This document shows positions 1 to 64,000 of a stretch of 64,000 bases of DNA, piece after piece; within the stretch, counting starts at the first letter, position 1; every line of letters starts with the position of its first letter. Where the stretch lies: positions 116,975-180,974 of the forward strand of contig CAIMDB010000035.1 of the NCBI GenBank assembly GCA_903839675.1, in the 5' to 3' direction. The notes under the pieces were generated by a model, which had not been told where the DNA came from, did not search any database, and was given only the letters and a program-made list of their open reading frames with translations. Position numbers and translations under genes: made by a program. The DNA is from an uncultured Sphingomonadales bacterium (GTDB lineage: Bacteria > Pseudomonadota > Alphaproteobacteria > Sphingomonadales > Sphingomonadaceae).

Positions 1-2162
1 GTCTCACCGCCCATGGCCCAGCTCAAACCTTCTTCCAGCTTGAAGGTGACGACGTCGGATAGGCCGCCATCCTTATATTTCTGAATGGTCACGCCCTGAC
101 CCCGACCCATTTCGGGCAATTCATTGAGCGGGAAGACGACGAGCTTCCGGTTATCGCCCACGGCAGCCACATAATCGTGATCGGCGCGGATCGGCCGCAC
201 AACGGAGAGCTTGGCGCCCGCACGAACGTTGACGACCTGCCGACCTTTGCGCGTTTCAGCGATGATCTCACTGCTTTTGACAACGAAGCCCTTACCGTCA
301 TTGGCGGCGAGCAAGATGCGCTCATCGGCGCGGGCGGGCAGCAGGTTCACGATCCCCACGCCATCGGGCAGGTCGATCATCAGCCGCACCGGTTCCCCGA
401 AGCCGCGGCCGCCGGGCAGCTTGTCCGCGCCGAGCGTGAAGAAGCGGCCATCTTCGGCGGCGAGCAGGATTTTGTCGGTCGTTTGGGCGTGGAAGGCGAA
501 GGCTGCGCCATCCCCTTCTTTGAACTTCAGCGCATCCGCCGCATCAAGGGCGACGTGGCCCTTCATCGCCCGCACCCAGCCGCGCTGCGACATGATGACG
601 GTGATCGGCTCGCGCTCGATCATCGCTTCGAGCGGAATTTCGCGCGCTTGGGCAGCTTCCTCAACCAGCGTGCGACGGCGGCCGATGGGCGTTTCCGGGC
701 CGTATCGCGTGCGAAGTGCCGCAAGATCTTTCTTCAAACGCGTCTTCTGCTTGGCCGGGCTTTCGAGCAGGGCGACCAGCCCTTCCCGCTCTGCCATCAG
801 CTTGTCGCGTTCGCCCTTGAGTTCCATTTCCTCAAGACGGCGTAGACTACGCAGACGCATGTTGAGAATGGCTTCCGCCTGGCGGTCGATTAGGCCAAAC
901 TCCGCCATCATGACCGGCTTGGGTTCATCTTCGGTGCGGATGATCTCAATCACGCGGTCGAGGTTGAGATAAGCAATCAGATAGCCGTCGAGCAGCTCCA
1001 ACCGGTCATCAATCTTTCCCAGCCGGTGCTGCGACCGGCGGATGAGCACTTCAATCTGGTGATCAAGCCAGGCGACCAGCACCGCCTTCAGCCCCATAAC
1101 GCGCGGTGTGCGGTCTGCCCCCAGCACATTCAGGTTGAGCGGAAACTTATTTTCCAGATCGGTCATCCGGAACAGGCTTTCCATCAGCACGTCCGGATCA
1201 ACCGTCCGGCTGCGCGGTTCGATGACGAGCCGGATTTCTTCTGCCGATTCATCGCGCACATCGGCGAGGATCGGCAGCTTCTTGTCATTCACGATCTGGG
1301 CAATCGCTTCGATCAGCTTGCCCTTTTGCACCTGATACGGGATTTCGGTGACGACAATCACCCAGGTCCCGCGGCCCAGATCTTCGACCGACCAGCGCGC
1401 GCGGACGCGGAACGAGCCGCGGCCTGTGGCATAGGCTTCTGCAATGGCCGCGGGGCTATCGACCAGCTGGCCGCCGGTGGGGAAGTCAGGGCCCTTTACG
1501 AACTCCATCAGCTCGAAGGGCTCGCAATTGGGTTTGTCGATCACATGGACGGCGGCGTCGATGATTTCGGCCACATTCTGCGGCGGAATGCTTGTCGCCA
1601 TGCCGACAGCGATGCCCGACGCGCCATTGGCCAGCAGGTTGGGGAACAGACCGGGGAAAATCTCCGGCTCTTCATCTTCGCCATTATAGGTCGGGCGGTA
1701 ATCGACAGTGCCGTCATCAAGACCTGCCATCAACTCAATGGCAGCCGGCGTCATGCGGGCTTCGGTGTAACGATAGGCCGCAGCGTTATCGCCGTCGATA
1801 TTCCCGAAATTCCCCTGACCGTCGACAAGCGGATAGCGGAGCGAGAAACTCTGAGCGAGGCGGACCATCGCGTCATAGACGCTGGCATCGCCGTGCGGGT
1901 GATATTTACCGATGACGTCACCGACGACGCGCGCGGATTTCTTATAGCCCCCCGTCGGATCCAGCTTCAGCTGGCGCATCGCCCAGAGCAGGCGACGATG
2001 AACCGGCTTCAGCCCGTCGCGCAGATCGGGCAGCGAACGGGCGGTGATCGTGGACAGCGCATAGACCAGATAGCGTTCCGACAACGCAGCATCGAACGGC
2101 GCATCGACAATCGAGTCGAACGGGTCGTCAGAGCCTGCGGGCGGGTCGATCACATCAGCCAT
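1..2162 (-). CDS. parC: DNA topoisomerase IV subunit A (3' end runs off window start)
   Basis: Not in ORF track (no stop in window). Manual translation from ATG at 2162: MADVIDPP...[37 protein letters not shown]...[19 protein letters not shown]...[26 protein letters not shown] and [10 protein letters not shown] are ParC-type rather than GyrA-type. Confidence 0.93.
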
Positions 2163-2202
2163 GGGACGCGCCTAGACGATTGCAACCTGCTTGGGAATCA
2201 CA

Positions 2203-3081
2203 TCAGCCCGCTTTGGGCCGACGGATCAAACCTTCTTGTGCACAAGTGGCCACAAGGCGGCCATCACGGGTATAGATCGACCCGCGATTAAAGCCACGAC
2301 CGCGCGCGGCCCAAGGGCTGTCGCAATGGTAGAGCAACCAATCATTGACGTTCACGTCGTCATGAATCCACACCGCATGGTCCAAGCTCGCGGACATGAA
2401 GCCCGGCGTTACCCACGTCACACCGTGCGGAAGCGTGCTGGTGCCCAGCAGATAGCTGTCGCTGGCATAGGCCAGGATGGCGCGGTGCATGCCCGGCGCG
2501 GCATCAATTGGAGCCGCCAGGCGGAACCAGATACTCTGCACCGCCGGATCGCGCTTTTCGGTCCCCAACCAATCGCGCGGATCCACTGGGCGATATTCAA
2601 TGGGCCGTGCTTGGGTGAAACGTTCCCGCGATTCTTCCGGGATGGTTTCTGCAAAGCGCTGCCGAAGCTCAGCTTCATTCGCCAAGTTCTCCGGCCCTAC
2701 CACGTCCGGCATGGCGTCCTGATGTTCGTAGCTTTCCTCCAGCTTCTGGAAGGAGCAGGCAAGGTTGAGGATCGGTTTGTCCTGCTGAAGCGCGATCACA
2801 CGGCGGGTCGAAAAACTGCCGCCGTCAAAATCGCGTTCTACCCGATAGGTGATTTCAAAATCTTCGCTTCCGGCCCGCATGAAATAGGCGTGGAGCGAAT
2901 GGGCGATCCGTTCGGGCGACACCGTGTCCTGCGCGGCCATCAGGGCCTGCGCAATCACCTGCCCGCCAAAGACACGGCCGACGCCGCCGGGCTTGCGCTT
3001 TCCAAGATACCAGCCATCGCCCATGCGCTGGACGGTGAGGAGCGTGGTCAGGTCGGAAACAAGTTGCTGAGGATCAGTCAT
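2203..3081 (-). CDS. tesB: Acyl-CoA thioesterase II (TesB family)
   Basis: RVFGGQVIAQAL, HSLHAYF, ASLDHAVWIH, AQEGLIR motifs; start trimmed to MTDPQQLV. Confidence 0.9.
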   Translation of the reverse strand: MTDPQQLVSDLTTLLTVQRMGDGWYLGKRKPGGVGRVFGGQVIAQALMAAQDTVSPERIAHSLHAYFMRAGSEDFEITYRVERDFDGGSFSTRRVIALQQDKPILNLACSFQKLEESYEHQDAMPDVVGPENLANEAELRQRFAETIPEESRERFTQARPIEYRPVDPRDWLGTEKRDPAVQSIWFRLAAPIDAAPGMHRAILAYASDSYLLGTSTLPHGVTWVTPGFMSASLDHAVWIHDDVNVNDWLLYHCDSPWAARGRGFNRGSIYTRDGRLVATCAQEGLIRRPKAG

Positions 3082-3139
3082 GACCGGCCGTTTGCAGCGC
3101 CTTTCGGGCAAAAGCAATGGCGCATCGGATTACGTTACG

Positions 3140-3628
3140 TCAGGCTTGGCGGGGGCCTGTCGGCGCTGGACGGGCCTTGCGCGCATAGCGGATTGTCGCG
3201 CCGACAATAGCGAAACCACCCAGCATCTGCGCCCACGCCGCAGGCTCCGGCACGCCGGCCAACGGTCGGAACGCATAAGCAGGGCCGGACGACAATGAGG
3301 CCAATTGCGGCTTTGACGGCGCGGACGGTTCCTCCAGCGAGATCTTGACGGGTTCAGCCTCTGCCGCGCTCACCTTGATCGGCTGAGTCCCGAGCACCAC
3401 CGGAATGGGGTCCGCACAAACCGGAACTGCCTGCGCTGTCTGTGCGACGGGCTTGCGAAGCGCGAGGCGCGCCCGCTTCGGCTGTTTGGCCTGCTTAGGG
3501 GCCGTTGCTGAATGGACTGCCTTACGAACAGAGGGAACCTGCGTGGTCACAACCGCCGTTCCGACAACCGGACAGATGCACAAAGCGGCCGCTTTTGCGG
3601 CCTTAGATGCTGCTACGCTACCGAGCAC
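3140..3628 (-). CDS. Small PEPxxWA-CTERM sorting-signal protein
   Basis: C-terminus VPEPAAWAQMLGGFAIVGATIRYARK (PEP motif, TM helix, basic tail); N-terminal signal-like segment; GTG start after GGGGG chosen by eye. Confidence 0.8.
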   Translation of the reverse strand: MLGSVAASKAAKAAALCICPVVGTAVVTTQVPSVRKAVHSATAPKQAKQPKRARLALRKPVAQTAQAVPVCADPIPVVLGTQPIKVSAAEAEPVKISLEEPSAPSKPQLASLSSGPAYAFRPLAGVPEPAAWAQMLGGFAIVGATIRYARKARPAPTGPRQA

Positions 3629-3786
3629 TTTTACCCCCTGACGAGCTGAGTACGGGACCTCCCGCACCAACGCCCGTACTCATAACCAGATCGAATATTA
3701 ATCGTTCCGAAACGGTAGTGTCATTTTTCAGATCGGCAAAGCAGGAAAGCCAAAAGCGTCGATAAATTCGTAATGAATATCAAAGG

Positions 3787-4590
3787 TTACCGGATGGGAA
3801 CGGTTGGCAAAACAGGCGGCGTCTGCACGGTGGGCGCCCGCCGCGCTGTCAGAATTTTGAACGTCGGCGCCAGCATCTGGCCCTTCATATGCCCCTCACC
3901 GAGCGTGGGAGACGTCGGAGCCGCATGAATTTTCCGGACAACATCCATCCCATCCACCACATATCCAAACACGGCATAGCCGGCATTGTCGCCGGGCTGA
4001 GACGGGTCCGCGTCCAGCGCAGGCAGCGGACTGACCAAGATAGAGAAATCGCCTGTCGCCGTGCCGGGTGCCCAGCGCGCCATGGAAAGCGCCCCTGTCA
4101 GATGCTTGAGGCCGGTCTTGGTTGTCGGTTCGTGCGCGACAGGCTTCAGGATACGCTTGGGGTCATTCTGCGTGCCACCTTGAATAAGGCCTTGCCCATT
4201 GCCCGCCTCATCCGTGCCCAGCCGCATCGCGCGGTAAAATACAGTGCCGTCAAAGCGGCGCTGGTCAACATAGCGCAGGAAGTTAGCAGCGGTCAGCGGC
4301 GCGTGCTCCCGGTCGACCTCGACGGTGATGTTGCCCTGCGATGTCGCAAGAATGACCCTCACTTTGGGGGCGGTATCGACCGGCTGGGGCGCGACGGGAC
4401 GTGGCGCGGATTTGCGCTTCTGAGCGGCCTCCGCCGGGGCAAAGGCCATCACCAGCGCGACAAGCATGGCGGCCTTCAAAAGACATAGGCCCAAGATCTG
4501 CAAAAAAGGGGGGACCCGCTTTTGCGCGGCTCCCAGCCGCGCGGCTGTGGAGGCAAAGGAGGCGGTGAGATTCTTCATATGCATGAACAT
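3787..4590 (-). CDS. Cyclophilin-type peptidyl-prolyl cis-trans isomerase, exported
   Basis: HAPLTAANFLRYV, FDGTVFYR, IQGG, GALSMAR, GYAVFGYVVDGMDVV; hydrophobic signal-like segment upstream; start uncertain (4590 or 4467). Confidence 0.88.
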   Translation of the reverse strand: MFMHMKNLTASFASTAARLGAAQKRVPPFLQILGLCLLKAAMLVALVMAFAPAEAAQKRKSAPRPVAPQPVDTAPKVRVILATSQGNITVEVDREHAPLTAANFLRYVDQRRFDGTVFYRAMRLGTDEAGNGQGLIQGGTQNDPKRILKPVAHEPTTKTGLKHLTGALSMARWAPGTATGDFSILVSPLPALDADPSQPGDNAGYAVFGYVVDGMDVVRKIHAAPTSPTLGEGHMKGQMLAPTFKILTARRAPTVQTPPVLPTVPIR

Positions 4591-4706
4591 GCCTTGTCTG
4601 CCTTGCTGTAGGAAAGTGAAAAATGCGTCGCTGCGACAATGGAGACAGATAGCCCTGCCATCCCCGCTGCCTTGACGCTGCCCACCTGCCCGCCCATGGC
4701 GCGGAG

Positions 4707-5615
4707 ATGACATCCTCCGCCAAAACCCCGAAAAGTGGCCTGCCCTTTGCACTCGGTGCTTACGCCATCTGGGGGGCGATGCCGATCTACATCAAGCTTC
4801 TTGGCGCGCTGTCTGCCTTTGAAGTGCTGGCGCATCGCATCTTATGGTCTCTGCCGGTCGCTCTTGCCTGCGTGTTCGGGCTCAAACAATGGAATGATTA
4901 TCGTGCGGCGATGACGCAGCCGCGCCTTTTGGGTGTCATGTTGCTGAGCTCTGCGCTCATTTCGATCAACTGGACTGTCTATATGTGGGCGGTGATGCAC
5001 CAGCAGGTGCTGGCCACCAGTCTGGGTTATTATCTCAACCCGCTCGTCAACGTCCTGTTGGGCCGTATCGTGTTAAAGGAACGGCTGAACCGCCCACAGG
5101 CGCTTGCCGTGGGCGTGGCGGCCACCGGCGTCGGCATCATGCTATTTCAGGAACCCGGCGCCATCTGGATCAGCCTGACACTGGCGCTCAGTTTCGGGAG
5201 CTATGGTCTCGTCCGCAAGATGGCCCCTGTATCGGCTGTGCCGGGACTGGCCGTGGAAGTCACTTTGCTTGCCCCGCTTGCGTGTCTGGCTCTGGCCGGT
5301 GGGCTGGCGAGCGAGGGCGGTTTTGGCAGCTCGACCGACACCAACCTGTTGCTGATGGGCAGCGGGCTTGTCACCGCCATTCCGCTCCTGATGTTCGCCA
5401 CCGCCGCACGGCGGATGAGCTACACCGCGCTCGGCTTTGTCCAATATATGTCGCCGACCATCGTGTTCTTCCTCAGCATCTTTGTGTGGAATGAGCCGAT
5501 CAACGCCGCCCGCCTCGCCTGCTTCGCGCTGATCTGGACCGCCATTGCCATCTTCAGCATTGATGCTTTGCACCGTGCGCGCAAACCTGCGGTGGAGACT
5601 GTCGCACTGGATTGA
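4707..5615 (+). CDS. rarD: EamA/DMT family transporter RarD
   Basis: AYAIWGAMPIY, EVLAHRILWS, SLGYYLNPLVNVLLG, LGFVQYMSPT; about 10 TM segments. Confidence 0.9.
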   Translation: MTSSAKTPKSGLPFALGAYAIWGAMPIYIKLLGALSAFEVLAHRILWSLPVALACVFGLKQWNDYRAAMTQPRLLGVMLLSSALISINWTVYMWAVMHQQVLATSLGYYLNPLVNVLLGRIVLKERLNRPQALAVGVAATGVGIMLFQEPGAIWISLTLALSFGSYGLVRKMAPVSAVPGLAVEVTLLAPLACLALAGGLASEGGFGSSTDTNLLLMGSGLVTAIPLLMFATAARRMSYTALGFVQYMSPTIVFFLSIFVWNEPINAARLACFALIWTAIAIFSIDALHRARKPAVETVALD

Positions 5616-5656
5616 ACGTACGAAGGGTTCACGTATTTGGGCCCTTGCCCCTCCCC

Positions 5657-5772
5657 CGTTTGGGCTGAGCCTGTCGAAGCCCCGTCCTGCCTTTGGTTAG
5701 AGGGTGGGCGTTGTTCTCCTCCGAGATCAACGCTCAGGAAGGACGGCCCTTCGACAAGCTCAGGGCGCCCGG
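5657..5772. repeat. REP-like intergenic palindromic repeat (CTGAGCYTGTCGAAG...CTTCGACAAGCTCAG family)
   Basis: Arms ctgagcctgtcgaagccccgtcct (5665-5688) and aggacggcccttcgacaagctcag (5740-5763) are near-perfect reverse complements; same core recurs at 50112-50201; lies between convergent rarD and pnp. Confidence 0.8.
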
Positions 5773-5802
5773 TTTCTTTGGCGCGTTATTAGAGAACCCA
5801 AC

Positions 5803-5835
5803 AAAAAAGGGGCCGCATTTCTGCGACCCCTCTTT
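5803..5835 (-). terminator. Rho-independent terminator of pnp
   Basis: GGGGTCGCAG-AAA-TGCGGCCCC hairpin followed by T-run on minus strand, about 30 nt after the pnp stop. Confidence 0.75.
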
Positions 5836-5861
5836 GTGTTCGTTGCTAAAAAGCAGGACGA

Positions 5862-8177
5862 TCAGTCGTCGCTCTTCAGGAACGCAGGCATGTGATCGGG
5901 GTTGCCCCCTTCATTGCCTTCCGAGCTTTCCCGACGTGGGCCACGATCACCGCCGCGTCCGCCACCAGGGCCACGCTTGCGATCACCGCCACCGCCGTCA
6001 CGACGGGGACCACGATCACCGCGGTCGCCACGATCAGCGCGGGGTTCGCGCGGTTCGCGGGCCGGACGGGTGTCTTCGAGTTCCGCACCGGTTTCCTGAT
6101 CGACGACGCGCATCGACAGGCGAACCTTGCCGCGCGGATCGATTTCGAGGACCTTGACCTTCACGGCCTGACCTTCGGAAACGACATCAGTCGGCTTTTC
6201 GACGCGTTCGTTGCGCATTTCGGACACGTGGACGAGACCGTCCTTGCCACCCATGAAGTTCACGAAAGCACCGAAATCAACGATGTTGACGACCTTGCCG
6301 TCATAGACCTTGCCGACTTCAGCTTCCTCAACGATGCCGAGGATCCACTTCTTGGCGGCTTCGATCTGATCGATGTCCGACGACGAGATCTTGATCACGC
6401 CTTCATCATCAATGTCGACCTTGGCGCCTGTGGTGGCGACAATTTCGCGGATGACCTTGCCGCCCGTACCGATGATGTCACGGATCTTCGACTTGTCGAT
6501 CGTGATCGTTTCGATGCGCGGAGCATGTGCCGAAAGTTCGCTGCGGACTTCGTTCAGTGCCTTCGCCATTTCGCCAAGGATGTGCGCGCGGCCTTCCTTC
6601 GCCTGGGCCAGAGCCTTTTCGAAGATTTCCTTCGTGATGCCGGCAATCTTGATGTCCATCTGCATCGTGGTGATGCCTTCGGACGTGCCGGCGACCTTGA
6701 AGTCCATGTCGCCCAGATGATCTTCATCACCCAGAATGTCGGACAGGATCGCGAAATCCTTGCCTTCGAGGATGAGACCCATGGCGATACCGGAAACGGG
6801 GCGCTTGATCGGCACACCGGCATCCATCATCGCAAGCGAGCCGCCGCAGACCGATGCCATCGACGACGAGCCGTTGGACTCGGTGATGTCGCTGGTCAGG
6901 CGGATCGTATAGGGGAACTCTTCCTTGGTCGGCAGCACAGGGTGAAGCGCGCGCCAGGCGAGCTTACCATGGCCGATTTCACGACGACCCGGCGCGCCGA
7001 AGCGGCCGACTTCACCGACCGAATAGGGCGGGAAGTTGTAGTGCAGCATGAAGTTTTCGTAGCGCAGGCCACCAAGACCATCGATCATCTGCTCTGCGTC
7101 CTTGGTGCCCAAGGTGCAGGTCGCGATCGTCTGGGTTTCCCCACGCGTGAACAAAGCAGAGCCATGCGCGCGCGGCAGGAAGTGCGTTTCACCGACGATG
7201 GGACGGATCTGCGTGGTGGTGCGGCCGTCGATGCGGGTGCCGTCCTTGAGGATGGCGCCACGGACGATTTCCGCTTCTAGCTTCTTCATCAGCTTCTGCG
7301 CGGCCATCTGGTCCTGCGGAGTGGCGTCAGCGAAAGCGTCCTTGGCCTTACCACGTGCTTCGTTGAGCGCGTTGGCACGGGCCGACTTGTCGGTCAGCTT
7401 GTAGGCCGCGGCAATGTCTTTGCCGATCAGCTTCTTGAGCTTGTCCTTGGCAGCACCGAGATCAGCCTGAGCTGGCATGTCCCAAGGTTCCTTGGCAGCC
7501 TGTTCAGCGAGCTTCACGATCGCCTTGATGACATCGCGGCAGCCATCATGCGCAAACAGAACGGCACCGAGCATGATTTCTTCCGAAAGCTCATTGGCTT
7601 CGGATTCCACCATCATCACGGCGTCGTAAGTGGCCGCGACGACGAGGTCGAGATCACCTTCGGCAACCTGTTCGTCGGTCGGGTTCAGGATGTATTCGCC
7701 GTTGAGGTACGTCACGCGTGCGCAGCCGATGGGGCCCATGAAAGGCACGCCCGACAGCGTCATCGCAGCCGACGCAGCAACCATCGCCAGAATGTCAGGC
7801 TCATTTTCGCCATCATAGGAAAGCACCTGCGCGATGCAGTTGATTTCGTTGTAGAAACCTTCTGGGAACAGCGGACGGATCGGACGGTCGATCAGGCGGG
7901 AAACCAGCGTTTCCTTTTCCGTCGCGCCACGTTCACGCTTGAAGAAGCCACCGGGAATACGGCCGGCAGCCGAATACTTTTCCTGATAGTTGACGGTGAG
8001 CGGGAAGAAGTCCTGCCCTTCCTTCACCTTCTTTGCGGCCGTAACGGCGCACAGGACAACAGTTTCGCCGAGGGTCGCGATGACCGCGCCGTCGGCTTGA
8101 CGGGCAACCTTGCCCGTTTCGAGTGTCAGGGTTTGTCCGCCCCACTCGATGGATACAGTTTTCGTGTTGAACATCAT
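5862..8177 (-). CDS. pnp: Polyribonucleotide nucleotidyltransferase (PNPase)
   Basis: [50 protein letters not shown] and S1 domains, Arg/Gly/Asp-rich tail. Confidence 0.98.
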
Positions 8178-8305
8178 TTTTCCTTCAAACCGGCGGCCCT
8201 ATGCCTGCCGGCTTCCTTCAAATGCGGACATCTGGTCCGCGCAACCGCACCTGTCACCGAATTGCGGCAGGCCGGAATAAACTCCGGAAAAGTCTTCCGG
8301 ATGTC

Positions 8306-8329
8306 AAAAGGGCGCCCGGAGGCGCCCTT
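8306..8329 (-). terminator. Terminator/hairpin after rpsO
   Basis: AAGGGCGCC-TCCG-GGCGCCCTT followed by TT on minus strand, immediately after the rpsO stop. Confidence 0.7.
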
Positions 8330-8333
8330 CCAA

Positions 8334-8603
8334 TTACTTGCGAAGGCCGAGCTTCGCGATGAGCGCCAGATAGCGCTCCTGATCAATCTTCTTCAGATAG
8401 CTGAGCAGCGAACGGCGGGTATTGACCAGCGTCAGCAGGCCGCGACGCGAGTGGTTATCCTTCGCGTGCGTCTTGAAGTGCTCGGTCAGGTTGATGATGC
8501 GCTCGGTCAGGATCGCGACCTGGACTTCGGGAGACCCCGTGTCGCCTTCGGTGCGGGCGTGTTCCTTGATGAGTTCGGCTTTGCGCTCAGTGGTAATCGT
8601 CAT
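8334..8603 (-). CDS. rpsO: 30S ribosomal protein S15
   Basis: [37 protein letters not shown]; 89 aa; between truB and pnp. Confidence 0.98.
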
Positions 8604-8630
8604 GTCTTCATTTCCTTCGACATCGGGCTT

Positions 8631-9614
8631 TTAGAGGTTGAAGCCGCGTTCCACCGTGACGGTGCCCTGTTGCACATCCACCAGCGCGACGGGCACTTCG
8701 GCCAGCGTTGCAAGATGAAGGCCGTCGGGTGCGGCAACCCCGGAAAGGACACGCCCCTGACGGAGCGCTGCGGCCTGACCGGCTTCGAGAGCAAGCGCCG
8801 GGATGTCGTCCAGCGCTGTTCTCAATGGCAATACAAGCTCGCCAAGGGTGCGGGCCTTAGCGTTTTCGTCCAGTTTGTCCAGCGAAATCGCGCCTTCGAG
8901 GCCAAACGGCCCTGCCTGCACACGGCGGAGCATGGTGACATGGCCGAACGTGCCGAGTGCCAAGGCAATATCGCGGGCGAGGCTGCGAATGTAGGTGCCT
9001 TTGGAGACATAGGCTGTGAGGGTGATCTCCTCAATAAGCCCCTCCCCTTCAGGGGAGGGGTTGGGGTGGGGCCTGTCCACGTTGACGCCTGCCCCGACGA
9101 CCCCTCCCCTAAAGGAGAGGGGCTCGTGAATTTGGAGAGAATGGATCACCACATCCCGCCCGGCGAGGACAACGTCTTCGCCCGCTCTGGCCAGATCATA
9201 GGCGCGTTTGCCGTCCACCTTCAGCGCCGAGAAGGCAGGCGGGATTTGCGTGATCGGCCCGGTGAACTCGGGCAGCTTCGCCTCGATTTCGGCCAATGTT
9301 GGCCTGACGTCGCTCTGCGCAATGACCTGACCCTCCAAATCGAGGCTATCGGTTTGCGCGCCAAAGGTGATGGTGAAGTCATAGACCTTCGACGCATCAA
9401 GCATCCGACCGGCGAGTTTGGTCGCCTCGCCCAGCGCAACAGGCAGGATGCCGGTCGCGAGCGGATCAAGTGTGCCGCCATGGCCAACCTTGACCTTGGC
9501 ATAGCCGCCTTCCCGCAGGGCACGCTTCACCCAGGAAACGACATTGGTGGACCCCATGCCGAGCGGCTTGTCGATCACGATCCAGCCATGGAGCGCGTCT
9601 GGCGCGTCAGCCAC
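8631..9614 (-). CDS. truB: tRNA pseudouridine(55) synthase TruB with a ~30-aa repeat-derived insertion
   Basis: KVGHGGTLDPLATG, SKGTYIRSLARD; GTG start overlaps tdk stop; insertion EPLSFRGG...PHPNPSPEGEGL before ITLTAYVSKG. Confidence 0.95.
   Translation of the reverse strand: MADAPDALHGWIVIDKPLGMGSTNVVSWVKRALREGGYAKVKVGHGGTLDPLATGILPVALGEATKLAGRMLDASKVYDFTITFGAQTDSLDLEGQVIAQSDVRPTLAEIEAKLPEFTGPITQIPPAFSALKVDGKRAYDLARAGEDVVLAGRDVVIHSLQIHEPLSFRGGVVGAGVNVDRPHPNPSPEGEGLIEEITLTAYVSKGTYIRSLARDIALALGTFGHVTMLRRVQAGPFGLEGAISLDKLDENAKARTLGELVLPLRTALDDIPALALEAGQAAALRQGRVLSGVAAPDGLHLATLAEVPVALVDVQQGTVTVERGFNL
9037..9124. repeat. 88-bp palindromic (MITE/REP-like) element inside truB coding sequence
   Basis: 25-nt terminal inverted repeats with 23/25 identity (agcccctccccttcaggggaggggt vs rc of acccctcccctaaaggagaggggct), each arm itself a CCCCTCCCC-N-GGGGAGGGG hairpin. 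Confidence 0.85.
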
Positions 9615-10185
9615 GGACCTTTTCCATGAAATGCTTGCGGCACAGCGCGACATAGCGGTCATTGCCGCCAATCTCTGTCTGCGCACCTTCCTTGACGGCG
9701 TTGCCCGCCGCATCGACGCGCAGGTTCATGGTCGCCTTGCGCCCGCATTCGCACACGGCCTTCAGTTCAACCAGCGTATCGGCAATGCCAAGCAGTGCCG
9801 CTGAACCCGGAAAGAGCTCCGCCTGAAAATCGGTGCGCAGACCATAGGCCACCACAGGAATGTTCGCCTCATCGGCCAACCGGGCGAGCTGGAGCACCTG
9901 CTCCCGCGTCAGGAACTGCGCTTCATCGAGCAACAGGCAGGCGATGGGGCGGGTTGCGTTCTCAGCGGTCACTTCGGCCCAAAGATCCGTATCGGGCGTG
10001 AATTTATGCGCGTCCGCCTGCAGACCGATACGGCTGGTGATGACGCCGGCATCATAGCGGTCGTCCAGCGCTGCGGTCCACAGCAGCGTTTCCATGCCGC
10101 GTTCGCGATAATTGAAATCGGCCTGCAGCAGCGTGGTCGATTTCCCGGCATTCATGCTGGCATAGTAGAAATAGAGCTTGGCCAT
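9607..10185 (-). CDS. tdk: Thymidine kinase (TK1 type)
   Basis: YYASMNAGKSTTLLQ, LLDEAQFL, YGLRTDF, zinc Cys motifs CECG and LCRKH. Confidence 0.95.
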   Translation of the reverse strand: MAKLYFYYASMNAGKSTTLLQADFNYRERGMETLLWTAALDDRYDAGVITSRIGLQADAHKFTPDTDLWAEVTAENATRPIACLLLDEAQFLTREQVLQLARLADEANIPVVAYGLRTDFQAELFPGSAALLGIADTLVELKAVCECGRKATMNLRVDAAGNAVKEGAQTEIGGNDRYVALCRKHFMEKVRG

Positions 10186-10574
10186 TACTCGTCGCTGGTC
10201 AGGTCCTGCGCCACTTTGGGCGCGCGCAGCAGCGTGTCGATATGGGTACCTTCATCAAAGCTCTCATCAGCGAGAAACTTCAGCTTTGCGGCATATTTCT
10301 GCTGCACGCGTGACGCGACTTCGCGCTGGAGATAGGCCGTGTTGGTCCGCAGCGCCTTCAGCACAGCTGCCTCATCCTTGCCGAGCAGCGGCTTGATGAA
10401 CACCGTTGCGTGACGCAGATCAGGTGACATGCGCACTTCGGTGACGGAGACGGGGTGCTTTGCCAGCAATTCGTCATGCACGTCACCGCGCATCAGGATT
10501 TCGGAAAGCACATGGCGCACCTGCTCCCCCACGCGGAGGACGCGGACAGACCGGGTTTCGTCAGTATTGGTCAT
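10185..10574 (-). CDS. rbfA: Ribosome-binding factor A
   Basis: [28 protein letters not shown]; directly after infB. Confidence 0.96.
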
Positions 10575-10586
10575 AACGGTCTCCGC

Positions 10587-10610
10587 TCCCTCCCCCCATA
10601 GGGAGAGGGA
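10587..10610. repeat. Short CCCTCYCCC/GGGAGAGGG hairpin, probable relic of the repeat family seen in truB
   Basis: tccctccccc-cata-gggagaggga fills most of the infB-rbfA spacer. Confidence 0.4.
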
Positions 10611-10616
10611 TACCGG

Positions 10617-13136
10617 TTAAATCGTGCGTTCGCGTTCTTCGACCTCGAAGGTTTCGAGGTAGTCACCCGCCTTGATGTCAGTGTGCGATTCAAACGTCAC
10701 ACCACATTCCAGACCGGCGCGAACTTCGGGGACATCGTCCTTGAAGCGACGCAGCGAGGAGATCGACCCGTTGTAGATGATGACATCGTCGCGGGTGATG
10801 CGCGCGCGCAGCGCCTTGCGGATGAAGCCATCGACGACGAGGATACCAGCCGCCTTGCCATGCTTGCCTGCGGGGAAGACGTCCTTGATTTCGGCGCGGC
10901 CAACGACCGTTTCGAAATATTCGGGGCCAAGCTGACCGGCCATGCCGGCGCGGATATCGTCAAGCAGATCGTAGATGACGTCGTAATATTTCAGCGCAAC
11001 GCCATTGCGTTCGGCAATTTCGCGGGCCTTGGCATTGGCACGAACGTTGAAGCCGATGATTGGCGCACCCGATGCGCGCGCCAGTGTGACGTCGCTTTCG
11101 GTGATGCCGCCAACGCCTGCATGCAGCACGCGGGCCTTGATGTCTTCGTTCGGGATCTTGGCGAGGCTGCCGACAATCGCTTCCACGGTGCCCTGCACGT
11201 CTGCCTTGATGACCAGCGGATATTCCTGCGCCTGCTTTTCCTTGAGCGCGGAGAACATCGATTCCAGCGAGGCCGGGCCGCTGCCGGTCCGCTTGCGCGT
11301 GGCGACTTCGGCACGATAGGCCGCGACTTCACGGGCGCGTGCTTCGCTTTCGACGACGGTCAACGTGTCACCCGCCTGCGGAACTCCCGTCAGGCCGAGC
11401 ACTTCGACCGGCATGGACGGACCAGCTTCCTTGATCTGCATGCCCTTGTCGTTCGTCATCGCACGAACGCGACCGCTTTCAGCGCCAACGACGAAGATGT
11501 CGCCAGTCTTAAGCGTACCGCGCTGGACGAGGATCGTTGCAACCGGACCCTTGCCCTTGTCGAGCTTGGCTTCGATCACCTTGCCTTCGGCAGTCCGGTC
11601 CGGATTGGCCTTGAGTTCAGAGATTTCAGCCAAGAGCTGGATCTTTTCAATCAGGTCATCAAGCCCCGTCTTGGCCTTGGCCGAGACTTCGACATCCTGC
11701 ACGTCACCCGACATGGCTTCGACAACCACGTCATACTGCAACAGCTGCTCGCGCACCTTCTGGGCATTGGCTTCATGCTTATCGCATTTGGTGATGGCGA
11801 TGATCATAGGAACGCCAGCGGCCTTCACATGATTGATCGCTTCCACCGTCTGCGGCTTGGGGCCATCATCAGCAGCGACCGCGATCACGACAATGTCGGT
11901 CACGTTCGCACCGCGGGCGCGCATTTCGGTAAAGGCTTCGTGGCCCGGCGTGTCGAGGAAGGTGATCTTCGACTTGTCCTTCATCGTCAGCTGATAGGCG
12001 CCGATATGCTGTGTGATGCCACCCGCTTCGCCCGAGACGACATCGGTGCCACGCAGGGCATCAAGCAGTGAGGTCTTGCCGTGGTCAACATGGCCCATGA
12101 TCGCAACGACCGGTGGGCGCGTTTGCAACGTTTCATCGGCATCCACATCTACCTCATTGACGATGTCGATGTCGGAATCCGACACGCGGACGATGTTGTG
12201 GCCAAATTCGGTCACCAGCAGTTCAGCGGTGTCCTGATCAATGGTCTGCGTCAGGGTGACGGGCATGCCCATCTTAAACAGTGCCTTCACAAGGTCAGCA
12301 CCACGTTCGGCCATACGGATTGCGAGTTCCTGAACGGTGATCGCTTCCGGCACCTGCACATCACGGACTTGCTTGACGGACGGGCCTGCCTGATGGGCGC
12401 GCTTGTCCTTCTCACGCGAGCGACGAAGGGCGGCTAGCGAGCGGGCCCGAACGTCACCATCGTCGCCCAAAGCGCGCGTGACGGTCAGCTTTCCATGCTG
12501 ACGGCGGTCATCGACGACACGGCCACGGTTGGGACGCGCAGGCGCACCACCGGGGCGACGGGCGCCACGATCATCATCATCGCCAATGGGGGCTGTCGGC
12601 GCCGGAGCGGCGGGCGCATTGGCTGCACGCTCGGCAGCGAGAACCGCCTGACGGGCTTCTTCTTCAGCCAGAACACGGGCCGCCTCAGCAGCGGCTTCTT
12701 CGGCCCTGCGATTATCTTCGGCGCGACGCTTTTCATCTTCGCTGGATTCGCGCCGTTGAATATCTTCGCGGCGACGGGCTTCTTCCAGCATCGACAGACG
12801 CGCTTCTTCTGCCTCACGCAGCAACTTGGCCTGCATTTCCTGACGGGAAAGCGGTGGCTCATAAGGCTTAGGTGCGGGCGGCGGCGGTGGTGGCGCGGCA
12901 ACGACCGGCGCGGGCGCGGGTGCTTCAGCCACAACAGGCGCTTCAGCGACGGCGGGCGTTTCGGCGACTTCGGCCTCACCGGGCTTCCCGATGACGCGAC
13001 GGCGCTTCACTTCGACCACAACGGTGTTCGACCGCCCGTGGCTAAAGCTCTGCTTCACCTGGCCGGTTTCAACCGTCCGCTTGATACCCAGCGGTGCGCG
13101 CATGCCCAGCTTCGGTTTGTCGTTAGAGTCGCTCAT
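10617..13136 (-). CDS. infB: Translation initiation factor IF-2
   Basis: [45 protein letters not shown]. Confidence 0.98.
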
Positions 13137-13843
13137 TCGCTTTTCTCGCGTCCTTCAATCAAATCAACATGCGCCGCGCTCCCGTGGACCTCAGGCGCAT
13201 TTTGCGCAAGGCCATCGAGAGTTTGGCGTCCTATAAAATGGTGCCAGCGGTCTACCGCTTGCCCGACACGACCGGCTGCCAGCTTGTCTGTTACGGCAAT
13301 ATGGACAACGTTTTCGCGGCCCAAGGCTTGACTTAACATAGCGCGTCCGGCCGTAATTACCAGTCCCGCTTGGCCACTGCCCTCGCTTTCGGAGCCGACA
13401 CGCCAAGCCTGATCAAGCTTTCGGTTGCCATCGGTTCCTGCATCTTCGGCATGGATGAGCAGGCGGACCTTGCCAGCCCGCGCCGCTTCCGCAATCCGGT
13501 CAGACCCGGTCAGCAGCATACCCGCCCGTGATTCCAGACCCAGCCGGTCAAGCGCAGTGCGCGCTAGGGCCGCTTCGATAAGATCGGGCAGATCATCCGG
13601 AGCTGTCACGCCGCCTGACTTAAACGCACGCGCAAGCGCGCCTTTCAGTTTGCCCTTGGCAATCGCCTCTTCGAGCGCGGGACGGTCAACGCCAATCCAC
13701 GCGCCCCGGCCCGGAGCACGTGCGCGGACGTCAGGCGCGACAACATTGTCAGGCCCGACCGCGAGGCGAATGAGGCCCGATTTCGGACCCCGTTCACCTG
13801 TAATTATGCAACGACGTTCTGGTTCATGCTGAGGTTCCCGCAT
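13133..13843 (-). CDS. DUF448 (YlxR) RNA-binding protein fused to L7Ae-like domain
   Basis: PERRCIITG, LIRLAVGPD, PGRGAW; position between nusA and infB; start trimmed to MREPQHE. Confidence 0.85.
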   Translation of the reverse strand: MREPQHEPERRCIITGERGPKSGLIRLAVGPDNVVAPDVRARAPGRGAWIGVDRPALEEAIAKGKLKGALARAFKSGGVTAPDDLPDLIEAALARTALDRLGLESRAGMLLTGSDRIAEAARAGKVRLLIHAEDAGTDGNRKLDQAWRVGSESEGSGQAGLVITAGRAMLSQALGRENVVHIAVTDKLAAGRVGQAVDRWHHFIGRQTLDGLAQNAPEVHGSAAHVDLIEGREKSE

Positions 13844-15419
13844 CGGCGGTCTCCTCGTCGGCGAACCAGTGTGCACGGGCTGCCATGATGATCTCGTTGC
13901 CTTGCTCTTCCGACAGGGCATAATCTGAAAGCACGCCGCCGCGGGCTTCAGTGGTGTTGGTGCGGTTACGACGACCTTCATCGCGACGCTTGCGCTCAAC
14001 CAGTTCGTCGGTGGCAAGATCAGCCAGATCGTCGAGCGTCTTGATGCCGGCCTTGCCGAGCGTGACGAGCATCGCTTCGGTCAGATGCGGCAATTCAGCC
14101 AGAGCGTCTTCAACGCCCAAAGCCTGACGAGCCTCACGGTTGGCGATTTCGCGACGATCCAGCGATTCCTGCGCACGCTCCTGAAGTTCGGACGCGATTT
14201 CATCGTCCAGACCTTCGATGGAGGCGATTTCATCCGGCTGGACGTAGGCGATTTCTTCCATCGTGCTGAAGCCTTCGGCCACCAGCAGCTGGGCGAGCGT
14301 TTCATCAACGTCGAGTTCCTGCTGGAACATTTCCGACTTCTCGATGAATTCGCGCTGACGCTTCTCGCTCGAATCCGTCTCGGTCATGATGTCGATGGCC
14401 GAGGCCGTCAGGATCGAGGCGAGACGCACATTCTGGCCGCGACGACCGATGGCGAGGGAGAGCTGATCGTCAGGCACGACGACTTCGATGCGCTCTTCTT
14501 CTTCATCGATCAGCACGCGGCTGACGGTAGCGGGCTGGAGCGCGTTCACCACGAAGGTCGCCATGTCGGTCGACCAGGGAATGATGTCGATCTTTTCGCC
14601 CTGAAGTTCCTGCACAACCGCCTGAACGCGGCTGCCCTTCATGCCGACGCAGGCACCGACCGGATCGATGGAACCGTCATGGCTGATGACGCCAATCTTG
14701 GCGCGGCTTCCGGGATCACGGGCGCAGGCCTTGATCTCGATAACGCCGTCGTAAATTTCCGGCACTTCCTGTGCGAACAGCTTGCGCATGAAATCAGGAT
14801 GCGCGCGGCTCAGGAAAATCTGCGGTCCACGGTTTTCACGGCGGACATTGAAGATGAGCGCGCGGACGCGGTCATTAATGCGGAGCACTTCGCGCGGGAT
14901 CTGCTGATCGCGGCGGATAACGCCTTCGGCACGACCAAGATCAACCACGACATGGCCGAACTCAACGCGCTTGACGACGCCGGTGATGATTTCACCCGCA
15001 CGGTCCTTAAACTCTTCAAACTGACGCTCACGCTCAGCATCGCGGACCTTCTGGAAGATCACCTGCTTGGCGGCCTGAGCCGCGATGCGGCCGAACTCAA
15101 TCGGGGGCAGCGGATCAACAATGAAGTCACCAAGCGCGGCGCCCGGCTGCAGCTTCTGGCCGTCCTTCAGGCTGACCTGCTTGAAATAGTCATCTACTTC
15201 TTCAACGACTTCAACGACGCGCCACAGGCGCATGTCGCCGGACGTCGAATCGATCTTCGCGCGGATGTCATTTTCAGCACCATACCGTGCACGGGCGGCA
15301 CGCTGGATGGCGTCTTCCATCGCCTCAAGCACGATCGCCTTGTCGATCAGCTTTTCGCGGGCAACCGCGTCGGCAATAGCAAGAAGCTCAGCCTTATTGG
15401 CAGAGACGGCGTTGGACAT
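13824..15419 (-). CDS. nusA: Transcription termination/antitermination factor NusA
   Basis: FGRIAAQAAKQVI, ARDPGSRAKI, VGACVGMKGSRVQAV, AIGRRGQNVRLA. Confidence 0.98.
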   Translation of the reverse strand: MSNAVSANKAELLAIADAVAREKLIDKAIVLEAMEDAIQRAARARYGAENDIRAKIDSTSGDMRLWRVVEVVEEVDDYFKQVSLKDGQKLQPGAALGDFIVDPLPPIEFGRIAAQAAKQVIFQKVRDAERERQFEEFKDRAGEIITGVVKRVEFGHVVVDLGRAEGVIRRDQQIPREVLRINDRVRALIFNVRRENRGPQIFLSRAHPDFMRKLFAQEVPEIYDGVIEIKACARDPGSRAKIGVISHDGSIDPVGACVGMKGSRVQAVVQELQGEKIDIIPWSTDMATFVVNALQPATVSRVLIDEEEERIEVVVPDDQLSLAIGRRGQNVRLASILTASAIDIMTETDSSEKRQREFIEKSEMFQQELDVDETLAQLLVAEGFSTMEEIAYVQPDEIASIEGLDDEIASELQERAQESLDRREIANREARQALGVEDALAELPHLTEAMLVTLGKAGIKTLDDLADLATDELVERKRRDEGRRNRTNTTEARGGVLSDYALSEEQGNEIIMAARAHWFADEETADAGTSA

Positions 15420-15424
15420 GGGTC

Positions 15425-15952
15425 TTACCTTTCCACAGAAATGACGTCCGCACCCTCGGAAGAGAGCGGCGCGGTGGCTTTGATGAGCGCATCGGTCAGC
15501 AACAACTTGCCAGTACCGATCACGGAATAGGGTATGCGCACTGTTTCGCGCGTTTTCGACGTGATGATGACAATCACATCATTTTCCAGCTCGCAAAGAC
15601 GGCCTTCGACCTGCTTGCGGCCTTCAAAACCGTCTGGAATGCGCACGCGGGCATCAAAGCCCTTCCAGTCGGCATAATCTTCCAGCCGGGTGAGCGGACG
15701 GTCAATGCCGGGGGAGCTGACTTCCAGCCGATAGGCTTCCTCAATGGGGTCAAGCTCGTCGAACAAGTCGGATATGGCGCGTGACAGGGCGGCGCAGTCC
15801 TCGATGACCAGCTGGCGCGTGTCGGGCCGTTCGGCCATCACCTGCAGCGTGGGGTCGGTCGTGCCGCCGAACATCTTGACGCGCACAAGCCGCAACCCCT
15901 GAGCATCCGCCAGAGGTTCTATGAGTGCTGTCAATGCGGCGATATCCGCCAT
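15425..15952 (-). CDS. rimP: Ribosome maturation factor RimP
   Basis: IEDCAALSR, YRLEVSSPGIDRPL; first gene of the nusA-infB operon. Confidence 0.96.
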   Translation of the reverse strand: MADIAALTALIEPLADAQGLRLVRVKMFGGTTDPTLQVMAERPDTRQLVIEDCAALSRAISDLFDELDPIEEAYRLEVSSPGIDRPLTRLEDYADWKGFDARVRIPDGFEGRKQVEGRLCELENDVIVIITSKTRETVRIPYSVIGTGKLLLTDALIKATAPLSSEGADVISVER

Positions 15953-16218
15953 CGGGTCTCCGTCAATTTGGTCGCGTAAAAAACAATGCAGTCTCGGCGC
16001 CGGAACCGGTTGGTTCCGACCTCAACATTTATAACGATGTCGAGAAGACAATGGCTCTATAGCCTGCCGCGCGCCGGACGGCAAGCAGAGTCTCACCCGC
16101 CCGATATGCTGGCATGCGGACCAATCCCTAAGGCCAGCGCACTCAAATAAAACCTCCATAATCACGCTTTATTAATCCAATTTGGTTTTAATGGATTTTG
16201 CGAACAGTGGGGGTTCGA

Positions 16219-16542
16219 ATGTCTATCACAAGTCCTATTGCTGAAGACCGCAGAGAACCGCGTTGGCCGGTGTCGATGCCGTGCAAGCTGCGCTGGACGA
16301 ACGGCCTCAAAATGGATGCCGAAGTGATTGACATCACATCGGTGGGCTGCCGCGTACGTTACACTGGCCCGTCGCCGCGCTGCGGGTATCTGCTCTTGTC
16401 CTTCGGCAACTATAATTCTTTCGACGCAGAGATTGTCTGGGCAAAGGACGGCGAAGCGGGAATGGCTTTCCGCCCCGCCCTTCATGCCGCTGTGCTGGAC
16501 CATATCGTCCGCGCAAACCCTGCAGCCGAGCCAGACGCCTAA
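16219..16542 (+). CDS. Stand-alone PilZ domain protein
   Basis: RREPRWPV (RxxxR) and IDITSVGCRV (DxSxxG-like), AEIVWAKDGEAGMAF. Confidence 0.8.
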   Translation: MSITSPIAEDRREPRWPVSMPCKLRWTNGLKMDAEVIDITSVGCRVRYTGPSPRCGYLLLSFGNYNSFDAEIVWAKDGEAGMAFRPALHAAVLDHIVRANPAAEPDA

Positions 16543-16588
16543 ATCCCCTTCCGCCTATCCTTTGACGACCCGCCGCAATCGCGATAGG

Positions 16589-16603
16589 GAACATAAAAGG
16601 AAC
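16589..16603 (+). promoter_or_regulatory. Alphaproteobacterial LexA (SOS) box GAAC-N7-GAAC
   Basis: GAAC-ataaaag-GAAC, 20 nt upstream of the dinB ATG. Confidence 0.8.
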
Positions 16604-16622
16604 GATTGAACCGGCGGGAAGA

Positions 16623-17714
16623 ATGGACGAGGCGCACATCCGAAAGGTGATCCATATCGACATGGACGCCTTTTTTGCGTCGGTCGAACAGCGTGATGCG
16701 CCAGAACTTCGCGGAAAGCCTGTTGCGGTCGGCGGCGGCGGCGCCCGGGGAGTTGTGGCGGCGGCCAGTTATGAAGCCCGCACCTTCGGCGTCCGGTCTG
16801 CCATGCCTTCGGCCCGCGCACGGCGCCTTTGCCCCGACCTGATCTTCGTGCCCCCTCGCTTTGAAGTCTATCGGCACGTGTCCGGCCAGATCAGAGACAT
16901 TTTCCTGTCTTGGACGCCCCTCGTCCAGCCACTGAGCCTCGATGAAGCCTATCTGGACGTCACTGAAAACCTGAAGGGCGAACCATCCGCCACACGCATC
17001 GCCGAGGCCATCCGCGCCCAGATCAAGGCGAAGACGTCCCTCACGGCATCGGCAGGCGTGTCTTACAACAAGTTCCTCGCCAAAATCGCCTCAGACATGG
17101 ACAAGCCCGACGGGCTCTATGTCATCAAACCTGCACAGGGCGCGGACTTTGTGGCCGCGCTGCCGGTGCGCAAATTCCATGGGGTCGGCCCCGCGACAGC
17201 GGCGAAAATGGAAGGCTATGGCATCATCACCGGAGAAGATTTGCGCGCCCGCAGCCTAGATTTCCTGCAGCTCAAGTTCGGTAAAGCAGGCCATTATTAT
17301 TATTGGGCGGCGCGCGGCATCGATAACCGACCGGTCAATCCCAATCAGGAACGCAAATCCATTGGCAGCGAAACAACGTTCCGAAGCGACCTGACGACCT
17401 ATGAAGCGTGCATGGCGGAACTGCATGGGCTTATCGAAACAGTCTCGCGCCTTTGCAGCCGTCGCGATCTTGCGGGAAAAACGGTCACACTCAAACTCCG
17501 CTATGCCGATTTTCGCACCGTCACCCGCAGCCGCACGGTTTCCCGCCCGGTCAGCGATGCCGATACCATTCGCGACATTGTGGCGCTGCTGTTGAACGGG
17601 TTGATGCCATTGCCGCAGGGTGTGCGGCTGCTGGGGATCACTCTTTCAGGCTTTTCCGACTCGCGTCCGGACGCCCAAGCCCCCCAGTCTGGACTGTTCG
17701 GTCCAGAACTTTAG
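16623..17714 (+). CDS. dinB: DNA polymerase IV (Y family)
   Basis: IHIDMDAFFASVEQR, AASYEARTFGVRSAMP, LSLDEAYLD, NKFLAKIASD. Confidence 0.96.
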   Translation: MDEAHIRKVIHIDMDAFFASVEQRDAPELRGKPVAVGGGGARGVVAAASYEARTFGVRSAMPSARARRLCPDLIFVPPRFEVYRHVSGQIRDIFLSWTPLVQPLSLDEAYLDVTENLKGEPSATRIAEAIRAQIKAKTSLTASAGVSYNKFLAKIASDMDKPDGLYVIKPAQGADFVAALPVRKFHGVGPATAAKMEGYGIITGEDLRARSLDFLQLKFGKAGHYYYWAARGIDNRPVNPNQERKSIGSETTFRSDLTTYEACMAELHGLIETVSRLCSRRDLAGKTVTLKLRYADFRTVTRSRTVSRPVSDADTIRDIVALLLNGLMPLPQGVRLLGITLSGFSDSRPDAQAPQSGLFGPEL

Positions 17715-17859
17715 GGGCAGCGCCCAACTTTCGATGCCAAAATGACAGGACATGATTTTGACCAAGGCCCAGAAACATAGCCGCTTTCACGGTTAACCGA
17801 CCCTTTCCTATCGCAACGACGCCAAACTGGCATCGCTTCCGGTTGAGCGCGCGGAGCCG

Positions 17860-17928
17860 ATGACAGACGTTAAACCTCTGAACGTGGTTTTCCACGCTCG
17901 GGTCGCACAAACTTGTCACTACGCATAA
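17860..17928 (+). CDS. Candidate 22-aa small ORF (MTDVKPLNVVFHARVAQTCHYA)
   Basis: GGAG 4 nt before ATG, TAA 10 nt before a strong terminator; below ORF-track cut-off. Confidence 0.25.
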   Translation: MTDVKPLNVVFHARVAQTCHYA

Positions 17929-17938
17929 TGACAGTCAT

Positions 17939-17975
17939 GACGCAGGTGGACCCGCTCCACCTGCGTCCTTTTTTT
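17939..17975 (+). terminator. Strong Rho-independent terminator
   Basis: Perfect 12-bp stem gacgcaggtgga-cccgc-tccacctgcgtc followed by c and T7. Confidence 0.85.
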
Positions 17976-17998
17976 GGGCTCGCCCGAAGGGTTCAGAG

Positions 17999-18235
17999 AT
18001 GACACGCAAATCCATCGGCCTTCACAGAATAGCTGAACGCGCGACAATGCTGGATTTTGTTCACCTTGCTGCGATTATCAGCTGCTCGGCATGGACCGCC
18101 ACGCTCATCATCGAGGATCGTTTTGGTTCCGTTCAAACGGCCGCAGTGGAAATAATGCACGGCTTGCAGGCGGCCCCAGAAGGCCCAAGCCTCACCATCC
18201 GGCTAGACGAAGTTGGCAGATCTGCCGCGCGCTGA
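17999..18235 (+). CDS. Small hypothetical protein with one hydrophobic segment
   Basis: 78-aa ORF filling the gap before the convergent REC-REC gene; segment FVHLAAIISCSAWTATLII; no family recognised. Confidence 0.3.
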   Translation: MTRKSIGLHRIAERATMLDFVHLAAIISCSAWTATLIIEDRFGSVQTAAVEIMHGLQAAPEGPSLTIRLDEVGRSAAR

Positions 18236-18246
18236 AGCGCGGCACG

Positions 18247-19059
18247 TCAAAGCCCGTTTGCAAAGCTCACAATATCGGCGATCCGTGCGGGCTTAGACAG
18301 GCAGCCTGTTGGCATGATCGGCAGAGCGGAAATCTCTCCGGCATCAGGCGTGCGGCCACTCAGCACCAGAAACTTGATATGACGGGCGGCCAATTCTGGA
18401 TCTTGGGCAACCCGACGGATCAAATCCAGCCCGCTTTCCGTGCCCAGCCCCAGGTCAACCAGCGCACCCTTTAGCGATGGATATTCCCGCAGCTTGGCAA
18501 GGGCTGCATCGACCGTGCCAGCGCAGGCAGCAACATGTCCGAAGCTGTCGAACAACTCTGCCATCTCTTCAGCAAGGTCGGCTTCGTCTTCGACCACCAA
18601 AATGGCAGGCGCATCAGTTGCAACCGATGCCGTTCGCATAGCTGAGGCAGGAGGGACATCAGCTGCGGCTTGTACCGTCACCCGCGTCTCGACGCCTGAG
18701 AGATTTCGCTCAATAGCAGCCAACAATTCATCAAACGACACTGGCTTGATCAGGCATTCCTTCGCGCCAAGGCTGCGCAGCGTTTCAATCGTTTCATGGT
18801 CGCCATAGGCCGTCATCATGATCATGATCGGAGATGCGATGCGCGAGCTGCGCACCGCCTTCAGGATGCCAATGCCGCCAAGGCTGGGCAACTGAACGTC
18901 GCACACCACAAGGCGCGGGCGATAGAGTTCAATAGCGGCAATCGCCTCTCCGCCATCGCCCCGGTCGAGCACATCATATCCATCGCCCTGCAGCAGATCG
19001 ACAAGATCGAGCCGGAGAGCTTCTTCGTCCTCAACGATGAGGATGCGGGCGTCGGTCAT
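18247..19059 (-). CDS. Tandem receiver (REC-REC) response regulator without output domain
   Basis: ILIVEDE...CDVQLP...MTAYG...IKPV, then ILVVEDE...VDLGLG...LSG...SKPA; both Asp and Lys sites are intact. Confidence 0.88.
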   Translation of the reverse strand: MTDARILIVEDEEALRLDLVDLLQGDGYDVLDRGDGGEAIAAIELYRPRLVVCDVQLPSLGGIGILKAVRSSRIASPIMIMMTAYGDHETIETLRSLGAKECLIKPVSFDELLAAIERNLSGVETRVTVQAAADVPPASAMRTASVATDAPAILVVEDEADLAEEMAELFDSFGHVAACAGTVDAALAKLREYPSLKGALVDLGLGTESGLDLIRRVAQDPELAARHIKFLVLSGRTPDAGEISALPIMPTGCLSKPARIADIVSFANGL

Positions 19060-21254
19060 TCTGTCACCTCTTCGGTACGCTTATCTTCTGGGCGCTTGGA
19101 CTTGCGCGATGCACCGGCAAGACGGAAGCGGAGGAACACGCAGGTGCCGCCATCCTCTCCATCTGCCACACGGATTTCGCCCCGGTTTGTGGTCGCAAAG
19201 ACACTGGCCAGATGCAGGCCAATGCCAGACCCCGTGGTGCCGGTCGCGTTGGCTCCGCGATAAAAACGTTCAAAAATGTGCGGCTTATCTTCTTCCGCAA
19301 TGCCACTGCCATAGTCTGTCACGGTTATAATCGCGTTGAACTGCTTGCGTTCAACACGGACATCAATCGGCTTTTCAGGCGGCGAATATTTTTCCGCATT
19401 TTCAAGGACCGCAATCAGCGTCAGGCGCATCAGTTCTTGGTCAGCAAGAACGACAAGTTCGGGTTCTGCAAAAACATTGAAGGCGCGATCCACTCCGGTC
19501 GCTTTGAATTCATTGCAAACTTCGACAATCAATTTGCCGAGGTCAACCGCCGCCATCGGCGCTTTGCCCTTGCCGCTATCAATGTCCAGAAGACGAACAA
19601 GACGCGTCAGCAGGCCTGCAATTCGCCCGGTTGATCGGCGCATCTTTTGGGCGCGCTCAATAACGCCTGTCGGTTCCAAACTGCTCGCCCGGCGTTCCAG
19701 AATTTGCGCGCTGGAATCAATGACGGCAAGCGGTGTACGGATTTCGTGGCTCATGACGCGCATGAAGCGGCGTTGGGTTTCGTTGGCTTCACGTTCCTTT
19801 TCAAGCGCTGCCGCCACGAGCTTTTCCTGCGCTTGGCTGCGGGCTTCGGCCGCAGACAGCTTCCTGTGGACATCCATCAGATGCATGCCGAACCGGTCAA
19901 TCTCTTCGACTTGCGACCCGCTGAATTCTGGGTCTTTCCCGCCGCGCGTCATAGTTTCGACCACGCCGGACAATTGTTCGAGCGGCTGAGCGACGACATG
20001 GCTCATCCGGCGCGACCGCACATAGAGGAATGCGAAGTAGCCGAGATAGAAGAGCACGAGGATCACCAACATGATGACGGTTGCCCGCGTATATTGTGCA
20101 CGCAGATTGTCGGCCGTCTGGTTGATGTTGGTTTCGTTGCCAACAACGATAAGATGCCAGGCCGGGCCGTCTACTTGAGCAAAAGCGGCGATACGCTCTG
20201 ATCCGCCGAGTTTGAAATGGACGTAGCCGCGCCCCTTGTCGAACACCGCCTTGCCAAGTGCCCGGGTATCTTCCCGCTTCAACAGGTTGAACTGACCAGG
20301 CTTGAAGGTGTTCTTCGCAATTGCCTTGGCATAGCTGTGGTCCGTGAGTTCGCGGACGCCAAGGTCCTTTTCCCCCGACGGTTGCAGAGCAATGATTGTG
20401 CCATCGCGCCCGACGAGCATTGCGTAAGCATTCCAAGGCAGATCTGTTGCCAGAAGATGGTCGACGATAGACCGGATCGTGACATCAATGCCGACCACGC
20501 CTTCGAGGCGGTTGCCGATATAGACCGGCGCAATGGAGGAGACCATCCAGCCCTGCCCTGCTGGGTCGATATAGGCGTCGGTCCAGACCGATTTGCGTTT
20601 GGGATTATGAGCTGAATCCGCCTCAAAATAAAAATTGAAGGACGGGATGTTCATGCGCGCGGGATAAGTCGACGTATCGATATACGGGTAGATGCGGTTG
20701 TAGCTGTCAAACGTGTTGAAATAGACTTGGGACACCAGCGGATTGCTGTTCTTGATATCGGCCATCAATGGGTCGAGCCGTTGCGTCCGCCAGACCTTTG
20801 CCAGCGCCGCGTCATCAATCGGCACGATACCACTGAAGTAGGACGCCGTCGTTCCGTTGTCTCTTGTGGTTCGGAACGCGCCATTTTTATCGAACACAAA
20901 ACGCGACCGTTCTGCCCCCGTCGGCGTCGCCTCCGTCAGAAGGGCGCTGCGCGTCTGCAGCGCAAAGATGGACGTCATGTTCATAACGCCGCGCAGTGTT
21001 TCTGAAATGGTCGTCGCCTCACGCGTGGCGATGTCTTCAAGGTAGCTGTGCGATATTTCCTGCACTGTGTTGATATTGGTGTCGTAGCTGAGCCGGCCGC
21101 TGAACCAGAAGACGGTGAGGAAGCTTATTTCGATGACCAGCAGCGGGATCACGGCCGACCGGAAAAGCGCGCGCCAGAACCAGTCCTGGAGCGAAACCCG
21201 CGCCTCTGAGATGCTGCCCTTGTTCAATCGACTTTCCCACCGGTGCTGCGGCAC
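19056..21254 (-). CDS. Membrane sensor histidine kinase (TM-dCache-TM-HAMP-HisKA-HATPase)
   Basis: Two TM helices flanking a Cache region (VWTDAYIDP...SSIAPVY...GVVGIDV); H-box MSHEIRTPL, N-box LENAEKYS, DYGSGI, IFERFYRG, GSGIGL; start uncertain (21335/21254/21227). Confidence 0.9.
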   Translation of the reverse strand: MPQHRWESRLNKGSISEARVSLQDWFWRALFRSAVIPLLVIEISFLTVFWFSGRLSYDTNINTVQEISHSYLEDIATREATTISETLRGVMNMTSIFALQTRSALLTEATPTGAERSRFVFDKNGAFRTTRDNGTTASYFSGIVPIDDAALAKVWRTQRLDPLMADIKNSNPLVSQVYFNTFDSYNRIYPYIDTSTYPARMNIPSFNFYFEADSAHNPKRKSVWTDAYIDPAGQGWMVSSIAPVYIGNRLEGVVGIDVTIRSIVDHLLATDLPWNAYAMLVGRDGTIIALQPSGEKDLGVRELTDHSYAKAIAKNTFKPGQFNLLKREDTRALGKAVFDKGRGYVHFKLGGSERIAAFAQVDGPAWHLIVVGNETNINQTADNLRAQYTRATVIMLVILVLFYLGYFAFLYVRSRRMSHVVAQPLEQLSGVVETMTRGGKDPEFSGSQVEEIDRFGMHLMDVHRKLSAAEARSQAQEKLVAAALEKEREANETQRRFMRVMSHEIRTPLAVIDSSAQILERRASSLEPTGVIERAQKMRRSTGRIAGLLTRLVRLLDIDSGKGKAPMAAVDLGKLIVEVCNEFKATGVDRAFNVFAEPELVVLADQELMRLTLIAVLENAEKYSPPEKPIDVRVERKQFNAIITVTDYGSGIAEEDKPHIFERFYRGANATGTTGSGIGLHLASVFATTNRGEIRVADGEDGGTCVFLRFRLAGASRKSKRPEDKRTEEVTE

Positions 21255-21368
21255 CCCAAATTCTTTGATGTTAACGGCAGCAAACGCCCACCCTTCACAC
21301 CTTGCCATGCCGGCCAAAACCACTGCGGATGGCAAACTGGTTCATAGCATGGCGGGGTCACCAAAGTC

Positions 21369-21383
21369 TTAACATTGCTTTAA
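21369..21383. promoter_or_regulatory. CtrA-type full site TTAA-N7-TTAA
   Basis: TTAA-cattgct-TTAA in the divergent spacer between the two halves of the signalling cassette. Confidence 0.65.
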
Positions 21384-21549
21384 GGGAGGTGTGCCAAATT
21401 ACTGCAAACTGGCACTATCTCCGTTTCGCCAAAGATCCAAAAGCCAGTAACTCCTAAGGAATCGGGTCCGTTCTAGGGAGTGGAGATCGGACCACGATGA
21501 GACAGATCGCGTCCAGGCGATCAATTTACGGTGGGGTGAACAGGACGTT

Positions 21550-22455
21550 ATGTTGAAAGAAACTATCAAGCCCTCTCAGGAGATGGCGCTCAATATCCTT
21601 CTTGTTGATGACGATAAGGATCTGCTTGTCGAGCAGGCGGACCTCCTTGATGCGTTGGGCTATAGCTGCCGGACCGCAACCTCTGCTGAAGAAGCCAAGG
21701 TCGTCTTCAACGGGCACCACGACATCAATTTGGTCATTTCCGATTGGTCACTTCCTTCGGGAAATGGCCTTGATTTGATCAAATCTCTCGGTGAAATGAA
21801 CCGGAATGGCCGCAATTTTGTCGGCATTTTGTTGACGGGCTACCCCTCAATCGAACTCGCCGTGCAGGCGATGCAGGATGGATTCGTCGACTTCCTGAGC
21901 AAGCCTGTTTCCCGCGAAATGTACGAGGCCGCTTTAAACCGCGCCAGCGAACGGTTGGCCGGGCAGGCGCAGGCAAATTCGGACACCAAGGTCGTCGAAT
22001 CGGTCGCGAGCATTCAGGAATCCCTGAACGCGCTGATGGGCAAGCTGGGTCTTCAGGATAAAGAAGCGACGACATCTGATGAAGATGTGGCCGCATCGAT
22101 CCGGAACCCGAATTCGGTGCATCCTGCCGTCCTCAAATCGATCATCAAGGCGCGCCGCAACCGGCAGAAGTATTTCGAAGGCGACCTGTTCTCCGATCCT
22201 TCGTGGGACATCCTTCTGGAACTGACGGCAGCGCACGTTGAAAACCGTCAGGAATCGGTCACAAGCGTCGCGATCGCGGCGTCAGTGCCCGCCTCCACCG
22301 CCATCCGCAAGATCCGCGAACTTTCCGATCGCGGCCTGCTCAAGCGCTGGACGGATCCAACCGACGCCCGCCGGATCTTTGTTGCGTTGACCGAGGATGC
22401 ATCAAAGCGGATGCTTGCGATGCTCGCCAGCGCCGAGAACGCGCCAATCATCTGA
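21550..22455 (+). CDS. Response regulator, REC fused to MarR-like winged-helix domain
   Basis: ILLVDDD...SDWSLP...LTGY...SKPV; C-terminal LFSDPSWDILLEL...VPASTAIRKIREL...DPTDARRIFVALT. Confidence 0.85.
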   Translation: MLKETIKPSQEMALNILLVDDDKDLLVEQADLLDALGYSCRTATSAEEAKVVFNGHHDINLVISDWSLPSGNGLDLIKSLGEMNRNGRNFVGILLTGYPSIELAVQAMQDGFVDFLSKPVSREMYEAALNRASERLAGQAQANSDTKVVESVASIQESLNALMGKLGLQDKEATTSDEDVAASIRNPNSVHPAVLKSIIKARRNRQKYFEGDLFSDPSWDILLELTAAHVENRQESVTSVAIAASVPASTAIRKIRELSDRGLLKRWTDPTDARRIFVALTEDASKRMLAMLASAENAPII

Positions 22456-22462
22456 CGATCTG

Positions 22463-23689
22463 ATGGGCGCAACGCGAAAGCAGGATAACAGGACAGCCAT
22501 CGGCCAGCAGGCGCCGGTGTCTGTCCTGCTGCGCGAATTTCGCGCGCTCATCACCCAGCGGATCCGGCAGTTGACCGGCATCCCCACCCGAAGCGAGCGC
22601 CTGACACTCAGCACCATCCGCGAGATGCATAGCGCAGGCGCCGTGGTTGCCGGGCAGGATGTCCGCTGGGATCCTGTGCGTGAACGCCTCAGCATGACGG
22701 TTCGGGATGAAGGGGGGGTTCCCCATATCGCCGAATGGACCATCCGCGGCGTTGATGCGCGGACCTTTGAGGATTCCCGCTCAGATCAACTCGTGGCAAA
22801 CTGCTTTTGGGCGGAAACCCCTGCTGGCCCAAGATGGTGTGGACTATTTGCCAGCGGAAATATGGGCCCGGGCCAGTGGCGCTCCGGCAGCGTGGTCGAA
22901 ATGCGCCGCGCCGAAGGGCGACGGGATGCGCCGCGCGATGACAGGCTGACGCAGTTGGGGGCTATGGCCTCAACCTTAAGTCATGAGCTCAAGCAGCCGC
23001 TGGCCACCATCGCGTTTGCTGCGGAAAACGGCAAGTTGCGGCTCGTCGGGCAGACCGACACCCGCAGCGAAAAGGCGCTCGAAAAGTTCGACAAGATCCT
23101 TGAACAGGTGGAGCGCGCACGGAACATCACAGGCAAGATGCTGGCCCATGCCAAGGCGGAGGTTGACGCCAATGCCGAGTTTGATCTGGAAGCTGCCATC
23201 CGCGCCGCCCAGTCGCAAGCCGCAGGCCTCCTCGTGCGCGACGACATTCAATATGGCGAAACCGCGATCCCCGAGCATGCGACCATCCTTGGCCTTTCGC
23301 GGCTGTCCTTTGAACTCATCATGCTCAATGGCATCCGAAATGCCGTGCAGGCCATCGCCGAGGCACGCGCCAAACATTTGGTGACGCGCGGGCGGATTGA
23401 TATTGCCGTTAAACGGATCGGCGCCGGCGGCCTTGCGCTGTCCATCATCGATGACGGTGCCGGCATCTCTCCTGATATTGTCGATAAGCTGTTCAGCCCC
23501 TTTGCCACCTCTAAGCAGGGGGAGGAGGGCAACGGCATTGGCCTGCACATGTGCCGCCAATTGGTCGAGAAGGTCGGCGGAACGCTGGACCTTGTGTCCA
23601 ACCCTGATGCACGCGGCGCACGGCTGGTGATGACCTTCCCGGAAAGCGCGGTGCGTTTCACGTCGCTTGGCAGCTGGCAGCAAAGCTAA
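22463..23689 (+). CDS. Soluble sensor histidine kinase (NtrB/DctB-like core) with unrecognised N-terminal region
   Basis: LGAMASTLSHELKQPL, NGIRNAVQA, DDGAGI, LFSPFATSK, GNGIGL; no TM segment. Confidence 0.88.
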   Translation: MGATRKQDNRTAIGQQAPVSVLLREFRALITQRIRQLTGIPTRSERLTLSTIREMHSAGAVVAGQDVRWDPVRERLSMTVRDEGGVPHIAEWTIRGVDARTFEDSRSDQLVANCFWAETPAGPRWCGLFASGNMGPGQWRSGSVVEMRRAEGRRDAPRDDRLTQLGAMASTLSHELKQPLATIAFAAENGKLRLVGQTDTRSEKALEKFDKILEQVERARNITGKMLAHAKAEVDANAEFDLEAAIRAAQSQAAGLLVRDDIQYGETAIPEHATILGLSRLSFELIMLNGIRNAVQAIAEARAKHLVTRGRIDIAVKRIGAGGLALSIIDDGAGISPDIVDKLFSPFATSKQGEEGNGIGLHMCRQLVEKVGGTLDLVSNPDARGARLVMTFPESAVRFTSLGSWQQS

Positions 23690-23801
23690 GCCACCAGAAA
23701 CGAAATCTGCCGCCAATCGCGGTGGCACTCCCGACGGCAAGATGGCATATCACCTGTTCACTGCGCCCGTGCGATGGCGCGCCAAGTGGAGGATAGATGA
23801 T

Positions 23802-24710
23802 ATGGCCGACCAACCCGATCCAGCGAACAACCAGCCACCGGGCTATGTCCCGCCCAAGGTCTGGGTCTGGGATACGGCCAATGGTGGCGCGTTTGCGAAC
23901 ATCAACCGGCCCATTTCCGGCGCGACACACGACAAGGAGCTGCCGATCGGCAAGCATCCCTTGCAGCTCTATTCCATGGGCACGCCCAATGGCGTCAAGG
24001 TCACGATCATGCTCGAGGAGCTGCTCGCCCTCGGTGTCAGCGAGGCGGAATATGACGCCTGGATGATCATGATCGGAACGGGAGACCAGTTCGGCAGCGA
24101 CTTTGTGGCGATCAATCCGAACTCGAAAATCCCGGCGATGATGGACCATTCGGTCAGCCCGCCCGTCCGCCTGTTCGAAAGCGGCTCGATGCTCTTCTAC
24201 CTTGCGGAAAAGTTCGGCCATTTCCTGCCGACCGAAACGCACAAGCGCGCTGAGACGATGAACTGGCTAATGTGGCAAATGGCATCGGCACCTTATGTCG
24301 GTGGCGGCCTTGGCCATTTCTACGCTTATGCGCCGTTCAAGATGCAATATCCGATTGACCGGTTTGCGATGGAAACCAAGCGCCAGCTGCATGTACTCGA
24401 CACACATCTGGCCACAAACAAATATCTGGTCGGCGACGACTATACAATTGCCGATATCGCCATCTGGCCCTGGTATGGCTCCATCATGCGCGAGGCGTAT
24501 AGCGCGCAGGAATTCCTGAATGTGAAGGAATACACCCATCTCGACCGCTGGGTGACTGAGGTCGGCAAGCGCCCCGCCGTCATCCGTGGCCGTATGGTCA
24601 ACCGCACCTTCGGCCAGCCGGAAACCCAGCTGCGCGAACGCCATGACGCGAGCGATTTTGACAATAACCGCGAAGACATGGTCATCGCCCGCGACGGCAA
24701 GCGCATCTGA
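23802..24710 (+). CDS. yghU: Glutathione-dependent disulfide-bond oxidoreductase (GST Nu class)
   Basis: YVPPKVWVW, FANINRPISG, QLYSMGTPNGVKV, NPNSKIPA, LRERHDASDF. Confidence 0.9.
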   Translation: MADQPDPANNQPPGYVPPKVWVWDTANGGAFANINRPISGATHDKELPIGKHPLQLYSMGTPNGVKVTIMLEELLALGVSEAEYDAWMIMIGTGDQFGSDFVAINPNSKIPAMMDHSVSPPVRLFESGSMLFYLAEKFGHFLPTETHKRAETMNWLMWQMASAPYVGGGLGHFYAYAPFKMQYPIDRFAMETKRQLHVLDTHLATNKYLVGDDYTIADIAIWPWYGSIMREAYSAQEFLNVKEYTHLDRWVTEVGKRPAVIRGRMVNRTFGQPETQLRERHDASDFDNNREDMVIARDGKRI

Positions 24711-24738
24711 CTGACGTGCCGCCACCCACACATAAAGA

Positions 24739-24764
24739 CGGCGCCGGAGTTTCCCCCGGCGCCG
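24739..24764. terminator. Hairpin between convergent yghU and TonB receptor
   Basis: cggcgccgg-agtttccc-ccggcgccg 9-bp stem. Confidence 0.55.
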
Positions 24765-24810
24765 CAATTTTCCAAAGCCCCGCTGCCGGGCCTCTGGCAG
24801 GAGAGTTTCT

Positions 24811-27327
24811 TTAAAACTCGAACTTAACCGAAGCCGAGATCGTCCGTCCGGCCACCGAACGGGCAATCGACGTATCGTACGCCCCGTTGGCATCGGTATC
24901 GAACAGGCGGGTCTGATCACCTTCGGTAAAGCCGGCCTTGTTGAACAGGTTGTTCGCGTTGAGCGACAGGCTCAGATTGTCACGCACCTTTACGTTCGCA
25001 AAGGCGGTCACAGTGGCGAAGCCCGGCTGCACGAAGCGGTTTTCAAAGTCGACATAGGACTTGGACGTGCCGTTGACCGCGCCGCCCAGCGTGAAGCGCT
25101 CGGCAAAGGTGTAGGACGCACCAAGGTTATAGACCCAATCTGCCTGACGCTGCGGCTTTAGGCCGTTGCGCGCCGGATCATTAAAGTCCTGCTTGGCCTG
25201 TGCATCCGTCCAGGCCCCGTTACCGAACAGGTTGAAGCCGCCAATGTCATAGTTGAACTCAAGCTCAACACCGCTCGACGTGTAGATGCCACCGGTTGCA
25301 AGGTTGGTGGTGATCGAGAAGTTGCGCAGGTTTGCCCGGCCGTTGAAGTAGGTCACATAAAGCGAGAGCGATCCGGGGATGGATGCGCTCGTTTCCCGCC
25401 ACTTCACGCCCGCTTCAATCTGGCGGGTTGAGTTGCGGAGCAGGCCGGGTGCCACGATCTGCGCGTTTGAGAACGCCCCGAACTGGCGGTCGAAGTTCCA
25501 GGTCGTGCCGCGGCTGTAGCGGCTGAAAACGGCCAGATCATCGTTGATCTTGTAATTGGCGCCGAACGAGTAAGACGTGCCGGACAGGCTATCCCCAATC
25601 GTGCCGCGTGTGGCCGGATCGTTGATCGGCACGCCGATTTCCGCCGGACCGATGCTGCCATTCTTGTTCACGTCGACATTACGGGCCGAGCTGAACTGCG
25701 CAAAGCCGCTATAGTGCATCGTCTCACGACGCAGCGAACCGTCGAGGTTGATCGCGCCAAATGTCGCGTTCAGGCCACCGTAAACGGCGTCCACATCTGC
25801 CTGCATATCCCAAAGGATGTTGCAGCAGCCGCCGAACGCGCCGTTATAGGTGTAGACACCGGCTTCGGTGAAACCGGGGACGTTGATGATGGCTGCATCA
25901 TCCTGCGTGGACACGAGCATCCGGCCCCAATGCCAGGTCTGCTTGAAGTTCTGGACCATCTTGAAATAGCCAGCCGACGCCGTGATGTCGCCACCCGCTG
26001 TTTCAAACGACTTGGTCACGCGCAGGTCGTTTGCAAAATTGCCCATGTCGTTCAATTCGGTGTCGAACAGGGCGACTTCGGTGATGAGATTGTTGCCCGT
26101 CAGCGCCAGCAGTGATGCCGAGTTTACCGCAGCACCCGCATTCGGGCCATTGAAGAACACAGCCGTCGCGCCGGGGCCAAAATTGGTCGACAGGTAGCGG
26201 TCGGCAGCGTTCGCCGCATGCGTGAACGGCGCGACGAAGCGACCGCTCTGGTTGGCGTAGCGGATCTTGTTGTTGACGGTGAGGCCAGCCCCGAGATCAA
26301 ACTCAAATTCGCCGCCAATGGTCTGCGACTTGGTGTGGATGCCGTCGCGGAGGTTGCTGTTGATCAGGTTACCGCTGGCATCGATAATCGGGAAATTGAT
26401 GAGGTTCGGGCTGTGCAGCGTCTGCGTGGCGGCGTTGAGGCCGGGCAGGCTGTTGGTGAGGACACCCAGCGTCTTGCCGTAATTGGCAGCGCCAGCCGCA
26501 ACCGCTGCAACCGAACCTGCCACTTCGGTGATGCGCACCGTCTGCGGCATGTAGGTCGCGTCTTTCTTGTCGATGACCTGACCATAGATGCGCACGAAGC
26601 CGCCATCGAATTCCTTGGTCAGGCTCGCACGGAATTTGCCACCATCAACCGCATTGAAGCCTGCATTCCGAATGTCGCCGCCAATCTGATAATGGCCGCC
26701 CAAGTGGAAATAGAGATCATCGGCAAGGCTGGCGCCATATTCGGCGTCGACGCGCGTGTCCTTATAGTCCACGCCCTTCATGAACTGGATGCTACCGCCT
26801 TCGGTCTTCCCCGTCTTGTTGATGAGGTTGATGATGGCGCCATTGCCGTTGGTTGTCAGCGTTGCTGCACTACCGCCGCGCACCGATTCAATACGGGCGA
26901 GCGTGGCATCCACCTTCACAAAGCCATCAGCAGGCGCAAAGTTGTGATCGCCGAACAAGAGGACGGGCAGGCCATCTTCCTGAAGCGAGATGAACTGCGC
27001 ACCACCGGTGACGGCGGGAAGGCCGCGGACCTGCATGTTGGAGTTACCGCCGCCGGCCGAAGATTCAGCGCGGATGCCGGGCAAACGACGGAAGATTTCC
27101 GCCGTGCCGCGCGGCGCGACATTGGCCACGCTATCGACATCAAGGGCACTCACCGAGACGCTGGTGTCGAGGCGGTTGGTTGCCTTGGCAACGCCCGTCA
27201 CAACGATCTCAGCGACGCTGGTGTCGGTTTCGTCTGACGCGTCCTGTGCGACGGCGGGCTGCACGGTAAAAGCCGCGACCGCCAGAGTGACGAGCGACGC
27301 GTGCATACGGAATGCGGATTTCTTCAT
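24811..27327 (-). CDS. TonB-dependent receptor, sugar-uptake type
   Basis: Signal peptide (AVA-QD), TonB box EIVVTG, plug motifs VRGLP...QEDGLPV...IESVRGGSA, C-terminal Phe (SVKFEF); GGGGAGAGG RBS; divergent from LacI. Confidence 0.92.
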   Translation of the reverse strand: MKKSAFRMHASLVTLAVAAFTVQPAVAQDASDETDTSVAEIVVTGVAKATNRLDTSVSVSALDVDSVANVAPRGTAEIFRRLPGIRAESSAGGGNSNMQVRGLPAVTGGAQFISLQEDGLPVLLFGDHNFAPADGFVKVDATLARIESVRGGSAATLTTNGNGAIINLINKTGKTEGGSIQFMKGVDYKDTRVDAEYGASLADDLYFHLGGHYQIGGDIRNAGFNAVDGGKFRASLTKEFDGGFVRIYGQVIDKKDATYMPQTVRITEVAGSVAAVAAGAANYGKTLGVLTNSLPGLNAATQTLHSPNLINFPIIDASGNLINSNLRDGIHTKSQTIGGEFEFDLGAGLTVNNKIRYANQSGRFVAPFTHAANAADRYLSTNFGPGATAVFFNGPNAGAAVNSASLLALTGNNLITEVALFDTELNDMGNFANDLRVTKSFETAGGDITASAGYFKMVQNFKQTWHWGRMLVSTQDDAAIINVPGFTEAGVYTYNGAFGGCCNILWDMQADVDAVYGGLNATFGAINLDGSLRRETMHYSGFAQFSSARNVDVNKNGSIGPAEIGVPINDPATRGTIGDSLSGTSYSFGANYKINDDLAVFSRYSRGTTWNFDRQFGAFSNAQIVAPGLLRNSTRQIEAGVKWRETSASIPGSLSLYVTYFNGRANLRNFSITTNLATGGIYTSSGVELEFNYDIGGFNLFGNGAWTDAQAKQDFNDPARNGLKPQRQADWVYNLGASYTFAERFTLGGAVNGTSKSYVDFENRFVQPGFATVTAFANVKVRDNLSLSLNANNLFNKAGFTEGDQTRLFDTDANGAYDTSIARSVAGRTISASVKFEF

Positions 27328-27390
27328 AACCTCTCCCCTGACCTTGAACTGGGTCCGCTTTGTGCGGGACGATGCGTTGGATAGTCCCAG

Positions 27391-27427
27391 AACAATCGAT
27401 TGCAAACAAAAAATGCAATCGATTGTA
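27391..27427. promoter_or_regulatory. Two LacI-type palindromic operators (AACAATCGATTGCA, TGCAATCGATTGTA)
   Basis: CAATCGATTG palindrome with central CG, twice, 23 bp apart, in the TBDR/LacI divergent spacer. Confidence 0.8.
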
Positions 27428-27597
27428 AATAACGCCATCTTGGCACGAAGGCGTGGCATTCTAGCCACACCCCGCGCATTGCTGGCCCTTTGGACACACC
27501 ATGCACCCAGTCGCGCCGCTGGGACATTGAGTTTCGCCTTGATTTGCATCCCGAACCCCTGAAAGGTGAACAGCGTTGAGGGGTAGTCACTGTTCGC

Positions 27598-28602
27598 ATG
27601 AGCCAGATCAAGACCATGAAGGAACTTGCCGATCTGGCGGGCGTCACCACCGGCACGGTTTCGCGGGCTTTATCCGATTCTCCGCTGATTAGCCCCAAGA
27701 CGCGCGAACGGCTTCAGGCGCTCGCGCGAGAACATGGTTTCAAACCCAATCTGCTCGCCCGCAACCTGCGGACCCAGCGCACCGGCGCCATCGGCGTCCT
27801 CATCCCGCTTGGCCATGAAAAGGGCCAGCACATCTCAGACCCGTTCTTCATCACCATGCTCGGCTACCTCGCGGATGAACTGACCGAGCGCGGCTATGAT
27901 CTGCTGCTGTCCCGCGTCATCCCAGAGGACGAAAACTGGCTCGACCAATATGTCGGCTCCGGCAAGATCGACGGGCTCATCATCATCGGCCAGTCCAACC
28001 AGTCCGAAACGCTGGATGAAGTCGCGGCGCGCTATCGCCCGATGGTCGTTTGGGGCGGACATGCGCCGGGTCAGGCGCATTGCACCGTAGGGTCCGACAA
28101 TATTCTGGGGGGAGAGATGGCCGCCCAGCATCTGATCGACCGGGGCTGCCAACGCATCGCCTTTTTTGGGGACCCGCAGGCACTCGAAATCGCCCAACGC
28201 CTCGAAGGGTGCAAGCGCGCTCTGGCGCGGGCCGGGCTCGCCGACAAGCTCACCGTCTTGCCAGCCCATCTGGTGGCCGAAGCGGCGCACCCGGACATTG
28301 CCGGCTTTCTGGGTTCGGTCAGCGAACGGCCTCAGGGCATTTTCGCCGCGTCAGATGTTATCGCGATGAGCGCGCTACGTGCCTTGGCCGAATATGGCCT
28401 TGCTGTGCCCGGCGACGTGAAGGTTATCGGCTATGACGGCCTTGCCATTGGCGAACAGACCGTGCCGCGGCTGACGAGTATCTCTCAGGACCTCCGCTTG
28501 GGCGCGACAACGATGGTCGATCTGCTGCTGCGGCGGATAGCGGGCGAAGAGGCGGGGTCGGTCGTGCTGGACCCCAGACTGATCGTGCGGATGTCGAGCT
28601 AG
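27598..28602 (+). CDS. LacI-family transcriptional regulator
   Basis: TMKELADLAGVTTGTVSRAL HTH, FKPNLLARNL hinge, periplasmic-binding-fold effector domain. Confidence 0.95.
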   Translation: MSQIKTMKELADLAGVTTGTVSRALSDSPLISPKTRERLQALAREHGFKPNLLARNLRTQRTGAIGVLIPLGHEKGQHISDPFFITMLGYLADELTERGYDLLLSRVIPEDENWLDQYVGSGKIDGLIIIGQSNQSETLDEVAARYRPMVVWGGHAPGQAHCTVGSDNILGGEMAAQHLIDRGCQRIAFFGDPQALEIAQRLEGCKRALARAGLADKLTVLPAHLVAEAAHPDIAGFLGSVSERPQGIFAASDVIAMSALRALAEYGLAVPGDVKVIGYDGLAIGEQTVPRLTSISQDLRLGATTMVDLLLRRIAGEEAGSVVLDPRLIVRMSS

Positions 28603-29468
28603 GCCGAACCGGCAAGCGCGAAGGCACCCATTAGTCCCGCATCTTCTCCAAAGCCGGGGGCCATGACGATGGCGGACGCTTTCCCGACGAAGTAACCCGC
28701 GCCCAAAATGTCTGCCTCACTTTGGACAAGACCAAGCAAGCCCGGTGTCGCCATCACGCCGCCGCCGAAGATGATGCAGTCTGGCTCTAGGATCGCCTGA
28801 AGGTTGCACACGGCTTGGGCGAGATACCAGGCGATCATCTGCTGTTCGGTGCCACCGGATGTCAGTTCGGAAAGGGATTTGCCCCACCGCGCGAGGATGG
28901 CAGGGCCGCTTGCCAATCCTTCCAAACACGCCCCATGGAACGGGCAGGCGCCCGCAAAGCCCGTATCATCGGGATGGCGTGGGAGGCGCATATGCCCCAT
29001 TTCGGGGTGGCTCAGGCCATGCAGGATGCGACCATCCACCACGGCGCCACCGCCGACGCCCGTGCCGATGGTGAGGTAAACGCACAGGCGCTTGCCTCGC
29101 CCGCCCCCCCAGCGCGCTTCGGCAAGGGCGGCACCGTTGACGTCGGTGTCAATTGCGACGGGGCAACCAAAGGCGTCCGCAAAGGGCTGCACAAGATTGG
29201 CACCGCTCCAGCCCGGTTTAGGGGTGCGCGTGATGCTGCCCCAATTGGGCGAGGCCTTATCAAGATCAAGCGGGCCAAAGGCGGCGATGCCGAAGCCCGC
29301 AAAGGGAAGATCATGACTGCGGAACCAGTCACAGGCCGCAGACATCGTCTCGTGCGCGTCCAATGTCGGGATACGGTGGCGCTGGAGGATCGCGCCGTCA
29401 GCGTCGGCGATGCCAAGCACAAACTTGGTGCCGCCCGCCTCAATCAACCCGAAATGCGTTCCGCTCAT
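28599..29468 (-). CDS. ROK-family sugar kinase, probable fructokinase
   Basis: IEAGGTKFV, DTDVNGAALAE, YLTIGTGVGGG, HPEMGH, CPFHGACLEGLASG (fructokinase-type signature). Confidence 0.88.
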   Translation of the reverse strand: MSGTHFGLIEAGGTKFVLGIADADGAILQRHRIPTLDAHETMSAACDWFRSHDLPFAGFGIAAFGPLDLDKASPNWGSITRTPKPGWSGANLVQPFADAFGCPVAIDTDVNGAALAEARWGGGRGKRLCVYLTIGTGVGGGAVVDGRILHGLSHPEMGHMRLPRHPDDTGFAGACPFHGACLEGLASGPAILARWGKSLSELTSGGTEQQMIAWYLAQAVCNLQAILEPDCIIFGGGVMATPGLLGLVQSEADILGAGYFVGKASAIVMAPGFGEDAGLMGAFALAGSA

Positions 29469-30628
29469 TCCGCCTCCGCGCGGACGCTAGCATGATCACC
29501 ATCCAGATGAAGCCGGAATATAGGCGCAGGTCCGCCTGCGAAATGGCGGCGGCGCCAGTCGGGATCATCAACCACGTCATCGGCATCGGACACGCCGATG
29601 AGATCCGCAAAGCCATGAACCGTTAGATCAGACGTCACCCACCAGCTATAGCTTTGGAACGGCGCATCGGCGGGATTGGCGGCGACAAGGCCAGTGCCGT
29701 TCAAGGGACTGAACCGGCCAAGCGGGCTTTTGCCAACAGCACCGTATAAGCCATTGGGGCCAGAAGGGCCGGGCGCAAAGACCTTCCGTTGCGTTGACCA
29801 GAACAGATAGTAACGCCCATCCCGCGCTACCATCACGGGCCGTTCCAGCTCGTTGTTCAGGCCATCGGCAGACAAGACAGGCGGTAAAAGGTCCCAGCTG
29901 TCCTGATAGGCTGAGGCTGCCCGTGCAACGCCAATCACGCCGTTCCAGTCGCTGGTCGAGGATTGAAGCGAGCCGGTGAAAAACAGATAGTCCGCGCCCG
30001 TCGCCGGGTCCCGGAAGTGTGCCGGATCACGAAAGCCTTTGATCGCGCCGGGTAGGCCTTCAATTGCCCCCACGATGACATAGTGATGCCCATCGCTCCG
30101 AACCGACTCCATCGGCTCCGTCCAGCCGACGGTCGAAGCCGTTCCGTCTGTGACCGTCAGTTGCGCGGACAGTTGGAACAGCCGCTGCGCCACCGTCGGC
30201 TTCGGCTCCCCCCGCATTCCGGCTGCCGTGTAAAACAGCGTCAGTCGCCCGCTGGCAGGATCAAACAGAGCCGAGCCCGCCCATTCGCGGCTGCCGGGGT
30301 TGGCGATGTCGGGAAGGAGATTGCCGCAGTCTTTCCAAACGCCATCCTTCTCCGTCACCAAACGGATGCGCGCGCGGTGGTGGCGGGATTCCGGGTCTGG
30401 CTGAAGCGGCGCGGACAGCATGAGCCAAAGTGACCAGCCTTCAAAGCGCGCGGTTGTGCCGTCAACATTCTGGACGGGCCACATGTCCCAAAGATCAAAG
30501 CCGGGAAGGATGTCGACCACATCGGAGCGACGAATATGGGGGATGACGTGCGGCTGCCCTTCTACGATGCGCGCAACGCTATCGGGGAGCCAGACAGATG
30601 TCGGCAAAGTGCCCTGCGCTTCATCCAC
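29465..30628 (-). CDS. Glycoside hydrolase family 68 (levansucrase/invertase-like) without signal peptide
   Basis: Catalytic motifs LWDMWP (nucleophile), EWAGSA, FRDP (stabiliser), ELERP (acid/base). Confidence 0.88.
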   Translation of the reverse strand: MDEAQGTLPTSVWLPDSVARIVEGQPHVIPHIRRSDVVDILPGFDLWDMWPVQNVDGTTARFEGWSLWLMLSAPLQPDPESRHHRARIRLVTEKDGVWKDCGNLLPDIANPGSREWAGSALFDPASGRLTLFYTAAGMRGEPKPTVAQRLFQLSAQLTVTDGTASTVGWTEPMESVRSDGHHYVIVGAIEGLPGAIKGFRDPAHFRDPATGADYLFFTGSLQSSTSDWNGVIGVARAASAYQDSWDLLPPVLSADGLNNELERPVMVARDGRYYLFWSTQRKVFAPGPSGPNGLYGAVGKSPLGRFSPLNGTGLVAANPADAPFQSYSWWVTSDLTVHGFADLIGVSDADDVVDDPDWRRRHFAGGPAPIFRLHLDGDHASVRAEAE

Positions 30629-30688
30629 CTGTTTTGCCCCTCCATCCCCAACTCATCCGCCGCCCATATCACGCAAAGCGAAGATTTC

Positions 30689-30702
30689 AACAATCGATTG
30701 CA
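30689..30702. promoter_or_regulatory. Third copy of LacI-type operator AACAATCGATTGCA
   Basis: Identical 14-mer to 27391-27404, about 60 nt upstream of the GH68 start, in the galK-GH68 spacer. Confidence 0.8.
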
Positions 30703-30735
30703 TGACATCATGCGCGGTCGCACTTTTAGGATGGA

Positions 30736-31890
30736 TCATGCGAGCAGAGAGGCACCGTCCGATGCGGTTTCGACAAGCATCAGCGGCAGCCCGCCGTCCG
30801 GCGTGCGATAAACGGCAAGAACCGCGGCTTGCGCTGCCTCCAACCGCCGCTTGGAGAGCACAGCGACGACGGCACCCCCAAAGCCCCCGCCGGTCATGCG
30901 CGCGCCGCCATCCTCCGCAATGGCATCCTGCAACAGCGCAACCAGTTGATCGATGGGTGGAAGCGTGATCTCAAAATCATCGCGCATCGATGCGTGCGAT
31001 GCAGCCATTAACTGGCCCAATGTTTGAAGGTCGCCGCGCGAAAGGGCGTCGGCGGCAGACAATGTCCGGGCATTTTCGGTGATGACATGTCGCGCCCGGC
31101 GGAAGGTGATGTCGTCCATCAGGGCACGCGCGGCCTCCAGCATCTTCATGTCCGCATCGCGCAGCGCCGGGACGCCCAGCGCGCGCGACGCGGCCTCACA
31201 TTGCGTGCGCCGCGCATTATAGGCACCGTCCACCAGCCCGCGCTCAATGCCCGAATGCACAATCAGGATCGCAGCGTCAGGCGGGATGGGCACAGGTGTG
31301 CAGGCCAGCGACCGGCAATCAATGAGCAAGGCATGCCCCGCGAGGCCGCGTGCCGAAACCAACTGGTCCATGATCCCGATACGCGTCCCGACAAAATCCG
31401 TCTCAGCTGCCTGCCCCATGCGGGCCAAGGCGGTCGGGTCGATGGACAGCTTTGACAGCCGCCCCAACGCCAGGCCAATCGCCACGGTGAGGGACGCAGA
31501 GGAAGACAGGCCCGCACCCCGCGGCACATCCCCCGCCACCGCGAGCTGCGCTCCCGAGATGCGCAGGCCGGTGCGCTCCATGGCAATCACCATGCCACGC
31601 ACATAGTCCGCCCAATGCGGGTCCGGGCTATGTGCCATCTCCTTGTCGAGCAGAAAGCTGTCCCGCTCCCCCTGAAAATCGGTCGCCACCACCTCGATCC
31701 GGCGGCCCGCAATGCGCCTGGCGGCAACGAGTGTCTGGCCACTGATGGCCGCAGGAAGGACGAAGCCGTCATTATAATCGGTATGCTCGCCAATCAGGTT
31801 CACCCGACCCGGCGCGCGCGCAATCAGGTCCGGCACTCCACCATAGGCGTCCGCAAATCCCCGGCGGACGCGGTCGACAAGGTCAGTCAT
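30736..31890 (-). CDS. galK: Galactokinase
   Basis: [45 protein letters not shown]. Confidence 0.95.
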
Positions 31891-32921
31891 CGGGCATCCC
31901 GATAATGTACCGTCGATTGGGCCCGCAGCCGCTCCGCCGCCTGTTCCGCCGTCAGGTCCCGCTGCGGCTCAGCGAGCAATTCATAGCCCACCATGAATTT
32001 CCGGACCGAGGCGGACCGCAGCAGGGGCGGATAGAAGTGCGCGTGCAACTGCCAATGGTCGATCCGGGCAGGCCCGAAGGGCGCGCCGTGCCAGCCCATC
32101 GAATAGGGAAAGGCCGTGGCGAACAGATTGTCATAGCGGGTCGTCAATTCCTTCAGAACCGGCGCAAGGCTCCGGCGGCGCGGCGCTTCAAGGTCCGTCA
32201 TTCGCGCGATGCGAAAGCGCGGCAACAGCAACGTCTCAAACGGCCAAGCGGCCCAATAAGGAACGATCACGAGCCAATCGTCGGTTTCCACCACCACGCG
32301 CGGCCCACCCGCTTCCCGTTCGGCAAGTTCCAACAACATGGGTTGGCCATTCACGGCCAGCCAGTCGGCCTGTGTCCGGTCTTCGGTCGCTGGCTCATCC
32401 GGCAAATAGCTTGTGGCCCAGACCTGCCCGTGCGGGTGCGGATTTGAAGCGCCCATCATTGCACCACGGTTTTCAAACAGCTGGACATGGGCAAAGCGCT
32501 TCCCCAAATCCACCGTTTGTTCGATCCAAGCGTCAATCACACCTTCGATAGCTGGCAGGTCGAGCTCTGGCAGCGACTTGGAATGGTCGGGCGAAAAGCA
32601 GATGACCCGGCTCGTCCCTTGGGCACCCGCTGCATGGAACAAAGGGTCTAACGTCTGCGGCGCGGGCGCGTCGGGCAACAGCGCTGCAAAGTCATTCTCG
32701 AAAACATAGGTGCCCGCATAGTCTGGGTTCACCTCCCCCGTGACACGGGGGTTGCGGGGGCAAAGATAGCAGGCGGGATCATGCACCGGCCGGTCGGACA
32801 CATCAGGCGGGTCCTGTTGCCCCAGCCAAGGGCGCCGGGCGCGGTGCGGCGAGACCAGCAGCCATTCATCGCGCAGCGGGTTGTACCGCCTGTGCGGGTG
32901 TTCTGTAGGGTCAAACTCCAT
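31887..32921 (-). CDS. galT: UDP-glucose:hexose-1-phosphate uridylyltransferase
   Basis: [29 protein letters not shown] (HPH nucleophile), [12 protein letters not shown]. Confidence 0.96.
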
Positions 32922-32979
32922 CGCCAAGGGATAATCGCGTGGGAGGCACGCGGTTCCCTTGCGCGATGGAGGTTAGGGA

Positions 32980-33630
32980 TCAGGCGATATAGTGCGCCGT
33001 CGTTTTGGCCTTGATCTCATCCGCCGTCACGCCGGGTGCCGTTTCGACCAACCGGAACGGCGACGCATGATCCGGCCGCTGGAACACGGCGAGGTCGGTC
33101 ACGATCATGTCGACCACATTCTTGCCCGTCAGCGGCAAGGTGCACGCAGGAATGAACTTGGGGCTACCGTCCTTGGCATTATGCTCCATGACGACGATGA
33201 TCTTCTTGACGCCCGCGACAAGGTCCATCGCGCCGCCCATGCCCTTGATCATCTTGCCGGGGATCATCCAGTTGGCGATGTCGCCATTCTCGGCGACTTC
33301 CATTGCGCCGAGCACGGTCAGGTCGATATGCCCGCCGCGGATCATCGCGAACGACGCCGCGCTGTCGAAATAGGCCGTCTGCGGAAGTTCCGAAATGGTC
33401 TGCTTGCCCGCATTGATCAGGTCGGCATCTTCCTCCCCCTCAAACGGAAACGGCCCGATGCCGAGCATCCCGTTTTCGGACTGGAGCGTGACCGTGATGC
33501 CCGTCGGCACATGGTTCGCAACCAGCGTCGGAATACCGATGCCGAGATTGACGTAATATCCGTCCTGAAGCTCGCTCGCCGCGCGCGCGGCCATCTCGTC
33601 TCGTGTCCACCCTTTAGCTTCTTGGGCCAT
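32980..33630 (-). CDS. scoB: 3-oxoacid CoA-transferase subunit B
   Basis: [25 protein letters not shown]. Confidence 0.9.
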
Positions 33631-34337
33631 TATGCGGCCTCCTTCTGACGCACAGTGCGAAACTCGATCTTCTTGTCATAAGGCGCGCCGACAATCATGC
33701 GCTGCACGTAGACACCGGGCAGATGGATGCTGTCCGGATCAAGGCTGCCGACGGGGACGATCTCTTCCACCTCGACCACGCAGACCTTGCCGCAGGTCGC
33801 GGCGGGCAGGTTGAAGTTGCGGGCCGTCTTGCGGAAAACGAGGTTGCCGCTTTCATCGGCCTTCCATGCCTTCACAATGGCGAGGTCCGCAAAGATGCCG
33901 CGTTCAAGGATATAGTCCTGACCGTCAAAGCTCTTCACTTCTTTGCCGTCCGCCACTTGGGTGCCGACGCCGGTCTTGGTGTAGAATCCGGGGATGCCAG
34001 CGCCACCAGCGCGCATCCGTTCGGCCAGCGTCCCTTGCGGGCAAAACTCGACCTCCAGCTCGCCTGCCAGATACTGGCGCTCGAACTCCTTGTTCTCCCC
34101 GACATAGGAAGAGATCATTTTCTTGATCTGGCGCGTGCGCAGCAGCTTGCCGAGCCCTTCGCCGTCAATGCCGGCATTGTTCGACGCGACCGTAAGGCCT
34201 TTGATGCCCGACGCTACCATCGCATCAATCAGTCGTTCAGGGATGCCGCACAAGCCAAAGCCGCCTGCTGCAACGAGCATGTCATCGCGCAACAGCCCGT
34301 CCAGCGCGGACGCAGCATCAGGATAGAGCTTTTTCAT
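33630..34337 (-). CDS. scoA: 3-oxoacid CoA-transferase subunit A
   Basis: [35 protein letters not shown]. Confidence 0.9.
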
Positions 34338-34397
34338 GGAATCAGTCTCCGGAGTTCGCCCCCGCGCCTAGCGGACACTGTGCGCAATTGCACCCGT

Positions 34398-35096
34398 TTA
34401 GGCGACATTTGCTCCAAAAAGAGATCCAATTCCGGCTGTCGCCGCCATCGCAAAGGCGCCCCAGAAGGTGACACGCAACACAGCCTTACCCACTGGAGCA
34501 CCGCCCATCTTCGCGCCGACTCCGCCCAGCAGAGCCAAGAACAGGAGCGATCCCCCGGCAATCCAATAATCCACCGAAGCGCGCGGGGCGAGATAGGCCG
34601 CGACCAAAGGGAGGGCTGCACCGATGGAGAAGGCGAGCGCCGACGCCCATGCCGCCTGAATGGGGCGCGCCGCCATTTCGTCTGTGAGGCCAAGCTCATC
34701 GCGCAAATGCGCCTTGAGCGCATCCTTAGCCATCAACTGGTCGGTGACCTGTTCGGCAAGCGCGCGGTCCAACCCGCGTTTGTGATATATGGCAATCAGT
34801 TCCGCACGTTCAGCCGCAGGACTGTCCGCAAGCTCTGCCTTTTCCTTGGCGATGTCGGCTGCCTCGGCATCGGCCTGAGAGCTGACCGAGACATATTCCC
34901 CCGCCGCCATCGACATCGCGCCTGCGACAAGTCCGGCCGTTCCGGTCAACAACATGGTCGCGCTGTCGGCTCCAGCTGCCGCCACACCCAGCACGAGGCT
35001 GGATGTAGAAACAATACCATCATTGGCGCCAAGGACGGACGCCCGCAGCCAACCGATCCGTTCCAGAAGGTGCGTCTCGGTGTGGCGGCGGGCCAT
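34398..35096 (-). CDS. VIT1/CCC1 family iron/manganese transporter
   Basis: WLRASVLGANDGIVS, GAMSMAAGEYVSV. Confidence 0.92.
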   Translation of the reverse strand: MARRHTETHLLERIGWLRASVLGANDGIVSTSSLVLGVAAAGADSATMLLTGTAGLVAGAMSMAAGEYVSVSSQADAEAADIAKEKAELADSPAAERAELIAIYHKRGLDRALAEQVTDQLMAKDALKAHLRDELGLTDEMAARPIQAAWASALAFSIGAALPLVAAYLAPRASVDYWIAGGSLLFLALLGGVGAKMGGAPVGKAVLRVTFWGAFAMAATAGIGSLFGANVA

Positions 35097-35100
35097 GGGA

Positions 35101-36015
35101 TCAATACTCCAGTTTGAGGCCGGGACGGTTCCAGCGCACTTTGGCCAGTTTGCCGGTGCCAGATAGGCATAACCAGGCATCCATCATATCGTCCCCGCCA
35201 AAGCAGATATTGGTGGTGAAAACATCGGGCGTGGCCACGAATTCGACCAATTCGCCTTCTGGCGAGATGACCGAGATGCCGCACTCGCCGATGGTTGCGA
35301 CGCAGATATTGCCATTGGCTTCCATCGCAAGGCTATCAAAGAACTTGTAGCCCGCGGGACGATAGATCGGGATGCCCGGACCGCCGGGTCCCGCCGCATC
35401 ATCGACCTTGCCGGGTGCGATGACGTTGAACGCCATCAGGCGGCAGGTATAGGTTTCTGCTGCATAGAGCCGCTTGCCATCAGGCGAGAGGCCAATGCCA
35501 TTCGGGTTGTTGGATGGGAAGATAACTTCTTCCAGAAAGCTGCCATCGGTCTTCCCATAGAAGATGCCGACAATGTCGTGGCAGCGCTTGGCATAATCGA
35601 CCTTGCCGTGGTCGGTAAACCAGAAGCCGCCATGGCTGTCGAACACTATGTCGTTCGGCCCGCGCAGCACGCAGCCAAAATCGCCGGACTTGTAGAGGAC
35701 TTCGACAGCGCCGGTTTCGATATCGATCCGCTCGATCCGGCCGCCGGAATAGTCGTCGGCGATGCCGTGCGGCGCATATTCACCTTGCGGGCCGCGGGCC
35801 CAGTTGAAGCCGCCATTATTGGTGCAATAGAGTTTGCCATCGGGCCCAAGCGCAAGGCCGTTGGGACCGCCGCCTGGTTTTGCCACCACGTCCTTGCGAC
35901 CATCGGGCCACACCCGTGTAATCTGCCCCAGCGCAATCTCGGTCAGAATGACGCTGCCATCCGGCATCGTGACGGGACCTTCAGGGAAGGCAAGGCCGTC
36001 TGTAACAATCTCCAT
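35101..36015 (-). CDS. SMP-30/gluconolactonase/LRE family protein
   Basis: FPEGPV, GGPNGLA, PNDIVFD, PNGIGLSPDG, FDSLAMEANGNICVA. Confidence 0.88.
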   Translation of the reverse strand: MEIVTDGLAFPEGPVTMPDGSVILTEIALGQITRVWPDGRKDVVAKPGGGPNGLALGPDGKLYCTNNGGFNWARGPQGEYAPHGIADDYSGGRIERIDIETGAVEVLYKSGDFGCVLRGPNDIVFDSHGGFWFTDHGKVDYAKRCHDIVGIFYGKTDGSFLEEVIFPSNNPNGIGLSPDGKRLYAAETYTCRLMAFNVIAPGKVDDAAGPGGPGIPIYRPAGYKFFDSLAMEANGNICVATIGECGISVISPEGELVEFVATPDVFTTNICFGGDDMMDAWLCLSGTGKLAKVRWNRPGLKLEY

Positions 36016-36118
36016 CGATTTCTCTCCTGCTTGTTCTTGTTTCGAAACGAAACTTGGCAGGCAGATCGATGGAAGGAAAGACCCAAAGCAGATCAGACGT
36101 CATGCTTTGGCGACGGCG

Positions 36119-37969
36119 CTATCTGATCCTTGTCTGAAACGACACGACAAAGCTTGGCTGCCCAGCCGCTGTCGCCCCGGCCATGGTGCCGGTTGGGCGG
36201 ATGCACACATATCGGATCGTCGGGTCAAAGCCTGCGGTGGGCACATCGGTGCAGCCTGCAAAGTTCGCAGGGGCTGTTGCTGACCTGGACCAGCGTACGT
36301 CGGTAGCCGCATTGAATGTCAGCCCACTCACAGGTGTGCCGTTGGCGAATGTCACGGTGCTGGCGCCATTATACTCCAGTGTCGTCGGCAACGGATCGAG
36401 GATGAACACCGTGCTGCTGTCGACGCCCAGCGTGCCGGAGTTTGATATGTTGATCGAATAGCGCAGCACGGCGCCTGGGATCAGCTTGGGGTTGGTCGTG
36501 CCGTTGATGGGATCAGAGAGGACAGTTGAGGATTTGACCGTTGTCAGCGAGGCATTGGCCCCCCGTGGAGTGTTAGTCACGGTGCAGGTGATCAGATCTC
36601 CAAGGATTGGCGTGATGGTCGCTGGAACGGCAAAGGCCGTCGTCGCGCCAGTCCGCGCGTTGGTGCACGACATGGTGGCGGTATACTGGGACAGCACCGT
36701 GGAGCCCGAGGCGGCTTCCGCAAATGTATAGGGTTGCCCGGCCGTTACCTGAAGAAGGGCTGTGGCACCTGTGGTAACGGTTGTGCCCGTACCAGTCGTC
36801 GTCGTCGAGGCAACGGACGTCGCACCTTGGGCAATACTCATCGTAAATTGGTCGCTGGCAAAGCGCCGCCCCGTGCCGCCAAGCGCCTTTTGGATGCGAA
36901 GGTGCGGAAAGGCTGTGTTTGTAAAGGTGCAGGCGATGGCATCGCCAAATTGCAAGGCGCCAAAGTTAAAACTCGAGGTCGCGACATTGGTTGGCAACGG
37001 CGTGGTCGATCCAGCGGTCCCGTTGGTGCAGGTGAGGCTGGGGCTGTAACTGGTGAGCGGGCTGACGCTGCCGCCAGCCATCGACTCAGACAGCGTGAGC
37101 GGAACGCCGGAGGCCAGCGAGACCGCCGCTGCCGTAAACGGCCCCGTTCCTGTGCCCGTCGTTAGGCCTGTCGCAAGCGTCGTTCCCGTGGACGTCGCGG
37201 TCACGTCGAATCTGAATTGATCAGCCGCGTTAACGCGCGCGCCGCTGATCACCTTTGTCAGTCGCATCGAGGCAAAGCGGACGGCAAACATCGCGCCTTG
37301 AAGGCCACCGCCAACTAAGGTTGTGCGCACCGTTGTCGGGCTGGTGGATCCGACAATATAGCCGCCGACCGTCCCCGGCACACCGGTTTCTGTAAACGTC
37401 TGCGTGCCGATGCCGGTTGTGGTGGGATAGGTCGTCCCCGTGATTGGATCCACCTGATCAAGCAGTGTCCAATTGCCGCCGTTCGTGTTGAACGACAGGG
37501 ATTCACCATCGTTGGTCGATTCCGCATCGGCGCCCACAAACATGTAAGCAGTCACTGCAGGAGCTCCCGGAGGGGGCGTAATGAGAATATTTGAAATAGT
37601 GACCTGCGTCGTTCCAGCCGCCGATTGATAAAGGATCGGTCGGTTAGGGATGCCTAAAAAGGCGGTATTCCCGACGGCAGCTCCGCCCCAGGATGGCGCC
37701 GCAATAGACGTAATCGCGGCACCGGTTGTTCTGACTGTAAAGGTCAGAACGGCACCGTCGGACAGGGTGTAACTGAAATTCTGGCCGGCGCCGGTCCGCG
37801 CGGTTGCATCGTTGTACGTCGTGAAGTCCAGCCAGCAATAGGTCTGCCAGCTTGCAGGCGCGGTCCCTTGCGACGTCGCAGGCGCACAAACAGCGGCGAG
37901 CGCGGACCCAGACCAGGTCATGACGAAAACAGCAAACAACCGCGCGATCAGGCGCGCAATTGCCAGCAT
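36119..37969 (-). CDS. Secreted CshA/CshB-type adhesin-related protein with two Ig/prealbumin-like repeats and a C-terminal DUF11-like domain
   Basis: Signal peptide (ALA-AV), QTYCWLDF N-terminal domain, two repeats each ending L/MxCTN, tail KSSTVLSDPINGTTNPKLIPGA...Y; Thr/Gly/Ala rich. Confidence 0.7.
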   Translation of the reverse strand: MLAIARLIARLFAVFVMTWSGSALAAVCAPATSQGTAPASWQTYCWLDFTTYNDATARTGAGQNFSYTLSDGAVLTFTVRTTGAAITSIAAPSWGGAAVGNTAFLGIPNRPILYQSAAGTTQVTISNILITPPPGAPAVTAYMFVGADAESTNDGESLSFNTNGGNWTLLDQVDPITGTTYPTTTGIGTQTFTETGVPGTVGGYIVGSTSPTTVRTTLVGGGLQGAMFAVRFASMRLTKVISGARVNAADQFRFDVTATSTGTTLATGLTTGTGTGPFTAAAVSLASGVPLTLSESMAGGSVSPLTSYSPSLTCTNGTAGSTTPLPTNVATSSFNFGALQFGDAIACTFTNTAFPHLRIQKALGGTGRRFASDQFTMSIAQGATSVASTTTTGTGTTVTTGATALLQVTAGQPYTFAEAASGSTVLSQYTATMSCTNARTGATTAFAVPATITPILGDLITCTVTNTPRGANASLTTVKSSTVLSDPINGTTNPKLIPGAVLRYSINISNSGTLGVDSSTVFILDPLPTTLEYNGASTVTFANGTPVSGLTFNAATDVRWSRSATAPANFAGCTDVPTAGFDPTIRYVCIRPTGTMAGATAAGQPSFVVSFQTRIR

Positions 37970-38119
37970 CTTGTCGTTCCCCAACGCAGTCCCCCGGCTA
38001 CTGGAGCCCCAAACTCGGGCCCGCACTCTGCGGCTTTGCTAAATGAAAACGGTGAATATATCCATAATGGACAGATTATGGCTGTTGCGTGGATGCCCTG
38101 TGAACCGCATGAGAGGCGC

Positions 38120-38719
38120 ATGACCATCCGCTCTCTCTTTGCGACGCCCTTTTATGAAGGCGCACTCGATAACACCGACCTGCTTGAAGAGCTTGAAGGC
38201 TCTTGCCGCGCGCTAGAGGAGGACGATGTTGCCGGGCGTAACTGGTCCAAAGAGCATGGCTATAAGGGCTACACCTCCTACGCCTCGCTCAACGATCTCA
38301 CGATACGCGATCCCGCTTTCGAAGATCTGAAGCGCAGTCTCGATAAGCATGTCCGTGCCTTTGCAGAGGCATGCCATTTTGACCTTGGCCGAAAGCCAAA
38401 GCTCGATAGCCTATGGGTCAATGTCCTGAAGCCGGGCGGCACGCATAGCGGGCATATCCACCCGCACAGCATCATATCGGGCACAGTCTATGTGTGTGTT
38501 CCCAAAGGGTCAGGCGCGCTTAAGCTGGAAGACCCGCGCCTGTCGCGGATGATGGCCGCCCCTTCCCGCCTGCCGGATGCACCGCCAGAATTCCAGCCCT
38601 TCGTCTACGCCGAACCGAAAGCCGGAACGATCTTCCTTTGGGAGAGCTGGCTGACGCATGAGGTCGTCCCCAGCAAAGCCAAGACAGACCGCATCTCGAT
38701 CAGCTTCAATTACCGGTAA
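38120..38719 (+). CDS. TIGR02466-family putative 2OG-Fe(II) oxygenase
   Basis: LWVNVL...HSGHIHPHS..SGTVY, WESWLTHEV, RISISFNY. Confidence 0.82.
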   Translation: MTIRSLFATPFYEGALDNTDLLEELEGSCRALEEDDVAGRNWSKEHGYKGYTSYASLNDLTIRDPAFEDLKRSLDKHVRAFAEACHFDLGRKPKLDSLWVNVLKPGGTHSGHIHPHSIISGTVYVCVPKGSGALKLEDPRLSRMMAAPSRLPDAPPEFQPFVYAEPKAGTIFLWESWLTHEVVPSKAKTDRISISFNYR

Positions 38720-38738
38720 ATTGGCGCTAACAAGGCGC

Positions 38739-40172
38739 ATGACTCAAACCTACGACACCGAACTCAAGCTTTTCATCAATGGCAGTTGGAGGACCGGCGA
38801 AGGCCGTAACGAACATGCTGTCGTCAATCCGGCAACCGGCGATGTCCTCGCAGCTGTGCCCATGGCAACGGCGGCTGATCTTGATGAAGCACTTGCCGCG
38901 TCTGACCGCGGCTTCGTCACCTGGCGCGCCATGGACGTTGAGGCGCGCGGCGCCATCCTCCACAAGGTTGCAAGCCTGATCCGCGAGCGCACCGAAGCCA
39001 TCGCCGTCCTGCTCACGCTGGAACAGGGCAAGCCGCTGACCGAAGCGCGCGGTGAAGTCGCCTCGTCTGCCGGATTGTTCGACTATTACGCCGAAGAAGC
39101 AAAGCGCGCCCATGGCCGCGTTCTCATCCGCCCAACGGGCCAGCGCTCGATTGTCATAAGGCAGCCGGTCGGGCCAACGGCGACCTTCACGCCCTGGAAC
39201 TTCCCCGTCTATCTAATGACCAAGAAGCTGGCCGCCGCCCTTGCTGCAGGCTGTTCGGTCATCGCCAAGCCGCCGGAAGAGACGCCGGGCTGCACCTCTG
39301 CGCTCATGCGCTGCGTGATTGATGCAGGCGTCCCCGCCGATGTCGCGCAGCTTGTCTATGGTGTGCCGGATATGGTGAGCCGCCATCTGATCGGCTCCAA
39401 GACGATCCGCAAGATCAGCTTCACCGGCTCCATCCCGGTCGGCAAGCATTTGATGCGCCTCGCCGCAGATGGCGCCAAGCGCATCACGATGGAACTGGGC
39501 GGCCACGCACCCGTCCTCATCTTTGATGATTGCGATCTGGAAAAGACGCTCGACATGGTCGTGCCCCAGAAGTTCCGCAATGCGGGGCAGGTCTGTGTCT
39601 CCCCCACCCGCTTTTACGTCCAGCGCGGCATTTATGACCGCTTCGTCGCAGGCTTTGCCGAACGCACCAAGAAGGTCACAACCGGCAGCGGACTAGACCC
39701 GGCGACCAATATGGGGCCGCTCGCCAATCCGCGCCGGCCCGACGCCATTGGTGCGCTGGTCGAAGACGCCCGCAAGAAGGGCGCCAAGGTTCTGACAGGT
39801 GGCGAGCGTGGCAATCAGGGCTTCTTCTTCCAGCCAACCGTCCTCGCAGATGTGCCGCTGGAAGCTGATGTCATGTCGAACGAGCCATTCGGCCCACTCG
39901 CTTTGCTGCGCCCGTTCGACACGTTCGACGACGCCATCGAGCAGGCCAACCGCCTGCCTTACGGCCTCGCCGCCTTTGCCTTCACCGAAAACGGTCGGCA
40001 AGCGAACCTGCTGGGCGACGCGATTGAAAGCGGGATGGTCGGCATCAACACCTTCGCCATCTCCGTGCCCGATGCGCCCTTTGGCGGCGTCAAGGAATCC
40101 GGCTTTGGCAGCGAGGGCGGACCGGAAGGTCTGGACAGTTACCTCGTGACCAAGGCGATCCATCAGGCGTGA
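38739..40172 (+). CDS. NAD-dependent succinate-semialdehyde-dehydrogenase-family aldehyde dehydrogenase
   Basis: PWNFP, FTGSIPVG, MELGGHAP, RNAGQVCVSP, EPFGP, GSEGG. Confidence 0.9.
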   Translation: MTQTYDTELKLFINGSWRTGEGRNEHAVVNPATGDVLAAVPMATAADLDEALAASDRGFVTWRAMDVEARGAILHKVASLIRERTEAIAVLLTLEQGKPLTEARGEVASSAGLFDYYAEEAKRAHGRVLIRPTGQRSIVIRQPVGPTATFTPWNFPVYLMTKKLAAALAAGCSVIAKPPEETPGCTSALMRCVIDAGVPADVAQLVYGVPDMVSRHLIGSKTIRKISFTGSIPVGKHLMRLAADGAKRITMELGGHAPVLIFDDCDLEKTLDMVVPQKFRNAGQVCVSPTRFYVQRGIYDRFVAGFAERTKKVTTGSGLDPATNMGPLANPRRPDAIGALVEDARKKGAKVLTGGERGNQGFFFQPTVLADVPLEADVMSNEPFGPLALLRPFDTFDDAIEQANRLPYGLAAFAFTENGRQANLLGDAIESGMVGINTFAISVPDAPFGGVKESGFGSEGGPEGLDSYLVTKAIHQA

Positions 40173-40200
40173 GCAGGTCGCCGGGGTCCGCCCGGTTTTG

Positions 40201-40214
40201 ATGATCAAGATCAA
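40201..40214. promoter_or_regulatory. Possible FNR/FixK box (ATGAT-caag-ATCAA)
   Basis: One mismatch to TTGAT-N4-ATCAA, about 65 nt upstream of the DUF2892 gene. Confidence 0.4.
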
Positions 40215-40276
40215 TGACACCCAACCGTGGCGCGCAGATGCTGTGCACGCTGTAAAACACGGCTGAGGAAAACATC

Positions 40277-40465
40277 ATGCGCCAAAATGAAGGTTCACTC
40301 GACCGCACACTGCGCGTCATCATTGGCATTGTCCTGATCGCCATGGTCTTTGTCGGACCCAAGGCTGCTTGGGGATGGATTGGGGTCATACCGCTGCTAA
40401 CCGGATTGGTGGGCGTCTGCCCGCTTTATCGTTTGATTGGGATGAGCACCTGCCCGCGCCGCTGA
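40277..40465 (+). CDS. DUF2892 (YgaP-like) small membrane protein
   Basis: NEGSLDRTLRVIIG...PLLTGLVGVCPLYRLIGMSTC. Confidence 0.88.
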   Translation: MRQNEGSLDRTLRVIIGIVLIAMVFVGPKAAWGWIGVIPLLTGLVGVCPLYRLIGMSTCPRR

Positions 40466-40543
40466 GCGTGTCCAGTTTTCCGCGATAGCCAGTCGGCCCT
40501 GTCTGTCTTAAACGGCAGGCATGGCTTGTGGCTGGATATTGAG

Positions 40544-40897
40544 ATGAAACGGCCCCTCTGGGTTGCGGCGGGTGCAGTGTCGCTGGGCCTCGGCGCTATC
40601 GGCACGGTCCTTCCCCTGTTGCCGACCGTTCCGTTCGTCATCCTCGCGGCCTTCTGTTTTGCGCGGGGAAGTCCCGCATGGGAGGCCAAGCTGCTCGCCC
40701 ACCCAATTTTCGGGCCACATATCCGAAGCTGGCGGGAAAAGGGCGCGATCAGCCGCAAAGGAAAGCTCGCTGCGACAGGAGCTTTTGCGGTGAGCATCCT
40801 GATTGGGATCTGGGCGATGAGTTGGCCCTATGTCGCCATTCCGCCTGTCGTCGCCGTGATCTGCCTGAGCTGGTTGTGGACGCGGCCGGAGGCGTGA
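40544..40897 (+). CDS. YbaN/DUF454 family membrane protein
   Basis: LGAIGTVLPLLPTVPFVILAAFCFARGS...HPIFGPHI. Confidence 0.88.
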   Translation: MKRPLWVAAGAVSLGLGAIGTVLPLLPTVPFVILAAFCFARGSPAWEAKLLAHPIFGPHIRSWREKGAISRKGKLAATGAFAVSILIGIWAMSWPYVAIPPVVAVICLSWLWTRPEA

Positions 40898-40934
40898 TCT
40901 TCCAACGGTCCGCCTTCCCGACTAAAGACGAGTC

Positions 40935-42590
40935 ATGACGAACTCCAAGACACGCACCGGCGGACGCATCCTCGTTGATCAGCTTGTGATCCAGGGCTGT
41001 GACCGAATCTTCTCTGTCCCCGGTGAGAGCTTTCTCGCTGTCCTAGACGCGCTGCATGACAGTCCGCAGATCCAGAATGTGGTCTGCCGTCAGGAAGGCG
41101 GCGTCACCTTCATGGCCTGTGCAGATGGCACGTTGACGGGGCGTCCCGGCATTGCCTTCGTCACACGAGGGCCGGGTGCCACAAATGCCTCCATCGGCGT
41201 CCATGTCGCCATGCAGGATTCGCAGCCGATGATCCTGTTCATCGGCGATGTCGACCGCGGCATGAAAGACCGCGAAGGTTTTCAGGAAGTCGATTTTGCA
41301 GCGATGTTTGGCCCCTTATGCAAATGGGCGGCGCGCATTGATGAGGCCGCACGCATCCCCGAATATGTGGCGCGCGCCTTTAACGTAGCGATGTCAGGAC
41401 GACCGGGGCCCGTGGTGCTCGCTTTGCCGGAAGACATGCTGTGCGAGCTGGCCGAAACTTTGGACCGCCCGCGCGTTGATCCGGTCGTTCAGGCGACACA
41501 CCCTGACCAGATGACGGACTTGGCCGATAGACTAGCGGCGGCGAAGGCCCCCATCGCGATCATCGGCGGCGCGGGATGGACGGCTGAGGCTGCGCGGGAT
41601 TTCCAATCCTTTACTGAACGCTGGGGCCTGCCCGTTGCAGCTGGCTTCCGACGTCAGGATGCGATCTCAAACAGCTCCCCCGTCTGGGCGGGCAATCTTG
41701 GTTATGGGCCGAGCCCGAAGCTGGTGGCGCGCATCAAGGCGGCAGACCTTGTGCTGGCCGTCGGCGCGCGACTGGGCGAAGCGACGACGGACAGCTATAC
41801 GCTCGTCACACCGGACCATCCCGGGCAGACCCTCATCCACGTTCACCCGGACCCCGATGAACTGAACCACGTCTATCGTGCCGACCTTGCCATCTGCGCC
41901 GACATGACATGCTTTGCGCAGAGCGCAGCGGCGCTTCCAGCTCCGACGGAACCCTCGCCTGAGGGTGCGCAAGCCCATGCCGAATGGCAAGCTTGGAACA
42001 CCCCAGCCCCCTTCGAAACGAAGGTCGATCTCGGCCAATGTGTCGCCGCCATGCGCGACGCGCTGCCCGCCGATACGATCATCTGCAATGGCGCGGGCAA
42101 TTTCTCCGGCTGGTGGCATCGTTATTGGCCCTATGGCGGCCTTGGCACGCAGTTGGCGCCGACCGCAGGAGCGATGGGCTATGGCCCGCCCGCTGCTGTC
42201 GCTGCCGCCCTGCGTCGCCCCGACAAAACCGTCGTTGCGCTGGCGGGTGACGGCGACTTCATGATGAATGGGCAGGAACTGGCGACGGCCATGCAATATG
42301 GCTGCAACATCATCGTGATCGTGGTCGACAATGGCGTCTACGGCACGATCCGCATGCATCAGGAACGCGAGTATCCAACACGCGTATCGGGCACGGGCCT
42401 GTCGAATCCCGATTTTGCGGCACTTGCCCGCGCTTATGGTGGTTGGGCGGCAACCGTGGAAACGACGGCAGAGTTTGCACCTGCTTTGACCGAGGCAAAA
42501 GGCCGGTCAGGGCTGCGGCTGCTGCATCTGAAGACTGATCCTGATCGGATCAGCGCAGGCACGACGATTTCGGCGTTGCGCGCGAAGTAG
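40935..42590 (+). CDS. Thiamine-pyrophosphate-binding protein (acetolactate-synthase-like)
   Basis: VPGESFL, RQEGG, TRGPGATN, GDGDFMMNGQE...VVDNG TPP motif. Confidence 0.9.
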   Translation: MTNSKTRTGGRILVDQLVIQGCDRIFSVPGESFLAVLDALHDSPQIQNVVCRQEGGVTFMACADGTLTGRPGIAFVTRGPGATNASIGVHVAMQDSQPMILFIGDVDRGMKDREGFQEVDFAAMFGPLCKWAARIDEAARIPEYVARAFNVAMSGRPGPVVLALPEDMLCELAETLDRPRVDPVVQATHPDQMTDLADRLAAAKAPIAIIGGAGWTAEAARDFQSFTERWGLPVAAGFRRQDAISNSSPVWAGNLGYGPSPKLVARIKAADLVLAVGARLGEATTDSYTLVTPDHPGQTLIHVHPDPDELNHVYRADLAICADMTCFAQSAAALPAPTEPSPEGAQAHAEWQAWNTPAPFETKVDLGQCVAAMRDALPADTIICNGAGNFSGWWHRYWPYGGLGTQLAPTAGAMGYGPPAAVAAALRRPDKTVVALAGDGDFMMNGQELATAMQYGCNIIVIVVDNGVYGTIRMHQEREYPTRVSGTGLSNPDFAALARAYGGWAATVETTAEFAPALTEAKGRSGLRLLHLKTDPDRISAGTTISALRAK

Positions 42591-42594
42591 GAGC

Positions 42595-43383
42595 TTAATC
42601 CCCCGCGCGCTTCGCGGTGCGGAAGCTTTCGCGCGTCACTGGATAACCCAGATCATCGGGGATGCAGAGCCAGGTCTCTTCCCCGTTCTTTTCGACCCAA
42701 GGAGTGCACATGCGCACGGGGATTTCGCGGGCATGCTCTGCGGCCGCGTCAAACGTGTCGAACAGCGCGAGCCGTTCCAGATTGCGGTGGGTGGGGAAGA
42801 TCACATGGACGTCGCCGCGCAGTGCCGCGTCGATGGTCGCCTGTGCACTGTCCCAAAAAGTACGCACATTTTCGGTCGCATCAACAATGGCTTCGGGCAG
42901 ATCATCCGGCGCGCGGGCGATATAGAAACGTGTGTCAAACACGCGGGCTTCCTTGAAGTTCGGGCGCCAGCGGGCAAAAGGCACGAGCTGATCCAGATCC
43001 AACTCAAGCTGGGCCGCATCGAGCAGCTCGCTAAACATCTGGCGGTTGTGGAGCGCCTTGCGCGCTTCTTCCAGCCAGCCGGAGGGCGGCGTGGTCGTCA
43101 GACCGATGGGGACGCCCGATTCCTCGATGGTTTCGCGGATGGCAGCAATACGCGCGGCGGCGCACTCTCGCTCAATATGCGCGTGACGATCGGCGAGCAG
43201 ATGATCATCGGGGTCAATGCGTCCGCCGGGAAACACGATGGCGCCACCTGCAAAAGCCATGCCTTTGGAGCGCTCAACCAGCAACAGTTCAGGAGCCCCA
43301 TCCGCGCGTTCACGAAAGAGAATCAGCGTCGAAGCTGGAATGGCGGGGACCAAGAATTCGGGATCACCGGTTTCGATATTCAC
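42595..43383 (-). CDS. NUDIX hydrolase (NUDT19-like)
   Basis: VFPGGRID...AAIRETIEESG, FDTRFY, IFPT. Confidence 0.85.
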   Translation of the reverse strand: MNIETGDPEFLVPAIPASTLILFRERADGAPELLLVERSKGMAFAGGAIVFPGGRIDPDDHLLADRHAHIERECAAARIAAIRETIEESGVPIGLTTTPPSGWLEEARKALHNRQMFSELLDAAQLELDLDQLVPFARWRPNFKEARVFDTRFYIARAPDDLPEAIVDATENVRTFWDSAQATIDAALRGDVHVIFPTHRNLERLALFDTFDAAAEHAREIPVRMCTPWVEKNGEETWLCIPDDLGYPVTRESFRTAKRAGD

Positions 43384-43482
43384 GCGCGTCGCTCTCCTGC
43401 GGCTGTGTTGCCGTCAGTCTCGTCTTGAACCACAGCGCGCGAAGGGACAAGCTGCTAACTCGACCAGTGGGGTCGGTGGGAG

Positions 43483-44094
43483 ATGATGATGGGTATTGTC
43501 GAACTTCTCGGCGTCGCCGCCAGCGTCAGCCTTCTCGCCGGATGGCGGCTCTATCTCTGCGTTTTTGGCACCGGCCTCGCCATGTATTTCGGCCTGATTC
43601 AAGCACCTGAGCATGTGGCAGGGCTTCAGGTGCTCGCCAACCCATGGGTCATTGGGGCCTCAGGCTTGGGGCTGATTGCTGAGTTTTTTGCCGACAAGAT
43701 CGCTTGGCTCGATTCGCTGTGGGACTCTGTCCACACCGCGATCCGCCCCATTGGTGGTGCGCTGCTGGCCATGGCCATTGTCGATCCATCGAACACGACT
43801 TGGCAGGTCGTGGCGCTCCTTTTGGGCGGCAGCGCGGCGTTGGTCAGCCATGGGGCAAAGGCGGGCACGCGCGCCGTCGTCAATGCGAGCCCGGAACCCT
43901 TTAGCAATGTGGCAGTCTCCACCGGCGAGGACATCGTGACCGGCGGGCTGCTCTATCTGGTCCTGCAACAACCGATGGCCGCGGGGCTCGTCGCAGTCGC
44001 TCTACTACTTGGCGCCATTGCGCTGCTCATCGCCGTACGACGGATGCTCCAGACCCTGTTCGCTGTGCCGAAGGTGAAAACCGACGCGCGTTAA
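43483..44094 (+). CDS. DUF4126 membrane protein
   Basis: AGWRLY, EFFADKIAWLDSLWD, ASPEPFSNVAVSTGED. Confidence 0.85.
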   Translation: MMMGIVELLGVAASVSLLAGWRLYLCVFGTGLAMYFGLIQAPEHVAGLQVLANPWVIGASGLGLIAEFFADKIAWLDSLWDSVHTAIRPIGGALLAMAIVDPSNTTWQVVALLLGGSAALVSHGAKAGTRAVVNASPEPFSNVAVSTGEDIVTGGLLYLVLQQPMAAGLVAVALLLGAIALLIAVRRMLQTLFAVPKVKTDAR

Positions 44095-45206
44095 ACGCGC
44101 ATCGGCATCAGAACGTAGAGCGCAGGCGACTTGTCGTTTTCGCGGATCAGCGTCGGTGCGGCGGCGTCGGCCAGATGCACTTCCACTGTTTCGCTTTCGA
44201 TCTGGCTCAAAATGTCCATCAGATAGCGCGCGTTGAAACCGATTTCGAAGCCTTCCGAGCCATATTCGCCGGAGACTTCTTCGGCCGCCGTGCCGTTTTC
44301 CGGCGAGGTGACGGAGAGGGTGATCCGATCCGGCTCCAGCGCCATTTTCACAGCACGTGTCTTTTCCAGCGCGATCGTCGACACGCGGTCAACGCCCGAC
44401 ATGAAGGCCTTCGGGTCAATCTTCAGGATCTTGTCATTCCCGGTTGGGATGACGCGGTTATAGTCCGGGAAGGTGCCGTCGATCAGCTTAGACGTCAGCA
44501 CCGCTGTGCCAAGGCCGAAGCGAATCTTGGTGGCAGACAGCGTAACTTCAACCGTGCCTTCAACTTCATCGAGCAGCTTGCGCAGCTCTGCCACGCATTT
44601 GCGCGGGATGATGATGTCCGGCATGCCTTCTGCGCCTTCGGGACGGGGCACCGTCACGCGGGCAAGGCGGTGACCGTCGGTCGCAGCCGCCTTCAGAACA
44701 GGCTGGCCATCGTCGCCGACGTGCAAGAAAATGCCGTTCAAATAATAGCGCGTTTCTTCGGTTGAAATCGCAAAGCGCGTCTTGTCGATCATCTGGCGCA
44801 GCGTGGCGGCAGGCAATTCAAACTTCGTCGGCAGTTCGCCTTCAGCAATGATCGGGAAGTCATCGCGCGGCAAAGTGTTGAGGCTGTAGCGCGAGCGCGC
44901 GGCGACGACCTGCATCTTGCCGTCCGACGCGGTCAGCGAGACCTGCGTGCCTTCCGGCAGCTTGCGCACAATGTCAAACAGCGTGTGGGCGGACACGGTG
45001 GTCGACCCCGCCACTTCGACGCTGGCCGCTTCCATCGTCTCATTGATCTGGAGATCAAGATCGGTTGCCATCAGTCGCATCGAGCCGTCCGACAGTGCTT
45101 CAATCAGCACATTCGAGAGAATCGGGATCGTGTTGCGACGCTCCACCACGGACTGGACGTGCCCGAGGCTCCTGAGCAGGTTTGCGCGTTCGATCGTCGC
45201 CTTCAT
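44091..45206 (-). CDS. dnaN: DNA polymerase III beta sliding clamp
   Basis: VVERRNTIPILSN, STEETRYYLNG, ATDGHRL, SKLIDGTFPDY, LYVLMPMRV. Confidence 0.98.
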   Translation of the reverse strand: MKATIERANLLRSLGHVQSVVERRNTIPILSNVLIEALSDGSMRLMATDLDLQINETMEAASVEVAGSTTVSAHTLFDIVRKLPEGTQVSLTASDGKMQVVAARSRYSLNTLPRDDFPIIAEGELPTKFELPAATLRQMIDKTRFAISTEETRYYLNGIFLHVGDDGQPVLKAAATDGHRLARVTVPRPEGAEGMPDIIIPRKCVAELRKLLDEVEGTVEVTLSATKIRFGLGTAVLTSKLIDGTFPDYNRVIPTGNDKILKIDPKAFMSGVDRVSTIALEKTRAVKMALEPDRITLSVTSPENGTAAEEVSGEYGSEGFEIGFNARYLMDILSQIESETVEVHLADAAAPTLIRENDKSPALYVLMPMRV

Positions 45207-45346
45207 TCAAAACCCCCGAAAGATGGTCTGATACCCCTGATGGACAGGGACTTATGGTTCCTTGGACGGTCATGGACAAGAATATGCCTGCGGGCAAGTC
45301 CGCGCGCCGCTTGCCATTGGAGAAAATTGTGGGAAAAGCGCTGCCC

Positions 45347-45982
45347 ATGACACTCAAAGGCCGCATCTTCATCGCTCGCCACGGCGAGACCGTGTTCAAC
45401 TTCGCAAAAAGGATGCAGGGCGACAAGCGCGACACACCTTTGACGCGCACCGGATTCGCGCAGGCGGACGCGATGGGGTCAGAGCTTGCGGCCTATATCG
45501 GGCCCGGCACACCGCTCCATCTCTGGTCCTCACCCTCCGGCCGCGCGCTCCAGACATTGGCCGTCATTTGCGAGCACATTGAGCAGGATTGGCATCTGGC
45601 CAAGCACGACCCCCGCCTCTTTGAAATCAATGTCGGCGATTGGGCGGGGCGCACTTATGCCGAAATCATGGAGGAGATTGGGCCAATCATCGACCCGGAA
45701 ACGAGCCTGTTCAGCGTCCGCGCGCCGGGTGGGGAATGGTATGATGAAATTGCCGCCCGCCTGACGAGCTGGATCAACGACACCGCCCATATCGAAGGCG
45801 ACCGGCTGGTGCTGATGCATGGCATGTCGAGCCGGGTATTGCGCGGCCTGCTGCTTGGGCTCGAGGTCAAGGCACCCTGGAACGCACCCATCGCACCGAG
45901 CCTGCCACAAGGGACAATGGTCGTCATTGAAAACGGCGTGGAGCAGATTGTGCGACAAGGCGGCGGAACGCACCACGCATGA
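45347..45982 (+). CDS. Histidine phosphatase (phosphoglycerate mutase family)
   Basis: IARHGET, SSPSGRALQT, EINVGDW, MHG. Confidence 0.88.
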   Translation: MTLKGRIFIARHGETVFNFAKRMQGDKRDTPLTRTGFAQADAMGSELAAYIGPGTPLHLWSSPSGRALQTLAVICEHIEQDWHLAKHDPRLFEINVGDWAGRTYAEIMEEIGPIIDPETSLFSVRAPGGEWYDEIAARLTSWINDTAHIEGDRLVLMHGMSSRVLRGLLLGLEVKAPWNAPIAPSLPQGTMVVIENGVEQIVRQGGGTHHA

Positions 45983-46458
45983 AGCGGGCGGGCGTCCTTG
46001 CGGTCCTCCTCCTCGGCGGTGCCGCGCAGGCGCGGGACGCTTTGGGCATTTTCGATGGCTGGGGCGCGTTCAAGGACGAGAACCCCTATCGCTGCTTTGC
46101 GATTGCGGCGCCGGTGGATGAGAATAAGGGAAAATGGCGGCCCTTTGCCAGCATCGGGCATTGGCCGGACCGGAACGTCCGCAGCCAGCTGCACATCCGC
46201 CTGAGCCGGGAACGGCGCGCCTCAGCCGACGTTATCCTGACAGTGGGGGAACGCCGCTGGCGGCTCGTCGCCGGTCCCTATGATGCCTGGGCGCCGTCCC
46301 CGCGTCACGACGCCTTCATCATCGCCAAAATCCGCTCCGCCCGCAGCATGAGCGTGTCGTCCGTGGCCAAGGATGGTAGCGCCTTTGCGGACACCTATCG
46401 CCTAAAAGGGGCCGCCACCGCGATTGATGCAGCCGCACTTGGCTGCGTCAACCGTTAG
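45979..46458 (+). CDS. Exported protein, invasion-associated locus B (IalB)-like
   Basis: Signal peptide AAQA-RD, FDGWGAF...CFAIA, TYRLKGAATAIDAA..GC. Confidence 0.6.
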   Translation: MKRAGVLAVLLLGGAAQARDALGIFDGWGAFKDENPYRCFAIAAPVDENKGKWRPFASIGHWPDRNVRSQLHIRLSRERRASADVILTVGERRWRLVAGPYDAWAPSPRHDAFIIAKIRSARSMSVSSVAKDGSAFADTYRLKGAATAIDAAALGCVNR

Positions 46459-46468
46459 GAAACCGCTC

Positions 46469-46534
46469 CCGTTTGTGTCGAGCGACGTCGAGACACTCTG
46501 GCACGAGGTCCCTCGACTTCGCTCGGGATGAGCG
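46469..46534. repeat. REP-like palindromic repeat (TCGAGCGNNGTCGAGA...TCGACTTCGCTCG variant)
   Basis: ccgtttgtgtcgagcgacgtcgaga ... ctcgacttcgctcgggatgagcgg; CCGTT...CGG termini as in the 50112 copy; between convergent genes. Confidence 0.7.
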
Positions 46535-46541
46535 GGAATGT

Positions 46542-47519
46542 TTAGGGCGCCCCGACTGTCGTCTTCGGCGCATCCTGCGCCAGCCGGTCACTGGGCGGTG
46601 CCATGCCCGAAGGCATCAGGAACTTGATCTTGCGCGCCGCAAAATCAACCGAGACACGCTGAAACGCCCGCAGGCTTTCCATTCCCAGCAGCATCGACGG
46701 CTTCTTTTCCAGCTCAAACAGTTTGAAGGGATGCGCGTCGGCAAAGGCCAGCGCCGCATTGCCCAGCATCACCCCGCCGATCCGCAGCCGGCTGACGACG
46801 GTATAGTCCGCCGGCGTTGACTTACCGAGCACGTCGATCATCTGGATGGGTTTGACCATGGTTGCCGGATTGCGTTCCACCATCAGCTTGCGCAGCCGGT
46901 TGTTGCCGACACTGTTCTGTGCGCCGGTATCAACGATGACCCAGACCTTCTGGCCATTGGCATCCGCATCGGCGAGGACCAGCTGGCCCAGCCGCGTCCG
47001 CGCCGTCACGACAATCACGTCCACGCCTTCGGGCACGTCGTCTTCCGGCGTATCGGAGGCCTGCAACGTCATTGTGCCCGCCTGAAAATCCATCACGATC
47101 CGCTGCCCCTTCAGGCTATCGATCCCGATCAGGCCATCAGCCCCGACATATTTGCGCGGCAGTGCCGCAGCCCTCACTTTCCGGCTGACTTTGTCGGACA
47201 CCTGAATCCGGTCGATTCTGACCATGTTCACCTGCGCCGAGCCACCCATGGCGTGCAGCTTGGCTGTGCCGGATTTGGGCAGCGCCAGTTGTTCGGCCAG
47301 TTCCTTGGAAATAACCGTGCGGTCCGCACCCGTATCGATAACGAAGTGAAAAGGCCCCTGCCCGTTGATGGTGACGGGCACTGTCATCCGTCTGGATAGG
47401 TCTTCTCCCGCAGCAACCGTGGTTGCAACCGGAGGAACATCGCCCGCGACGTGTTCCGGCGTGGCGGCGAATGCAGGTGCAGCGACAAACAGCGCGGCAG
47501 CTAGGCTTCCAATGCGCAT
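46542..47519 (-). CDS. Exported aspartyl protease with two retropepsin-like domains
   Basis: Signal peptide, FVIDTGADRT and VIVDTGAQNS, GLIGID and MLLGME. Confidence 0.85.
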   Translation of the reverse strand: MRIGSLAAALFVAAPAFAATPEHVAGDVPPVATTVAAGEDLSRRMTVPVTINGQGPFHFVIDTGADRTVISKELAEQLALPKSGTAKLHAMGGSAQVNMVRIDRIQVSDKVSRKVRAAALPRKYVGADGLIGIDSLKGQRIVMDFQAGTMTLQASDTPEDDVPEGVDVIVVTARTRLGQLVLADADANGQKVWVIVDTGAQNSVGNNRLRKLMVERNPATMVKPIQMIDVLGKSTPADYTVVSRLRIGGVMLGNAALAFADAHPFKLFELEKKPSMLLGMESLRAFQRVSVDFAARKIKFLMPSGMAPPSDRLAQDAPKTTVGAP

Positions 47520-47608
47520 GGTCCTCTCCTCAGAGCCCGGCCTCTGTTCTTATCGCCGGAATGGCAGGATAGCATTGCCGGTCTGGCGATGCAAAGAGAT
47601 CGCGGGCT

Positions 47609-50011
47609 TTAATCCGCCTGCATGGCGGCACGCGCCAGCGTCTCCGCTTCAAACAAAATCTGGTCGTCCGCCGCCCCTTGCGCAACGCTTTCCCGCCCGA
47701 TGATCGCCATCACAGGCACCGCCAGCGGGCTAATGCGCGTGAGCTTGCGATGGACCATGGTTTGCGTGGCGCGGTCGAGCAGCGCGCCTAGTCGCCCGAC
47801 ATCGGTCATCCGCGTCCGCGCATCGGCCCAAGCCGCCTCAATCAAAAGATGGTCAGGCTGATACTTGCGCAGAACGTCATAAATGAGGTCGGTGGAGAAC
47901 GTCACCTGCCGCCCCGTCTTGCGCTTGCCGGGGATCTGCCGTTCGACCAGCCCGCCAATGACAGCGACCTCGCGGAAGGCGCGTTTCAGCAGTGCGGAGT
48001 TCTCCACCCAGTCTATAAACTCATCGGTCATGATATCGCGCGACAGGAAGTCTTGCGGGTGCTCGACCGGCTCAAGGCTCCAGATGGCAAAGCTATAATC
48101 GTTGGCGACAAAGCCGATGGGATGCAGCCCGCGCGCCTCCATCCGCCGCGTGATGAGCATCGCGAGGGACTGGTGCGCATTCCACCCTTCAAAGCTGTAG
48201 ATGACCAGATAGTGCATCTCTTCATGCGGGAAGGTTTCGACGAGCAGATCGTCCGGTGATGGAATAGAGGAGACGCGCGCCTGCGTTTCCAGCCATTCGC
48301 GCACGTCCGCCGGAAAACGCGCCCAGCTTTTCCGGTCATGGAGGAACTGCCGCACGCGCTCCGCCAGATGCGTTGTGAGCGGCATCCGCGCGCCCATATA
48401 GCTTGGGATGCGCGCCTTTTTGGTCGTGGCCCGTACGATCAGATCGGTGCCATCGGTGCGTTCAACCTCAAGGCTCATGCCCGAAAAGGCAAAGGTATCG
48501 CCCGGCATCAGGCTGGCGGCGAAATACTCATCCAGCTGCCCAAGGCGTCGCCCGTTCTTGAACCGCACGTCCAGCATGGGCGTGTCGACGATGATCCCGG
48601 CATTGAGCCGATGCTGCGCGATGAACTGCGGATGCGTCACACGCCACAGGCCGTCCTTGCCTTTGGTCAGGCGGCGGAACCGGTCATAGGCGCGCAGCGC
48701 ATAACCGCCTGTTGCAATGAAATCGAGCAGGCGGGCGAACATCTCGGGCGACAGGTCCGCATATTGGTGCGCGCTGCGGATTTCATCGAGCAACTGCGCC
48801 TCGTCAAACGCATCGGCGCAGGCGCAGGCCATGATGTGTTGGGCAAGGACATCAAGGCCGCCCGCCCGGAAGGGCTCGCCATCCAGCACGCCTTCTTGGA
48901 TAGCATCATAAGCGGCGAGCGCCTCGAGATATTCAAAGCGGTTGCCGGGCACGAGGATCGCCTCGGACGGCTCATCCAGCCGGTGGTTGGCGCGGCCGAT
49001 GCGCTGGAGCAAGCGTGACGAGCCTTTGGGCGCGCCCATTTGGATCACGCAATCGACATTGCCCCAGTCCACCCCCAGATCGAGGCTGGCGGTCGCCACC
49101 AATGCGCGGATGCGGCCATCCGCCATCGCATTTTCTACCTTGCGCCGCGCCTCGATATCGAGGCTGCCATGGTGGATGCCGATGGGGAGTTTCAGTTCGT
49201 TGGCGTTCCATAGTTCCTGAAAGATGAGTTCGCACAGGCCACGCGTGTTGCAGAACACGATGGTCGTCTGGTGCGTCTCGATCTCGGCCATCACCTGCGG
49301 CGTCGCATAGGCCCCCGAGTGGCCCGCCCAGGGCACGCGGCCTTCCGGCAGCAGAATGGCGAGATCGGGCGGCGCGCCGGGATCACCCAGCACAAGCCGG
49401 ACATCCCCGCCGGTAGGCGCCAGCCAGGCGCGATACTCATCAGGGTCCGCGACGGTCGCGGATAGCGCCGCCCGCCGCATCTGCCGGGCGATGGCCTGCA
49501 GCCTTGAGAGCGAGAGGTTCAGCAAATCCCCACGCTTCGTCGTCGCAAAGGCGTGGATCTCATCAATTACGATCCGCTTCAGCCCGGCGAACATCTGGAA
49601 ACTGTCGGGGTAGGACAACAACAGGCTCAGGCTCTCCGGTGTCGTCAGCAAGATGTGCGGCGGCTTTGCCCGCTGCCGCGCCTTGCGGTCGGACGGCGTG
49701 TCGCCCGTGCGCGTCTCGACCCTGATGTCGAGGTCCATTTCCTCAATCGGCTTCAACAGGTTGCGCCGCACATCGACCGCGAGCGCCTTGAGCGGCGAGA
49801 TATAGAGCGTGTGCAGGCCATCCATCGGATGCTCGATCAGATCAGCCAGCGTCGCCAAAAACCCAGCCAGCGTCTTGCCCGCCCCCGTAGGTGCCACGAG
49901 CAGCGCATGCTCGCCTGCCCGCGCCGCGTCCAGCATCTCCAACTGATAGCGGCGCGGCTGCCAGCCACGGCCTTCAAACCAGTTCTGCAAAAGGGGCGGA
50001 AGCGATGTCAC
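47609..50011 (-). CDS. Ligase-associated DNA-damage-response DEXH-box helicase (Lhr-core)
   Basis: APTGAGKT, TTPESL, IDEIH, SLDLGVDW, QRIGRANH, DVLAQH. Confidence 0.88.
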   Translation of the reverse strand: MTSLPPLLQNWFEGRGWQPRRYQLEMLDAARAGEHALLVAPTGAGKTLAGFLATLADLIEHPMDGLHTLYISPLKALAVDVRRNLLKPIEEMDLDIRVETRTGDTPSDRKARQRAKPPHILLTTPESLSLLLSYPDSFQMFAGLKRIVIDEIHAFATTKRGDLLNLSLSRLQAIARQMRRAALSATVADPDEYRAWLAPTGGDVRLVLGDPGAPPDLAILLPEGRVPWAGHSGAYATPQVMAEIETHQTTIVFCNTRGLCELIFQELWNANELKLPIGIHHGSLDIEARRKVENAMADGRIRALVATASLDLGVDWGNVDCVIQMGAPKGSSRLLQRIGRANHRLDEPSEAILVPGNRFEYLEALAAYDAIQEGVLDGEPFRAGGLDVLAQHIMACACADAFDEAQLLDEIRSAHQYADLSPEMFARLLDFIATGGYALRAYDRFRRLTKGKDGLWRVTHPQFIAQHRLNAGIIVDTPMLDVRFKNGRRLGQLDEYFAASLMPGDTFAFSGMSLEVERTDGTDLIVRATTKKARIPSYMGARMPLTTHLAERVRQFLHDRKSWARFPADVREWLETQARVSSIPSPDDLLVETFPHEEMHYLVIYSFEGWNAHQSLAMLITRRMEARGLHPIGFVANDYSFAIWSLEPVEHPQDFLSRDIMTDEFIDWVENSALLKRAFREVAVIGGLVERQIPGKRKTGRQVTFSTDLIYDVLRKYQPDHLLIEAAWADARTRMTDVGRLGALLDRATQTMVHRKLTRISPLAVPVMAIIGRESVAQGAADDQILFEAETLARAAMQAD

Positions 50012-50111
50012 GCCTCCCTATGCACGCATTCCGCACGCCTGTTCCACACAGATCTCACCTTATCGGAAAACGAAGGTGTGCAGCGCGACCCCGGTTAGCC
50101 CATCACGCATG

Positions 50112-50201
50112 CCGTTTACCCTGAGCTTGTCGAAGGGCTGTTCTTTTCTTCACACTGATGTGCACAGAAGGACAGTGCTTCGACAAGCTCAGCACAAACG
50201 G
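50112..50201. repeat. REP-like palindromic repeat, same family as 5657-5772
   Basis: ccgtttaccctgagcttgtcgaag ... cttcgacaagctcagcacaaacgg. Confidence 0.82.
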
Positions 50202-50230
50202 AGAGGGGGCGCGCAGGTGAAGAGCTCCCC

Positions 50231-51616
50231 TTAATGCCCCAAGCCCTCGCTTCGTCCCACCCCTGACGCTGCCAGCTGCGCATCGATCTGCGGGAGGAGC
50301 CGGTCCAGCCCCGCCTGATCTCTCGCCTCGGCGCGCGCGACGAGTTCCGGCCCAGTGTTAGACGCGCGGAGCAGCCACCAGCCGTCTGGCGTCGTGACCC
50401 GAGCGCCGTCGGTGCGGTTGACGTCTGCGCCTTGCGCTTCCAGCCGGGCGAGCACGTCCTCAATCACGGCAAACTTGCGGCTTTCAGCGACCGGAAAGCG
50501 CAGTTCGGGAGTGGAGATCAGGACGGGCATGGCAGATTTGAGCGCGGTCAATGATCCGCCGAGTGCGTCGACGGCCTCAATCAACCGGACGGCGGCATAG
50601 ATGCCATCGTCAAATCCATACCAGCGGTGCTTGAAGAAGATGTGGCCGGTCATTTCCCCGCCAATCGGGGCGCCGACCTCCTTCATCTTGGCTTTCATAT
50701 GGCTGTGGCCGGTCTTCCACATGAAGGGCGCACCGCCGAGCGCCGCCACACGTTCAAACAGGGCCTGACTGGCCTTCACATCAGCGATGACGATACTGCC
50801 GGGGAGGTCTGCGAGCACAGGCTCGACCAAAATGGACAAAAGCTGATCGCCCCAGACAATGCGGCCTTGGCCGTCAATGGCGCCGATCCGGTCGGCATCC
50901 CCATCAAAAGCCAGTCCGAAATCGAGCTTCTTCTCCGCGACAAGCGCCCGAAGATCGGCGAGGTTTTTCTCAACCGTGGGGTCCGGGTGATGATTGGGGA
51001 AAGTGCCGTCAATGTCCGCAAAGAGGAGATGATGTTCGCCCGGCAGGCGCTTGACGAGCGCGGAGATCACATCGCCGCCCGCGCCATTTCCCACATCCCA
51101 CGCGATGCGGAAGGTGCCGCCGCGAAAGTCCTCGACCAAACGGTCCACATATTGGTCCAGAATGTCATGGTCGCGGACCGACCCCGCCCCGACCTCCCAG
51201 TCGCCCGTCGCCGCGAGTTCGGCGAGCCGCTTTATGTCCGCCCCGTAAAACGGCGCATGGGCCTGCACCATCTTGAAGCCGTTGTGATCGGCGGGATTGT
51301 GGCTGCCGGTTATCTGGATGCCGCCATCAACACCCTGCAATACGGCCTCAGCATAATAGAGCATGGGCGTTGGCCCTAGGCCGATACGCACGACATCGGC
51401 GCCACTCTCGGTCAATCCCCGGACCAGCGCCCCCTCAAGCATGGGGGACGACAGACGCCCGTCATTGCCGACAGCGACGGTCTTTCCGCCTGCGCGCCTA
51501 AGGAGCGTCGCAAAGCTGCGACCAATGGCCCAGGCGTCAACTTCAGTCAGCGTGCTGCCAACGACGCCGCGAATGTCATATTCGCGCAGGGCCGTGGCGT
51601 TAAAGTGATGCGACAT
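50231..51616 (-). CDS. Phosphomannomutase/phosphoglucomutase
   Basis: REYDIRG, ITGSHNP, FDGDADR, GGEMTGH, LLRASNT. Confidence 0.93.
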   Translation of the reverse strand: MSHHFNATALREYDIRGVVGSTLTEVDAWAIGRSFATLLRRAGGKTVAVGNDGRLSSPMLEGALVRGLTESGADVVRIGLGPTPMLYYAEAVLQGVDGGIQITGSHNPADHNGFKMVQAHAPFYGADIKRLAELAATGDWEVGAGSVRDHDILDQYVDRLVEDFRGGTFRIAWDVGNGAGGDVISALVKRLPGEHHLLFADIDGTFPNHHPDPTVEKNLADLRALVAEKKLDFGLAFDGDADRIGAIDGQGRIVWGDQLLSILVEPVLADLPGSIVIADVKASQALFERVAALGGAPFMWKTGHSHMKAKMKEVGAPIGGEMTGHIFFKHRWYGFDDGIYAAVRLIEAVDALGGSLTALKSAMPVLISTPELRFPVAESRKFAVIEDVLARLEAQGADVNRTDGARVTTPDGWWLLRASNTGPELVARAEARDQAGLDRLLPQIDAQLAASGVGRSEGLGH

Positions 51617-51638
51617 CAGCGATGCCAAGCAGCGGCGA

Positions 51639-51899
51639 TCAGCCGGCCAAACGCTTCAAAAGGACATCGCGTGCTTGGTTGACGCGCGCCGCAAGGTCCG
51701 AACTGCCGCCCGCGTCCGGATGCACCTTTGCAATCAGTCGCTTGTGCGCTTCCAGAATGGCGTCCGCATCCGCATCCGGCGCGATGCCGAGCAGCTTGGC
51801 CGCCTCATTGGGAGAGATGCTCCCGCTGGGCTGAAGCGCGCCCTTAGCGATCCAGATGATGATGCCGATGACGGCAACAAAGAGAAGAAACTTGATCAT
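51639..51899 (-). CDS. Small membrane-anchored J-domain protein
   Basis: N-terminal TM helix, HKRLIAKVHPDAGGS (HPD), VNQARDVL. Confidence 0.85.
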   Translation of the reverse strand: MIKFLLFVAVIGIIIWIAKGALQPSGSISPNEAAKLLGIAPDADADAILEAHKRLIAKVHPDAGGSSDLAARVNQARDVLLKRLAG

Positions 51900-52696
51900 G
51901 CGAGCGCCAGTTCGCGCTGTGCCGCATCAAGGGTGGGCAGAGCGAAGGCGGAAATCATCTCCCGCAGTTCCTGCCGCGCCGCGACATGGCTGACCGAAAA
52001 GCCGCCCAAATCGCCCTTGTCGAGCAAGGTCAGGCCTTTGGGGAAGAGTTCGCGGTAAATAACGCGTTCGCTGAGGCCCGGCACCGTGCGGAAGCCGACG
52101 CGCTTCGAAAGCTCACCCAGAGCCGCGCCCACGCGGCGCATATTGTGCGCATCCAGATGTTGCAGCCGGTTGCGCAGAATAACCCAGTCAACCGTTGTAT
52201 TGTCCGCCTGCGCCCGCACCTTGCGCAAATCCCAGATCAGCTCAGCGTAGAAGCTAGGCTTCTTCACCTTGAAGGTTTCGGCGTCGACTTGGCCGATCAG
52301 GTCGAGATCGACAAAGCTGTCGTTGATGGGCGTCACAATCGTGTCCGCGCGCGCAATGGCGGCGCGGGCGACAGGATCGTCGCGGCCCGGCGTATCGATG
52401 ATCACGAAATCCTGACCGAAACCCATGCGCGCAATTTCCTGATCAATACCAGCTTCGGTCATCAGGCTGAGCACGGAATATTTGGGCATGGCGAGCGCCA
52501 CATTGCGGCGACGCATCGTCCCCTCGCGATTCTCTAGGTAGCGCGCGAGCGTCTTTTGACGCGTATCGAGGTCGATTGCCGCGACCTTATGCCCGGAAAC
52601 CGCAAGCGCGACCGCCGTATGCACAGCCGTCGTTGACTTGCCGGAACCGCCTTTTTCATTGGCGAATACGATGATGTGCGGTTTGCCCCCGGACAT
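51896..52696 (-). CDS. mipZ: Division plane positioning ATPase MipZ
   Basis: ANEKGGSGKST, DLDTRQ, IDTPG, TPINDSFVDLD, ERVIYRELFP; divergent from panC. Confidence 0.9.
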   Translation of the reverse strand: MSGGKPHIIVFANEKGGSGKSTTAVHTAVALAVSGHKVAAIDLDTRQKTLARYLENREGTMRRRNVALAMPKYSVLSLMTEAGIDQEIARMGFGQDFVIIDTPGRDDPVARAAIARADTIVTPINDSFVDLDLIGQVDAETFKVKKPSFYAELIWDLRKVRAQADNTTVDWVILRNRLQHLDAHNMRRVGAALGELSKRVGFRTVPGLSERVIYRELFPKGLTLLDKGDLGGFSVSHVAARQELREMISAFALPTLDAAQRELALA

Positions 52697-52782
52697 AGGT
52701 TACTCATTTCCTTCCTTGATTCGCCTAGCCCTACATCGCTAGACGCGGCGTCCTTCTTTTCTCTAACCGTGCAGGTGAATAG

Positions 52783-53637
52783 GTGCAAACCATCGATCGC
52801 AAAGCAGTGCTTTCGGACGCGCTCAAGGCGTTCCGCGATGCCGGCGAAACGGTGGCCCTCGTCCCCACAATGGGCGCCCTCCATGACGGGCATATGGCAT
52901 TGGTGGAAGAGGCGCGCCGCCGCGCCGACCGTGTCGTCGTCTCCATCTTCGTCAACCCCACGCAATTTGGCCCCAATGAAGACTTTGACGCTTATCCGCG
53001 CCGTATGGAGGCGGATTCGGCCAAATTGTCGGCGGCCAATGTCGATCTGCTCTGGGCGCCGACGGTCGGCGAAATGTATCCTGAAGGCTTTGCGACGACG
53101 ATCTCGGTCGCATCTCTTCCTGACCGGCTCTGCGGCGCGGCCCGGCCCGGCCATTTCGACGGCGTCTCAACCGTTGTCGCCAAGCTGTTCAATCAGGTGC
53201 AGCCTGACATTGCGATCTTCGGGGAAAAGGACTGGCAGCAACTCGCCATTATCCGGCGCATGTCGACAGACCTTGATCTCGGCGTAGACGTCGTCGGCTT
53301 TCCAACCCAGCGTGAGGATGACGGCCTCGCCCGCTCCTCCAGAAATGCGTATCTGACCGAGGAAGAACGCGCCGCCGCCGTCGCTTTGCCGCGTGCATTG
53401 GGCTCTGCTGCCCGTTTTATCGAAAATGGCACCTCCATTTCGGAGGCGATTGAAACCGTCCACGCGACCCTCACCAAGGCCGGCTTTGCGCCTGCCGACT
53501 ATGTCGAGTTAGTAGACGCCGTCACCCTGCAACCTCTTGAAAAGCTTGATCGACCTGCCCGCATCTTGGCGGCCGCGCGCTTGGGCAAGGCCCGGCTGAT
53601 CGACAATCTTCCAGTCCTCCCCAGCGACGCAGGCTGA
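52783..53637 (+). CDS. panC: Pantoate--beta-alanine ligase
   Basis: VPTMGALHDGH, SIFVNPTQF, RPGHFDGV, FGEKDWQQ, SSRNAYL, RLIDN. Confidence 0.97.
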   Translation: MQTIDRKAVLSDALKAFRDAGETVALVPTMGALHDGHMALVEEARRRADRVVVSIFVNPTQFGPNEDFDAYPRRMEADSAKLSAANVDLLWAPTVGEMYPEGFATTISVASLPDRLCGAARPGHFDGVSTVVAKLFNQVQPDIAIFGEKDWQQLAIIRRMSTDLDLGVDVVGFPTQREDDGLARSSRNAYLTEEERAAAVALPRALGSAARFIENGTSISEAIETVHATLTKAGFAPADYVELVDAVTLQPLEKLDRPARILAAARLGKARLIDNLPVLPSDAG

Positions 53638-53734
53638 AACCTTCCGTAAAAAAACCCAAGCCCGCGTTAACTATTTTTTTAAGCCATATTGGCGAGAACC
53701 CTTCCTGTAGTTGGGAACACAGGGGGTTACGAAC

Positions 53735-54031
53735 ATGGCAAATAGCTTCAGAAACGCGCAGTTTCTCTTAGAAACACGACTCGCCGATGCCGCACAGGGC
53801 AATCCAGACGCCTGCTTTGAATTGGGCGTTGCCTATTCATCCGGAATGGATGGTGTCGATGTCGACCTGATCCAGGCGCATAAATGGTTCAATCTGGGCG
53901 CCATGTCGGGCGATGAACGCAGCCAGCAATGCCGGGCCGACATTGCCTTTGAAATGACAGCCCGTGAAATTTCCGAAGCCCAGCGTCAGGCGCGGGCCTG
54001 GCTGATGGAAACCACCCGTCGCGCGGCTTAA
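53735..54031 (+). CDS. Small SEL1-like repeat protein
   Basis: ACFELGVAYSSG...DLIQAHKWFNLGA...MTAREISEAQRQAR. Confidence 0.82.
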   Translation: MANSFRNAQFLLETRLADAAQGNPDACFELGVAYSSGMDGVDVDLIQAHKWFNLGAMSGDERSQQCRADIAFEMTAREISEAQRQARAWLMETTRRAA

Positions 54032-55179
54032 CCCGATTTCCTGAACGGCGTCACCTCGCCAAGGAAGGCAATCTCGTTTTCCACGGCGCGACGTTCGCGG
54101 TCCAGAAAGTCGGACACAGCGGCCCGAAAGCCTGCATCCGGGATGTAATGGGCCGACCATGTCGGCGTCGCGACATAACCGCGGGCAAGCTTATGCTCCC
54201 CTTGCGCGCCCGCCTCGACGCGGGACAGGCCCAGTTCAATCGCCGTCTCGATCGCGCGATAATAGCAAAGTTCAAAGTGCAGGAACGGCACATCTACCGT
54301 GCACCCCCAATAGCGCCCATAAAGCGCCTCGCTGCCCAGAAAATTAAGCGCCCCTGCAATCGGCTTGCCATCCACTTCCGCTAAGTAGAGCAGGATCTCA
54401 TCGCGCATCGTTTCTCCGATGATCGAGAAGAAGTCGCGCTCCAGATAGGGCCGCCCCCATTTGCGCGCGCCGGTATCCTGATAGAAATGCCAGAACGCGT
54501 CCCAATGGCGCTCCTCAATCTCACCGCCCTTAAGCGACCTTATCGTAACATTCTCCTGTGCTGCCGCGCGTTCCTTGCGGATCGCCTTGCGCTTGCGGGA
54601 TGAAAGCGCGCCAAGAAAGTCGTCAAAGCTTTCATAGCCATTGTTGAACCAGTGATATTGGATGCCTTCGCGCAGCAGCCAGCCCGCATCCTTGAAGAAG
54701 GGCAGCTGCGCCTCTTCAACAAAGGTCGCATGGGCCGAAGATAGTCCGTTGCGTTCGGTGATCGCCTCTGCCGCCGCGATCAGATGGTGCGTGGCGGCCA
54801 TATCCTGTGAGAGGAGGCGCGGGCCCGGAACTGGCGTAAACGGTGCTGCGATCTGAAGCTTGGGGTAATATCGCCCCCCGGCGCGCTGCCAGGCATCGGC
54901 CCAGCTGTGGTCGAACACATATTCACCCTGGCTATGGCCCTTCACATAGGCAGGCATGGCGCCAGCCGTCTTCCCGTCCGCATCTTCAACGAGAATCGGC
55001 GCCGGTTGCCAGCCTGTCCCGGCCCCTACGCTGCCCGATGTCTCCAGCGCTGCCAGAAAAGCATGGCCGACAAAGGGATTGCCGCGACCGGCACAGGCGT
55101 CCCAATCCGCAGCCGGAATATCCAACACGCCCGCGGCGACCTTCGCGATGATGCCTCCCCCGCGTGTCGGGTCGGTCAT
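54028..55179 (-). CDS. GNAT-family N-acetyltransferase (FemAB-like/DUF482)
   Basis: HSQGEYVFDHSWADA, YYPKLQIAAPFTP, LYGRYWG, EAGAQGEHK. Confidence 0.9.
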   Translation of the reverse strand: MTDPTRGGGIIAKVAAGVLDIPAADWDACAGRGNPFVGHAFLAALETSGSVGAGTGWQPAPILVEDADGKTAGAMPAYVKGHSQGEYVFDHSWADAWQRAGGRYYPKLQIAAPFTPVPGPRLLSQDMAATHHLIAAAEAITERNGLSSAHATFVEEAQLPFFKDAGWLLREGIQYHWFNNGYESFDDFLGALSSRKRKAIRKERAAAQENVTIRSLKGGEIEERHWDAFWHFYQDTGARKWGRPYLERDFFSIIGETMRDEILLYLAEVDGKPIAGALNFLGSEALYGRYWGCTVDVPFLHFELCYYRAIETAIELGLSRVEAGAQGEHKLARGYVATPTWSAHYIPDAGFRAAVSDFLDRERRAVENEIAFLGEVTPFRKSG

Positions 55180-55955
55180 GCAGGGGGCTTTTCAAAGATG
55201 ATTTCATCGGCGTAGCGCGCCGCGACCGCTTCCTGCTCGGGCGTGCGGACCGTCCAAGTCAGGACCGGCAGACCGCGCTTGCGCTGCCCCCCGGCAAAGC
55301 GAGAGGGGAAGTCACTAACGTCATACGCCAGAAAGTCCGGCTTTGCGCGCCACAGGCCAATCTGGCGCTCCACCGCCTGCCGCCCCTTGTCTGGCAGAGC
55401 GGACGCTTCCTGCTCGGTAATCACCATGCCACGCACGATGCGGGGGGCATGTTCATGGAACCAGCGGCCGACATCCGGATGGAAGGACATAACCGCAACC
55501 GGGCCGTTATACCCCTCTAGCGCGCGCCGCACAGCCAGACACAGGACACCGACCGGCCCTTTTTCGATCTTAACTTCAATGAGGATGGGCGCCCGTCCGG
55601 CGACGAGGTCCAAAATATCCGACAGACGCGGGATCGTCTCGTCGCAGCCTTTTAGGCGGATCTTTTCGAGCTCAACCCCACGCAGCGCAGCGAAGGATCC
55701 GGTTGCGTCGGCCAGTCGGTCCAGTTCGCTGTCGTGAAAGACAAATGCCTCGCCCTCACGGCTCGCCTGCACGTCGAGTTCGATGCCAAAGCCCCCGTCA
55801 ACGGCAGCCGTAAACGCCGCGCGGCTATTTTCCAGAACGCCCGGCCCATGCAGCCCGCGATGGGCAAAGGGGCGCGCGCGCAGAAACGCAACACGCGCGG
55901 CCTCCGGCGCAGGGGAGATCAGATTGTCAAGCGGGCCGAACAGCGACAACAGCAT
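55176..55955 (-). CDS. Glycerophosphodiester phosphodiesterase family protein
   Basis: FAHRGLH...ENSRAAF, IELDVQ, FHD, ILIEVK, TWTVRT. Confidence 0.88.
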   Translation of the reverse strand: MLLSLFGPLDNLISPAPEAARVAFLRARPFAHRGLHGPGVLENSRAAFTAAVDGGFGIELDVQASREGEAFVFHDSELDRLADATGSFAALRGVELEKIRLKGCDETIPRLSDILDLVAGRAPILIEVKIEKGPVGVLCLAVRRALEGYNGPVAVMSFHPDVGRWFHEHAPRIVRGMVITEQEASALPDKGRQAVERQIGLWRAKPDFLAYDVSDFPSRFAGGQRKRGLPVLTWTVRTPEQEAVAARYADEIIFEKPPA

Positions 55956-56448
55956 CCACCTCCACAGCGGCCCCGCGCGGCAACACCGGCACACCGACGG
56001 CAGAGCGGGCGTGGCGACCATCTTCACCAAACACGTCGATCATCAGGTTCGATGCGCCATTGGCGACCGAGGGCTGATCGGTGAAACGGGCATCCGAATT
56101 GATAAACACATTCAGCTTCACGATCCGCGCCACGCGGTCGAGCGACCCGAGCGCGGCCTGCATCTGCGCGATCAGCATGATGCCGCATGCACGGGCTGCT
56201 GCCTGACCATAGGCCAAGTCGCGGTCTTCGCCGATGCGGCCGACCATGATCTCGCTTTTGTCGAAGGGAAGTTGACCCGAGATGTGAAGCAGACCGTTCA
56301 CTTCAACAGTCGGCACATAGGCCGCAATCGGAGCCGCCGGTTCAGGCAACGTGATGCCAAGGTTGGCGAGGCGCTGGGCAGGTGTTTCCACAATCGTAGC
56401 TTTCTTTTCCGGATTGACCGTTTTGAGCGGGGTGAGATCATGCGCCAT
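55927..56448 (-). CDS. RidA/YjgF-like family protein
   Basis: AAYVP, ISGQLP, VANGAS, GRHARSAVGV..LP. Confidence 0.88.
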   Translation of the reverse strand: MAHDLTPLKTVNPEKKATIVETPAQRLANLGITLPEPAAPIAAYVPTVEVNGLLHISGQLPFDKSEIMVGRIGEDRDLAYGQAAARACGIMLIAQMQAALGSLDRVARIVKLNVFINSDARFTDQPSVANGASNLMIDVFGEDGRHARSAVGVPVLPRGAAVEVDAVVAVRPA

Positions 56449-57067
56449 GGGCGGCACCTCCTTCGAAGCGTTCAAGTATCCACTGACGTGCGCTGGCCCA
56501 ATCGTCAATGCGCGCATGCGCATCGTGGTGCGGCTTGATGCGCGGCTGGAGGCGGGGTTCGCCGACCATGTGGAGCCGCCAGACGTCGGGGGCGTGTTCG
56601 GCAACTGAGCTATGGTTGTGGCCCAGATCGTCAACGAACACCGTCACACTAGGATTATACTGCGCGACCAAACGGGTGAGCAGCGGCCCCTTCCCGCCCT
56701 GGTTGGTGTAAACGGGGAACTCCACGCCCACCTCTCGCAGCTGGTGGATGCGGCCCTCGCGCTCCTCGTCATTGAGGTTGGTGAGCACGATGACGTCCGC
56801 CACCTTGGCGATGTCGTGGATCGCCTCTAGCGCGCCGTCGATTGGGTATTGCCGGTGCATTTCTGTCGCAAAAAAGCCGCGCAGCAGCGGCCAGATTTCT
56901 TCATGGCCGAGCGCAAGACCTGTGGCCTTGTGGCGAAGCGCATTGACGAAATCGCCGCTGTCGACATTAAAGTGAATGTGATGCGCCTCGTCCAGCCATT
57001 CGGCGAAGGGGACGACCATGTGCAACAGCACTTCATCACAGTCGGTAATCAAAAGCGGACGGCTCAT
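56438..57067 (-). CDS. HAD-superfamily hydrolase
   Basis: LLITDCDEVL (DxD), ILTN, GGKG, VFVDD. Confidence 0.8.
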   Translation of the reverse strand: MSRPLLITDCDEVLLHMVVPFAEWLDEAHHIHFNVDSGDFVNALRHKATGLALGHEEIWPLLRGFFATEMHRQYPIDGALEAIHDIAKVADVIVLTNLNDEEREGRIHQLREVGVEFPVYTNQGGKGPLLTRLVAQYNPSVTVFVDDLGHNHSSVAEHAPDVWRLHMVGEPRLQPRIKPHHDAHARIDDWASARQWILERFEGGAAHGA

Positions 57068-57336
57068 GCCCAATTTTCTTTCGGTTCGGGAAGGAGCAGT
57101 TCGGGCTTCACGCCCAGTGCGTCGGCACAGGCGAGGAGATCGGGCTGATGGCCTTCAAGGAAGAGGCGGATGGCTTCATGCATATCGGGATCGGCAAGGC
57201 GCGAGCGCAGATCATCTGGCTCTAGCCCGGTCAGGGAGAGGAACCGCTGCGCGCGGCTATCTTCGCCCAACACCCAGACAAGCGCCTGGATGGCCAGCGT
57301 GCTTAACTCTTGTTCATTTGTTTCACGCCGACGCAT
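57064..57336 (-). CDS. DUF3572 family protein
   Basis: AIQALVWV...RFLSLTGLEPDDLR...HQPDLLACA; divergent from divK. Confidence 0.85.
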   Translation of the reverse strand: MRRRETNEQELSTLAIQALVWVLGEDSRAQRFLSLTGLEPDDLRSRLADPDMHEAIRLFLEGHQPDLLACADALGVKPELLLPEPKENWA

Positions 57337-57382
57337 GCGTTACCAATAAGCCCATAAAATAAGATTTGTGCGAGAATGTGCG

Positions 57383-57772
57383 GTGACAAAAAGGGTGCTC
57401 GTTGTCGAGGACAACGAACTCAACCTCAAACTTTTTTGCGACTTGTTGCGCGCACACGGGCATGAGGCAGAGCCGGTGCGCGATGCGCGCGAGGCTCTGG
57501 AACGTGCGCAGCTTACGCGTCCGGACCTGATCGTGATGGATATTCAGATGCCGCACATCAGCGGCTTGGAGCTGATCGAGGCCGTGCGGCGCGATGTCGT
57601 TTTACGTCCGACGCCAATCATGGCGGTCACGGCTTATGCCGGAAAAGGAGATGAGGACCGCATCCGCGAAGCCGGTGCGGACGCCTTTGTCTCAAAGCCA
57701 ATCACGCTTGCGCGGTTCATGCAGAGCATCGACGAGTTGTCCGAACTGGCGGACGCCCGGGCGCTTCATTGA
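57383..57772 (+). CDS. divK: Single-domain response regulator DivK
   Basis: KRVLVVEDNELNLKLF, MDIQMP, AVTAYAGKGDEDRIREAG, SKPI; closely follows the DivK pattern; DUF3572/rpmG context. Confidence 0.8.
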   Translation: MTKRVLVVEDNELNLKLFCDLLRAHGHEAEPVRDAREALERAQLTRPDLIVMDIQMPHISGLELIEAVRRDVVLRPTPIMAVTAYAGKGDEDRIREAGADAFVSKPITLARFMQSIDELSELADARALH

Positions 57773-57819
57773 TTCGGAAATAAGCAAACAGACAGGCGCG
57801 ACAGCGCGCCCTGCCCGGT

Positions 57820-57987
57820 TTACTTGATCTTCGCTTCCTTGAACTCGACATGCTTACGCACGACGGGATCGTACTTACGGAAGGACATCTTCTCGGTCTG
57901 GGTGCGCGGATTCTTCTTCGTTACGTAGAAGAAACCCGTGTCGGCCGAGCTGAGGAGCTTGATCTTGACTGTGGTCGGCTTGGCCAT
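57820..57987 (-). CDS. rpmG: 50S ribosomal protein L33
   Basis: [27 protein letters not shown]...[18 protein letters not shown]. Confidence 0.97.
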
Positions 57988-58163
57988 GACCCTAAAACCC
58001 TTGTAGCTAATATGGAATCGCGCGGATACGCGGTAAGGCGCGGCAAATGGTCGAGGCGGCACCGTTTGTCAAGCGCAGCGCGCACCTATCCGCCAATCCA
58101 CGTGCCGGTAACGGCCTCGTAACACCCTGTTGATAAGGTTCAAGCCCGAACGGGGGACTGCCC

Positions 58164-58502
58164 ATGACTGCGACACCAAAGACAACAGGGTTCGATGCTG
58201 CCTGTCATTACAGGTCGCAGCTTGCCGACCGGATTGAACGCGTGACCCGCAGCCTGCCCGGCTGGCCAGTGCACCGAATCGCGGGCGAGATCGACGACAT
58301 CCGCCGAGCCGCGACCGAACATGGCCTCGCCACCGTCGCGCGGCTGGCCCATGTGCTGGAACATCGGTTGGGCGAAGCGGGCGGCGCTGTCACCGCGCTC
58401 TCCTTCCTTGAGGCGATGCGTGATGCTGTCCACATCGACACAACGGGCGAAGACATGTCCGGCCTCTACCTTGCGGCTCTGGGCCAGCGCTTTAACGGCT
58501 AA
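58164..58502 (+). CDS. Hypothetical helical protein, possibly HPt-like
   Basis: 112 aa; DDIRRAATEHGLATVARLAHVLE resembles the HPt helix pattern. Confidence 0.6.
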   Translation: MTATPKTTGFDAACHYRSQLADRIERVTRSLPGWPVHRIAGEIDDIRRAATEHGLATVARLAHVLEHRLGEAGGAVTALSFLEAMRDAVHIDTTGEDMSGLYLAALGQRFNG

Positions 58503-58508
58503 GGTCGG

Positions 58509-59057
58509 GTGGAGGCGCTTCTTCCGGCGCTCGTCGCCTGCCTGCTTGCTGAAATGGCAGGGCGTGTTCAGCTGACCACCGGAAGCTATGCCGTCACGCG
58601 CCCGGCGTGGGGCCTGTGCGCGGCCCTCCTGATCTCCACAACGATCAGCCTTGCGGTAGGCGCGGTCGGCGGGGCCTGGATGGCCCGTCTCGTCACCTAT
58701 GAGGCGCGGACGCTCCTTCTCGGCCTTGCCCTCCTGATGGCGGGGGCAACGATCCTGTTCCGGCCCAAGGCAGACCAGATGGCAGACGCCCCCAAGGGCG
58801 CGCCGCTCTGGCGTTATCTAGCGACGCAATTGGGGGACAATAGCCAGTTCATCGTCTTTGCCTTTGCAGCGCGCGGCAATGCGCCCGTGCTGGCGGCGCT
58901 GGGCGGGCTGTTAGGCGTGATGCTGGCGGCCAGCTTGCCGCTGCTGCTCGGCAACGACTTCCGCCGCCTGCCGCTCATCACGCTGCGGCGGGCATCGGGG
59001 ATGCTTTTGGTGCTCACCGGCCTCTGGTCGGCGCTCCATGCGCTCGAACTGATCTAA
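58509..59057 (+). CDS. TMEM165/GDT1 (UPF0016)-like membrane protein
   Basis: Two-repeat hydrophobic protein with AEMAGRVQ and QLGDNSQF in place of ExGDKT. Confidence 0.7.
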   Translation: MEALLPALVACLLAEMAGRVQLTTGSYAVTRPAWGLCAALLISTTISLAVGAVGGAWMARLVTYEARTLLLGLALLMAGATILFRPKADQMADAPKGAPLWRYLATQLGDNSQFIVFAFAARGNAPVLAALGGLLGVMLAASLPLLLGNDFRRLPLITLRRASGMLLVLTGLWSALHALELI

Positions 59058-59086
59058 AAAAACGATCAGTCAGACAAAGAGGCTTC

Positions 59087-59112
59087 GCAACACGAGGCGG
59101 GCCAACTGCGTT
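59087..59112 (+). promoter_or_regulatory. Probable EcfG/SigT general-stress promoter for dps
   Basis: GCAAC-N17-CGTT, one mismatch to GGAAC-N17-CGTT, 35 nt before the dps ATG. Confidence 0.6.
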
Positions 59113-59146
59113 ATACCTTCAACCATGCTCTGAAGGAGAACACCCC

Positions 59147-59593
59147 ATGCCCAACCGTACCCATATCGACGCGCTCAACGCTGTTTTGGCTGACTATTTC
59201 GCGCTCTACATGAAGACCAAGAATTTCCACTGGCACGTCTCCGGCCCGCATTTCCGCGATTTTCACCTGATGCTGGACGAACAGGCCGCAGAGATCATCG
59301 CCACGACCGACCTCGTCGCCGAACGCGTCCGCAAGCAGGGCGCCGTGACGCTCCACAGCATCGGCGAAGTCAGCCGCCTGTCCCGCATCAAGGACAGCGA
59401 CCAGACCGACCTCGACGCCAAGACGATGCTGAGCGAATTGCAGGCCGACAATCTAACGCTCGTTGAAAGCCTGAAGGAGCTCAAGGACTTGGTCGACGAA
59501 GCCAAGGACAATGCAACGTCCGGCATCGTGGACACCTGGACCGATGAAGCTGAACGGCGCGCTTGGTTCTTGGGGGAATCTGTGCGGGGTTAG
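59147..59593 (+). CDS. dps: Dps DNA-protection ferritin-like protein
   Basis: KTKNFHWHVSG..FRDFHLMLDEQ, DLVAER, ERRAWFL; GGAG RBS. Confidence 0.93.
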   Translation: MPNRTHIDALNAVLADYFALYMKTKNFHWHVSGPHFRDFHLMLDEQAAEIIATTDLVAERVRKQGAVTLHSIGEVSRLSRIKDSDQTDLDAKTMLSELQADNLTLVESLKELKDLVDEAKDNATSGIVDTWTDEAERRAWFLGESVRG

Positions 59594-59636
59594 CGCAACG
59601 CCCGAGCGCTCTGGCTTGAATGCCCTACGACCAACG

Positions 59637-59666
59637 AAAAAGGGCGGCACCTTTCGGCGCCGCCCC
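59637..59666. terminator. Terminator between convergent dps and cold-shock gene
   Basis: aaaaa-gggcggcac-ctttcg-gcgccgccc hairpin with T5 on minus strand. Confidence 0.75.
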
Positions 59667-59689
59667 TGATCTCTAACGGTTGGAACCGA

Positions 59690-60508
59690 TTAGTCCGAAG
59701 ACGAAAGGTTCACAGCCGAATTCTTGCCGCGGTTGTCGACTTCGATATCGAACTTCACGCGGTCACCTTCGTTCAGCGAGCCCATGCCGGCGCGCTCAAC
59801 TGCGGAGATGTGGACGAATGCGTCTGGCTGGCCATCATCACGCTGGATGAAGCCGAAGCCCTTCATGGAGTTGAAGAACTTGACAGTGCCCGTCGTGGTT
59901 TCACCGGTCAGCGTGCGCTGAACGCGGGCGGGACCACGGTCTGGACGGTCGCCGAAGCCACCACGATCCTGACGGGGAGCAGGCGCACGATCTTCAACCG
60001 GCAGCGGATCGCCATCGATCACGAGATCCGTTGCGGAAATCTTTCCACCACGATCTACAAGCGTGTAGCCAAGCGGCTGGCCTTCAGCGAGACCGGCAAG
60101 GCCGGCTTGCTCGACTGCGCTGATGTGGACGAACACGTCCTCACCACCACCATCTTGAACGATAAAGCCGAAGCCCTTTTGTCCGTTGAAGAACTTGACG
60201 ACGCCTTTGCCTTCGCCAACGACCTGTGCCGGCATCTGCGGACGCGGGCTGCCGCGGAAACCGCCGCCACCGCCGCCGCCGCCGCCGAAGCGATCACCGC
60301 CACCGCCGAAACGATCGCCGCCGCCACCGCCGCCGCCAAAGCGATCACCGCCGCCGCCGAAACGGTTTCCACCGCCACCGCCGAAGCGATCACCGCCGCC
60401 GCCGCCGCCGAAGCCGCCATCAAAACCACCACCGCTGTCGCCAAAGCTGTCACGCTTGTCGTAGCCACGCCCGCCGCGCTCACCGCGCCGACCTCTATCA
60501 AAACCCAT
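59690..60508 (-). CDS. Tandem cold-shock-domain protein with Gly/Arg/Phe-rich N-terminal tail
   Basis: Two CSDs, each with RNP1 KGFGFI and RNP2 VFVHISAVE/AFVHISAVE. Confidence 0.92.
   Translation of the reverse strand: MGFDRGRRGERGGRGYDKRDSFGDSGGGFDGGFGGGGGGDRFGGGGGNRFGGGGDRFGGGGGGGDRFGGGGDRFGGGGGGGGGFRGSPRPQMPAQVVGEGKGVVKFFNGQKGFGFIVQDGGGEDVFVHISAVEQAGLAGLAEGQPLGYTLVDRGGKISATDLVIDGDPLPVEDRAPAPRQDRGGFGDRPDRGPARVQRTLTGETTTGTVKFFNSMKGFGFIQRDDGQPDAFVHISAVERAGMGSLNEGDRVKFDIEVDNRGKNSAVNLSSSD
60258..60420 (-). repeat. Coding low-complexity tandem repeat (D/N)RFGGGG+ x5
   Basis: Repeated ccgccgccgaagcgatca units with variable GGC tract lengths. Confidence 0.85.
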
Positions 60509-60804
60509 CCGTCAAACTACTTTCTTCGTAATCGTTTTCGCCCGGAAATACTTAATCTGATCGCCGGACGATTGCGACATAGATTCGGCGTAATAGACAC
60601 CACGCCTTTCCCCAACATAACCCAGAACGCAAAGTTCCGATAGCATTTTTGCATTTCGACAAATCTGGGCTGTTCACATGTGCTTGCAGCCCTGTCCAAG
60701 CCGGTGCAAAGGGACGTGCTTGATATCCGCTTGGGCGTGGTCGCTGGCACAAGTGATTCCCCACACGACGCAGATGTCGGATGGCGGACCGGGAGATTTT
60801 TTGA

Positions 60805-61422
60805 ATGACTGTTTACCTGCACGAAGAAGACCTGCCCGAAGGCGTGCTGGGCGAAGGTCCGGTTGCAGTCGACACCGAAACCATGGGTCTGCACCCCGGG
60901 CGTGACCGGCTGTGCCTGGTGCAGATCTCAGACGGCAGCGGCGATGAGCATTTGGTGCGCTTCGCCGCGGGCACGAGCTACAATGCCCCCAACCTTAAAG
61001 CGGTGCTGGCAGATCCCAACCGCCTGAAACTATACCATTTTGCGCGGTTCGACCTCGCTTCTATCATGGCATATCTCAATATTATGGCGGAACCGGTTTA
61101 CTGCACCAAGATCGCATCGCGCCTTATCCGCACCTATACCGACCGGCATGGTTTGAAGGATCTCGTCCGCGAAACATTGGGCGTTGAACTGTCCAAACAG
61201 CAGCAGTCTTCAGACTGGGGCGCTGACGCTTTGAGCGAGGCACAAAAGGAATATGCCGCGTCTGACGTGCGCTATTTGCACCGCGTGAGAGAGATATTGG
61301 ACCCGCGCTTGGCCCGCGAAGGCCGCACCGAATTGGCTCAGGCCTGTTTCGATTTTCTGCCCAATCGGGCCCGGCTTGATCTTGCCGGATGGCCTGAGGC
61401 CGACATCTTCGCGCATGTCTGA
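60805..61422 (+). CDS. rnd: Ribonuclease D family 3'-5' exonuclease
   Basis: VAVDTETMGL, LCLVQI, HFARFD, SSDWG, YAASDV. Confidence 0.9.
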   Translation: MTVYLHEEDLPEGVLGEGPVAVDTETMGLHPGRDRLCLVQISDGSGDEHLVRFAAGTSYNAPNLKAVLADPNRLKLYHFARFDLASIMAYLNIMAEPVYCTKIASRLIRTYTDRHGLKDLVRETLGVELSKQQQSSDWGADALSEAQKEYAASDVRYLHRVREILDPRLAREGRTELAQACFDFLPNRARLDLAGWPEADIFAHV

Positions 61423-62056
61423 TCTCGCCCTCCAGGAACGCTCCGCGCGCCAAATTTGGGCGCGGCCTAACGGTAAGCACGACCGTTTGATGAAGCTTTT
61501 GCGAATCGGTCTGCCGATCCTCATCGGGACGCTTTTGCTGTTTCTCGTGTTCGCCCCGATCACCAGCCCCAATGGCGACGTCAGCTTCATGCTGGCAAAG
61601 GACAATGTCGCGATGTCGCGCGAACGTCTGCGGGTAACGGCAGCCACTTATCGCGGCGAAGACAGCAAGGGACGCCCGTTCCAAATCACGGCGGGTTCTG
61701 CTGTGCAAAAAAGCTCTCAGGACCCCGTCGTGAAGCTCAGCGAGCTGAATGCACGCATCCAGATGGCCGAAGGGCCAGCCACGATGACGGCCAACGCCGG
61801 ACGTTATGATATGAATCGTGAAGTTGTTCAGGTGGACGGTCCGTTGACCTTTCAGACAGCGGACGGTTACCGCGTGCAGGCAAATGACGTCGCGGTTGGC
61901 CTCAAGTCCCGCAAATTGGCGAGCGGCGGTGCTGTTAGTGGGCAATTGCCGCTTGGCACCTTTTCAGCAGGCAGTATTCGCGCTGACTTAGAGAAGCGCA
62001 CTGTGACGCTAGATGGTCGAGCGCGCTTGCATATCGTCCAAGGTGGAGCCAGATAG
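61415..62056 (+). CDS. lptC: LPS export ABC transporter periplasmic protein LptC
   Basis: N-terminal TM anchor plus beta-jellyroll; upstream of lptA-lptB-rpoN. Confidence 0.82.
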   Translation: MSDLALQERSARQIWARPNGKHDRLMKLLRIGLPILIGTLLLFLVFAPITSPNGDVSFMLAKDNVAMSRERLRVTAATYRGEDSKGRPFQITAGSAVQKSSQDPVVKLSELNARIQMAEGPATMTANAGRYDMNREVVQVDGPLTFQTADGYRVQANDVAVGLKSRKLASGGAVSGQLPLGTFSAGSIRADLEKRTVTLDGRARLHIVQGGAR

Positions 62057-62060
62057 CCGC

Positions 62061-62573
62061 ATGCGCAAAGCCCCTCTCCTCGCCTCCGTCGCTCTCCTTC
62101 TTGCTGTTCCGGCCCTTGGCCAGGCGCTAAAGGGCCACAATGCCAAATCGCCCGTCGATGTTGAGGCAAACAGCATCGAAGTGCAGGACCGCGCCGACCG
62201 CGCTGTGTTTTCCGGCAACGTCGTTGTGCGCCAAGCCGGCCTGACGATGAACGCCGGCCGCCTAACGGTCGCTTATGCCCGCGCAGGCGGCGGCGTCGAC
62301 ATTGACCGCCTTGATGCGTCAGGTGGCGTCGTCATCCGCAGCGACACAGAAACGGCGCGCGGCGACTTTGCAGTTTATGATCTCAACCGCAGGCTCATCA
62401 CCGTTATTGGCGGTGTTGAGCTCAATCAGGGCGGCAACCGCATCAGCGGCGGGCGCCTTGTGATTGACCTCGATTCCGGCCGCGCCGTCGTCGATGGAAA
62501 GAGCGCAGGCGGCGAAGGCGGCAGCGGCGGTCGCGTCACCGGACGCTTCACGGTAGCCAAAGACCGCAAGTAA
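62061..62573 (+). CDS. lptA: LptA/OstA family LPS transport protein
   Basis: Signal peptide, PVDVEANSIEV, AVFSGNVVVRQ, GRVTGRF. Confidence 0.88.
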   Translation: MRKAPLLASVALLLAVPALGQALKGHNAKSPVDVEANSIEVQDRADRAVFSGNVVVRQAGLTMNAGRLTVAYARAGGGVDIDRLDASGGVVIRSDTETARGDFAVYDLNRRLITVIGGVELNQGGNRISGGRLVIDLDSGRAVVDGKSAGGEGGSGGRVTGRFTVAKDRK

Positions 62574-62729
62574 TCTCTGTCCATCTCGGACATATTTCGA
62601 CCAACGACGCGGTAAATCCCTCACCTTGAGGTTGCGCTTACCCCCGTCCATGCAATAATCCTGCCAATAGAACAAAACCATTTACGCCACGTTCACCCGA
62701 ACGTGTCAGTGCAGCTGCAGGAACCACTG

Positions 62730-63503
62730 ATGAACGAAGCCGCAATCATAGACCGCGAAACAGCGGCTGCCACCGGGATAGGCACGGGGCTCTCAGTCGT
62801 CTCCATTGCAAAATCCTATGACAAGCGCGTTGTGCTGTCGGATGTGTCGCTGACCGTCGGGCGCGGCGAAGTGGTTGGCCTGCTCGGCCCCAATGGCGCG
62901 GGCAAGACGACCTGCTTCTATTCGATCATGGGTCTGGTCAAGCCGGATGCGGGACGCATTGAGCTGGACGGTCAGGACATTACAAACCTGCCCATGTACC
63001 GCCGCGCGATCATGGGGCTCGGCTATCTACCTCAGGAAACCTCGATCTTCCGGGGTCTAACCGTCGAACAGAATATTCAGGCCGTGCTGGAACTGGCAGA
63101 GCCCGACAAATCCGCCCGCGCCGCTCGGCTGGAAAAGCTGTTAGATGAATTCGGCCTCACACGGTTGCGCGCATCGGCCGCCATGGCGCTGTCCGGCGGG
63201 GAACGCCGGCGTTGCGAAATCGCCCGCGCGCTGGCGGCTGACCCGTCGATCATGCTGCTTGATGAACCCTTTGCGGGCATTGACCCCATCTCCATCGCCG
63301 ACATCCGTGATCTGGTGAAAGACCTGAGAACGCGCCAGATCGGCGTGCTCATTACCGACCACAATGTCCGCGAAACGCTCGAAATCGTGGACCGCGCCTG
63401 CATCATCTATGATGGCCGCGTGCTCTTTTCGGGCAGCCCTGCAGATCTCGTGGCTGATGAGAATGTCCGCCGCCTGTATCTGGGCGAGGGCTTTAGCTTG
63501 TAA
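62730..63503 (+). CDS. lptB: LPS export ABC transporter ATP-binding protein LptB
   Basis: [52 protein letters not shown]. Confidence 0.96.
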
Positions 63504-63505
63504 CC

Positions 63506-64000
63506 ATGGCGCTCGGCCCTCGCCTCGACTTGCGGCACAGCCAGTCGCTGGTGATGACGCCGCAGTTGCAGCAGGCGATCAAGCTGCTGGCGCTGTCCAA
63601 TCTGGAAGTCGAAGCCTTCATCGCTGAAGAGCTGGAGCGCAATCCACTGCTCGAAGCAGAACGCGAAGACCGTGGCGATACAGACGGAGAGCCTGCCACC
63701 GACGGTGACGGCGACTTTGGCGACAGTGATTATGACAGCGATGGAGACAGCGGCGATCTGATGACCGCTGACCGCTTGCTGGAAAGCGATGGCGGACCCG
63801 GCGCGGATGCCCCGCTGGATGTCGATTTTGCCGCTGAAACCTTCCACCATGACAGTGCGGCCGACGGCGGGCCGGGGCTGGATGGCTCCCTCGGGCTCGA
63901 CGGCGCATCCTCAGGCGGCAGCTTCGACGATGACGGGCCCGATTTTGATAGCTTTGCAGCAGGCGGGCTTTCGCTCCACGACCATCTGATCGCTCAAGCC
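63506..64000 (+). CDS. rpoN: RNA polymerase sigma-54 factor (runs off window end)
   Basis: Manual translation [34 protein letters not shown]...NPLLE; follows lptB. Confidence 0.95.

Follow-up and report, generated by a model that had tools for sequence, protein, structure and literature searches.

The window, a 64,000-nucleotide stretch of DNA from an uncultured Sphingomonadales bacterium that was analysed as a whole, contains the gene order rbfA, a thymidine-kinase-like gene, truB, rpsO and pnp, of which rpsO, pnp, tdk and rbfA were named by reading their translations. The truB coding sequence occupies positions 8631-9614 on the minus strand, specifies 327 amino acids and a stop codon, and is identified by the Pfam domains TruB_N and TruB_C_2 as well as by matches to TruB structures in the PDB. 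The open frame found by the ORF scan spans 8631-9713 on the minus strand; the 327-residue product probably starts from a GTG codon (9612-9614) that overlaps the stop codon of the upstream thymidine-kinase-like gene. This overlap of the GTG start with the upstream TGA (window 9607-9614: GTGGCTGA) suggests that truB is translationally coupled to that gene. On the plus strand, a 693-residue open frame (7548-9629) runs antisense to pnp, rpsO and truB and traverses the element described below; the distribution of GC over its codon positions marks it as a shadow frame, and it is therefore not considered a gene. A degenerate hairpin of the same general type as the arms of that element is found just upstream of rbfA (10583-10608, CCGCTCCCTCCCCCCATAGGGAGAGG).

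The truB frame is occupied at 9037-9124 by a palindromic doublet of 88 bp, composed of arm, G-box, core and arm and belonging to the subtype referred to here as F1. Its terminal inverted repeats (9037-9061 and 9100-9124) are 25 nt long and complementary at 23 positions (92%); the arms begin with AAGCCCC and finish with GGGGCTT. Arm A, AGCCCCTCCCCTTCAGGGGAGGGGT, contains a perfect 10+10 hairpin at 9039-9060, in which 9039-9048 and 9051-9060 pair at all ten positions, and arm B, ACCCCTCCCCTAAAGGAGAGGGGCT, contains a hairpin at 9101-9122, in which 9101-9110 and 9113-9122 pair at nine of ten. The G-box adjoining the first hairpin (9062-9071, TGGGGTGGGG; with T9061, TTGGGGTGGGG) is a conserved module. 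It is followed by a core (9072-9099) that differs between copies and in which, in the truB copy, the expected C-box CCCCACCCCAA is degraded. No strand is assigned to the doublet or its parts. Read on the minus strand, the codons at 9036-9125 specify TruB residues 164-193 (EPLSFRGG...PEGEGL, in full EPLSFRGGVVGAGVNVDRPHPNPSPEGEGL), preceded by VVIHSLQIH (155-163) and followed by IEEITLTAY (194-202). The motifs GTLD (residues 47-50) and SKGTYIRS (204-211) are both intact. The original prediction, an 88-bp element with 25-nt arms matching at 23 positions, each arm itself a hairpin, lying in frame in truB at residues 164-193 without loss of the catalytic motifs, is thus borne out in coordinates, anatomy and translation.

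The sense RNA of the element folds at -71 kcal/mol, against -45.2 ± 3.5 kcal/mol for shuffled sequences (z = -7.4), and none of 200 shuffles folded as well. An intrinsic terminator inside truB was considered and rejected, the terminator search having given no call at the element. A comparison with Rfam returned only sub-threshold miRNA-type hairpin matches at this position. Neither the GTAG nor the CGTC end tag of REP sequences is present on the arms; GACG occurs only in the non-conserved core of the truB copy.

The source genome (G000), a MAG from lake water, comprises 38 contigs totalling 2.91 Mb and is 96% complete; two of its contigs (C2 and C6) start at repeats of this kind, which are assembly breaks. 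A repeat wrongly joined into truB during assembly or binning had accordingly to be considered, and an assembly artefact had been named at the outset as an observation that would refute the insertion. Two contigs of the probable source run (X1), one spanning 8800-9065 and the other, which includes the entire element, 9037-9400, cross their respective junctions without a single mismatch. Two independent runs (X3 and X4) carry related truB alleles with the element present, and the X3 allele differs by an in-frame 12-nt indel within it, 12 extra bases (GACCCCACCCCA) after 9098. The truB gene of the cultured strain Chakrabartia godavariana PRB40 contains the same element with identical boundaries. 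Since contigs span both junctions and independent runs share the insert, we regard an artefact as virtually ruled out. No RNA-seq run containing the truB element sequence was found.

The position of the insert in the protein was inferred from a structural model. PDB TruB structures align to residues 10-161 and 198-309 only. An AlphaFold2 (AF2) model built from 68 TruB sequences has a mean pLDDT of 88.5 and a pTM of 0.84, and superposes on the E. coli TruB-RNA complex 1K8W with a TM-score of 0.88 (normalised to target). In the model, strands 153-162 and 196-203 form a beta-hairpin, and the insert between them is a coil with pLDDT of 39-62. The confident overall model, its match to 1K8W and the coil conformation of the insert together place the segment at the tip of the beta-hairpin, with the fold predicted to be undisturbed. 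Loop placement by structure prediction, proposed earlier as a check, therefore gave a low-confidence, disordered surface loop. Most likely, the insert is translated as a Gly/Pro-rich disordered loop of 30 residues that TruB tolerates; this rests on the model and the open frame, and translation itself is inferred, as neither protein nor RNA data are available. Translational bypass of the insert was also considered and appears unlikely, because every in-gene copy is stop-free and the host reading frame is preserved. The frame has been open since before the split of C. godavariana and the source genome and indels inside the element stay in frame, as would be expected if the Gly/Pro-rich segment had equipped TruB for a new role, for instance as a binding surface or a localisation signal. 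However, an open frame is to be expected simply because truB is needed, the insert peptide is predicted to be disordered, and the loop peptides of different lineages are unrelated to one another and track the DNA palindrome with no protein motif in common. We consider an adaptive loop very improbable.

Sequences related to the truB arms are spread through the source genome, which contains 43 hairpin arms that follow the pattern CCCCTCCC-loop-GGGAGGGG. Two subtypes predominate: F1, the one found in truB (CCCCTCCCCT..AGGGGAGGGG), and a sister subtype (CCCCTCCCGC..GCGGGAGGGG). Each family hairpin is followed by the G-box. A census of perfect hairpins found only 64 in G000; it used stems of at least 11 bp, a threshold too strict for the 10-bp stems of the family. 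About ten doublets are present, each consisting of two inverted hairpin and G-box units around a short core, and the cores vary from copy to copy, a pattern of REPIN type rather than that of a classical MITE. Four of them lie in frame in real genes, namely truB, carA, a 973-residue Helicase_C_2 frame (a DinG-like helicase) and trmD, so that the arms, far from being confined to truB as a refutation of the original prediction would have had it, recur in three further in-frame doublets. The carA doublet lies between the CPSase and GATase domains, and the trmD doublet at the start of contig C2, where rplS follows trmD. Of the four F1 doublets in G000, three are intragenic. A TGA invariably interrupts one of the three frames of an F1 doublet in either orientation; the frame read in the in-gene copies is PLPFRGG...PNPSPEGEG.

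Several further observations concern the same repeats. Contig C2 begins inside an F1 doublet (C2:1-91) that reads in frame into trmD (…PHPNPSPEGEGL-QAAPILAMTPRGK…); the repeat evidently broke the assembly inside this gene. A composite module of C-box, small variable hairpin, main hairpin and G-box occurs in six copies directly after stop codons, a terminator-like position (C1:21244-21325, C2:3692-3773, C18:23076-23146, C26:327-400, C28:266913-266994 and C32:68318-68399). No tRNA genes were found beside these six singlet hairpins, which share a left flank. In a related genome (G011), sufC (L130:1464-1574) carries an apparent in-frame F1 doublet (…SVSFDG-[insert]-DLLALAP…), compared with the uninterrupted sequence on contig C25 of G000.

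Comparison with relatives indicates that the TruB loop has been occupied many times over. In an unbiased same-genus sample, 22 loop alleles could be read from 23 loci; loops exceed 13 residues in 14 of the 22, and the remaining alleles have connectors of 13 residues or fewer. Ten of the 14 long alleles (L001-L007, L009, L011 and L012) are strong palindromes of -49 to -103 kcal/mol, and these ten belong to at least six unrelated palindromic families. A solo hairpin is kept in some alleles (L008, L015, L017, L020/L022). The connector measures 8-13 residues in all seven outgroups and in many congeners. On a wider scale, 74 of 101 distinct Sphingomonadales TruBs have loops of 15 residues or more, forming 24 sequence clusters, four of them large; 44 loops of the 101 proteins fold at z <= -3 relative to control segments of the same gene, and at least ten unrelated palindromic families occupy the loop across the order. 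Two caveats apply: the 80-locus TruB set was obtained partly with peptide patterns that overlap the insert, and most of the relatives compared are MAGs.

On a TruB tree built with the loop masked, the loop states require a minimum of 54 changes; palindromic and short alleles have replaced one another at least 13 times, and the F1 cluster requires at least ten changes. F1 inserts do not share a single entry point: some lineages have it directly after the SL codons, others four to five codons further on, and F1-type inserts of distant genera enter truB at different codons. The same element with the same boundaries was found in G002, Chakrabartia sp. EUL_277 and C. godavariana PRB40, and the closest relatives without it (L015, L034, L036) have a different small solo hairpin instead. 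Ancestry of the segment in TruB, which would have refuted an insertion, is excluded by the short outgroup connectors, the other hairpins of near relatives and the differing entry codons. A small palindrome of the …GGACCGTC…GACGGTCC… type is nested in an F1 arm of the EUL_277 truB gene (L031:1501-2484), of trmD in G010 (L180/L190) and at L130:~475-560; this nested family is absent from G000.

Could a strong hairpin in the rbfA-truB-rpsO-pnp transcript itself be useful, as could those in trmD and carA, so that lineages recruit whichever palindrome is available, for slower translation, as a processing site or for mRNA protection? In E. coli, two of the three hotspot genes, trmD and truB, encode low-abundance enzymes and lie in operons with ribosomal protein genes; moreover, unrelated palindromes of -45 to -113 kcal/mol share the same position in many lineages. 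Yet no hairpin exists at that position in many congeners or in any outgroup, the same families occur in frame in unrelated genes and also between genes, and the site has neither a terminator-like call nor an Rfam family. The solo and decayed remnants, in addition, point to loss rather than maintenance of hairpins. Selection on RNA structure consequently seems a poor explanation, and we favour a selfish passenger in a tolerant loop.

TruB is not the only such site. The carA linker and the trmD loop have conserved empty alleles in several congeners, and in others they are occupied, within a window of a few codons, by F1, sister subtypes, F3 or unrelated palindromes. In G004, trmD (L177) carries a composite insert of about 66 residues in which two different palindromic families stand side by side. 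Only about 10^2 elements of such kind are present in G000, too few for random insertion to explain the occupancy; either the sites are targeted, or insertions are retained in a site-specific manner, or both. What causes the hotspots is a matter of inference. Nesting in F1 arms (L031, G010 and L130) is direct evidence that hairpins attract further insertions, but the conserved empty trmD alleles indicate that naive sites are also hit, and attraction of hairpins by hairpins is insufficient on its own.

The search for a mobilising enzyme led away from the transposases expected of REP sequences. The domain of RAYT and IS200-type transposases (Y1_Tnp, PF01797) has no match in the whole of G000, and six of 14 control genomes score; a RAYT/IS200-like transposase was rejected as the mobilising enzyme on this ground. 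In contrast, genes with a DUF559 domain (PF04480) number exactly two in G000, and both lie exactly between inverted hairpin and G-box units, in bracketed spans of 427 and 466 bp whose arms are of the sister subtype. Across 28 DUF559 genes examined, 27 from same-genus genomes and one from the outgroup G030, 21 are bracketed by arms; of the seven that are not, four are located at the ends of contigs. DUF559 is flanked by arms identical to that of truB in G002, G003, G007, G009 and G011, and the brackets of G004 and G013 form a second family, to which the truB insert of G013 also belongs. The arms of the inserts match those of DUF559 genes in their own genome in the case of G000 carA, G002 truB and carA, G003 truB, G007 carA and G013 truB. 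An exception to this matching is that G000 carries F1 doublets without any F1-subtype DUF559 unit. The eleven same-genus genomes with F1 hairpins, G000 among them, have 2-18 each; none were found in the three congeners without DUF559 or in any of the ten outgroups, and they are also lacking in two congeners that do have DUF559.

One DUF559 unit is linked to carA. In G000 a bracketed unit (C7:164890-165314) lies about 670 bp from carA, and the carA doublet (C7:166502-166582), about 1.2 kb from the unit, is of the same subtype. The adjacency recurs in G001, G002, G004, G008, G010, G011 and the outgroup G030. Seven congeners and an outgroup belonging to another family have a unit adjoining carA (<700 bp), which is therefore syntenic and old, as RAYTs are. 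The F1-type DUF559 unit of G002 (L131:1432-1877) is cleanly absent at the orthologous position in G000 (C28:99183-99186), where the flanks are contiguous. In G002 it has a 4-bp direct repeat, ATCA, on both sides, overlapping the stop codon of a convergent gene, although such a repeat could equally stem from a microhomology deletion. The flanks of 20 bracketed units revealed no consistent target-site duplication. The ATCA pair is the single clean filled/empty case, other pairs (L136, the C25 locus and the C1 locus) being too rearranged to read.

PDB 3HRL is a homologue of the DUF559 protein (E 4e-22). A Caulobacter DUF559 protein causes DNA damage in vivo, and the Vsr/DUF559 clade includes Vsr and a homing endonuclease (PMC3424549). 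That DUF559 mobilises the repeats is inferred; there is no direct evidence that it moves anything, and the syntenic copy linked to carA may have been domesticated and do no more than attract repeats. Alternatively, the DUF559 link could be incidental, and the element either a classical REP or REPIN moved by a RAYT or a MITE that descends from an IS encoding a DDE transposase. The doublet with a variable spacer resembles REPINs, the terminal inverted repeats and the one 4-bp flanking repeat are MITE-like, and CGTC-type REPs do occupy the same loop in other sphingomonads. Against this stand the lack of Y1_Tnp in G000 despite its detection in control genomes, the absence of a GTAG or CGTC tag from the arms, and the bracketing of DUF559 genes together with the co-variation of their subtypes, both of which are direct observations. 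Among the arms examined, furthermore, DUF559 is the only gene between arm pairs and no parent IS transposase sharing the element ends was seen, with the limitation that no dedicated scan for DDE transposases was made. We consider this alternative unlikely and retain DUF559 as the candidate partner.

Taken together, our data make it probable that the truB element is a gene-less doublet, trapped in a permissive and recurrently hit TruB loop, and a non-autonomous partner of DUF559 nuclease genes. It belongs to a G-rich palindromic family of Chakrabartia and other Sphingomonadaceae. Its in-frame entry, at the tip of the beta-hairpin in the catalytic domain of TruB, would date to the ancestor of a small clade within Chakrabartia; we interpret it as a selfish passenger rather than a functional domain. 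As a whole, the family is probably the non-autonomous partner of small DUF559 (Vsr-like PD-(D/E)xK) genes bracketed by the same arms, in an arrangement that parallels REPINs and their RAYT with another enzyme. The F1-subtype nuclease unit appears to have been lost from G000, and the truB copy is for that reason probably immobile now. Two causes most likely account for the hotspots: existing hairpins draw in further palindromes, as the nesting shows directly, and in essential genes only in-frame events survive, so that elements become trapped there.

A bolder extension holds that the TruB beta-hairpin tip, the TrmD loop and the CarA linker are fixed landing pads, colonised in frame repeatedly by unrelated families, and that the G-rich family and its DUF559 partner form a second, independently evolved system of REPtron type, built on a PD-(D/E)xK nuclease, with structure-directed or homing-like targeting. 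We put this forward only tentatively, somewhat short of an even chance. The CGTC-type REPs and long simple hairpins in the TruB loop are not linked to DUF559 here, and one enzyme therefore cannot explain the hotspot.

In-frame palindromic insertions, usually seen as a Rickettsia curiosity, are common here in free-living bacteria, and they are concentrated at a few loops of essential enzymes of tRNA and nucleotide metabolism. They amount to a natural experiment on the acquisition of new protein loops, on the sites that tolerate large insertions and on the persistence of selfish DNA in essential genes. The consistent pairing with DUF559 offers a testable role, that of partner enzyme to a repeat family, for a large family of unknown function, and suggests a mobility mechanism distinct from both RAYT/REPIN and IS/MITE systems. 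For annotation, such inserts inflate protein lengths and break MAG contigs within genes, as in trmD.

In truB and in this order, the bare phenomenon has been on record before: Di Nocera et al. (2013; PMC3733652, Additional file 3) list REPs in the TruB proteins of Sphingopyxis alaskensis (residues 169-177) and Erythrobacter litoralis (residues 164-190). That article also recalls the element RPE-1 in truB of Rickettsia conorii, and palindromic elements (RPEs) in frame in Rickettsia genes, which are well known, are attributed to Ogata et al. (2000, 2002) in PMC10969869 and PMC3733652. The original prediction had proposed an RPE-like phenomenon from a different repeat family in an alphaproteobacterium of free-living type. 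The in-frame copies, the non-ancestral state and the arms elsewhere in the genome support this reading; after the 2013 listing, the phenomenon itself is not new for the gene and the order. In the literature that could be searched, we found no description of the repeated use of one loop by many families, of the G-rich family, or of the pairing of DUF559 with repeats.

The RPEs resemble the present family in being palindromic repeats in frame in housekeeping genes at tolerated positions, where they add peptide, and the truB insert, at a surface position predicted by AF2 to be compatible with the host fold, conforms to this pattern. In contrast, the present family is GC-rich and resides in free-living Sphingomonadaceae, is a short-hairpin doublet with a non-conserved core linked to a DUF559 gene, and shares its TruB loop with many other families that have re-used it. 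Homology to RPE-1 to RPE-10 is unlikely, an inference from the GC-rich composition. The REPs listed in 2013 are found inside truB at the same loop and also in other genes for RNA- and DNA-handling proteins; however, they are CGTC-tagged and correspond to families F4 and F6 in our data, the truB element being of another family, and neither the recurrence at a single site nor a link to DUF559 was reported there.

Homing endonuclease elements, such as inteins and group I introns, likewise have a small nuclease gene, insert into conserved housekeeping genes, are either present or absent at a given site, and leave host function intact. They differ in that no splicing is involved here, the truB insert most likely staying in the protein, in that gene-less copies outnumber nuclease-bearing ones, and in that the insertions occupy variable loops rather than conserved motifs. 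With IS-derived MITEs the element shares its terminal inverted repeats, 25-nt arms alike at 23 positions; nevertheless, it looks less like a classical MITE than like a REPIN-type doublet whose partner gene is a DUF559 nuclease and not a transposase. A parallel in organisation is the REPIN/RAYT system, or REPtron (Bertels and Rainey, PMC3337134), with its inverted doublets of a short palindromic unit around a variable spacer and a small, low-copy, syntenic partner gene flanked by its own repeat subtype. The present system departs from it in lacking a RAYT in G000 and a GTAG or CGTC tag on the arms, in the high share of copies that lie in frame in genes, and in the partner itself, a Vsr-like PD-(D/E)xK nuclease of the DUF559 family in place of an HUH tyrosine transposase.

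Follow-up and report, generated by a model that had tools for sequence, protein, structure and literature searches.

Four-gene branched two-component circuits with several kinases are already known, as in RedCDEF (PMC2755868) and PvrSR/RcsCB (PMC3842833). Judged by analogy of parts, the closest precedent for the locus described here is the 'four-component' RedCDEF system of Myxococcus xanthus (Jagadeesan et al. 2009, PMC2755868). RedC is a membrane kinase, RedD a dual receiver without output domain, RedE a second, soluble kinase-type protein and RedF the output, and the four act as a single circuit; RedD hands its phosphoryl group to the His of RedE, and RedE in turn dephosphorylates RedF (PMC2755868). 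The H-NOX/HnoK network of Shewanella, with HnoB, HnoC and HnoD (Plate and Marletta, summarised in PMC12471899 and PMC9938897), resembles the locus in that a kinase serves several receivers, one of them a DNA-binding regulator of unusual class, and this regulator binds palindromic sites in target promoters, e.g. that of hnoD (PMC9938897). In the clustered Roc/Sad and PvrSR/RcsCB systems of P. aeruginosa, an accessory non-DNA-binding REC-EAL protein opposes a DNA-binding regulator; these systems use hybrid kinases with Hpt, have NarL-type regulators and control fimbrial genes (PMC3842833). REC-MarR and REC-REC architectures are catalogued in response-regulator censuses (Table 5, FrzZ family included; PMC4618731). 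No published account of the present four-gene module was found in the literature searched, so that an earlier, sequence-only reading was right in not recognising a described system, but the kind of circuit was already represented by RedCDEF and PvrSR/RcsCB.

The locus occupies positions 18247-23689 of the window, i.e. the whole stretch of 64,000 nucleotides that was analysed. The ORF listing agreed with the sequence-only reading in showing two divergent two-gene operons, one with HK1 (a membrane dCache histidine kinase) and the REC-REC protein, the other with the REC-MarR regulator and HK2 (Table 1). The ATGA overlap between HK1 and REC-REC (GAATGACC, minus strand, 19056-19059) and the 7-nt gap between the regulator and HK2 (TGAcgatctgATG, 22453-22465), both noticed earlier, can be read directly from the sequence. 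The Pfam domains of the flanking ORFs confirmed the position between dinB (IMS domains) and yghU (a YghU-like GST); the yghU ORF probably starts at 23802 and hence does not overlap HK2. The winged helix of the 301-aa protein was the only one found by Pfam among the four products, in agreement with a single DNA-binding output. The label 'phosphorelay', in contrast, was not supported. Pfam detected neither an Hpt domain nor a hybrid kinase (a kinase-fused receiver) in the cassette, so nothing of that type links two receivers in a His-Asp-His-Asp chain; the four Hpt matches in the genome are all on other contigs.

Table 1. Features of the four-gene locus, with positions in the window.
Feature	Position	Strand	Basis
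REC-REC protein, 270 aa, without output domain	18247..19059	-	Pfam Response_reg, two stretches
HK1, membrane sensor histidine kinase, 723 aa	19056..21227	-	Pfam, hydrophobicity, orthologue alignment
Divergent promoter region, 322 bp	21228..21549	.	Alignment of 7 same-layout relatives
Candidate CtrA-type TTAA-N7-TTAA box, TTAACATTGCTTTAA	21369..21383	.	Motif match, conservation
25-bp near-palindrome, GTGCCAAATTAC-T-GCAAACTGGCAC, candidate operator for MarR-type regulator	21391..21415	.	Inverted repeat comparison
Small hairpin in regulator leader, GGTCCGTTCT / AGATCGGACC	21465..21493	+	Repeat search: 10-nt arms, 90% complementary
REC-MarR response regulator, 301 aa	21550..22455	+	Pfam, AlphaFold model, PDB profile search
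HK2, soluble histidine kinase, 408 aa	22463..23689	+	Pfam, hydrophobicity, Foldseek, orthologue alignment

Compared with RedCDEF, the cassette has an identical parts list, also encoded together, and by domain content and clustering it is a four-component set. The likeness is one of parts, and the organisms are unrelated. HK2 has a complete set of ATP-binding boxes, but RedE is incapable of autophosphorylation. RedF consists of a receiver only; the output of the cassette has a MarR-like DNA-binding domain as well. RedC belongs with the NtrB-type kinases, no dCache sensor being mentioned for it in the text consulted, whereas HK1 combines a dCache sensor with a PhoR-like core. The Red genes are colinear; in the cassette the layout changes with the lineage between divergent and colinear. 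The HnoK network differs in its single kinase and in the MerR-type domain of HnoC (MarR-type here), and the cassette contains neither H-NOX nor c-di-GMP enzymes. With respect to Roc/Sad and PvrSR/RcsCB, REC-REC takes the place of REC-EAL and there are no adjacent target genes. FrzZ, unlike the REC-REC protein of the cassette, is fed by a CheA-type kinase.

HK1 consists of a transmembrane segment (TM1), a periplasmic dCache_1 domain, TM2, a HAMP-like linker of ~55 aa, HisKA and HATPase_c. The dCache_1 match (57.1 bits, Pfam gathering cut-off 45) lies between hydrophobic segments at residues 19-44 and 377-405, which flank ~330 periplasmic residues, and the protein is thus a membrane dCache kinase as originally proposed. 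The HAMP domain also assigned to it did not hold up: no match was obtained with Pfam at E<=1 or in a profile search of PDB sequences, and only a motif resemblance visible by eye (P-L-x-x-L ... E-E-I-D-x-F) follows TM2. The start at 21335 given by the longest ORF was set aside, since orthologue starts favour a TTG at 21227 as the most likely one. HK2, correctly described as soluble (no hydrophobic segment is present), has in addition a previously overlooked PAS-like domain at about residues 62-146, followed by HisKA with the H-box SHELKQPL and by HATPase_c. Its model had a pLDDT of 64, and the top full-length Foldseek match was the LOV-FixL kinase YF1 (4gcz). HisKA and HATPase_c exceeded the Pfam cut-offs in both proteins, as in classical histidine kinases. 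Alignments showed that the H, N, G1, F and G2 boxes are intact and conserved in HK1 orthologues, with high conservation of the sensor core across genera, and invariant across eight HK2 orthologues, which agrees with the intact H, N and G boxes seen before. By H-box class HK1 (SHEIRTPL) is PhoR/CreC-like and HK2 AtoS/FixL-like.

In the REC-REC protein, REC1 (residues 1-120) is canonical and REC2 (about 150-270) divergent. Alignment of seven orthologues showed that E10/D11, D54, T83 and K105 of REC1 are invariant, as are D202 and K256 of REC2, whose Ser and second acidic position are variable in another genus. All three receivers of the window retain the acidic pair, Asp, Thr/Ser and Lys of a phosphorylatable REC. 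The earlier count of two kinases and three phosphorylatable receivers with intact Asp and Lys therefore stands, since the catalytic residues of all five domains are present. REC1 is roughly equally similar to NtrC-, OmpR- and RssB-type receivers; with class matches so nearly equal, the receiver classes give no clear partner assignment. In the regulator, REC (residues 15-121) is followed by a long helix (122-165), from which a disordered linker leads to a MarR-like winged helix-turn-helix (192-297). Its receiver is closest to those of FixJ, DctD and NtrX, i.e. FixJ- and NtrC-type by class. For its C-terminal part, HTH_27 and MarR scored weakly, under the Pfam gathering cut-offs. The AlphaFold model (pLDDT 76) shows helix, winged helix-turn-helix, wing and helix in residues 192-297, and a profile search of this domain against the PDB matched almost only MarR/SarA-type regulators (best E 4.7e-5), including all matches with E < 0.001. 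These comparisons fit a distant member of the MarR superfamily rather than a canonical MarR. An OmpR/PhoB-type winged helix was also considered and gave no Trans_reg_C (PF00486) match in Pfam. The earlier assignment of a REC-winged-helix regulator thus holds for both domains, but the winged helix looks MarR-like rather than generic or OmpR-type. Of 401 Sphingomonadaceae genomes, 399 carry a REC-MarR paralogue whose receiver is degenerate; the literature searched contained no described function for any member of the class.

Among seven relatives with the same layout, the most conserved block of the divergent promoter lies at about 21360-21430. The candidate CtrA-type box is one of only five exact matches in the 2.9-Mb genome, which carries a CtrA gene; both TTAA halves are invariant in the seven relatives and the single varying base sits in the spacer. 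The near-palindrome is the top 12+12 inverted repeat at the equivalent position in six of the seven. Its arms match at 11/12 positions in three relatives, a value reached by 0/300 shuffles; in the window they match at 9/12, reached by 88/300 shuffles and not significant alone. The kinase-less lineages lack the left arm but share the right half, GCAAAnTGGC, as a conserved element upstream of the regulator. No second promoter site with this motif was found in the genome, save a loose similarity in the psp promoter. The leader hairpin gave no Rfam match.

The distribution of the module was analysed in 401 Sphingomonadaceae and 400 other alphaproteobacterial genomes, an HK1 orthologue being defined by over 50% identity. 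Such orthologues were present in six of the Sphingomonadaceae genomes, from three genera, and in none of the other 400. In each of the six, the contig with HK1 also encodes REC-MarR, REC-REC and an HK2-class kinase, all within ~7 kb of HK1. The same four types of part occur in three gene orders: divergent (the window, L001-L005, L011 and L012), colinear REC-MarR>HK2>HK1>REC-REC (L013, L014 and L019) and HK2-class kinase>HK1>REC-REC>REC-MarR (G036/L042). No neighbour beyond the four genes is conserved across lineages. HK2-class kinase and REC-MarR also occur without HK1, together with an accessory receiver (REC-EAL or single REC), in G134 and G278; kinase, REC-EAL and REC-MarR sets are found in relatives in G036 and G134, and more distant REC-MarR genes elsewhere adjoin H-NOX and hybrid-kinase genes. 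The cassette bearers are a few freshwater sphingomonads, one of which (L003) is the cultured strain Chakrabartia godavariana PRB40.

In one Chakrabartia sub-lineage the regulator was retained, and HK1, REC-REC and HK2 were lost from both its sides, for which two deletions are needed. HK1 and HK2 were absent genome-wide from five same-genus genomes and from eight genomes of kinase-less lineages; the absence of REC-REC was established in the five same-genus genomes, the only ones searched for it. Co-occurrence in three genera and this common loss bear out the earlier description of a self-contained cassette. In the regulator tree the kinase-less lineages are nested within cassette-bearing ones, and the receiver of the regulator decayed after kinase loss: the second acidic residue is lost in one kinase-less lineage (B), and the acidic pair and Lys in another (C), with the phospho-acceptor Asp lost in three of the four receivers aligned. 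The co-loss argument rests on one loss event; the entire function may have become dispensable, which leaves cross-wiring unproven.

Joint retention and loss indicate that the four genes probably form one sensory circuit. We lean, without strong confidence, towards a single vertically inherited, lineage-restricted 'four-component' two-component circuit with REC-MarR as output. HK2 and REC-MarR would be the core pair, HK2 phosphorylating the receiver of the regulator, as suggested by their adjacency or translational coupling and by the related sets of HK2-class kinase and REC-MarR without HK1. REC-MarR would be the sole transcriptional output. Most MarR-type proteins bind a palindrome in their own divergent promoter, and this regulator probably does the same, so that it would control the HK1/REC-REC operon as well as its own. 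The dCache domain of HK1 is predicted to sense a periplasmic small molecule, and the ATGA coupling points to REC1 of REC-REC as the putative target of this kinase. REC-REC most likely relays the information from HK1 to HK2/REC-MarR, by protein contact or phosphotransfer, and would thereby tune the phosphorylation state of the regulator. We infer, as was proposed initially, that the regulator is where both inputs converge and that REC-REC would serve as sink or cross-link.

Alternatively, the locus may hold two insulated two-component systems, adjacent through shared ancestry: a transcriptional pair HK2/REC-MarR, and a separate pathway of HK1/REC-REC that acts, like FrzZ or CheY, on a non-transcriptional target elsewhere, for instance a protein of motility, pili or polarity. 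Each kinase gene is translationally coupled to its own receiver gene, FrzZ-type dual receivers work by protein contacts, the module of L019 has Flp-pilus genes a few kb away and flagellin adjoins related REC-MarR genes in G134. However, the two pairs have remained neighbours through three gene orders and three genera and were lost on either side of a kept regulator, a survey of about 800 genomes gave no HK1/REC-REC orthologues without REC-MarR, and the lack of any other conserved neighbour also argues against this explanation, which we regard as possible but doubtful. It is unlikely that HK1 and HK2 both phosphorylate REC-MarR directly while REC-REC, as a phosphate sink or buffer, competes for the phosphoryl groups of HK1 and so makes the response sharper. 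The colinear order HK1>REC-REC>REC-MarR in G036 is what would be expected if HK1 served both receivers, an E-x-x-T phosphatase motif follows the His of HK1 (SHEIRT), and in RedCDEF one kinase chooses between two receivers; but the different H-box classes of HK1 and HK2 make a shared receiver less likely, and the receiver class of REC-MarR (FixJ/NtrC) also speaks against this design.

Of similarly low probability is a Red-like relay without Hpt, from HK1 to REC1 of the dual receiver and on to the His of HK2. HK2 would then be a fully competent PAS kinase whose DHp serves both as autokinase site and as relay station, and a MarR-type regulator with feedback on the whole cassette would sum the input of a periplasmic ligand and that of a PAS signal from the cytoplasm; if true, the large (pseudo)receiver-MarR family of Alphaproteobacteria would thereby gain its first worked example. 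That the cassette is a mobile island of recent acquisition, without link to host physiology, is very improbable. Its distribution is patchy and the comparison of GC content, suggested at the outset, did show a slightly low value (57.8% vs 60.0%), yet this is the 10th percentile of genome windows and within their normal spread. Moreover, the tree of the regulator agrees with the division into genera, every Chakrabartia lineage with a locus extending to dinB, kinase-less ones included, retains the place beside that gene, and the ORFs of 15000-27000 gave no sign of an integrase, a tRNA or repeat boundaries.

For two-component biology the gain is incremental, with no new principle; its value would lie in showing how an output-less dual receiver may couple two kinases. 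Receiver-MarR regulators are a large alphaproteobacterial family, which the cassette represents in compact, self-contained form together with both kinases. The sister lineages, in which loss of the kinases was followed by loss of catalytic residues from the receiver, provide a natural control. Since cultured PRB40 carries the cassette, its phosphotransfer wiring, regulon and dCache ligand are directly workable.

The interval 18247-23689 of this Chakrabartia genome (family Sphingomonadaceae) is filled by four ORFs, the coordinates of which are collected in the table. The ATGA overlap of the HK1 stop with the REC-REC start was read in the sequence, and the 7-nt gap between the regulator's stop and the ATG of HK2 was confirmed. 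HK1 contains two hydrophobic segments around ~330 periplasmic residues and HK2 none, which upholds the assignment of the former as a membrane kinase and of the latter as a soluble one. The catalytic residues of kinases and receivers are intact, as the sequence-only reading had stated, and the flanking genes were identified with Pfam as dinB and a YghU-like GST. The second receiver of REC-REC (REC2) is divergent and less constrained. None of the four proteins matched an NCBIfam equivalog at cut-off. The real start of HK1 is probably the TTG at 21227, because the orthologues begin ~15 residues ahead of the first membrane segment; a start there would make the divergent promoter region 322 bp long. 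As for the surroundings, the true start of yghU is probably the ATG at 23802, judging by the N-terminus of E. coli YghU. This would leave 112 nt after HK2, a gap in which no terminator-like site was found. On the other side, the 78-aa ORF next to REC-REC is open in six relatives, with identities from 82% down to 34%, and its divergence far outpaces that of the neighbouring genes. It could represent a small protein that evolves rapidly, or simply spacer.

Features of the cassette, its promoter region and related loci (window positions unless a contig or locus is named)
Feature	Position	Strand	Size	Description
HK1, longest ORF	19056-21335	minus	759 aa	dCache_1, HisKA and HATPase_c (Pfam)
REC-REC	18247-19059	minus	270 aa	two receiver domains (Pfam); 3' of HK1
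Regulator (REC-MarR)	21550-22455	plus	301 aa	receiver and weak winged-helix match (Pfam)
HK2	in-frame ATG at 22463	plus		kinase ORF (Pfam), 7 nt past the regulator's stop
TTAACATTGCTTTAA	21369-21383			TTAA-N7-TTAA; one of five exact matches in the genome; variation confined to the spacer
Near-palindrome	21391-21415		25 bp	three relatives match at 11 of 12 arm positions, the window itself at only 9 of 12
Hairpin	21465-21493	plus	10-bp stem	in the regulator leader; no Rfam match
Small ORF	17999-18235	plus	78 aa	between dinB terminator (17939-17967) and REC-REC stop
yghU, longest ORF	23667-24710	plus		overlaps the end of HK2
Paralogue of regulator	C35:70896-71837 (outside the window, C35:116975-180974)	minus	313 aa	degenerate receiver-like N-terminus and same MarR-like domain, motif DPAWDMLLDL
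psp region	C24, ~27800-29970 (outside the window)			pspF divergent from pspABC; clear sigma-54 promoter TGGCACGGTCCATGCT
Conserved neighbour of colinear module	L014:13520-15202 and L019:13021-14670		~550 aa	no Pfam domain; convergent with the module end

The output domain of the regulator had been described as a winged helix; the winged helix stands, and it is not OmpR-like but most probably a distant member of the MarR/SarA type. Nearly all matches of the C-terminal domain profile in the PDB, including every match at E <0.001, were MarR/SarA-type (best E 4.7e-5), and the Pfam MarR and HTH_27 scores are below their cut-offs. In the AlphaFold model (pLDDT 76) the receiver runs into a long helix (122-165), which a disordered linker connects to a helix-wHTH-wing-helix unit (192-297); the receiver is nearest to those of FixJ, DctD and NtrX. 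In the predicted model of HK2 (pLDDT 64, and thus tentative) residues 62-146 form a PAS-like sheet, and the best full-length Foldseek match of this tentative model is the LOV-FixL kinase YF1. The HAMP domain proposed for HK1 was found neither by Pfam at E<=1 nor by PDB profile search, leaving a motif-level resemblance. A phosphorelay in the strict sense finds no support either, since the cassette lacks both an Hpt domain and a hybrid kinase; the four Hpt matches in the genome all lie outside it.

When the four proteins and the flanks were searched by tblastn against 39 genome loci holding relatives of the regulator, three patterns were obtained. Close Chakrabartia relatives (lineage A; L001-L005, L011, L012) show the divergent layout of the window, with dinB as flank in all seven and yghU following wherever the locus extends that far, except in L005. 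In lineage D, represented by three genomes from a different genus (L013, L014, from Aquisediminimonas sediminicola, and L019), all four genes lie at an unrelated site in the colinear order REC-MarR>HK2>HK1>REC-REC, with 4-nt overlaps at the regulator/HK2 and HK1/REC-REC junctions. The ten loci of lineages B and C (L006-L010, L015-L018, L020) retain the regulator alone, next to dinB in the six that extend that far. HK1 orthologues (>50% identity) occur in six of 401 Sphingomonadaceae genomes, belonging to three genera; a set of 400 genomes from other Alphaproteobacteria yielded none. Each of the six also encodes REC-MarR, REC-REC and an HK2-class kinase within ~7 kb of HK1 on the same contig; one of them (G036) has a third arrangement, HK2-class membrane PAS kinase>HK1>REC-REC>REC-MarR. 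REC-REC relatives are few: a database of 5.8 billion proteins contains only ~30 clusters of them. Synteny bears out the co-occurrence expected from the sequence-only reading, the four part types being kept clustered in three genera and three gene orders. The four-component signalling module is real and conserved, and it is lineage-restricted. Beyond the ~550-aa neighbour of the colinear module, L019 carries Flp pilin, RcpC and secretin genes. This neighbour was set aside, having no Pfam domain and no homologue in the own genome.

HK1, HK2 and REC-REC were all absent from five same-genus genomes searched genome-wide, and HK1 and HK2 from all eight tested genomes of regulator-only lineages; as a positive control, the same thresholds pick up the orthologues in other genera. 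In a maximum-likelihood tree of the regulator, lineage D is sister to the Chakrabartia sequences, and B and C form a derived clade inside Chakrabartia, C on a long branch. The simplest history would be a four-gene ancestor followed by loss of three genes in one lineage, which would take two deletions because the retained regulator stands between HK1/REC-REC and HK2. Horizontal transfer of the cassette is supported neither by this tree nor by GC content: the cassette has 57.8% and the genome 60.0%, which places the cassette at the 10th percentile of genome windows, a composition without sign of recent transfer. The receivers of lineage B carry Q, N or S in place of the D that is the second acidic residue, and the pocket of L006 reads DE. 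In lineage C the acidic pair has become SA or AA and the Lys is Leu; of four aligned sequences, three also have Asn for the phospho-acceptor Asp. The comparison shows that the receiver decayed after kinase loss. No other observation in this analysis argues as strongly that regulator phosphorylation would depend on kinases of the cassette itself. The DNA-binding part evidently remains useful even in the absence of these kinases. In B and C the regulator is followed by crotonase, katG and cytochrome c genes: at L008-L010, L015, L017 and L018 a crotonase-family gene comes shortly after the pseudo-receiver regulator on the same strand, then a signal-peptide katG and the cytochrome c gene. There these genes may be an operon under the regulator. 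In the own genome they were discarded, katG being located elsewhere, with a different inverted repeat upstream (TTGGCA-N8-TGCCAA).

When the divergent promoter regions of the seven relatives sharing this layout were aligned, 21360-21430 was the best conserved block. It includes the TTAA-N7-TTAA element and the near-palindrome; a CtrA gene is present in the genome, and the contexts of the other exact sites were uninformative. Lineages B and C also retain the right half of the near-palindrome (GCAAAnTGGC ... TTC) ahead of their regulator gene. Binding to such palindromic sites in their own divergent promoters is common among MarR-type proteins; by analogy, the direct output is most likely autoregulation of both operons. 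A genome-wide search for the operator-like motif gave no further credible site from which a regulon could be derived, the six strict matches besides the cassette's own falling within coding regions or within the psp promoter. The latter is a genuine sigma-54 promoter, with an upstream palindrome (GTGCCACTTTGGTTGCAAAATGGCG) of loose likeness to that of the cassette. A sigma-54 promoter upstream of the regulator (conserved TGGCAC) was dismissed because its -12 element varies (CCGT, TTGG, TCAT), as was an EcfG-type promoter (GGAAC...CGTT), the spacing of which is wrong by eye. No Rfam match was found in 17600-24000. Other lineages have a CAGGGG-containing hairpin at the position equivalent to that in the regulator leader.

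The wider family was then considered. In another genus (G134 and G278) an HK2-class kinase and REC-MarR occur with an accessory receiver, either REC-EAL or a single REC, and without HK1; the G134 set adjoins flagellin and an OmpR-type regulator gene. A larger signalling cluster of that genome (L043, G134:C29:7000-19000) contains REC-EAL, a 768-aa membrane kinase, two tandem REC-MarR genes and a single REC whose gene overlaps that of a 379-aa soluble PAS kinase, followed by the OmpR-type regulator gene and flagellin. Distant REC-MarR genes at L047 and L021 are divergent from an H-NOX gene and a hybrid histidine kinase, which suggests a nitric-oxide-responsive branch. By itself, the MarR-like domain marks a much larger family: the paralogue with degenerate receiver-like N-terminus is present in 399 of 401 Sphingomonadaceae genomes (>6900 clusters, generic names only). 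The own-genome copy is followed by crotonase and SDR genes.

The sequence-only reading had not recognised the cassette as a described system. This holds in that the literature search returned no paper describing the module or any REC-MarR regulator, but its kind has a precedent, the closest by analogy being RedCDEF of Myxococcus xanthus (PMC2755868). RedCDEF likewise includes two kinase-type proteins, the first of them a membrane kinase, together with a dual receiver and an output receiver; within it, RedD hands the phosphoryl group to RedE (PMC2755868). The likeness is one of parts list, without evidence of orthology. In contrast to RedCDEF, the ATP-binding boxes of HK2 are all intact, a MarR-type regulator serves as output, and HK1 has a dCache sensor, which is not mentioned for RedC. 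Further analogues are the HnoK/HnoB/HnoC/HnoD network (PMC12471899, PMC9938897) and the Roc and PvrSR/RcsCB systems (PMC3842833), and REC-MarR and FrzZ-type architectures have been catalogued in a census (PMC4618731).

In the proposed wiring, HK2 would phosphorylate REC-MarR and HK1 would phosphorylate REC1 of REC-REC. The dual receiver, which has no output domain, would relay the state of HK1 to the HK2/REC-MarR pair, possibly by Asp-to-His transfer to HK2 (as from RedD to RedE), allosteric binding, sink competition or receiver heterodimerisation. Matching of kinases with partner receivers by receiver class was ambiguous, and the genomic comparison shows that the four parts are inherited as a unit; two insulated two-component systems lying side by side are a less likely reading. 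For the joint module, we take HK2/REC-MarR to be the core pair and HK1/REC-REC an added input arm, because the wider family has an HK2-class kinase and REC-MarR without HK1.

Follow-up and report, generated by a model that had tools for sequence, protein, structure and literature searches.

A GH68 locus in a freshwater sphingomonad: a probable LacI-controlled sucrose regulon reduced from a raffinose regulon

The sux CUT locus of Xanthomonas campestris comprises a TonB-dependent receptor (TBDR; SuxA), a GH13 sucrose hydrolase (SuxB), an MFS transporter (SuxC), and a LacI-type repressor (SuxR) (PMC1790865). Blanvillain et al. (2007) found the SuxC-type MFS to be conserved in Sphingomonas SKA58 and Erythrobacter, where other sucrose-degrading enzymes occur (PMC1790865). 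In lactobacilli, raffinose-family sugars are used via a levansucrase and α-galactosidase route, in which the GH68 enzyme is extracellular and cell-wall bound, and its melibiose-type products are then imported (reviewed in PMC3458588). A characterized sphingomonad GH68 enzyme is Saro_1879 of Novosphingobium aromaticivorans DSM 12444, which in vitro had a kcat/Km of 40.7 s-1 mM-1 for hydrolysis versus 0.303 for transfructosylation, favored raffinose over sucrose as donor, and at high sucrose produced 40 g/L levan along with oligosaccharides reaching 13 units (PMC7432509). The enzyme has been studied in vitro alone, with sucrose at very high levels, and was called a levansucrase, with its physiological role and genomic context undiscussed; the gene has also been deleted as a "putative sacB" (strain 12444-delta-1879, PMC10734531).

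The window analyzed here is a 64,000-nucleotide stretch of DNA from a streamlined sphingomonad of freshwater origin that is close to Chakrabartia. Profile searches recovered all six genes named in an earlier, sequence-only reading (TBDR, LacI, ROK kinase, GH68, galK, and galT) in the order and orientation it had claimed, and gene calls agreed that a permease and an α-galactosidase are absent from the locus itself. The features are as follows:

24738..24765, minus strand: terminator-like hairpin (12-bp stem, 10 G-C pairs), just 3' of the TBDR stop
24811-27549, minus strand: TBDR as longest ORF, superseded by the start at 27327
24811..27327, minus strand: TBDR, corrected; 838 aa, Pfam Plug and TonB_dep_Rec_b-barrel
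27391..27404, no strand: operator O1 (AACAATCGATTGCA), between the divergent TBDR and LacI genes
27414..27427, no strand: operator O2 (TGCAATCGATTGTA), spaced 23 bp from O1, 87-100 nt ahead of the TBDR start
27598..28602, plus strand: LacI-family repressor; Pfam LacI and Peripla_BP_3
28599..29468, minus strand: ROK-family sugar kinase, probable fructokinase; Pfam ROK, E 2.7e-58
29465..30628, minus strand: leaderless GH68, 387 aa; Pfam PF02435, GTG start, GGAGG ribosome-binding site
30689..30702, no strand: operator O3 (gene-strand sequence TGCAATCGATTGTT), 61-74 nt ahead of the GH68 start
30736..31890, minus strand: GalK; TIGR00131, 344 bits (cut-off 226.65)
31887..32921 (ATG; alternative TTG at 32927), minus strand: GalT; NF008724, 551.5 bits (cut-off 448)
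32916..32971, minus strand: strong hairpin between the CoA-transferase B stop and galT (dG -37.4 kcal/mol, z -6.9)

The identity of the TBDR in the sequence-only reading held, but its start at 27549 did not. Reading of the N-terminus placed the start at 27327 (MKKSAFRMHASLVTLAVAAFTVQPAVAQ|D), which gives a signal peptide ending in AVAQ|D and a TonB-box-like AEIVVTG. The 74 extra codons of the longer ORF span two operators, and the divergent region between the TBDR and LacI genes is 270 bp (27328-27597) rather than 48 bp. The LacI and ROK genes converge, with stops overlapping by 4 bp; 4-nt overlaps also join the ROK start to the GH68 stop and the galK start to the galT stop. GalK and GalT both exceed curated equivalog cut-offs and can be taken as Leloir enzymes. 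Both candidate galT start codons lie in the 3' arm of the 32916..32971 hairpin, which occurs once in the genome and is conserved in related loci L005 and L001. All locus genes have dN/dS values of 0.02-0.15 (LacI, 0.02; TBDR, 0.04; GalT, 0.06-0.08; GalK, ~0.10). The locus is flanked by a YghU-like GST gene on one side, and by 3-oxoacid CoA-transferase A/B genes and one VIT-family gene on the other.

Like sux, this system has a TBDR, a LacI-family repressor, and an enzyme predicted to split sucrose inside the cell, together with a putative inner-membrane MFS sucrose transporter, with the TBDR and repressor genes adjacent to that of the sucrose-cleaving enzyme. The two differ in the enzyme itself, which in sux is of the GH13 amylosucrase type (SuxB) and here is a GH68, in the predicted co-transcription of a probable fructokinase gene with GH68, and in the MFS gene, which is unlinked and tied to the locus by an operator alone. 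Relatives of the window locus also differ from sux in extending to raffinose via GH36 and galTK. The gene content bears out the proposal of TonB-dependent fructoside (sucrose) utilization with GH68 replacing the GH13 of sux. Describing it as a candidate new system was an overstatement, given that sux-like sphingomonad loci had been noted (PMC1790865) and Saro_1879, of the same clade, characterized in vitro (PMC7432509).

A 14-bp palindrome (consensus TGCAATCGATTGCA) is present in two copies before TBDR/LacI, one before GH68-ROK, and one before an MFS gene on another contig. Its core, CAATCGATTG, occurs three times in the window (27393, 27416, and 30691) versus 0.14 expected (0 of 100 shuffles reached three), which upholds the operator previously proposed between galK and GH68. 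Only seven sites within two mismatches of the palindrome were found in the 2.9-Mb genome, four of them upstream of TBDR/LacI (two), GH68 (one), and the MFS gene (one). Across 80 related loci (1.19 Mb), nearly all of the 185 operator-like sites lie within 450 bp upstream of an MFS, GH68, LacI, TBDR, or Trp-halogenase-like gene. O3 and the region downstream of it are invariant in five relatives, including L003, which lacks galTK. O3 also overlaps a -35 element identified by eye (TTGTTG-N17-GATATG); a consensus promoter scan returned no sigma-70-like site at the operators, and promoter placement is by eye. No operator was found in front of galT, either in the genome scan or in the related loci. 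The window LacI shares 69-75% identity with its counterparts in loci L004-L010 and L078. It is predicted to repress three transcription units (TBDR, GH68-ROK, and MFS) through the palindrome, and probably its own gene as well.

The earlier statement that the locus has no permease holds; the MFS gene lies elsewhere in the genome (C1:34056-35447). Its product shares 77-79% identity with the MFS proteins encoded inside loci L006 and L078, marking it as their ortholog, and its sole NCBIfam match is the sucrose/H+ symporter family. With the same operator in front, it is a putative regulon member and predicted SuxC/GPH-like symporter of the sucrose type.

The enzyme scores 198.9 bits on the GH68 profile PF02435 (gathering cut-off 27; E 1.9e-58) and matches 36 solved GH68 sequences. 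The best of these, the inulosucrase of Halalkalicoccus jeotgali (7bj4; E 9e-60, 36% identity), is archaeal and fructan-forming. The catalytic triad aligns with that of 7bj4 and consists of the nucleophile D48 (WD-W motif), the transition-state residue D201 (RDP), and the acid/base E262 (E-x-E-R), the last within an ELERP motif shared by both proteins. An AF2 model (pLDDT 90.1, pTM 0.91) has the single-domain, five-bladed β-propeller fold, and its top 48 Foldseek matches in the PDB are all GH68 (best TM 0.86, 7bj4). The triad and Q280 are invariant in 81 GH68 homologs, and none of the 81 has a signal peptide. Q280 stands at the position of SacB Arg360, 18 residues past the acid/base Glu, where 7bj4 has His rather than the Gln of the sphingomonad clade. 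Polymer-forming levansucrases in the SacB sense (EC 2.4.1.10) have Arg (Gram-positive) or His (Gram-negative) here and are exported, a combination at odds with the invariant Gln280 and missing leaders of this clade. By published residue numbers, the window enzyme shares its hallmark residues with Saro_1879 (Ala, Glu, and Gln at the positions of SacB Ser164, Glu340, and Arg360, respectively), at nearly identical positions (Ala118/Gln274 in Saro_1879, A117/Q280 here) and with the same compact size; the GH68 of N. subterraneum (L022) is 56% identical to the window protein. Most likely, the leaderless GH68 is used as an intracellular invertase.

The best NCBIfam match of the ROK kinase is the ScrK fructokinase (NF045550), although at 234.2 bits it falls below the equivalog cut-off of 400. 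It is the sole ROK-family kinase found in the genome, which encodes a separate Glk-type glucokinase elsewhere; this genomic context agrees with the earlier suggestion and is the basis on which fructokinase specificity is predicted. In the pathway we propose, sucrose, the predicted substrate, would cross the outer membrane through the TBDR and enter the cytoplasm via the unlinked SuxC/GPH-sucrose-like MFS symporter. The leaderless GH68 would then hydrolyze it to glucose and fructose, with fructose phosphorylated by the translationally coupled ROK kinase and glucose by the separate Glk.

The synteny survey placed GH68 homologs in 80 related loci, almost all from Sphingomonadales, with LacI (65 loci), TBDR (58), MFS (58), ROK (43), GH36 (36), and galTK (19) as neighbors; GH27 α-galactosidases were present in two. 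Sister lineages carry a raffinose pathway as an operon in the order MFS-GH36-(galT-galK)-GH68-ROK. In L010 the genes MFS-GH36-galT-galK follow one another closely (first a 4-nt gap, then overlaps of 4 nt at the next two junctions), and the GH36 has no leader. The GH68 tree groups the window clade (SH-aLRT 94) with L010, L078, L004, and L006, all of which have MFS-GH36 upstream. The window TBDR, in turn, is 68-69% identical to those of the GH36-less loci L053, L062, and L076. Overall, its identity to TBDRs is 29-37% in loci with an α-galactosidase (n = 35) and 31-69% in loci without (n = 21; Mann-Whitney P ~1e-8). Based on a quick tree with moderate support for the direction of gains and losses, MFS-GH36 would have been removed from the locus in this lineage, with the MFS gene relocated along with its operator and GH36 lost from the genome. 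The TBDR would have been exchanged for the type of loci without α-galactosidase, and galTK left behind as an operator-less yet still selected Leloir pair. By comparison with relatives, galT-galK appear historically part of the same system, as remnants of a fuller raffinose operon that is intact in those relatives.

The full sphingomonad operon resembles the enterobacterial raf operon, which consists of the RafR repressor, the RafA GH36 α-galactosidase, the RafB permease, and the RafD GH32 invertase. Both have a LacI-type repressor, a permease, and an α-galactosidase and β-fructofuranosidase that are cytoplasmic in raf and appear so in the sphingomonads; raf differs in its GH32 invertase and LacY-type permease, and in having no TBDR, Leloir genes, or kinase. 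The window genome differs from raf in being without an α-galactosidase to accompany the permease and β-fructosidase: six-frame HMM searches of the 96%-complete assembly (38 contigs, 2.9 Mb) found no GH36, GH27, GH4, or GH97, and tblastn queries with GH36 and GH27 from the related loci likewise returned no match. The search for missing parts elsewhere in the genome yielded the putative permease but not GH27 or GH36. We therefore regard the locus as probably a LacI-controlled sucrose-scavenging regulon of the sux (CUT-locus) kind and a reduced, sucrose-specialized descendant of a raffinose regulon, on account of the missing GH36, GH27, GH4, and GH97 and the TBDR type of α-galactosidase-less loci.

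It is quite unlikely that the genome instead holds a complete raffinose-family system, in which the TBDR imports the sugar, GH68 frees fructose, and an overlooked or unassembled α-galactosidase frees galactose for GalK and GalT. With the assembly 96% complete and in 38 contigs, such an enzyme could lie in the missing part, and GH36 is encoded by 12 of 24 genomes in the same genus. The galTK pair directly upstream of GH68 is under purifying selection, sister lineages carry the full operon, and raffinose is the preferred donor of Saro_1879, an enzyme of this clade (PMC7432509). Against this, the searches above were negative, galT has no operator, the TBDR is of the class of α-galactosidase-less loci, and the very close relative L003 dropped galTK and kept all else. 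For these reasons, the route from raffinose to GalK/GalT in the sequence-only reading is unsupported in this genome; its raffinose idea stands for the locus family, where galT-galK lie between GH36 and GH68 within a single operon in 14 loci. The use of fructans is likewise unsupported, as no GH32 was found in the genome. It is very improbable that galTK and GH68 adjoin by accident as modules never functionally related. The operator-less galTK here, following unrelated CoA-transferase genes, and the galTK-less L003 would suit such an accident, but it is already contradicted by synteny. The linkage recurs in 19 of the 80 loci across at least three GH68 clades, and in 14 of the 19 galTK are flanked by GH36 and GH68, with the stop codon of one gene overlapping the start of the next.

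Another unlikely reading has the GH68 exported as a levansucrase or inulosucrase that makes fructan or fructo-oligosaccharides extracytoplasmically, with the TBDR and kinase merely salvaging products. In Gram-negative bacteria, such as Zymomonas, Erwinia, and Pseudomonas, GH68 enzymes typically lack a leader but are still exported, so leader absence does not by itself imply a cytoplasmic location. The nearest solved structure is an inulosucrase, and Saro_1879 yields oligosaccharides and levan at high sucrose. Nonetheless, translational coupling links the window GH68 to a cytoplasmic kinase, and a single sugar repressor is predicted to control it together with the uptake genes. Relatives encode it in the same operon as GalT, GalK, a permease of the sucrose type, and a GH36 that has no leader. 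All 81 members have Gln in place of the Arg or His linked to polymer formation, the genome lacks a GH32 levanase or inulinase for fructan re-use, and hydrolysis by Saro_1879 is ~130-fold more efficient than transfer (PMC7432509). As in the lactobacilli, GH68 in the sphingomonad family would act on raffinose-family sugars alongside GH36 (PMC3458588), although here both enzymes appear cytoplasmic, unlike the lactobacilli GH68.

A broader reading, to which we give even chances, is that the whole leaderless sphingomonad GH68 clade is a cytoplasmic catabolic β-fructofuranosidase at the core of a widespread Sphingomonadales TonB-dependent sucrose/raffinose regulon (TBDR, GPH-type MFS, GH36, galTK, GH68, and ROK kinase under one LacI operator). 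The genome studied here would then represent a recent raffinose-to-sucrose switch through GH36 loss, TBDR exchange, and permease relocation. If so, a clade now annotated and studied as "levansucrase/sacB" would be catabolic, and the switch may have adapted streamlined lake bacteria to the sucrose that phototrophs leak.

An ORF listing combined with profile searches bore out the gene string proposed in the sequence-only reading, with one correction, to the start of the TonB-dependent receptor (TBDR), made from the translated 5' end of its long ORF:

24811-27549, minus strand: TBDR, longest ORF
24811-27327, minus strand: TBDR, corrected
27598-28602, plus strand: LacI-family regulator, divergent from the TBDR
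28599-29468, minus strand: ROK kinase
29465-30628, minus strand: GH68
30736-31890, minus strand: galK
31887-32921/32927, minus strand: galT

The minus-strand galT, galK, GH68 and ROK genes form a string that converges on the LacI gene, with 4-nt overlaps between galT and galK and likewise between GH68 and ROK. The ROK and LacI stop codons share a 4-bp convergent overlap (28599-28602), which is kept in a distant relative (L010:10038-10041). Neither a permease nor an alpha-galactosidase was found in the locus by ORF listing and profile searches, and the flanking genes (a YghU-like glutathione transferase on one side, 3-oxoacid CoA-transferase A/B and a VIT-family gene on the other) are unrelated to it. 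A signal peptide (MKKSAFRMHASLVTLAVAAFTVQPAVAQ, followed by D) and then a TonB-box-like AEIVVTG begin 74 codons into the long TBDR ORF; hence, the gene spans 24811-27327, which leaves 270 bp for the divergent control region. The spurious 74-codon extension (27328-27549) encloses both operators of this region, such that a longest-ORF annotation would mask the control region, and no operator lies in the 48-bp "intergenic" stretch that the long ORF would leave.

Upstream of galT, a very stable hairpin (32916-32971, minus strand; dG -37.4 kcal/mol, z -6.9) occupies the 52-bp gap from the CoA-transferase B stop, with both candidate galT start codons within its 3' arm. It is conserved in two related loci (L005 and L001), was rejected as a repeat element because it is single copy in the genome, and could act as a terminator or insulator, or slow the translation of galT. 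A few kb off the locus is a 635-aa protein (36119-38026, minus strand) with two SpaA-like prealbumin-fold domains (PF20674, E 4e-62), which is unusual for an alphaproteobacterium.

The galK-GH68 spacer includes TGCAATCGATTGTT. A search of the whole genome (2.9 Mb, ≤2 mismatches) for the palindrome TGCAATCGATTGCA returned only seven places, four of which are upstream of locus or regulon genes:

27391: putative operator, TBDR/LacI region, within the long TBDR ORF
27414: putative operator, TBDR/LacI region, within the long TBDR ORF
30689: putative operator, 61-74 nt upstream of GH68
C1:35515 (another contig of the source genome): putative operator, 55-68 nt upstream of an MFS transporter gene

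The 10-nt operator core occurs three times in the window versus 0.14 expected, and the genome-wide search placed no copy upstream of galT. A consensus sigma-70 scan of 24500-35400 gave four hits versus 2.8 expected, none at the operators, so promoter positions are by eye only.

The sequence-only reading noted no permease in the locus; one is present elsewhere in the genome. The C1 transporter (C1:34056-35447) shares 77-79% identity with the MFS encoded within the GH68 loci of L006 and L078, the outgroup genomes nearest to the source, and its sole NCBIfam match, full length but below threshold, is the plant-type sucrose/H+ symporter family. This similarity, together with the shared operator, indicates that the permease exists and is linked to the locus via the operator. 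The gene stands alone beside fabD/fabG/fabF and pgl, a context with no further sugar genes. Its operator is in a divergent region common to pgl (6-phosphogluconolactonase; L081:9449-9684, genome C1:35448-35683), and pgl might therefore respond to the repressor too.

Scanning one genome per species gave 107 relatives of the GH68, and the best 80 loci were retained; almost all of these are from Sphingomonadales, and the nearest relatives are from Chakrabartia-like MAGs (88-94% identity). Neighbors in the 80 loci were mapped via tblastn, clustering and Pfam. LacI was found beside GH68 in 65 loci, a TBDR in 58, the same MFS also in 58, the ROK kinase in 43, and a GH36 alpha-galactosidase in 36. 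Less frequent neighbors were a tryptophan-halogenase-like gene (35/80), a TPR/2OG-oxygenase gene (21/80), galK (19/80), GH32 (13/80) and GH27 (2/80). This synteny survey thus extends the galTK-GH68 linkage to other genomes. Across the related loci (1.19 Mb), the operator palindrome occurs in 185 copies, almost all ≤450 bp upstream of the MFS, GH68, LacI, TBDR or halogenase-like gene, and none upstream of galT.

Five loci (L007-L010 and L014) share the layout operator-MFS-GH36-galT-galK-operator-GH68-ROK, followed by a convergent LacI, two operators and the TBDR. The isolate Aquisediminimonas sediminicola (L010) has a 4-nt gap between MFS and GH36 and 4-nt overlaps at both GH36/galT and galT/galK, and no signal peptide was found on its GH36. 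As judged from sequence, this operon is predicted to encode a complete cytoplasmic raffinose/melibiose/sucrose pathway.

Several variants were observed among the related loci. The halogenase-like flavoprotein and TPR/2OG-Fe(II)-oxygenase genes (e.g., L073:12993-14513 and L010:14162-15769) accompany the TBDR of raffinose-type loci, often with their own operator; neither gene occurs in the locus of the window. In the 13 loci with GH32, mostly from Novosphingobium and two from Parerythrobacter, this beta-fructofuranosidase is located between GH68 and LacI, placing two different fructosidases in one regulon; it seems leaderless in the two N-termini read (L070:9124-10437 and L064:9037-10368). Some loci of Sphingobium and Sphingomonas have a second GH36 type next to GH68 (L054:10012-12213, L075 and L047), with a clear signal peptide in L054 (MRLLATFTAIVCLTSPAVLLAKVSASA), which suggests periplasmic trimming of alpha-galactosides in those species. 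Finally, the GH68 frame has an in-frame stop in Sphingomonas pituitosa (L065:8001-9116) and one TGA in a genome of the same genus as the source (G024, C370:5775-6902), either of which could reflect a pseudogene or a sequencing error.

A GH68 tree built by a quick method joins the window's clade to L010, L078, L004 and L006 (SH-aLRT 94). All four of these have MFS-GH36 immediately upstream, a pair that is gone from the loci of the window's clade. In L003 (GH68 88% identical), galTK is gone as well and the operator/promoter region before GH68 is unchanged. The boundaries of this galTK indel showed no homology revealing its direction. The simplest history would be a stepwise reduction of a raffinose operon. 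Of 24 genomes from the same genus, 16 carry GH68 and 12 carry GH36, making the alpha-galactosidase a variable accessory. The window TBDR shares 29-37% identity with TBDRs of alpha-galactosidase-containing loci (n=35) and 31-69% (median 39%) with TBDRs of loci lacking that enzyme (n=21; Mann-Whitney p ~1e-8), and its 68-69% matches are all from MFS-GH68-LacI-TBDR-ROK loci without GH36. This pattern indicates a raffinose-type GH68-ROK-LacI backbone combined with a receptor of the sucrose-only type.

The source assembly (38 contigs, 96% complete) gave zero matches to GH36, GH27, GH4 and GH97 in six-frame Pfam searches, and zero tblastn hits to the locus-type GH36, GH27, GH32 and halogenase-like proteins. 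The GH27 or GH36 gene sought elsewhere in the genome was thus not found by either approach. Relative to four relatives, dN/dS is 0.02-0.15 for all locus genes including galTK, indicating purifying selection; this argues for functional Leloir genes, which the system would no longer feed. No other ROK-family kinase than that of the locus was found in the genome, and a Glk-type glucokinase is encoded on contig C34, an arrangement that fits a fructokinase role for the locus kinase, although its ScrK score is under the equivalog cut-off. Overall, the observation behind the sequence-only reading was confirmed and its interpretation partly supported. Sucrose use is supported, and raffinose use is supported for the locus family, given its GH36-galTK-GH68 operons, but not for the source genome, where no alpha-galactosidase was found. 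Fructan use is not supported, as tblastn with the locus-type GH32 found nothing in the genome.

To our knowledge, GH68 enzymes are, with very few exceptions, regarded as secreted fructan synthases. The GH68 gene of Novosphingobium aromaticivorans DSM 12444 (Saro_1879) is a routine deletion target, treated as a "sacB" nuisance (as in strain 12444-delta-1879), and has been mined for a levansucrase. The window GH68 comprises 387 aa, with a GTG start behind GGAGG that is conserved in relatives. Among solved structures, the inulosucrase of Halalkalicoccus jeotgali (7bj4) comes closest (E 9e-60, 36% identity; Foldseek TM 0.86 for an AF2 model with pLDDT 90.1). Residues D48, D201 and E262 are invariant among the 81 clade members, as is Gln280, 18 residues past the acid/base Glu; this position is occupied by Arg360 in SacB and by His in Gram-negative levansucrases. 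None of the 81 members has a signal peptide. Other Gram-negative GH68 enzymes are exported without a leader, and the window GH68 may be as well. The gene context in the 80 loci, however, points to an enzyme that acts inside the cell and cleaves the sucrose bond of TBDR-imported sucrose and raffinose.

Comparison with Saro_1879 bears on a catabolic role. Its Ala118, Gln274 and Glu at the SacB E340 position (PMC7432509) correspond to A117, Q280 and E260 of the window GH68, placing both in the same subfamily. In vitro, Saro_1879 had the highest hydrolysis share among five enzymes tested (kcat/Km of 40.7 s-1 mM-1 for hydrolysis versus 0.303 for transfructosylation) and favored raffinose over sucrose as donor (PMC7432509). 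By analogy, these properties fit a catabolic sucrose/raffinose beta-fructosidase better than a polymerase.

In its architecture, the GH68 locus operates like the Xanthomonas sux CUT locus, which consists of a TBDR, an MFS, an intracellular sucrose hydrolase and a LacI repressor (PMC1790865). Sux-like loci of Sphingomonas SKA58 and Erythrobacter keep a SuxC-type MFS and use other sucrose enzymes (PMC1790865). New relative to these would be the enzyme, which appears to form a distinct leaderless GH68 clade, along with the operator, the raffinose extension via GH36 and galTK, and the reduced, split form in the source genome. We found no specific description of a sphingomonad GH68/TBDR/raffinose regulon in the literature. 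The regulon opens no new class of mechanism. The defined putative operator and regulon can now be used for annotation, and the series from the full operon, through loss of MFS-GH36, to loss of galTK offers a natural example of locus trimming and re-tooling in streamlined genomes. If GH68 does have an intracellular role, the sux/CUT paradigm of high-affinity sugar scavenging would come to include a large group of environmental and plant-associated Alphaproteobacteria.
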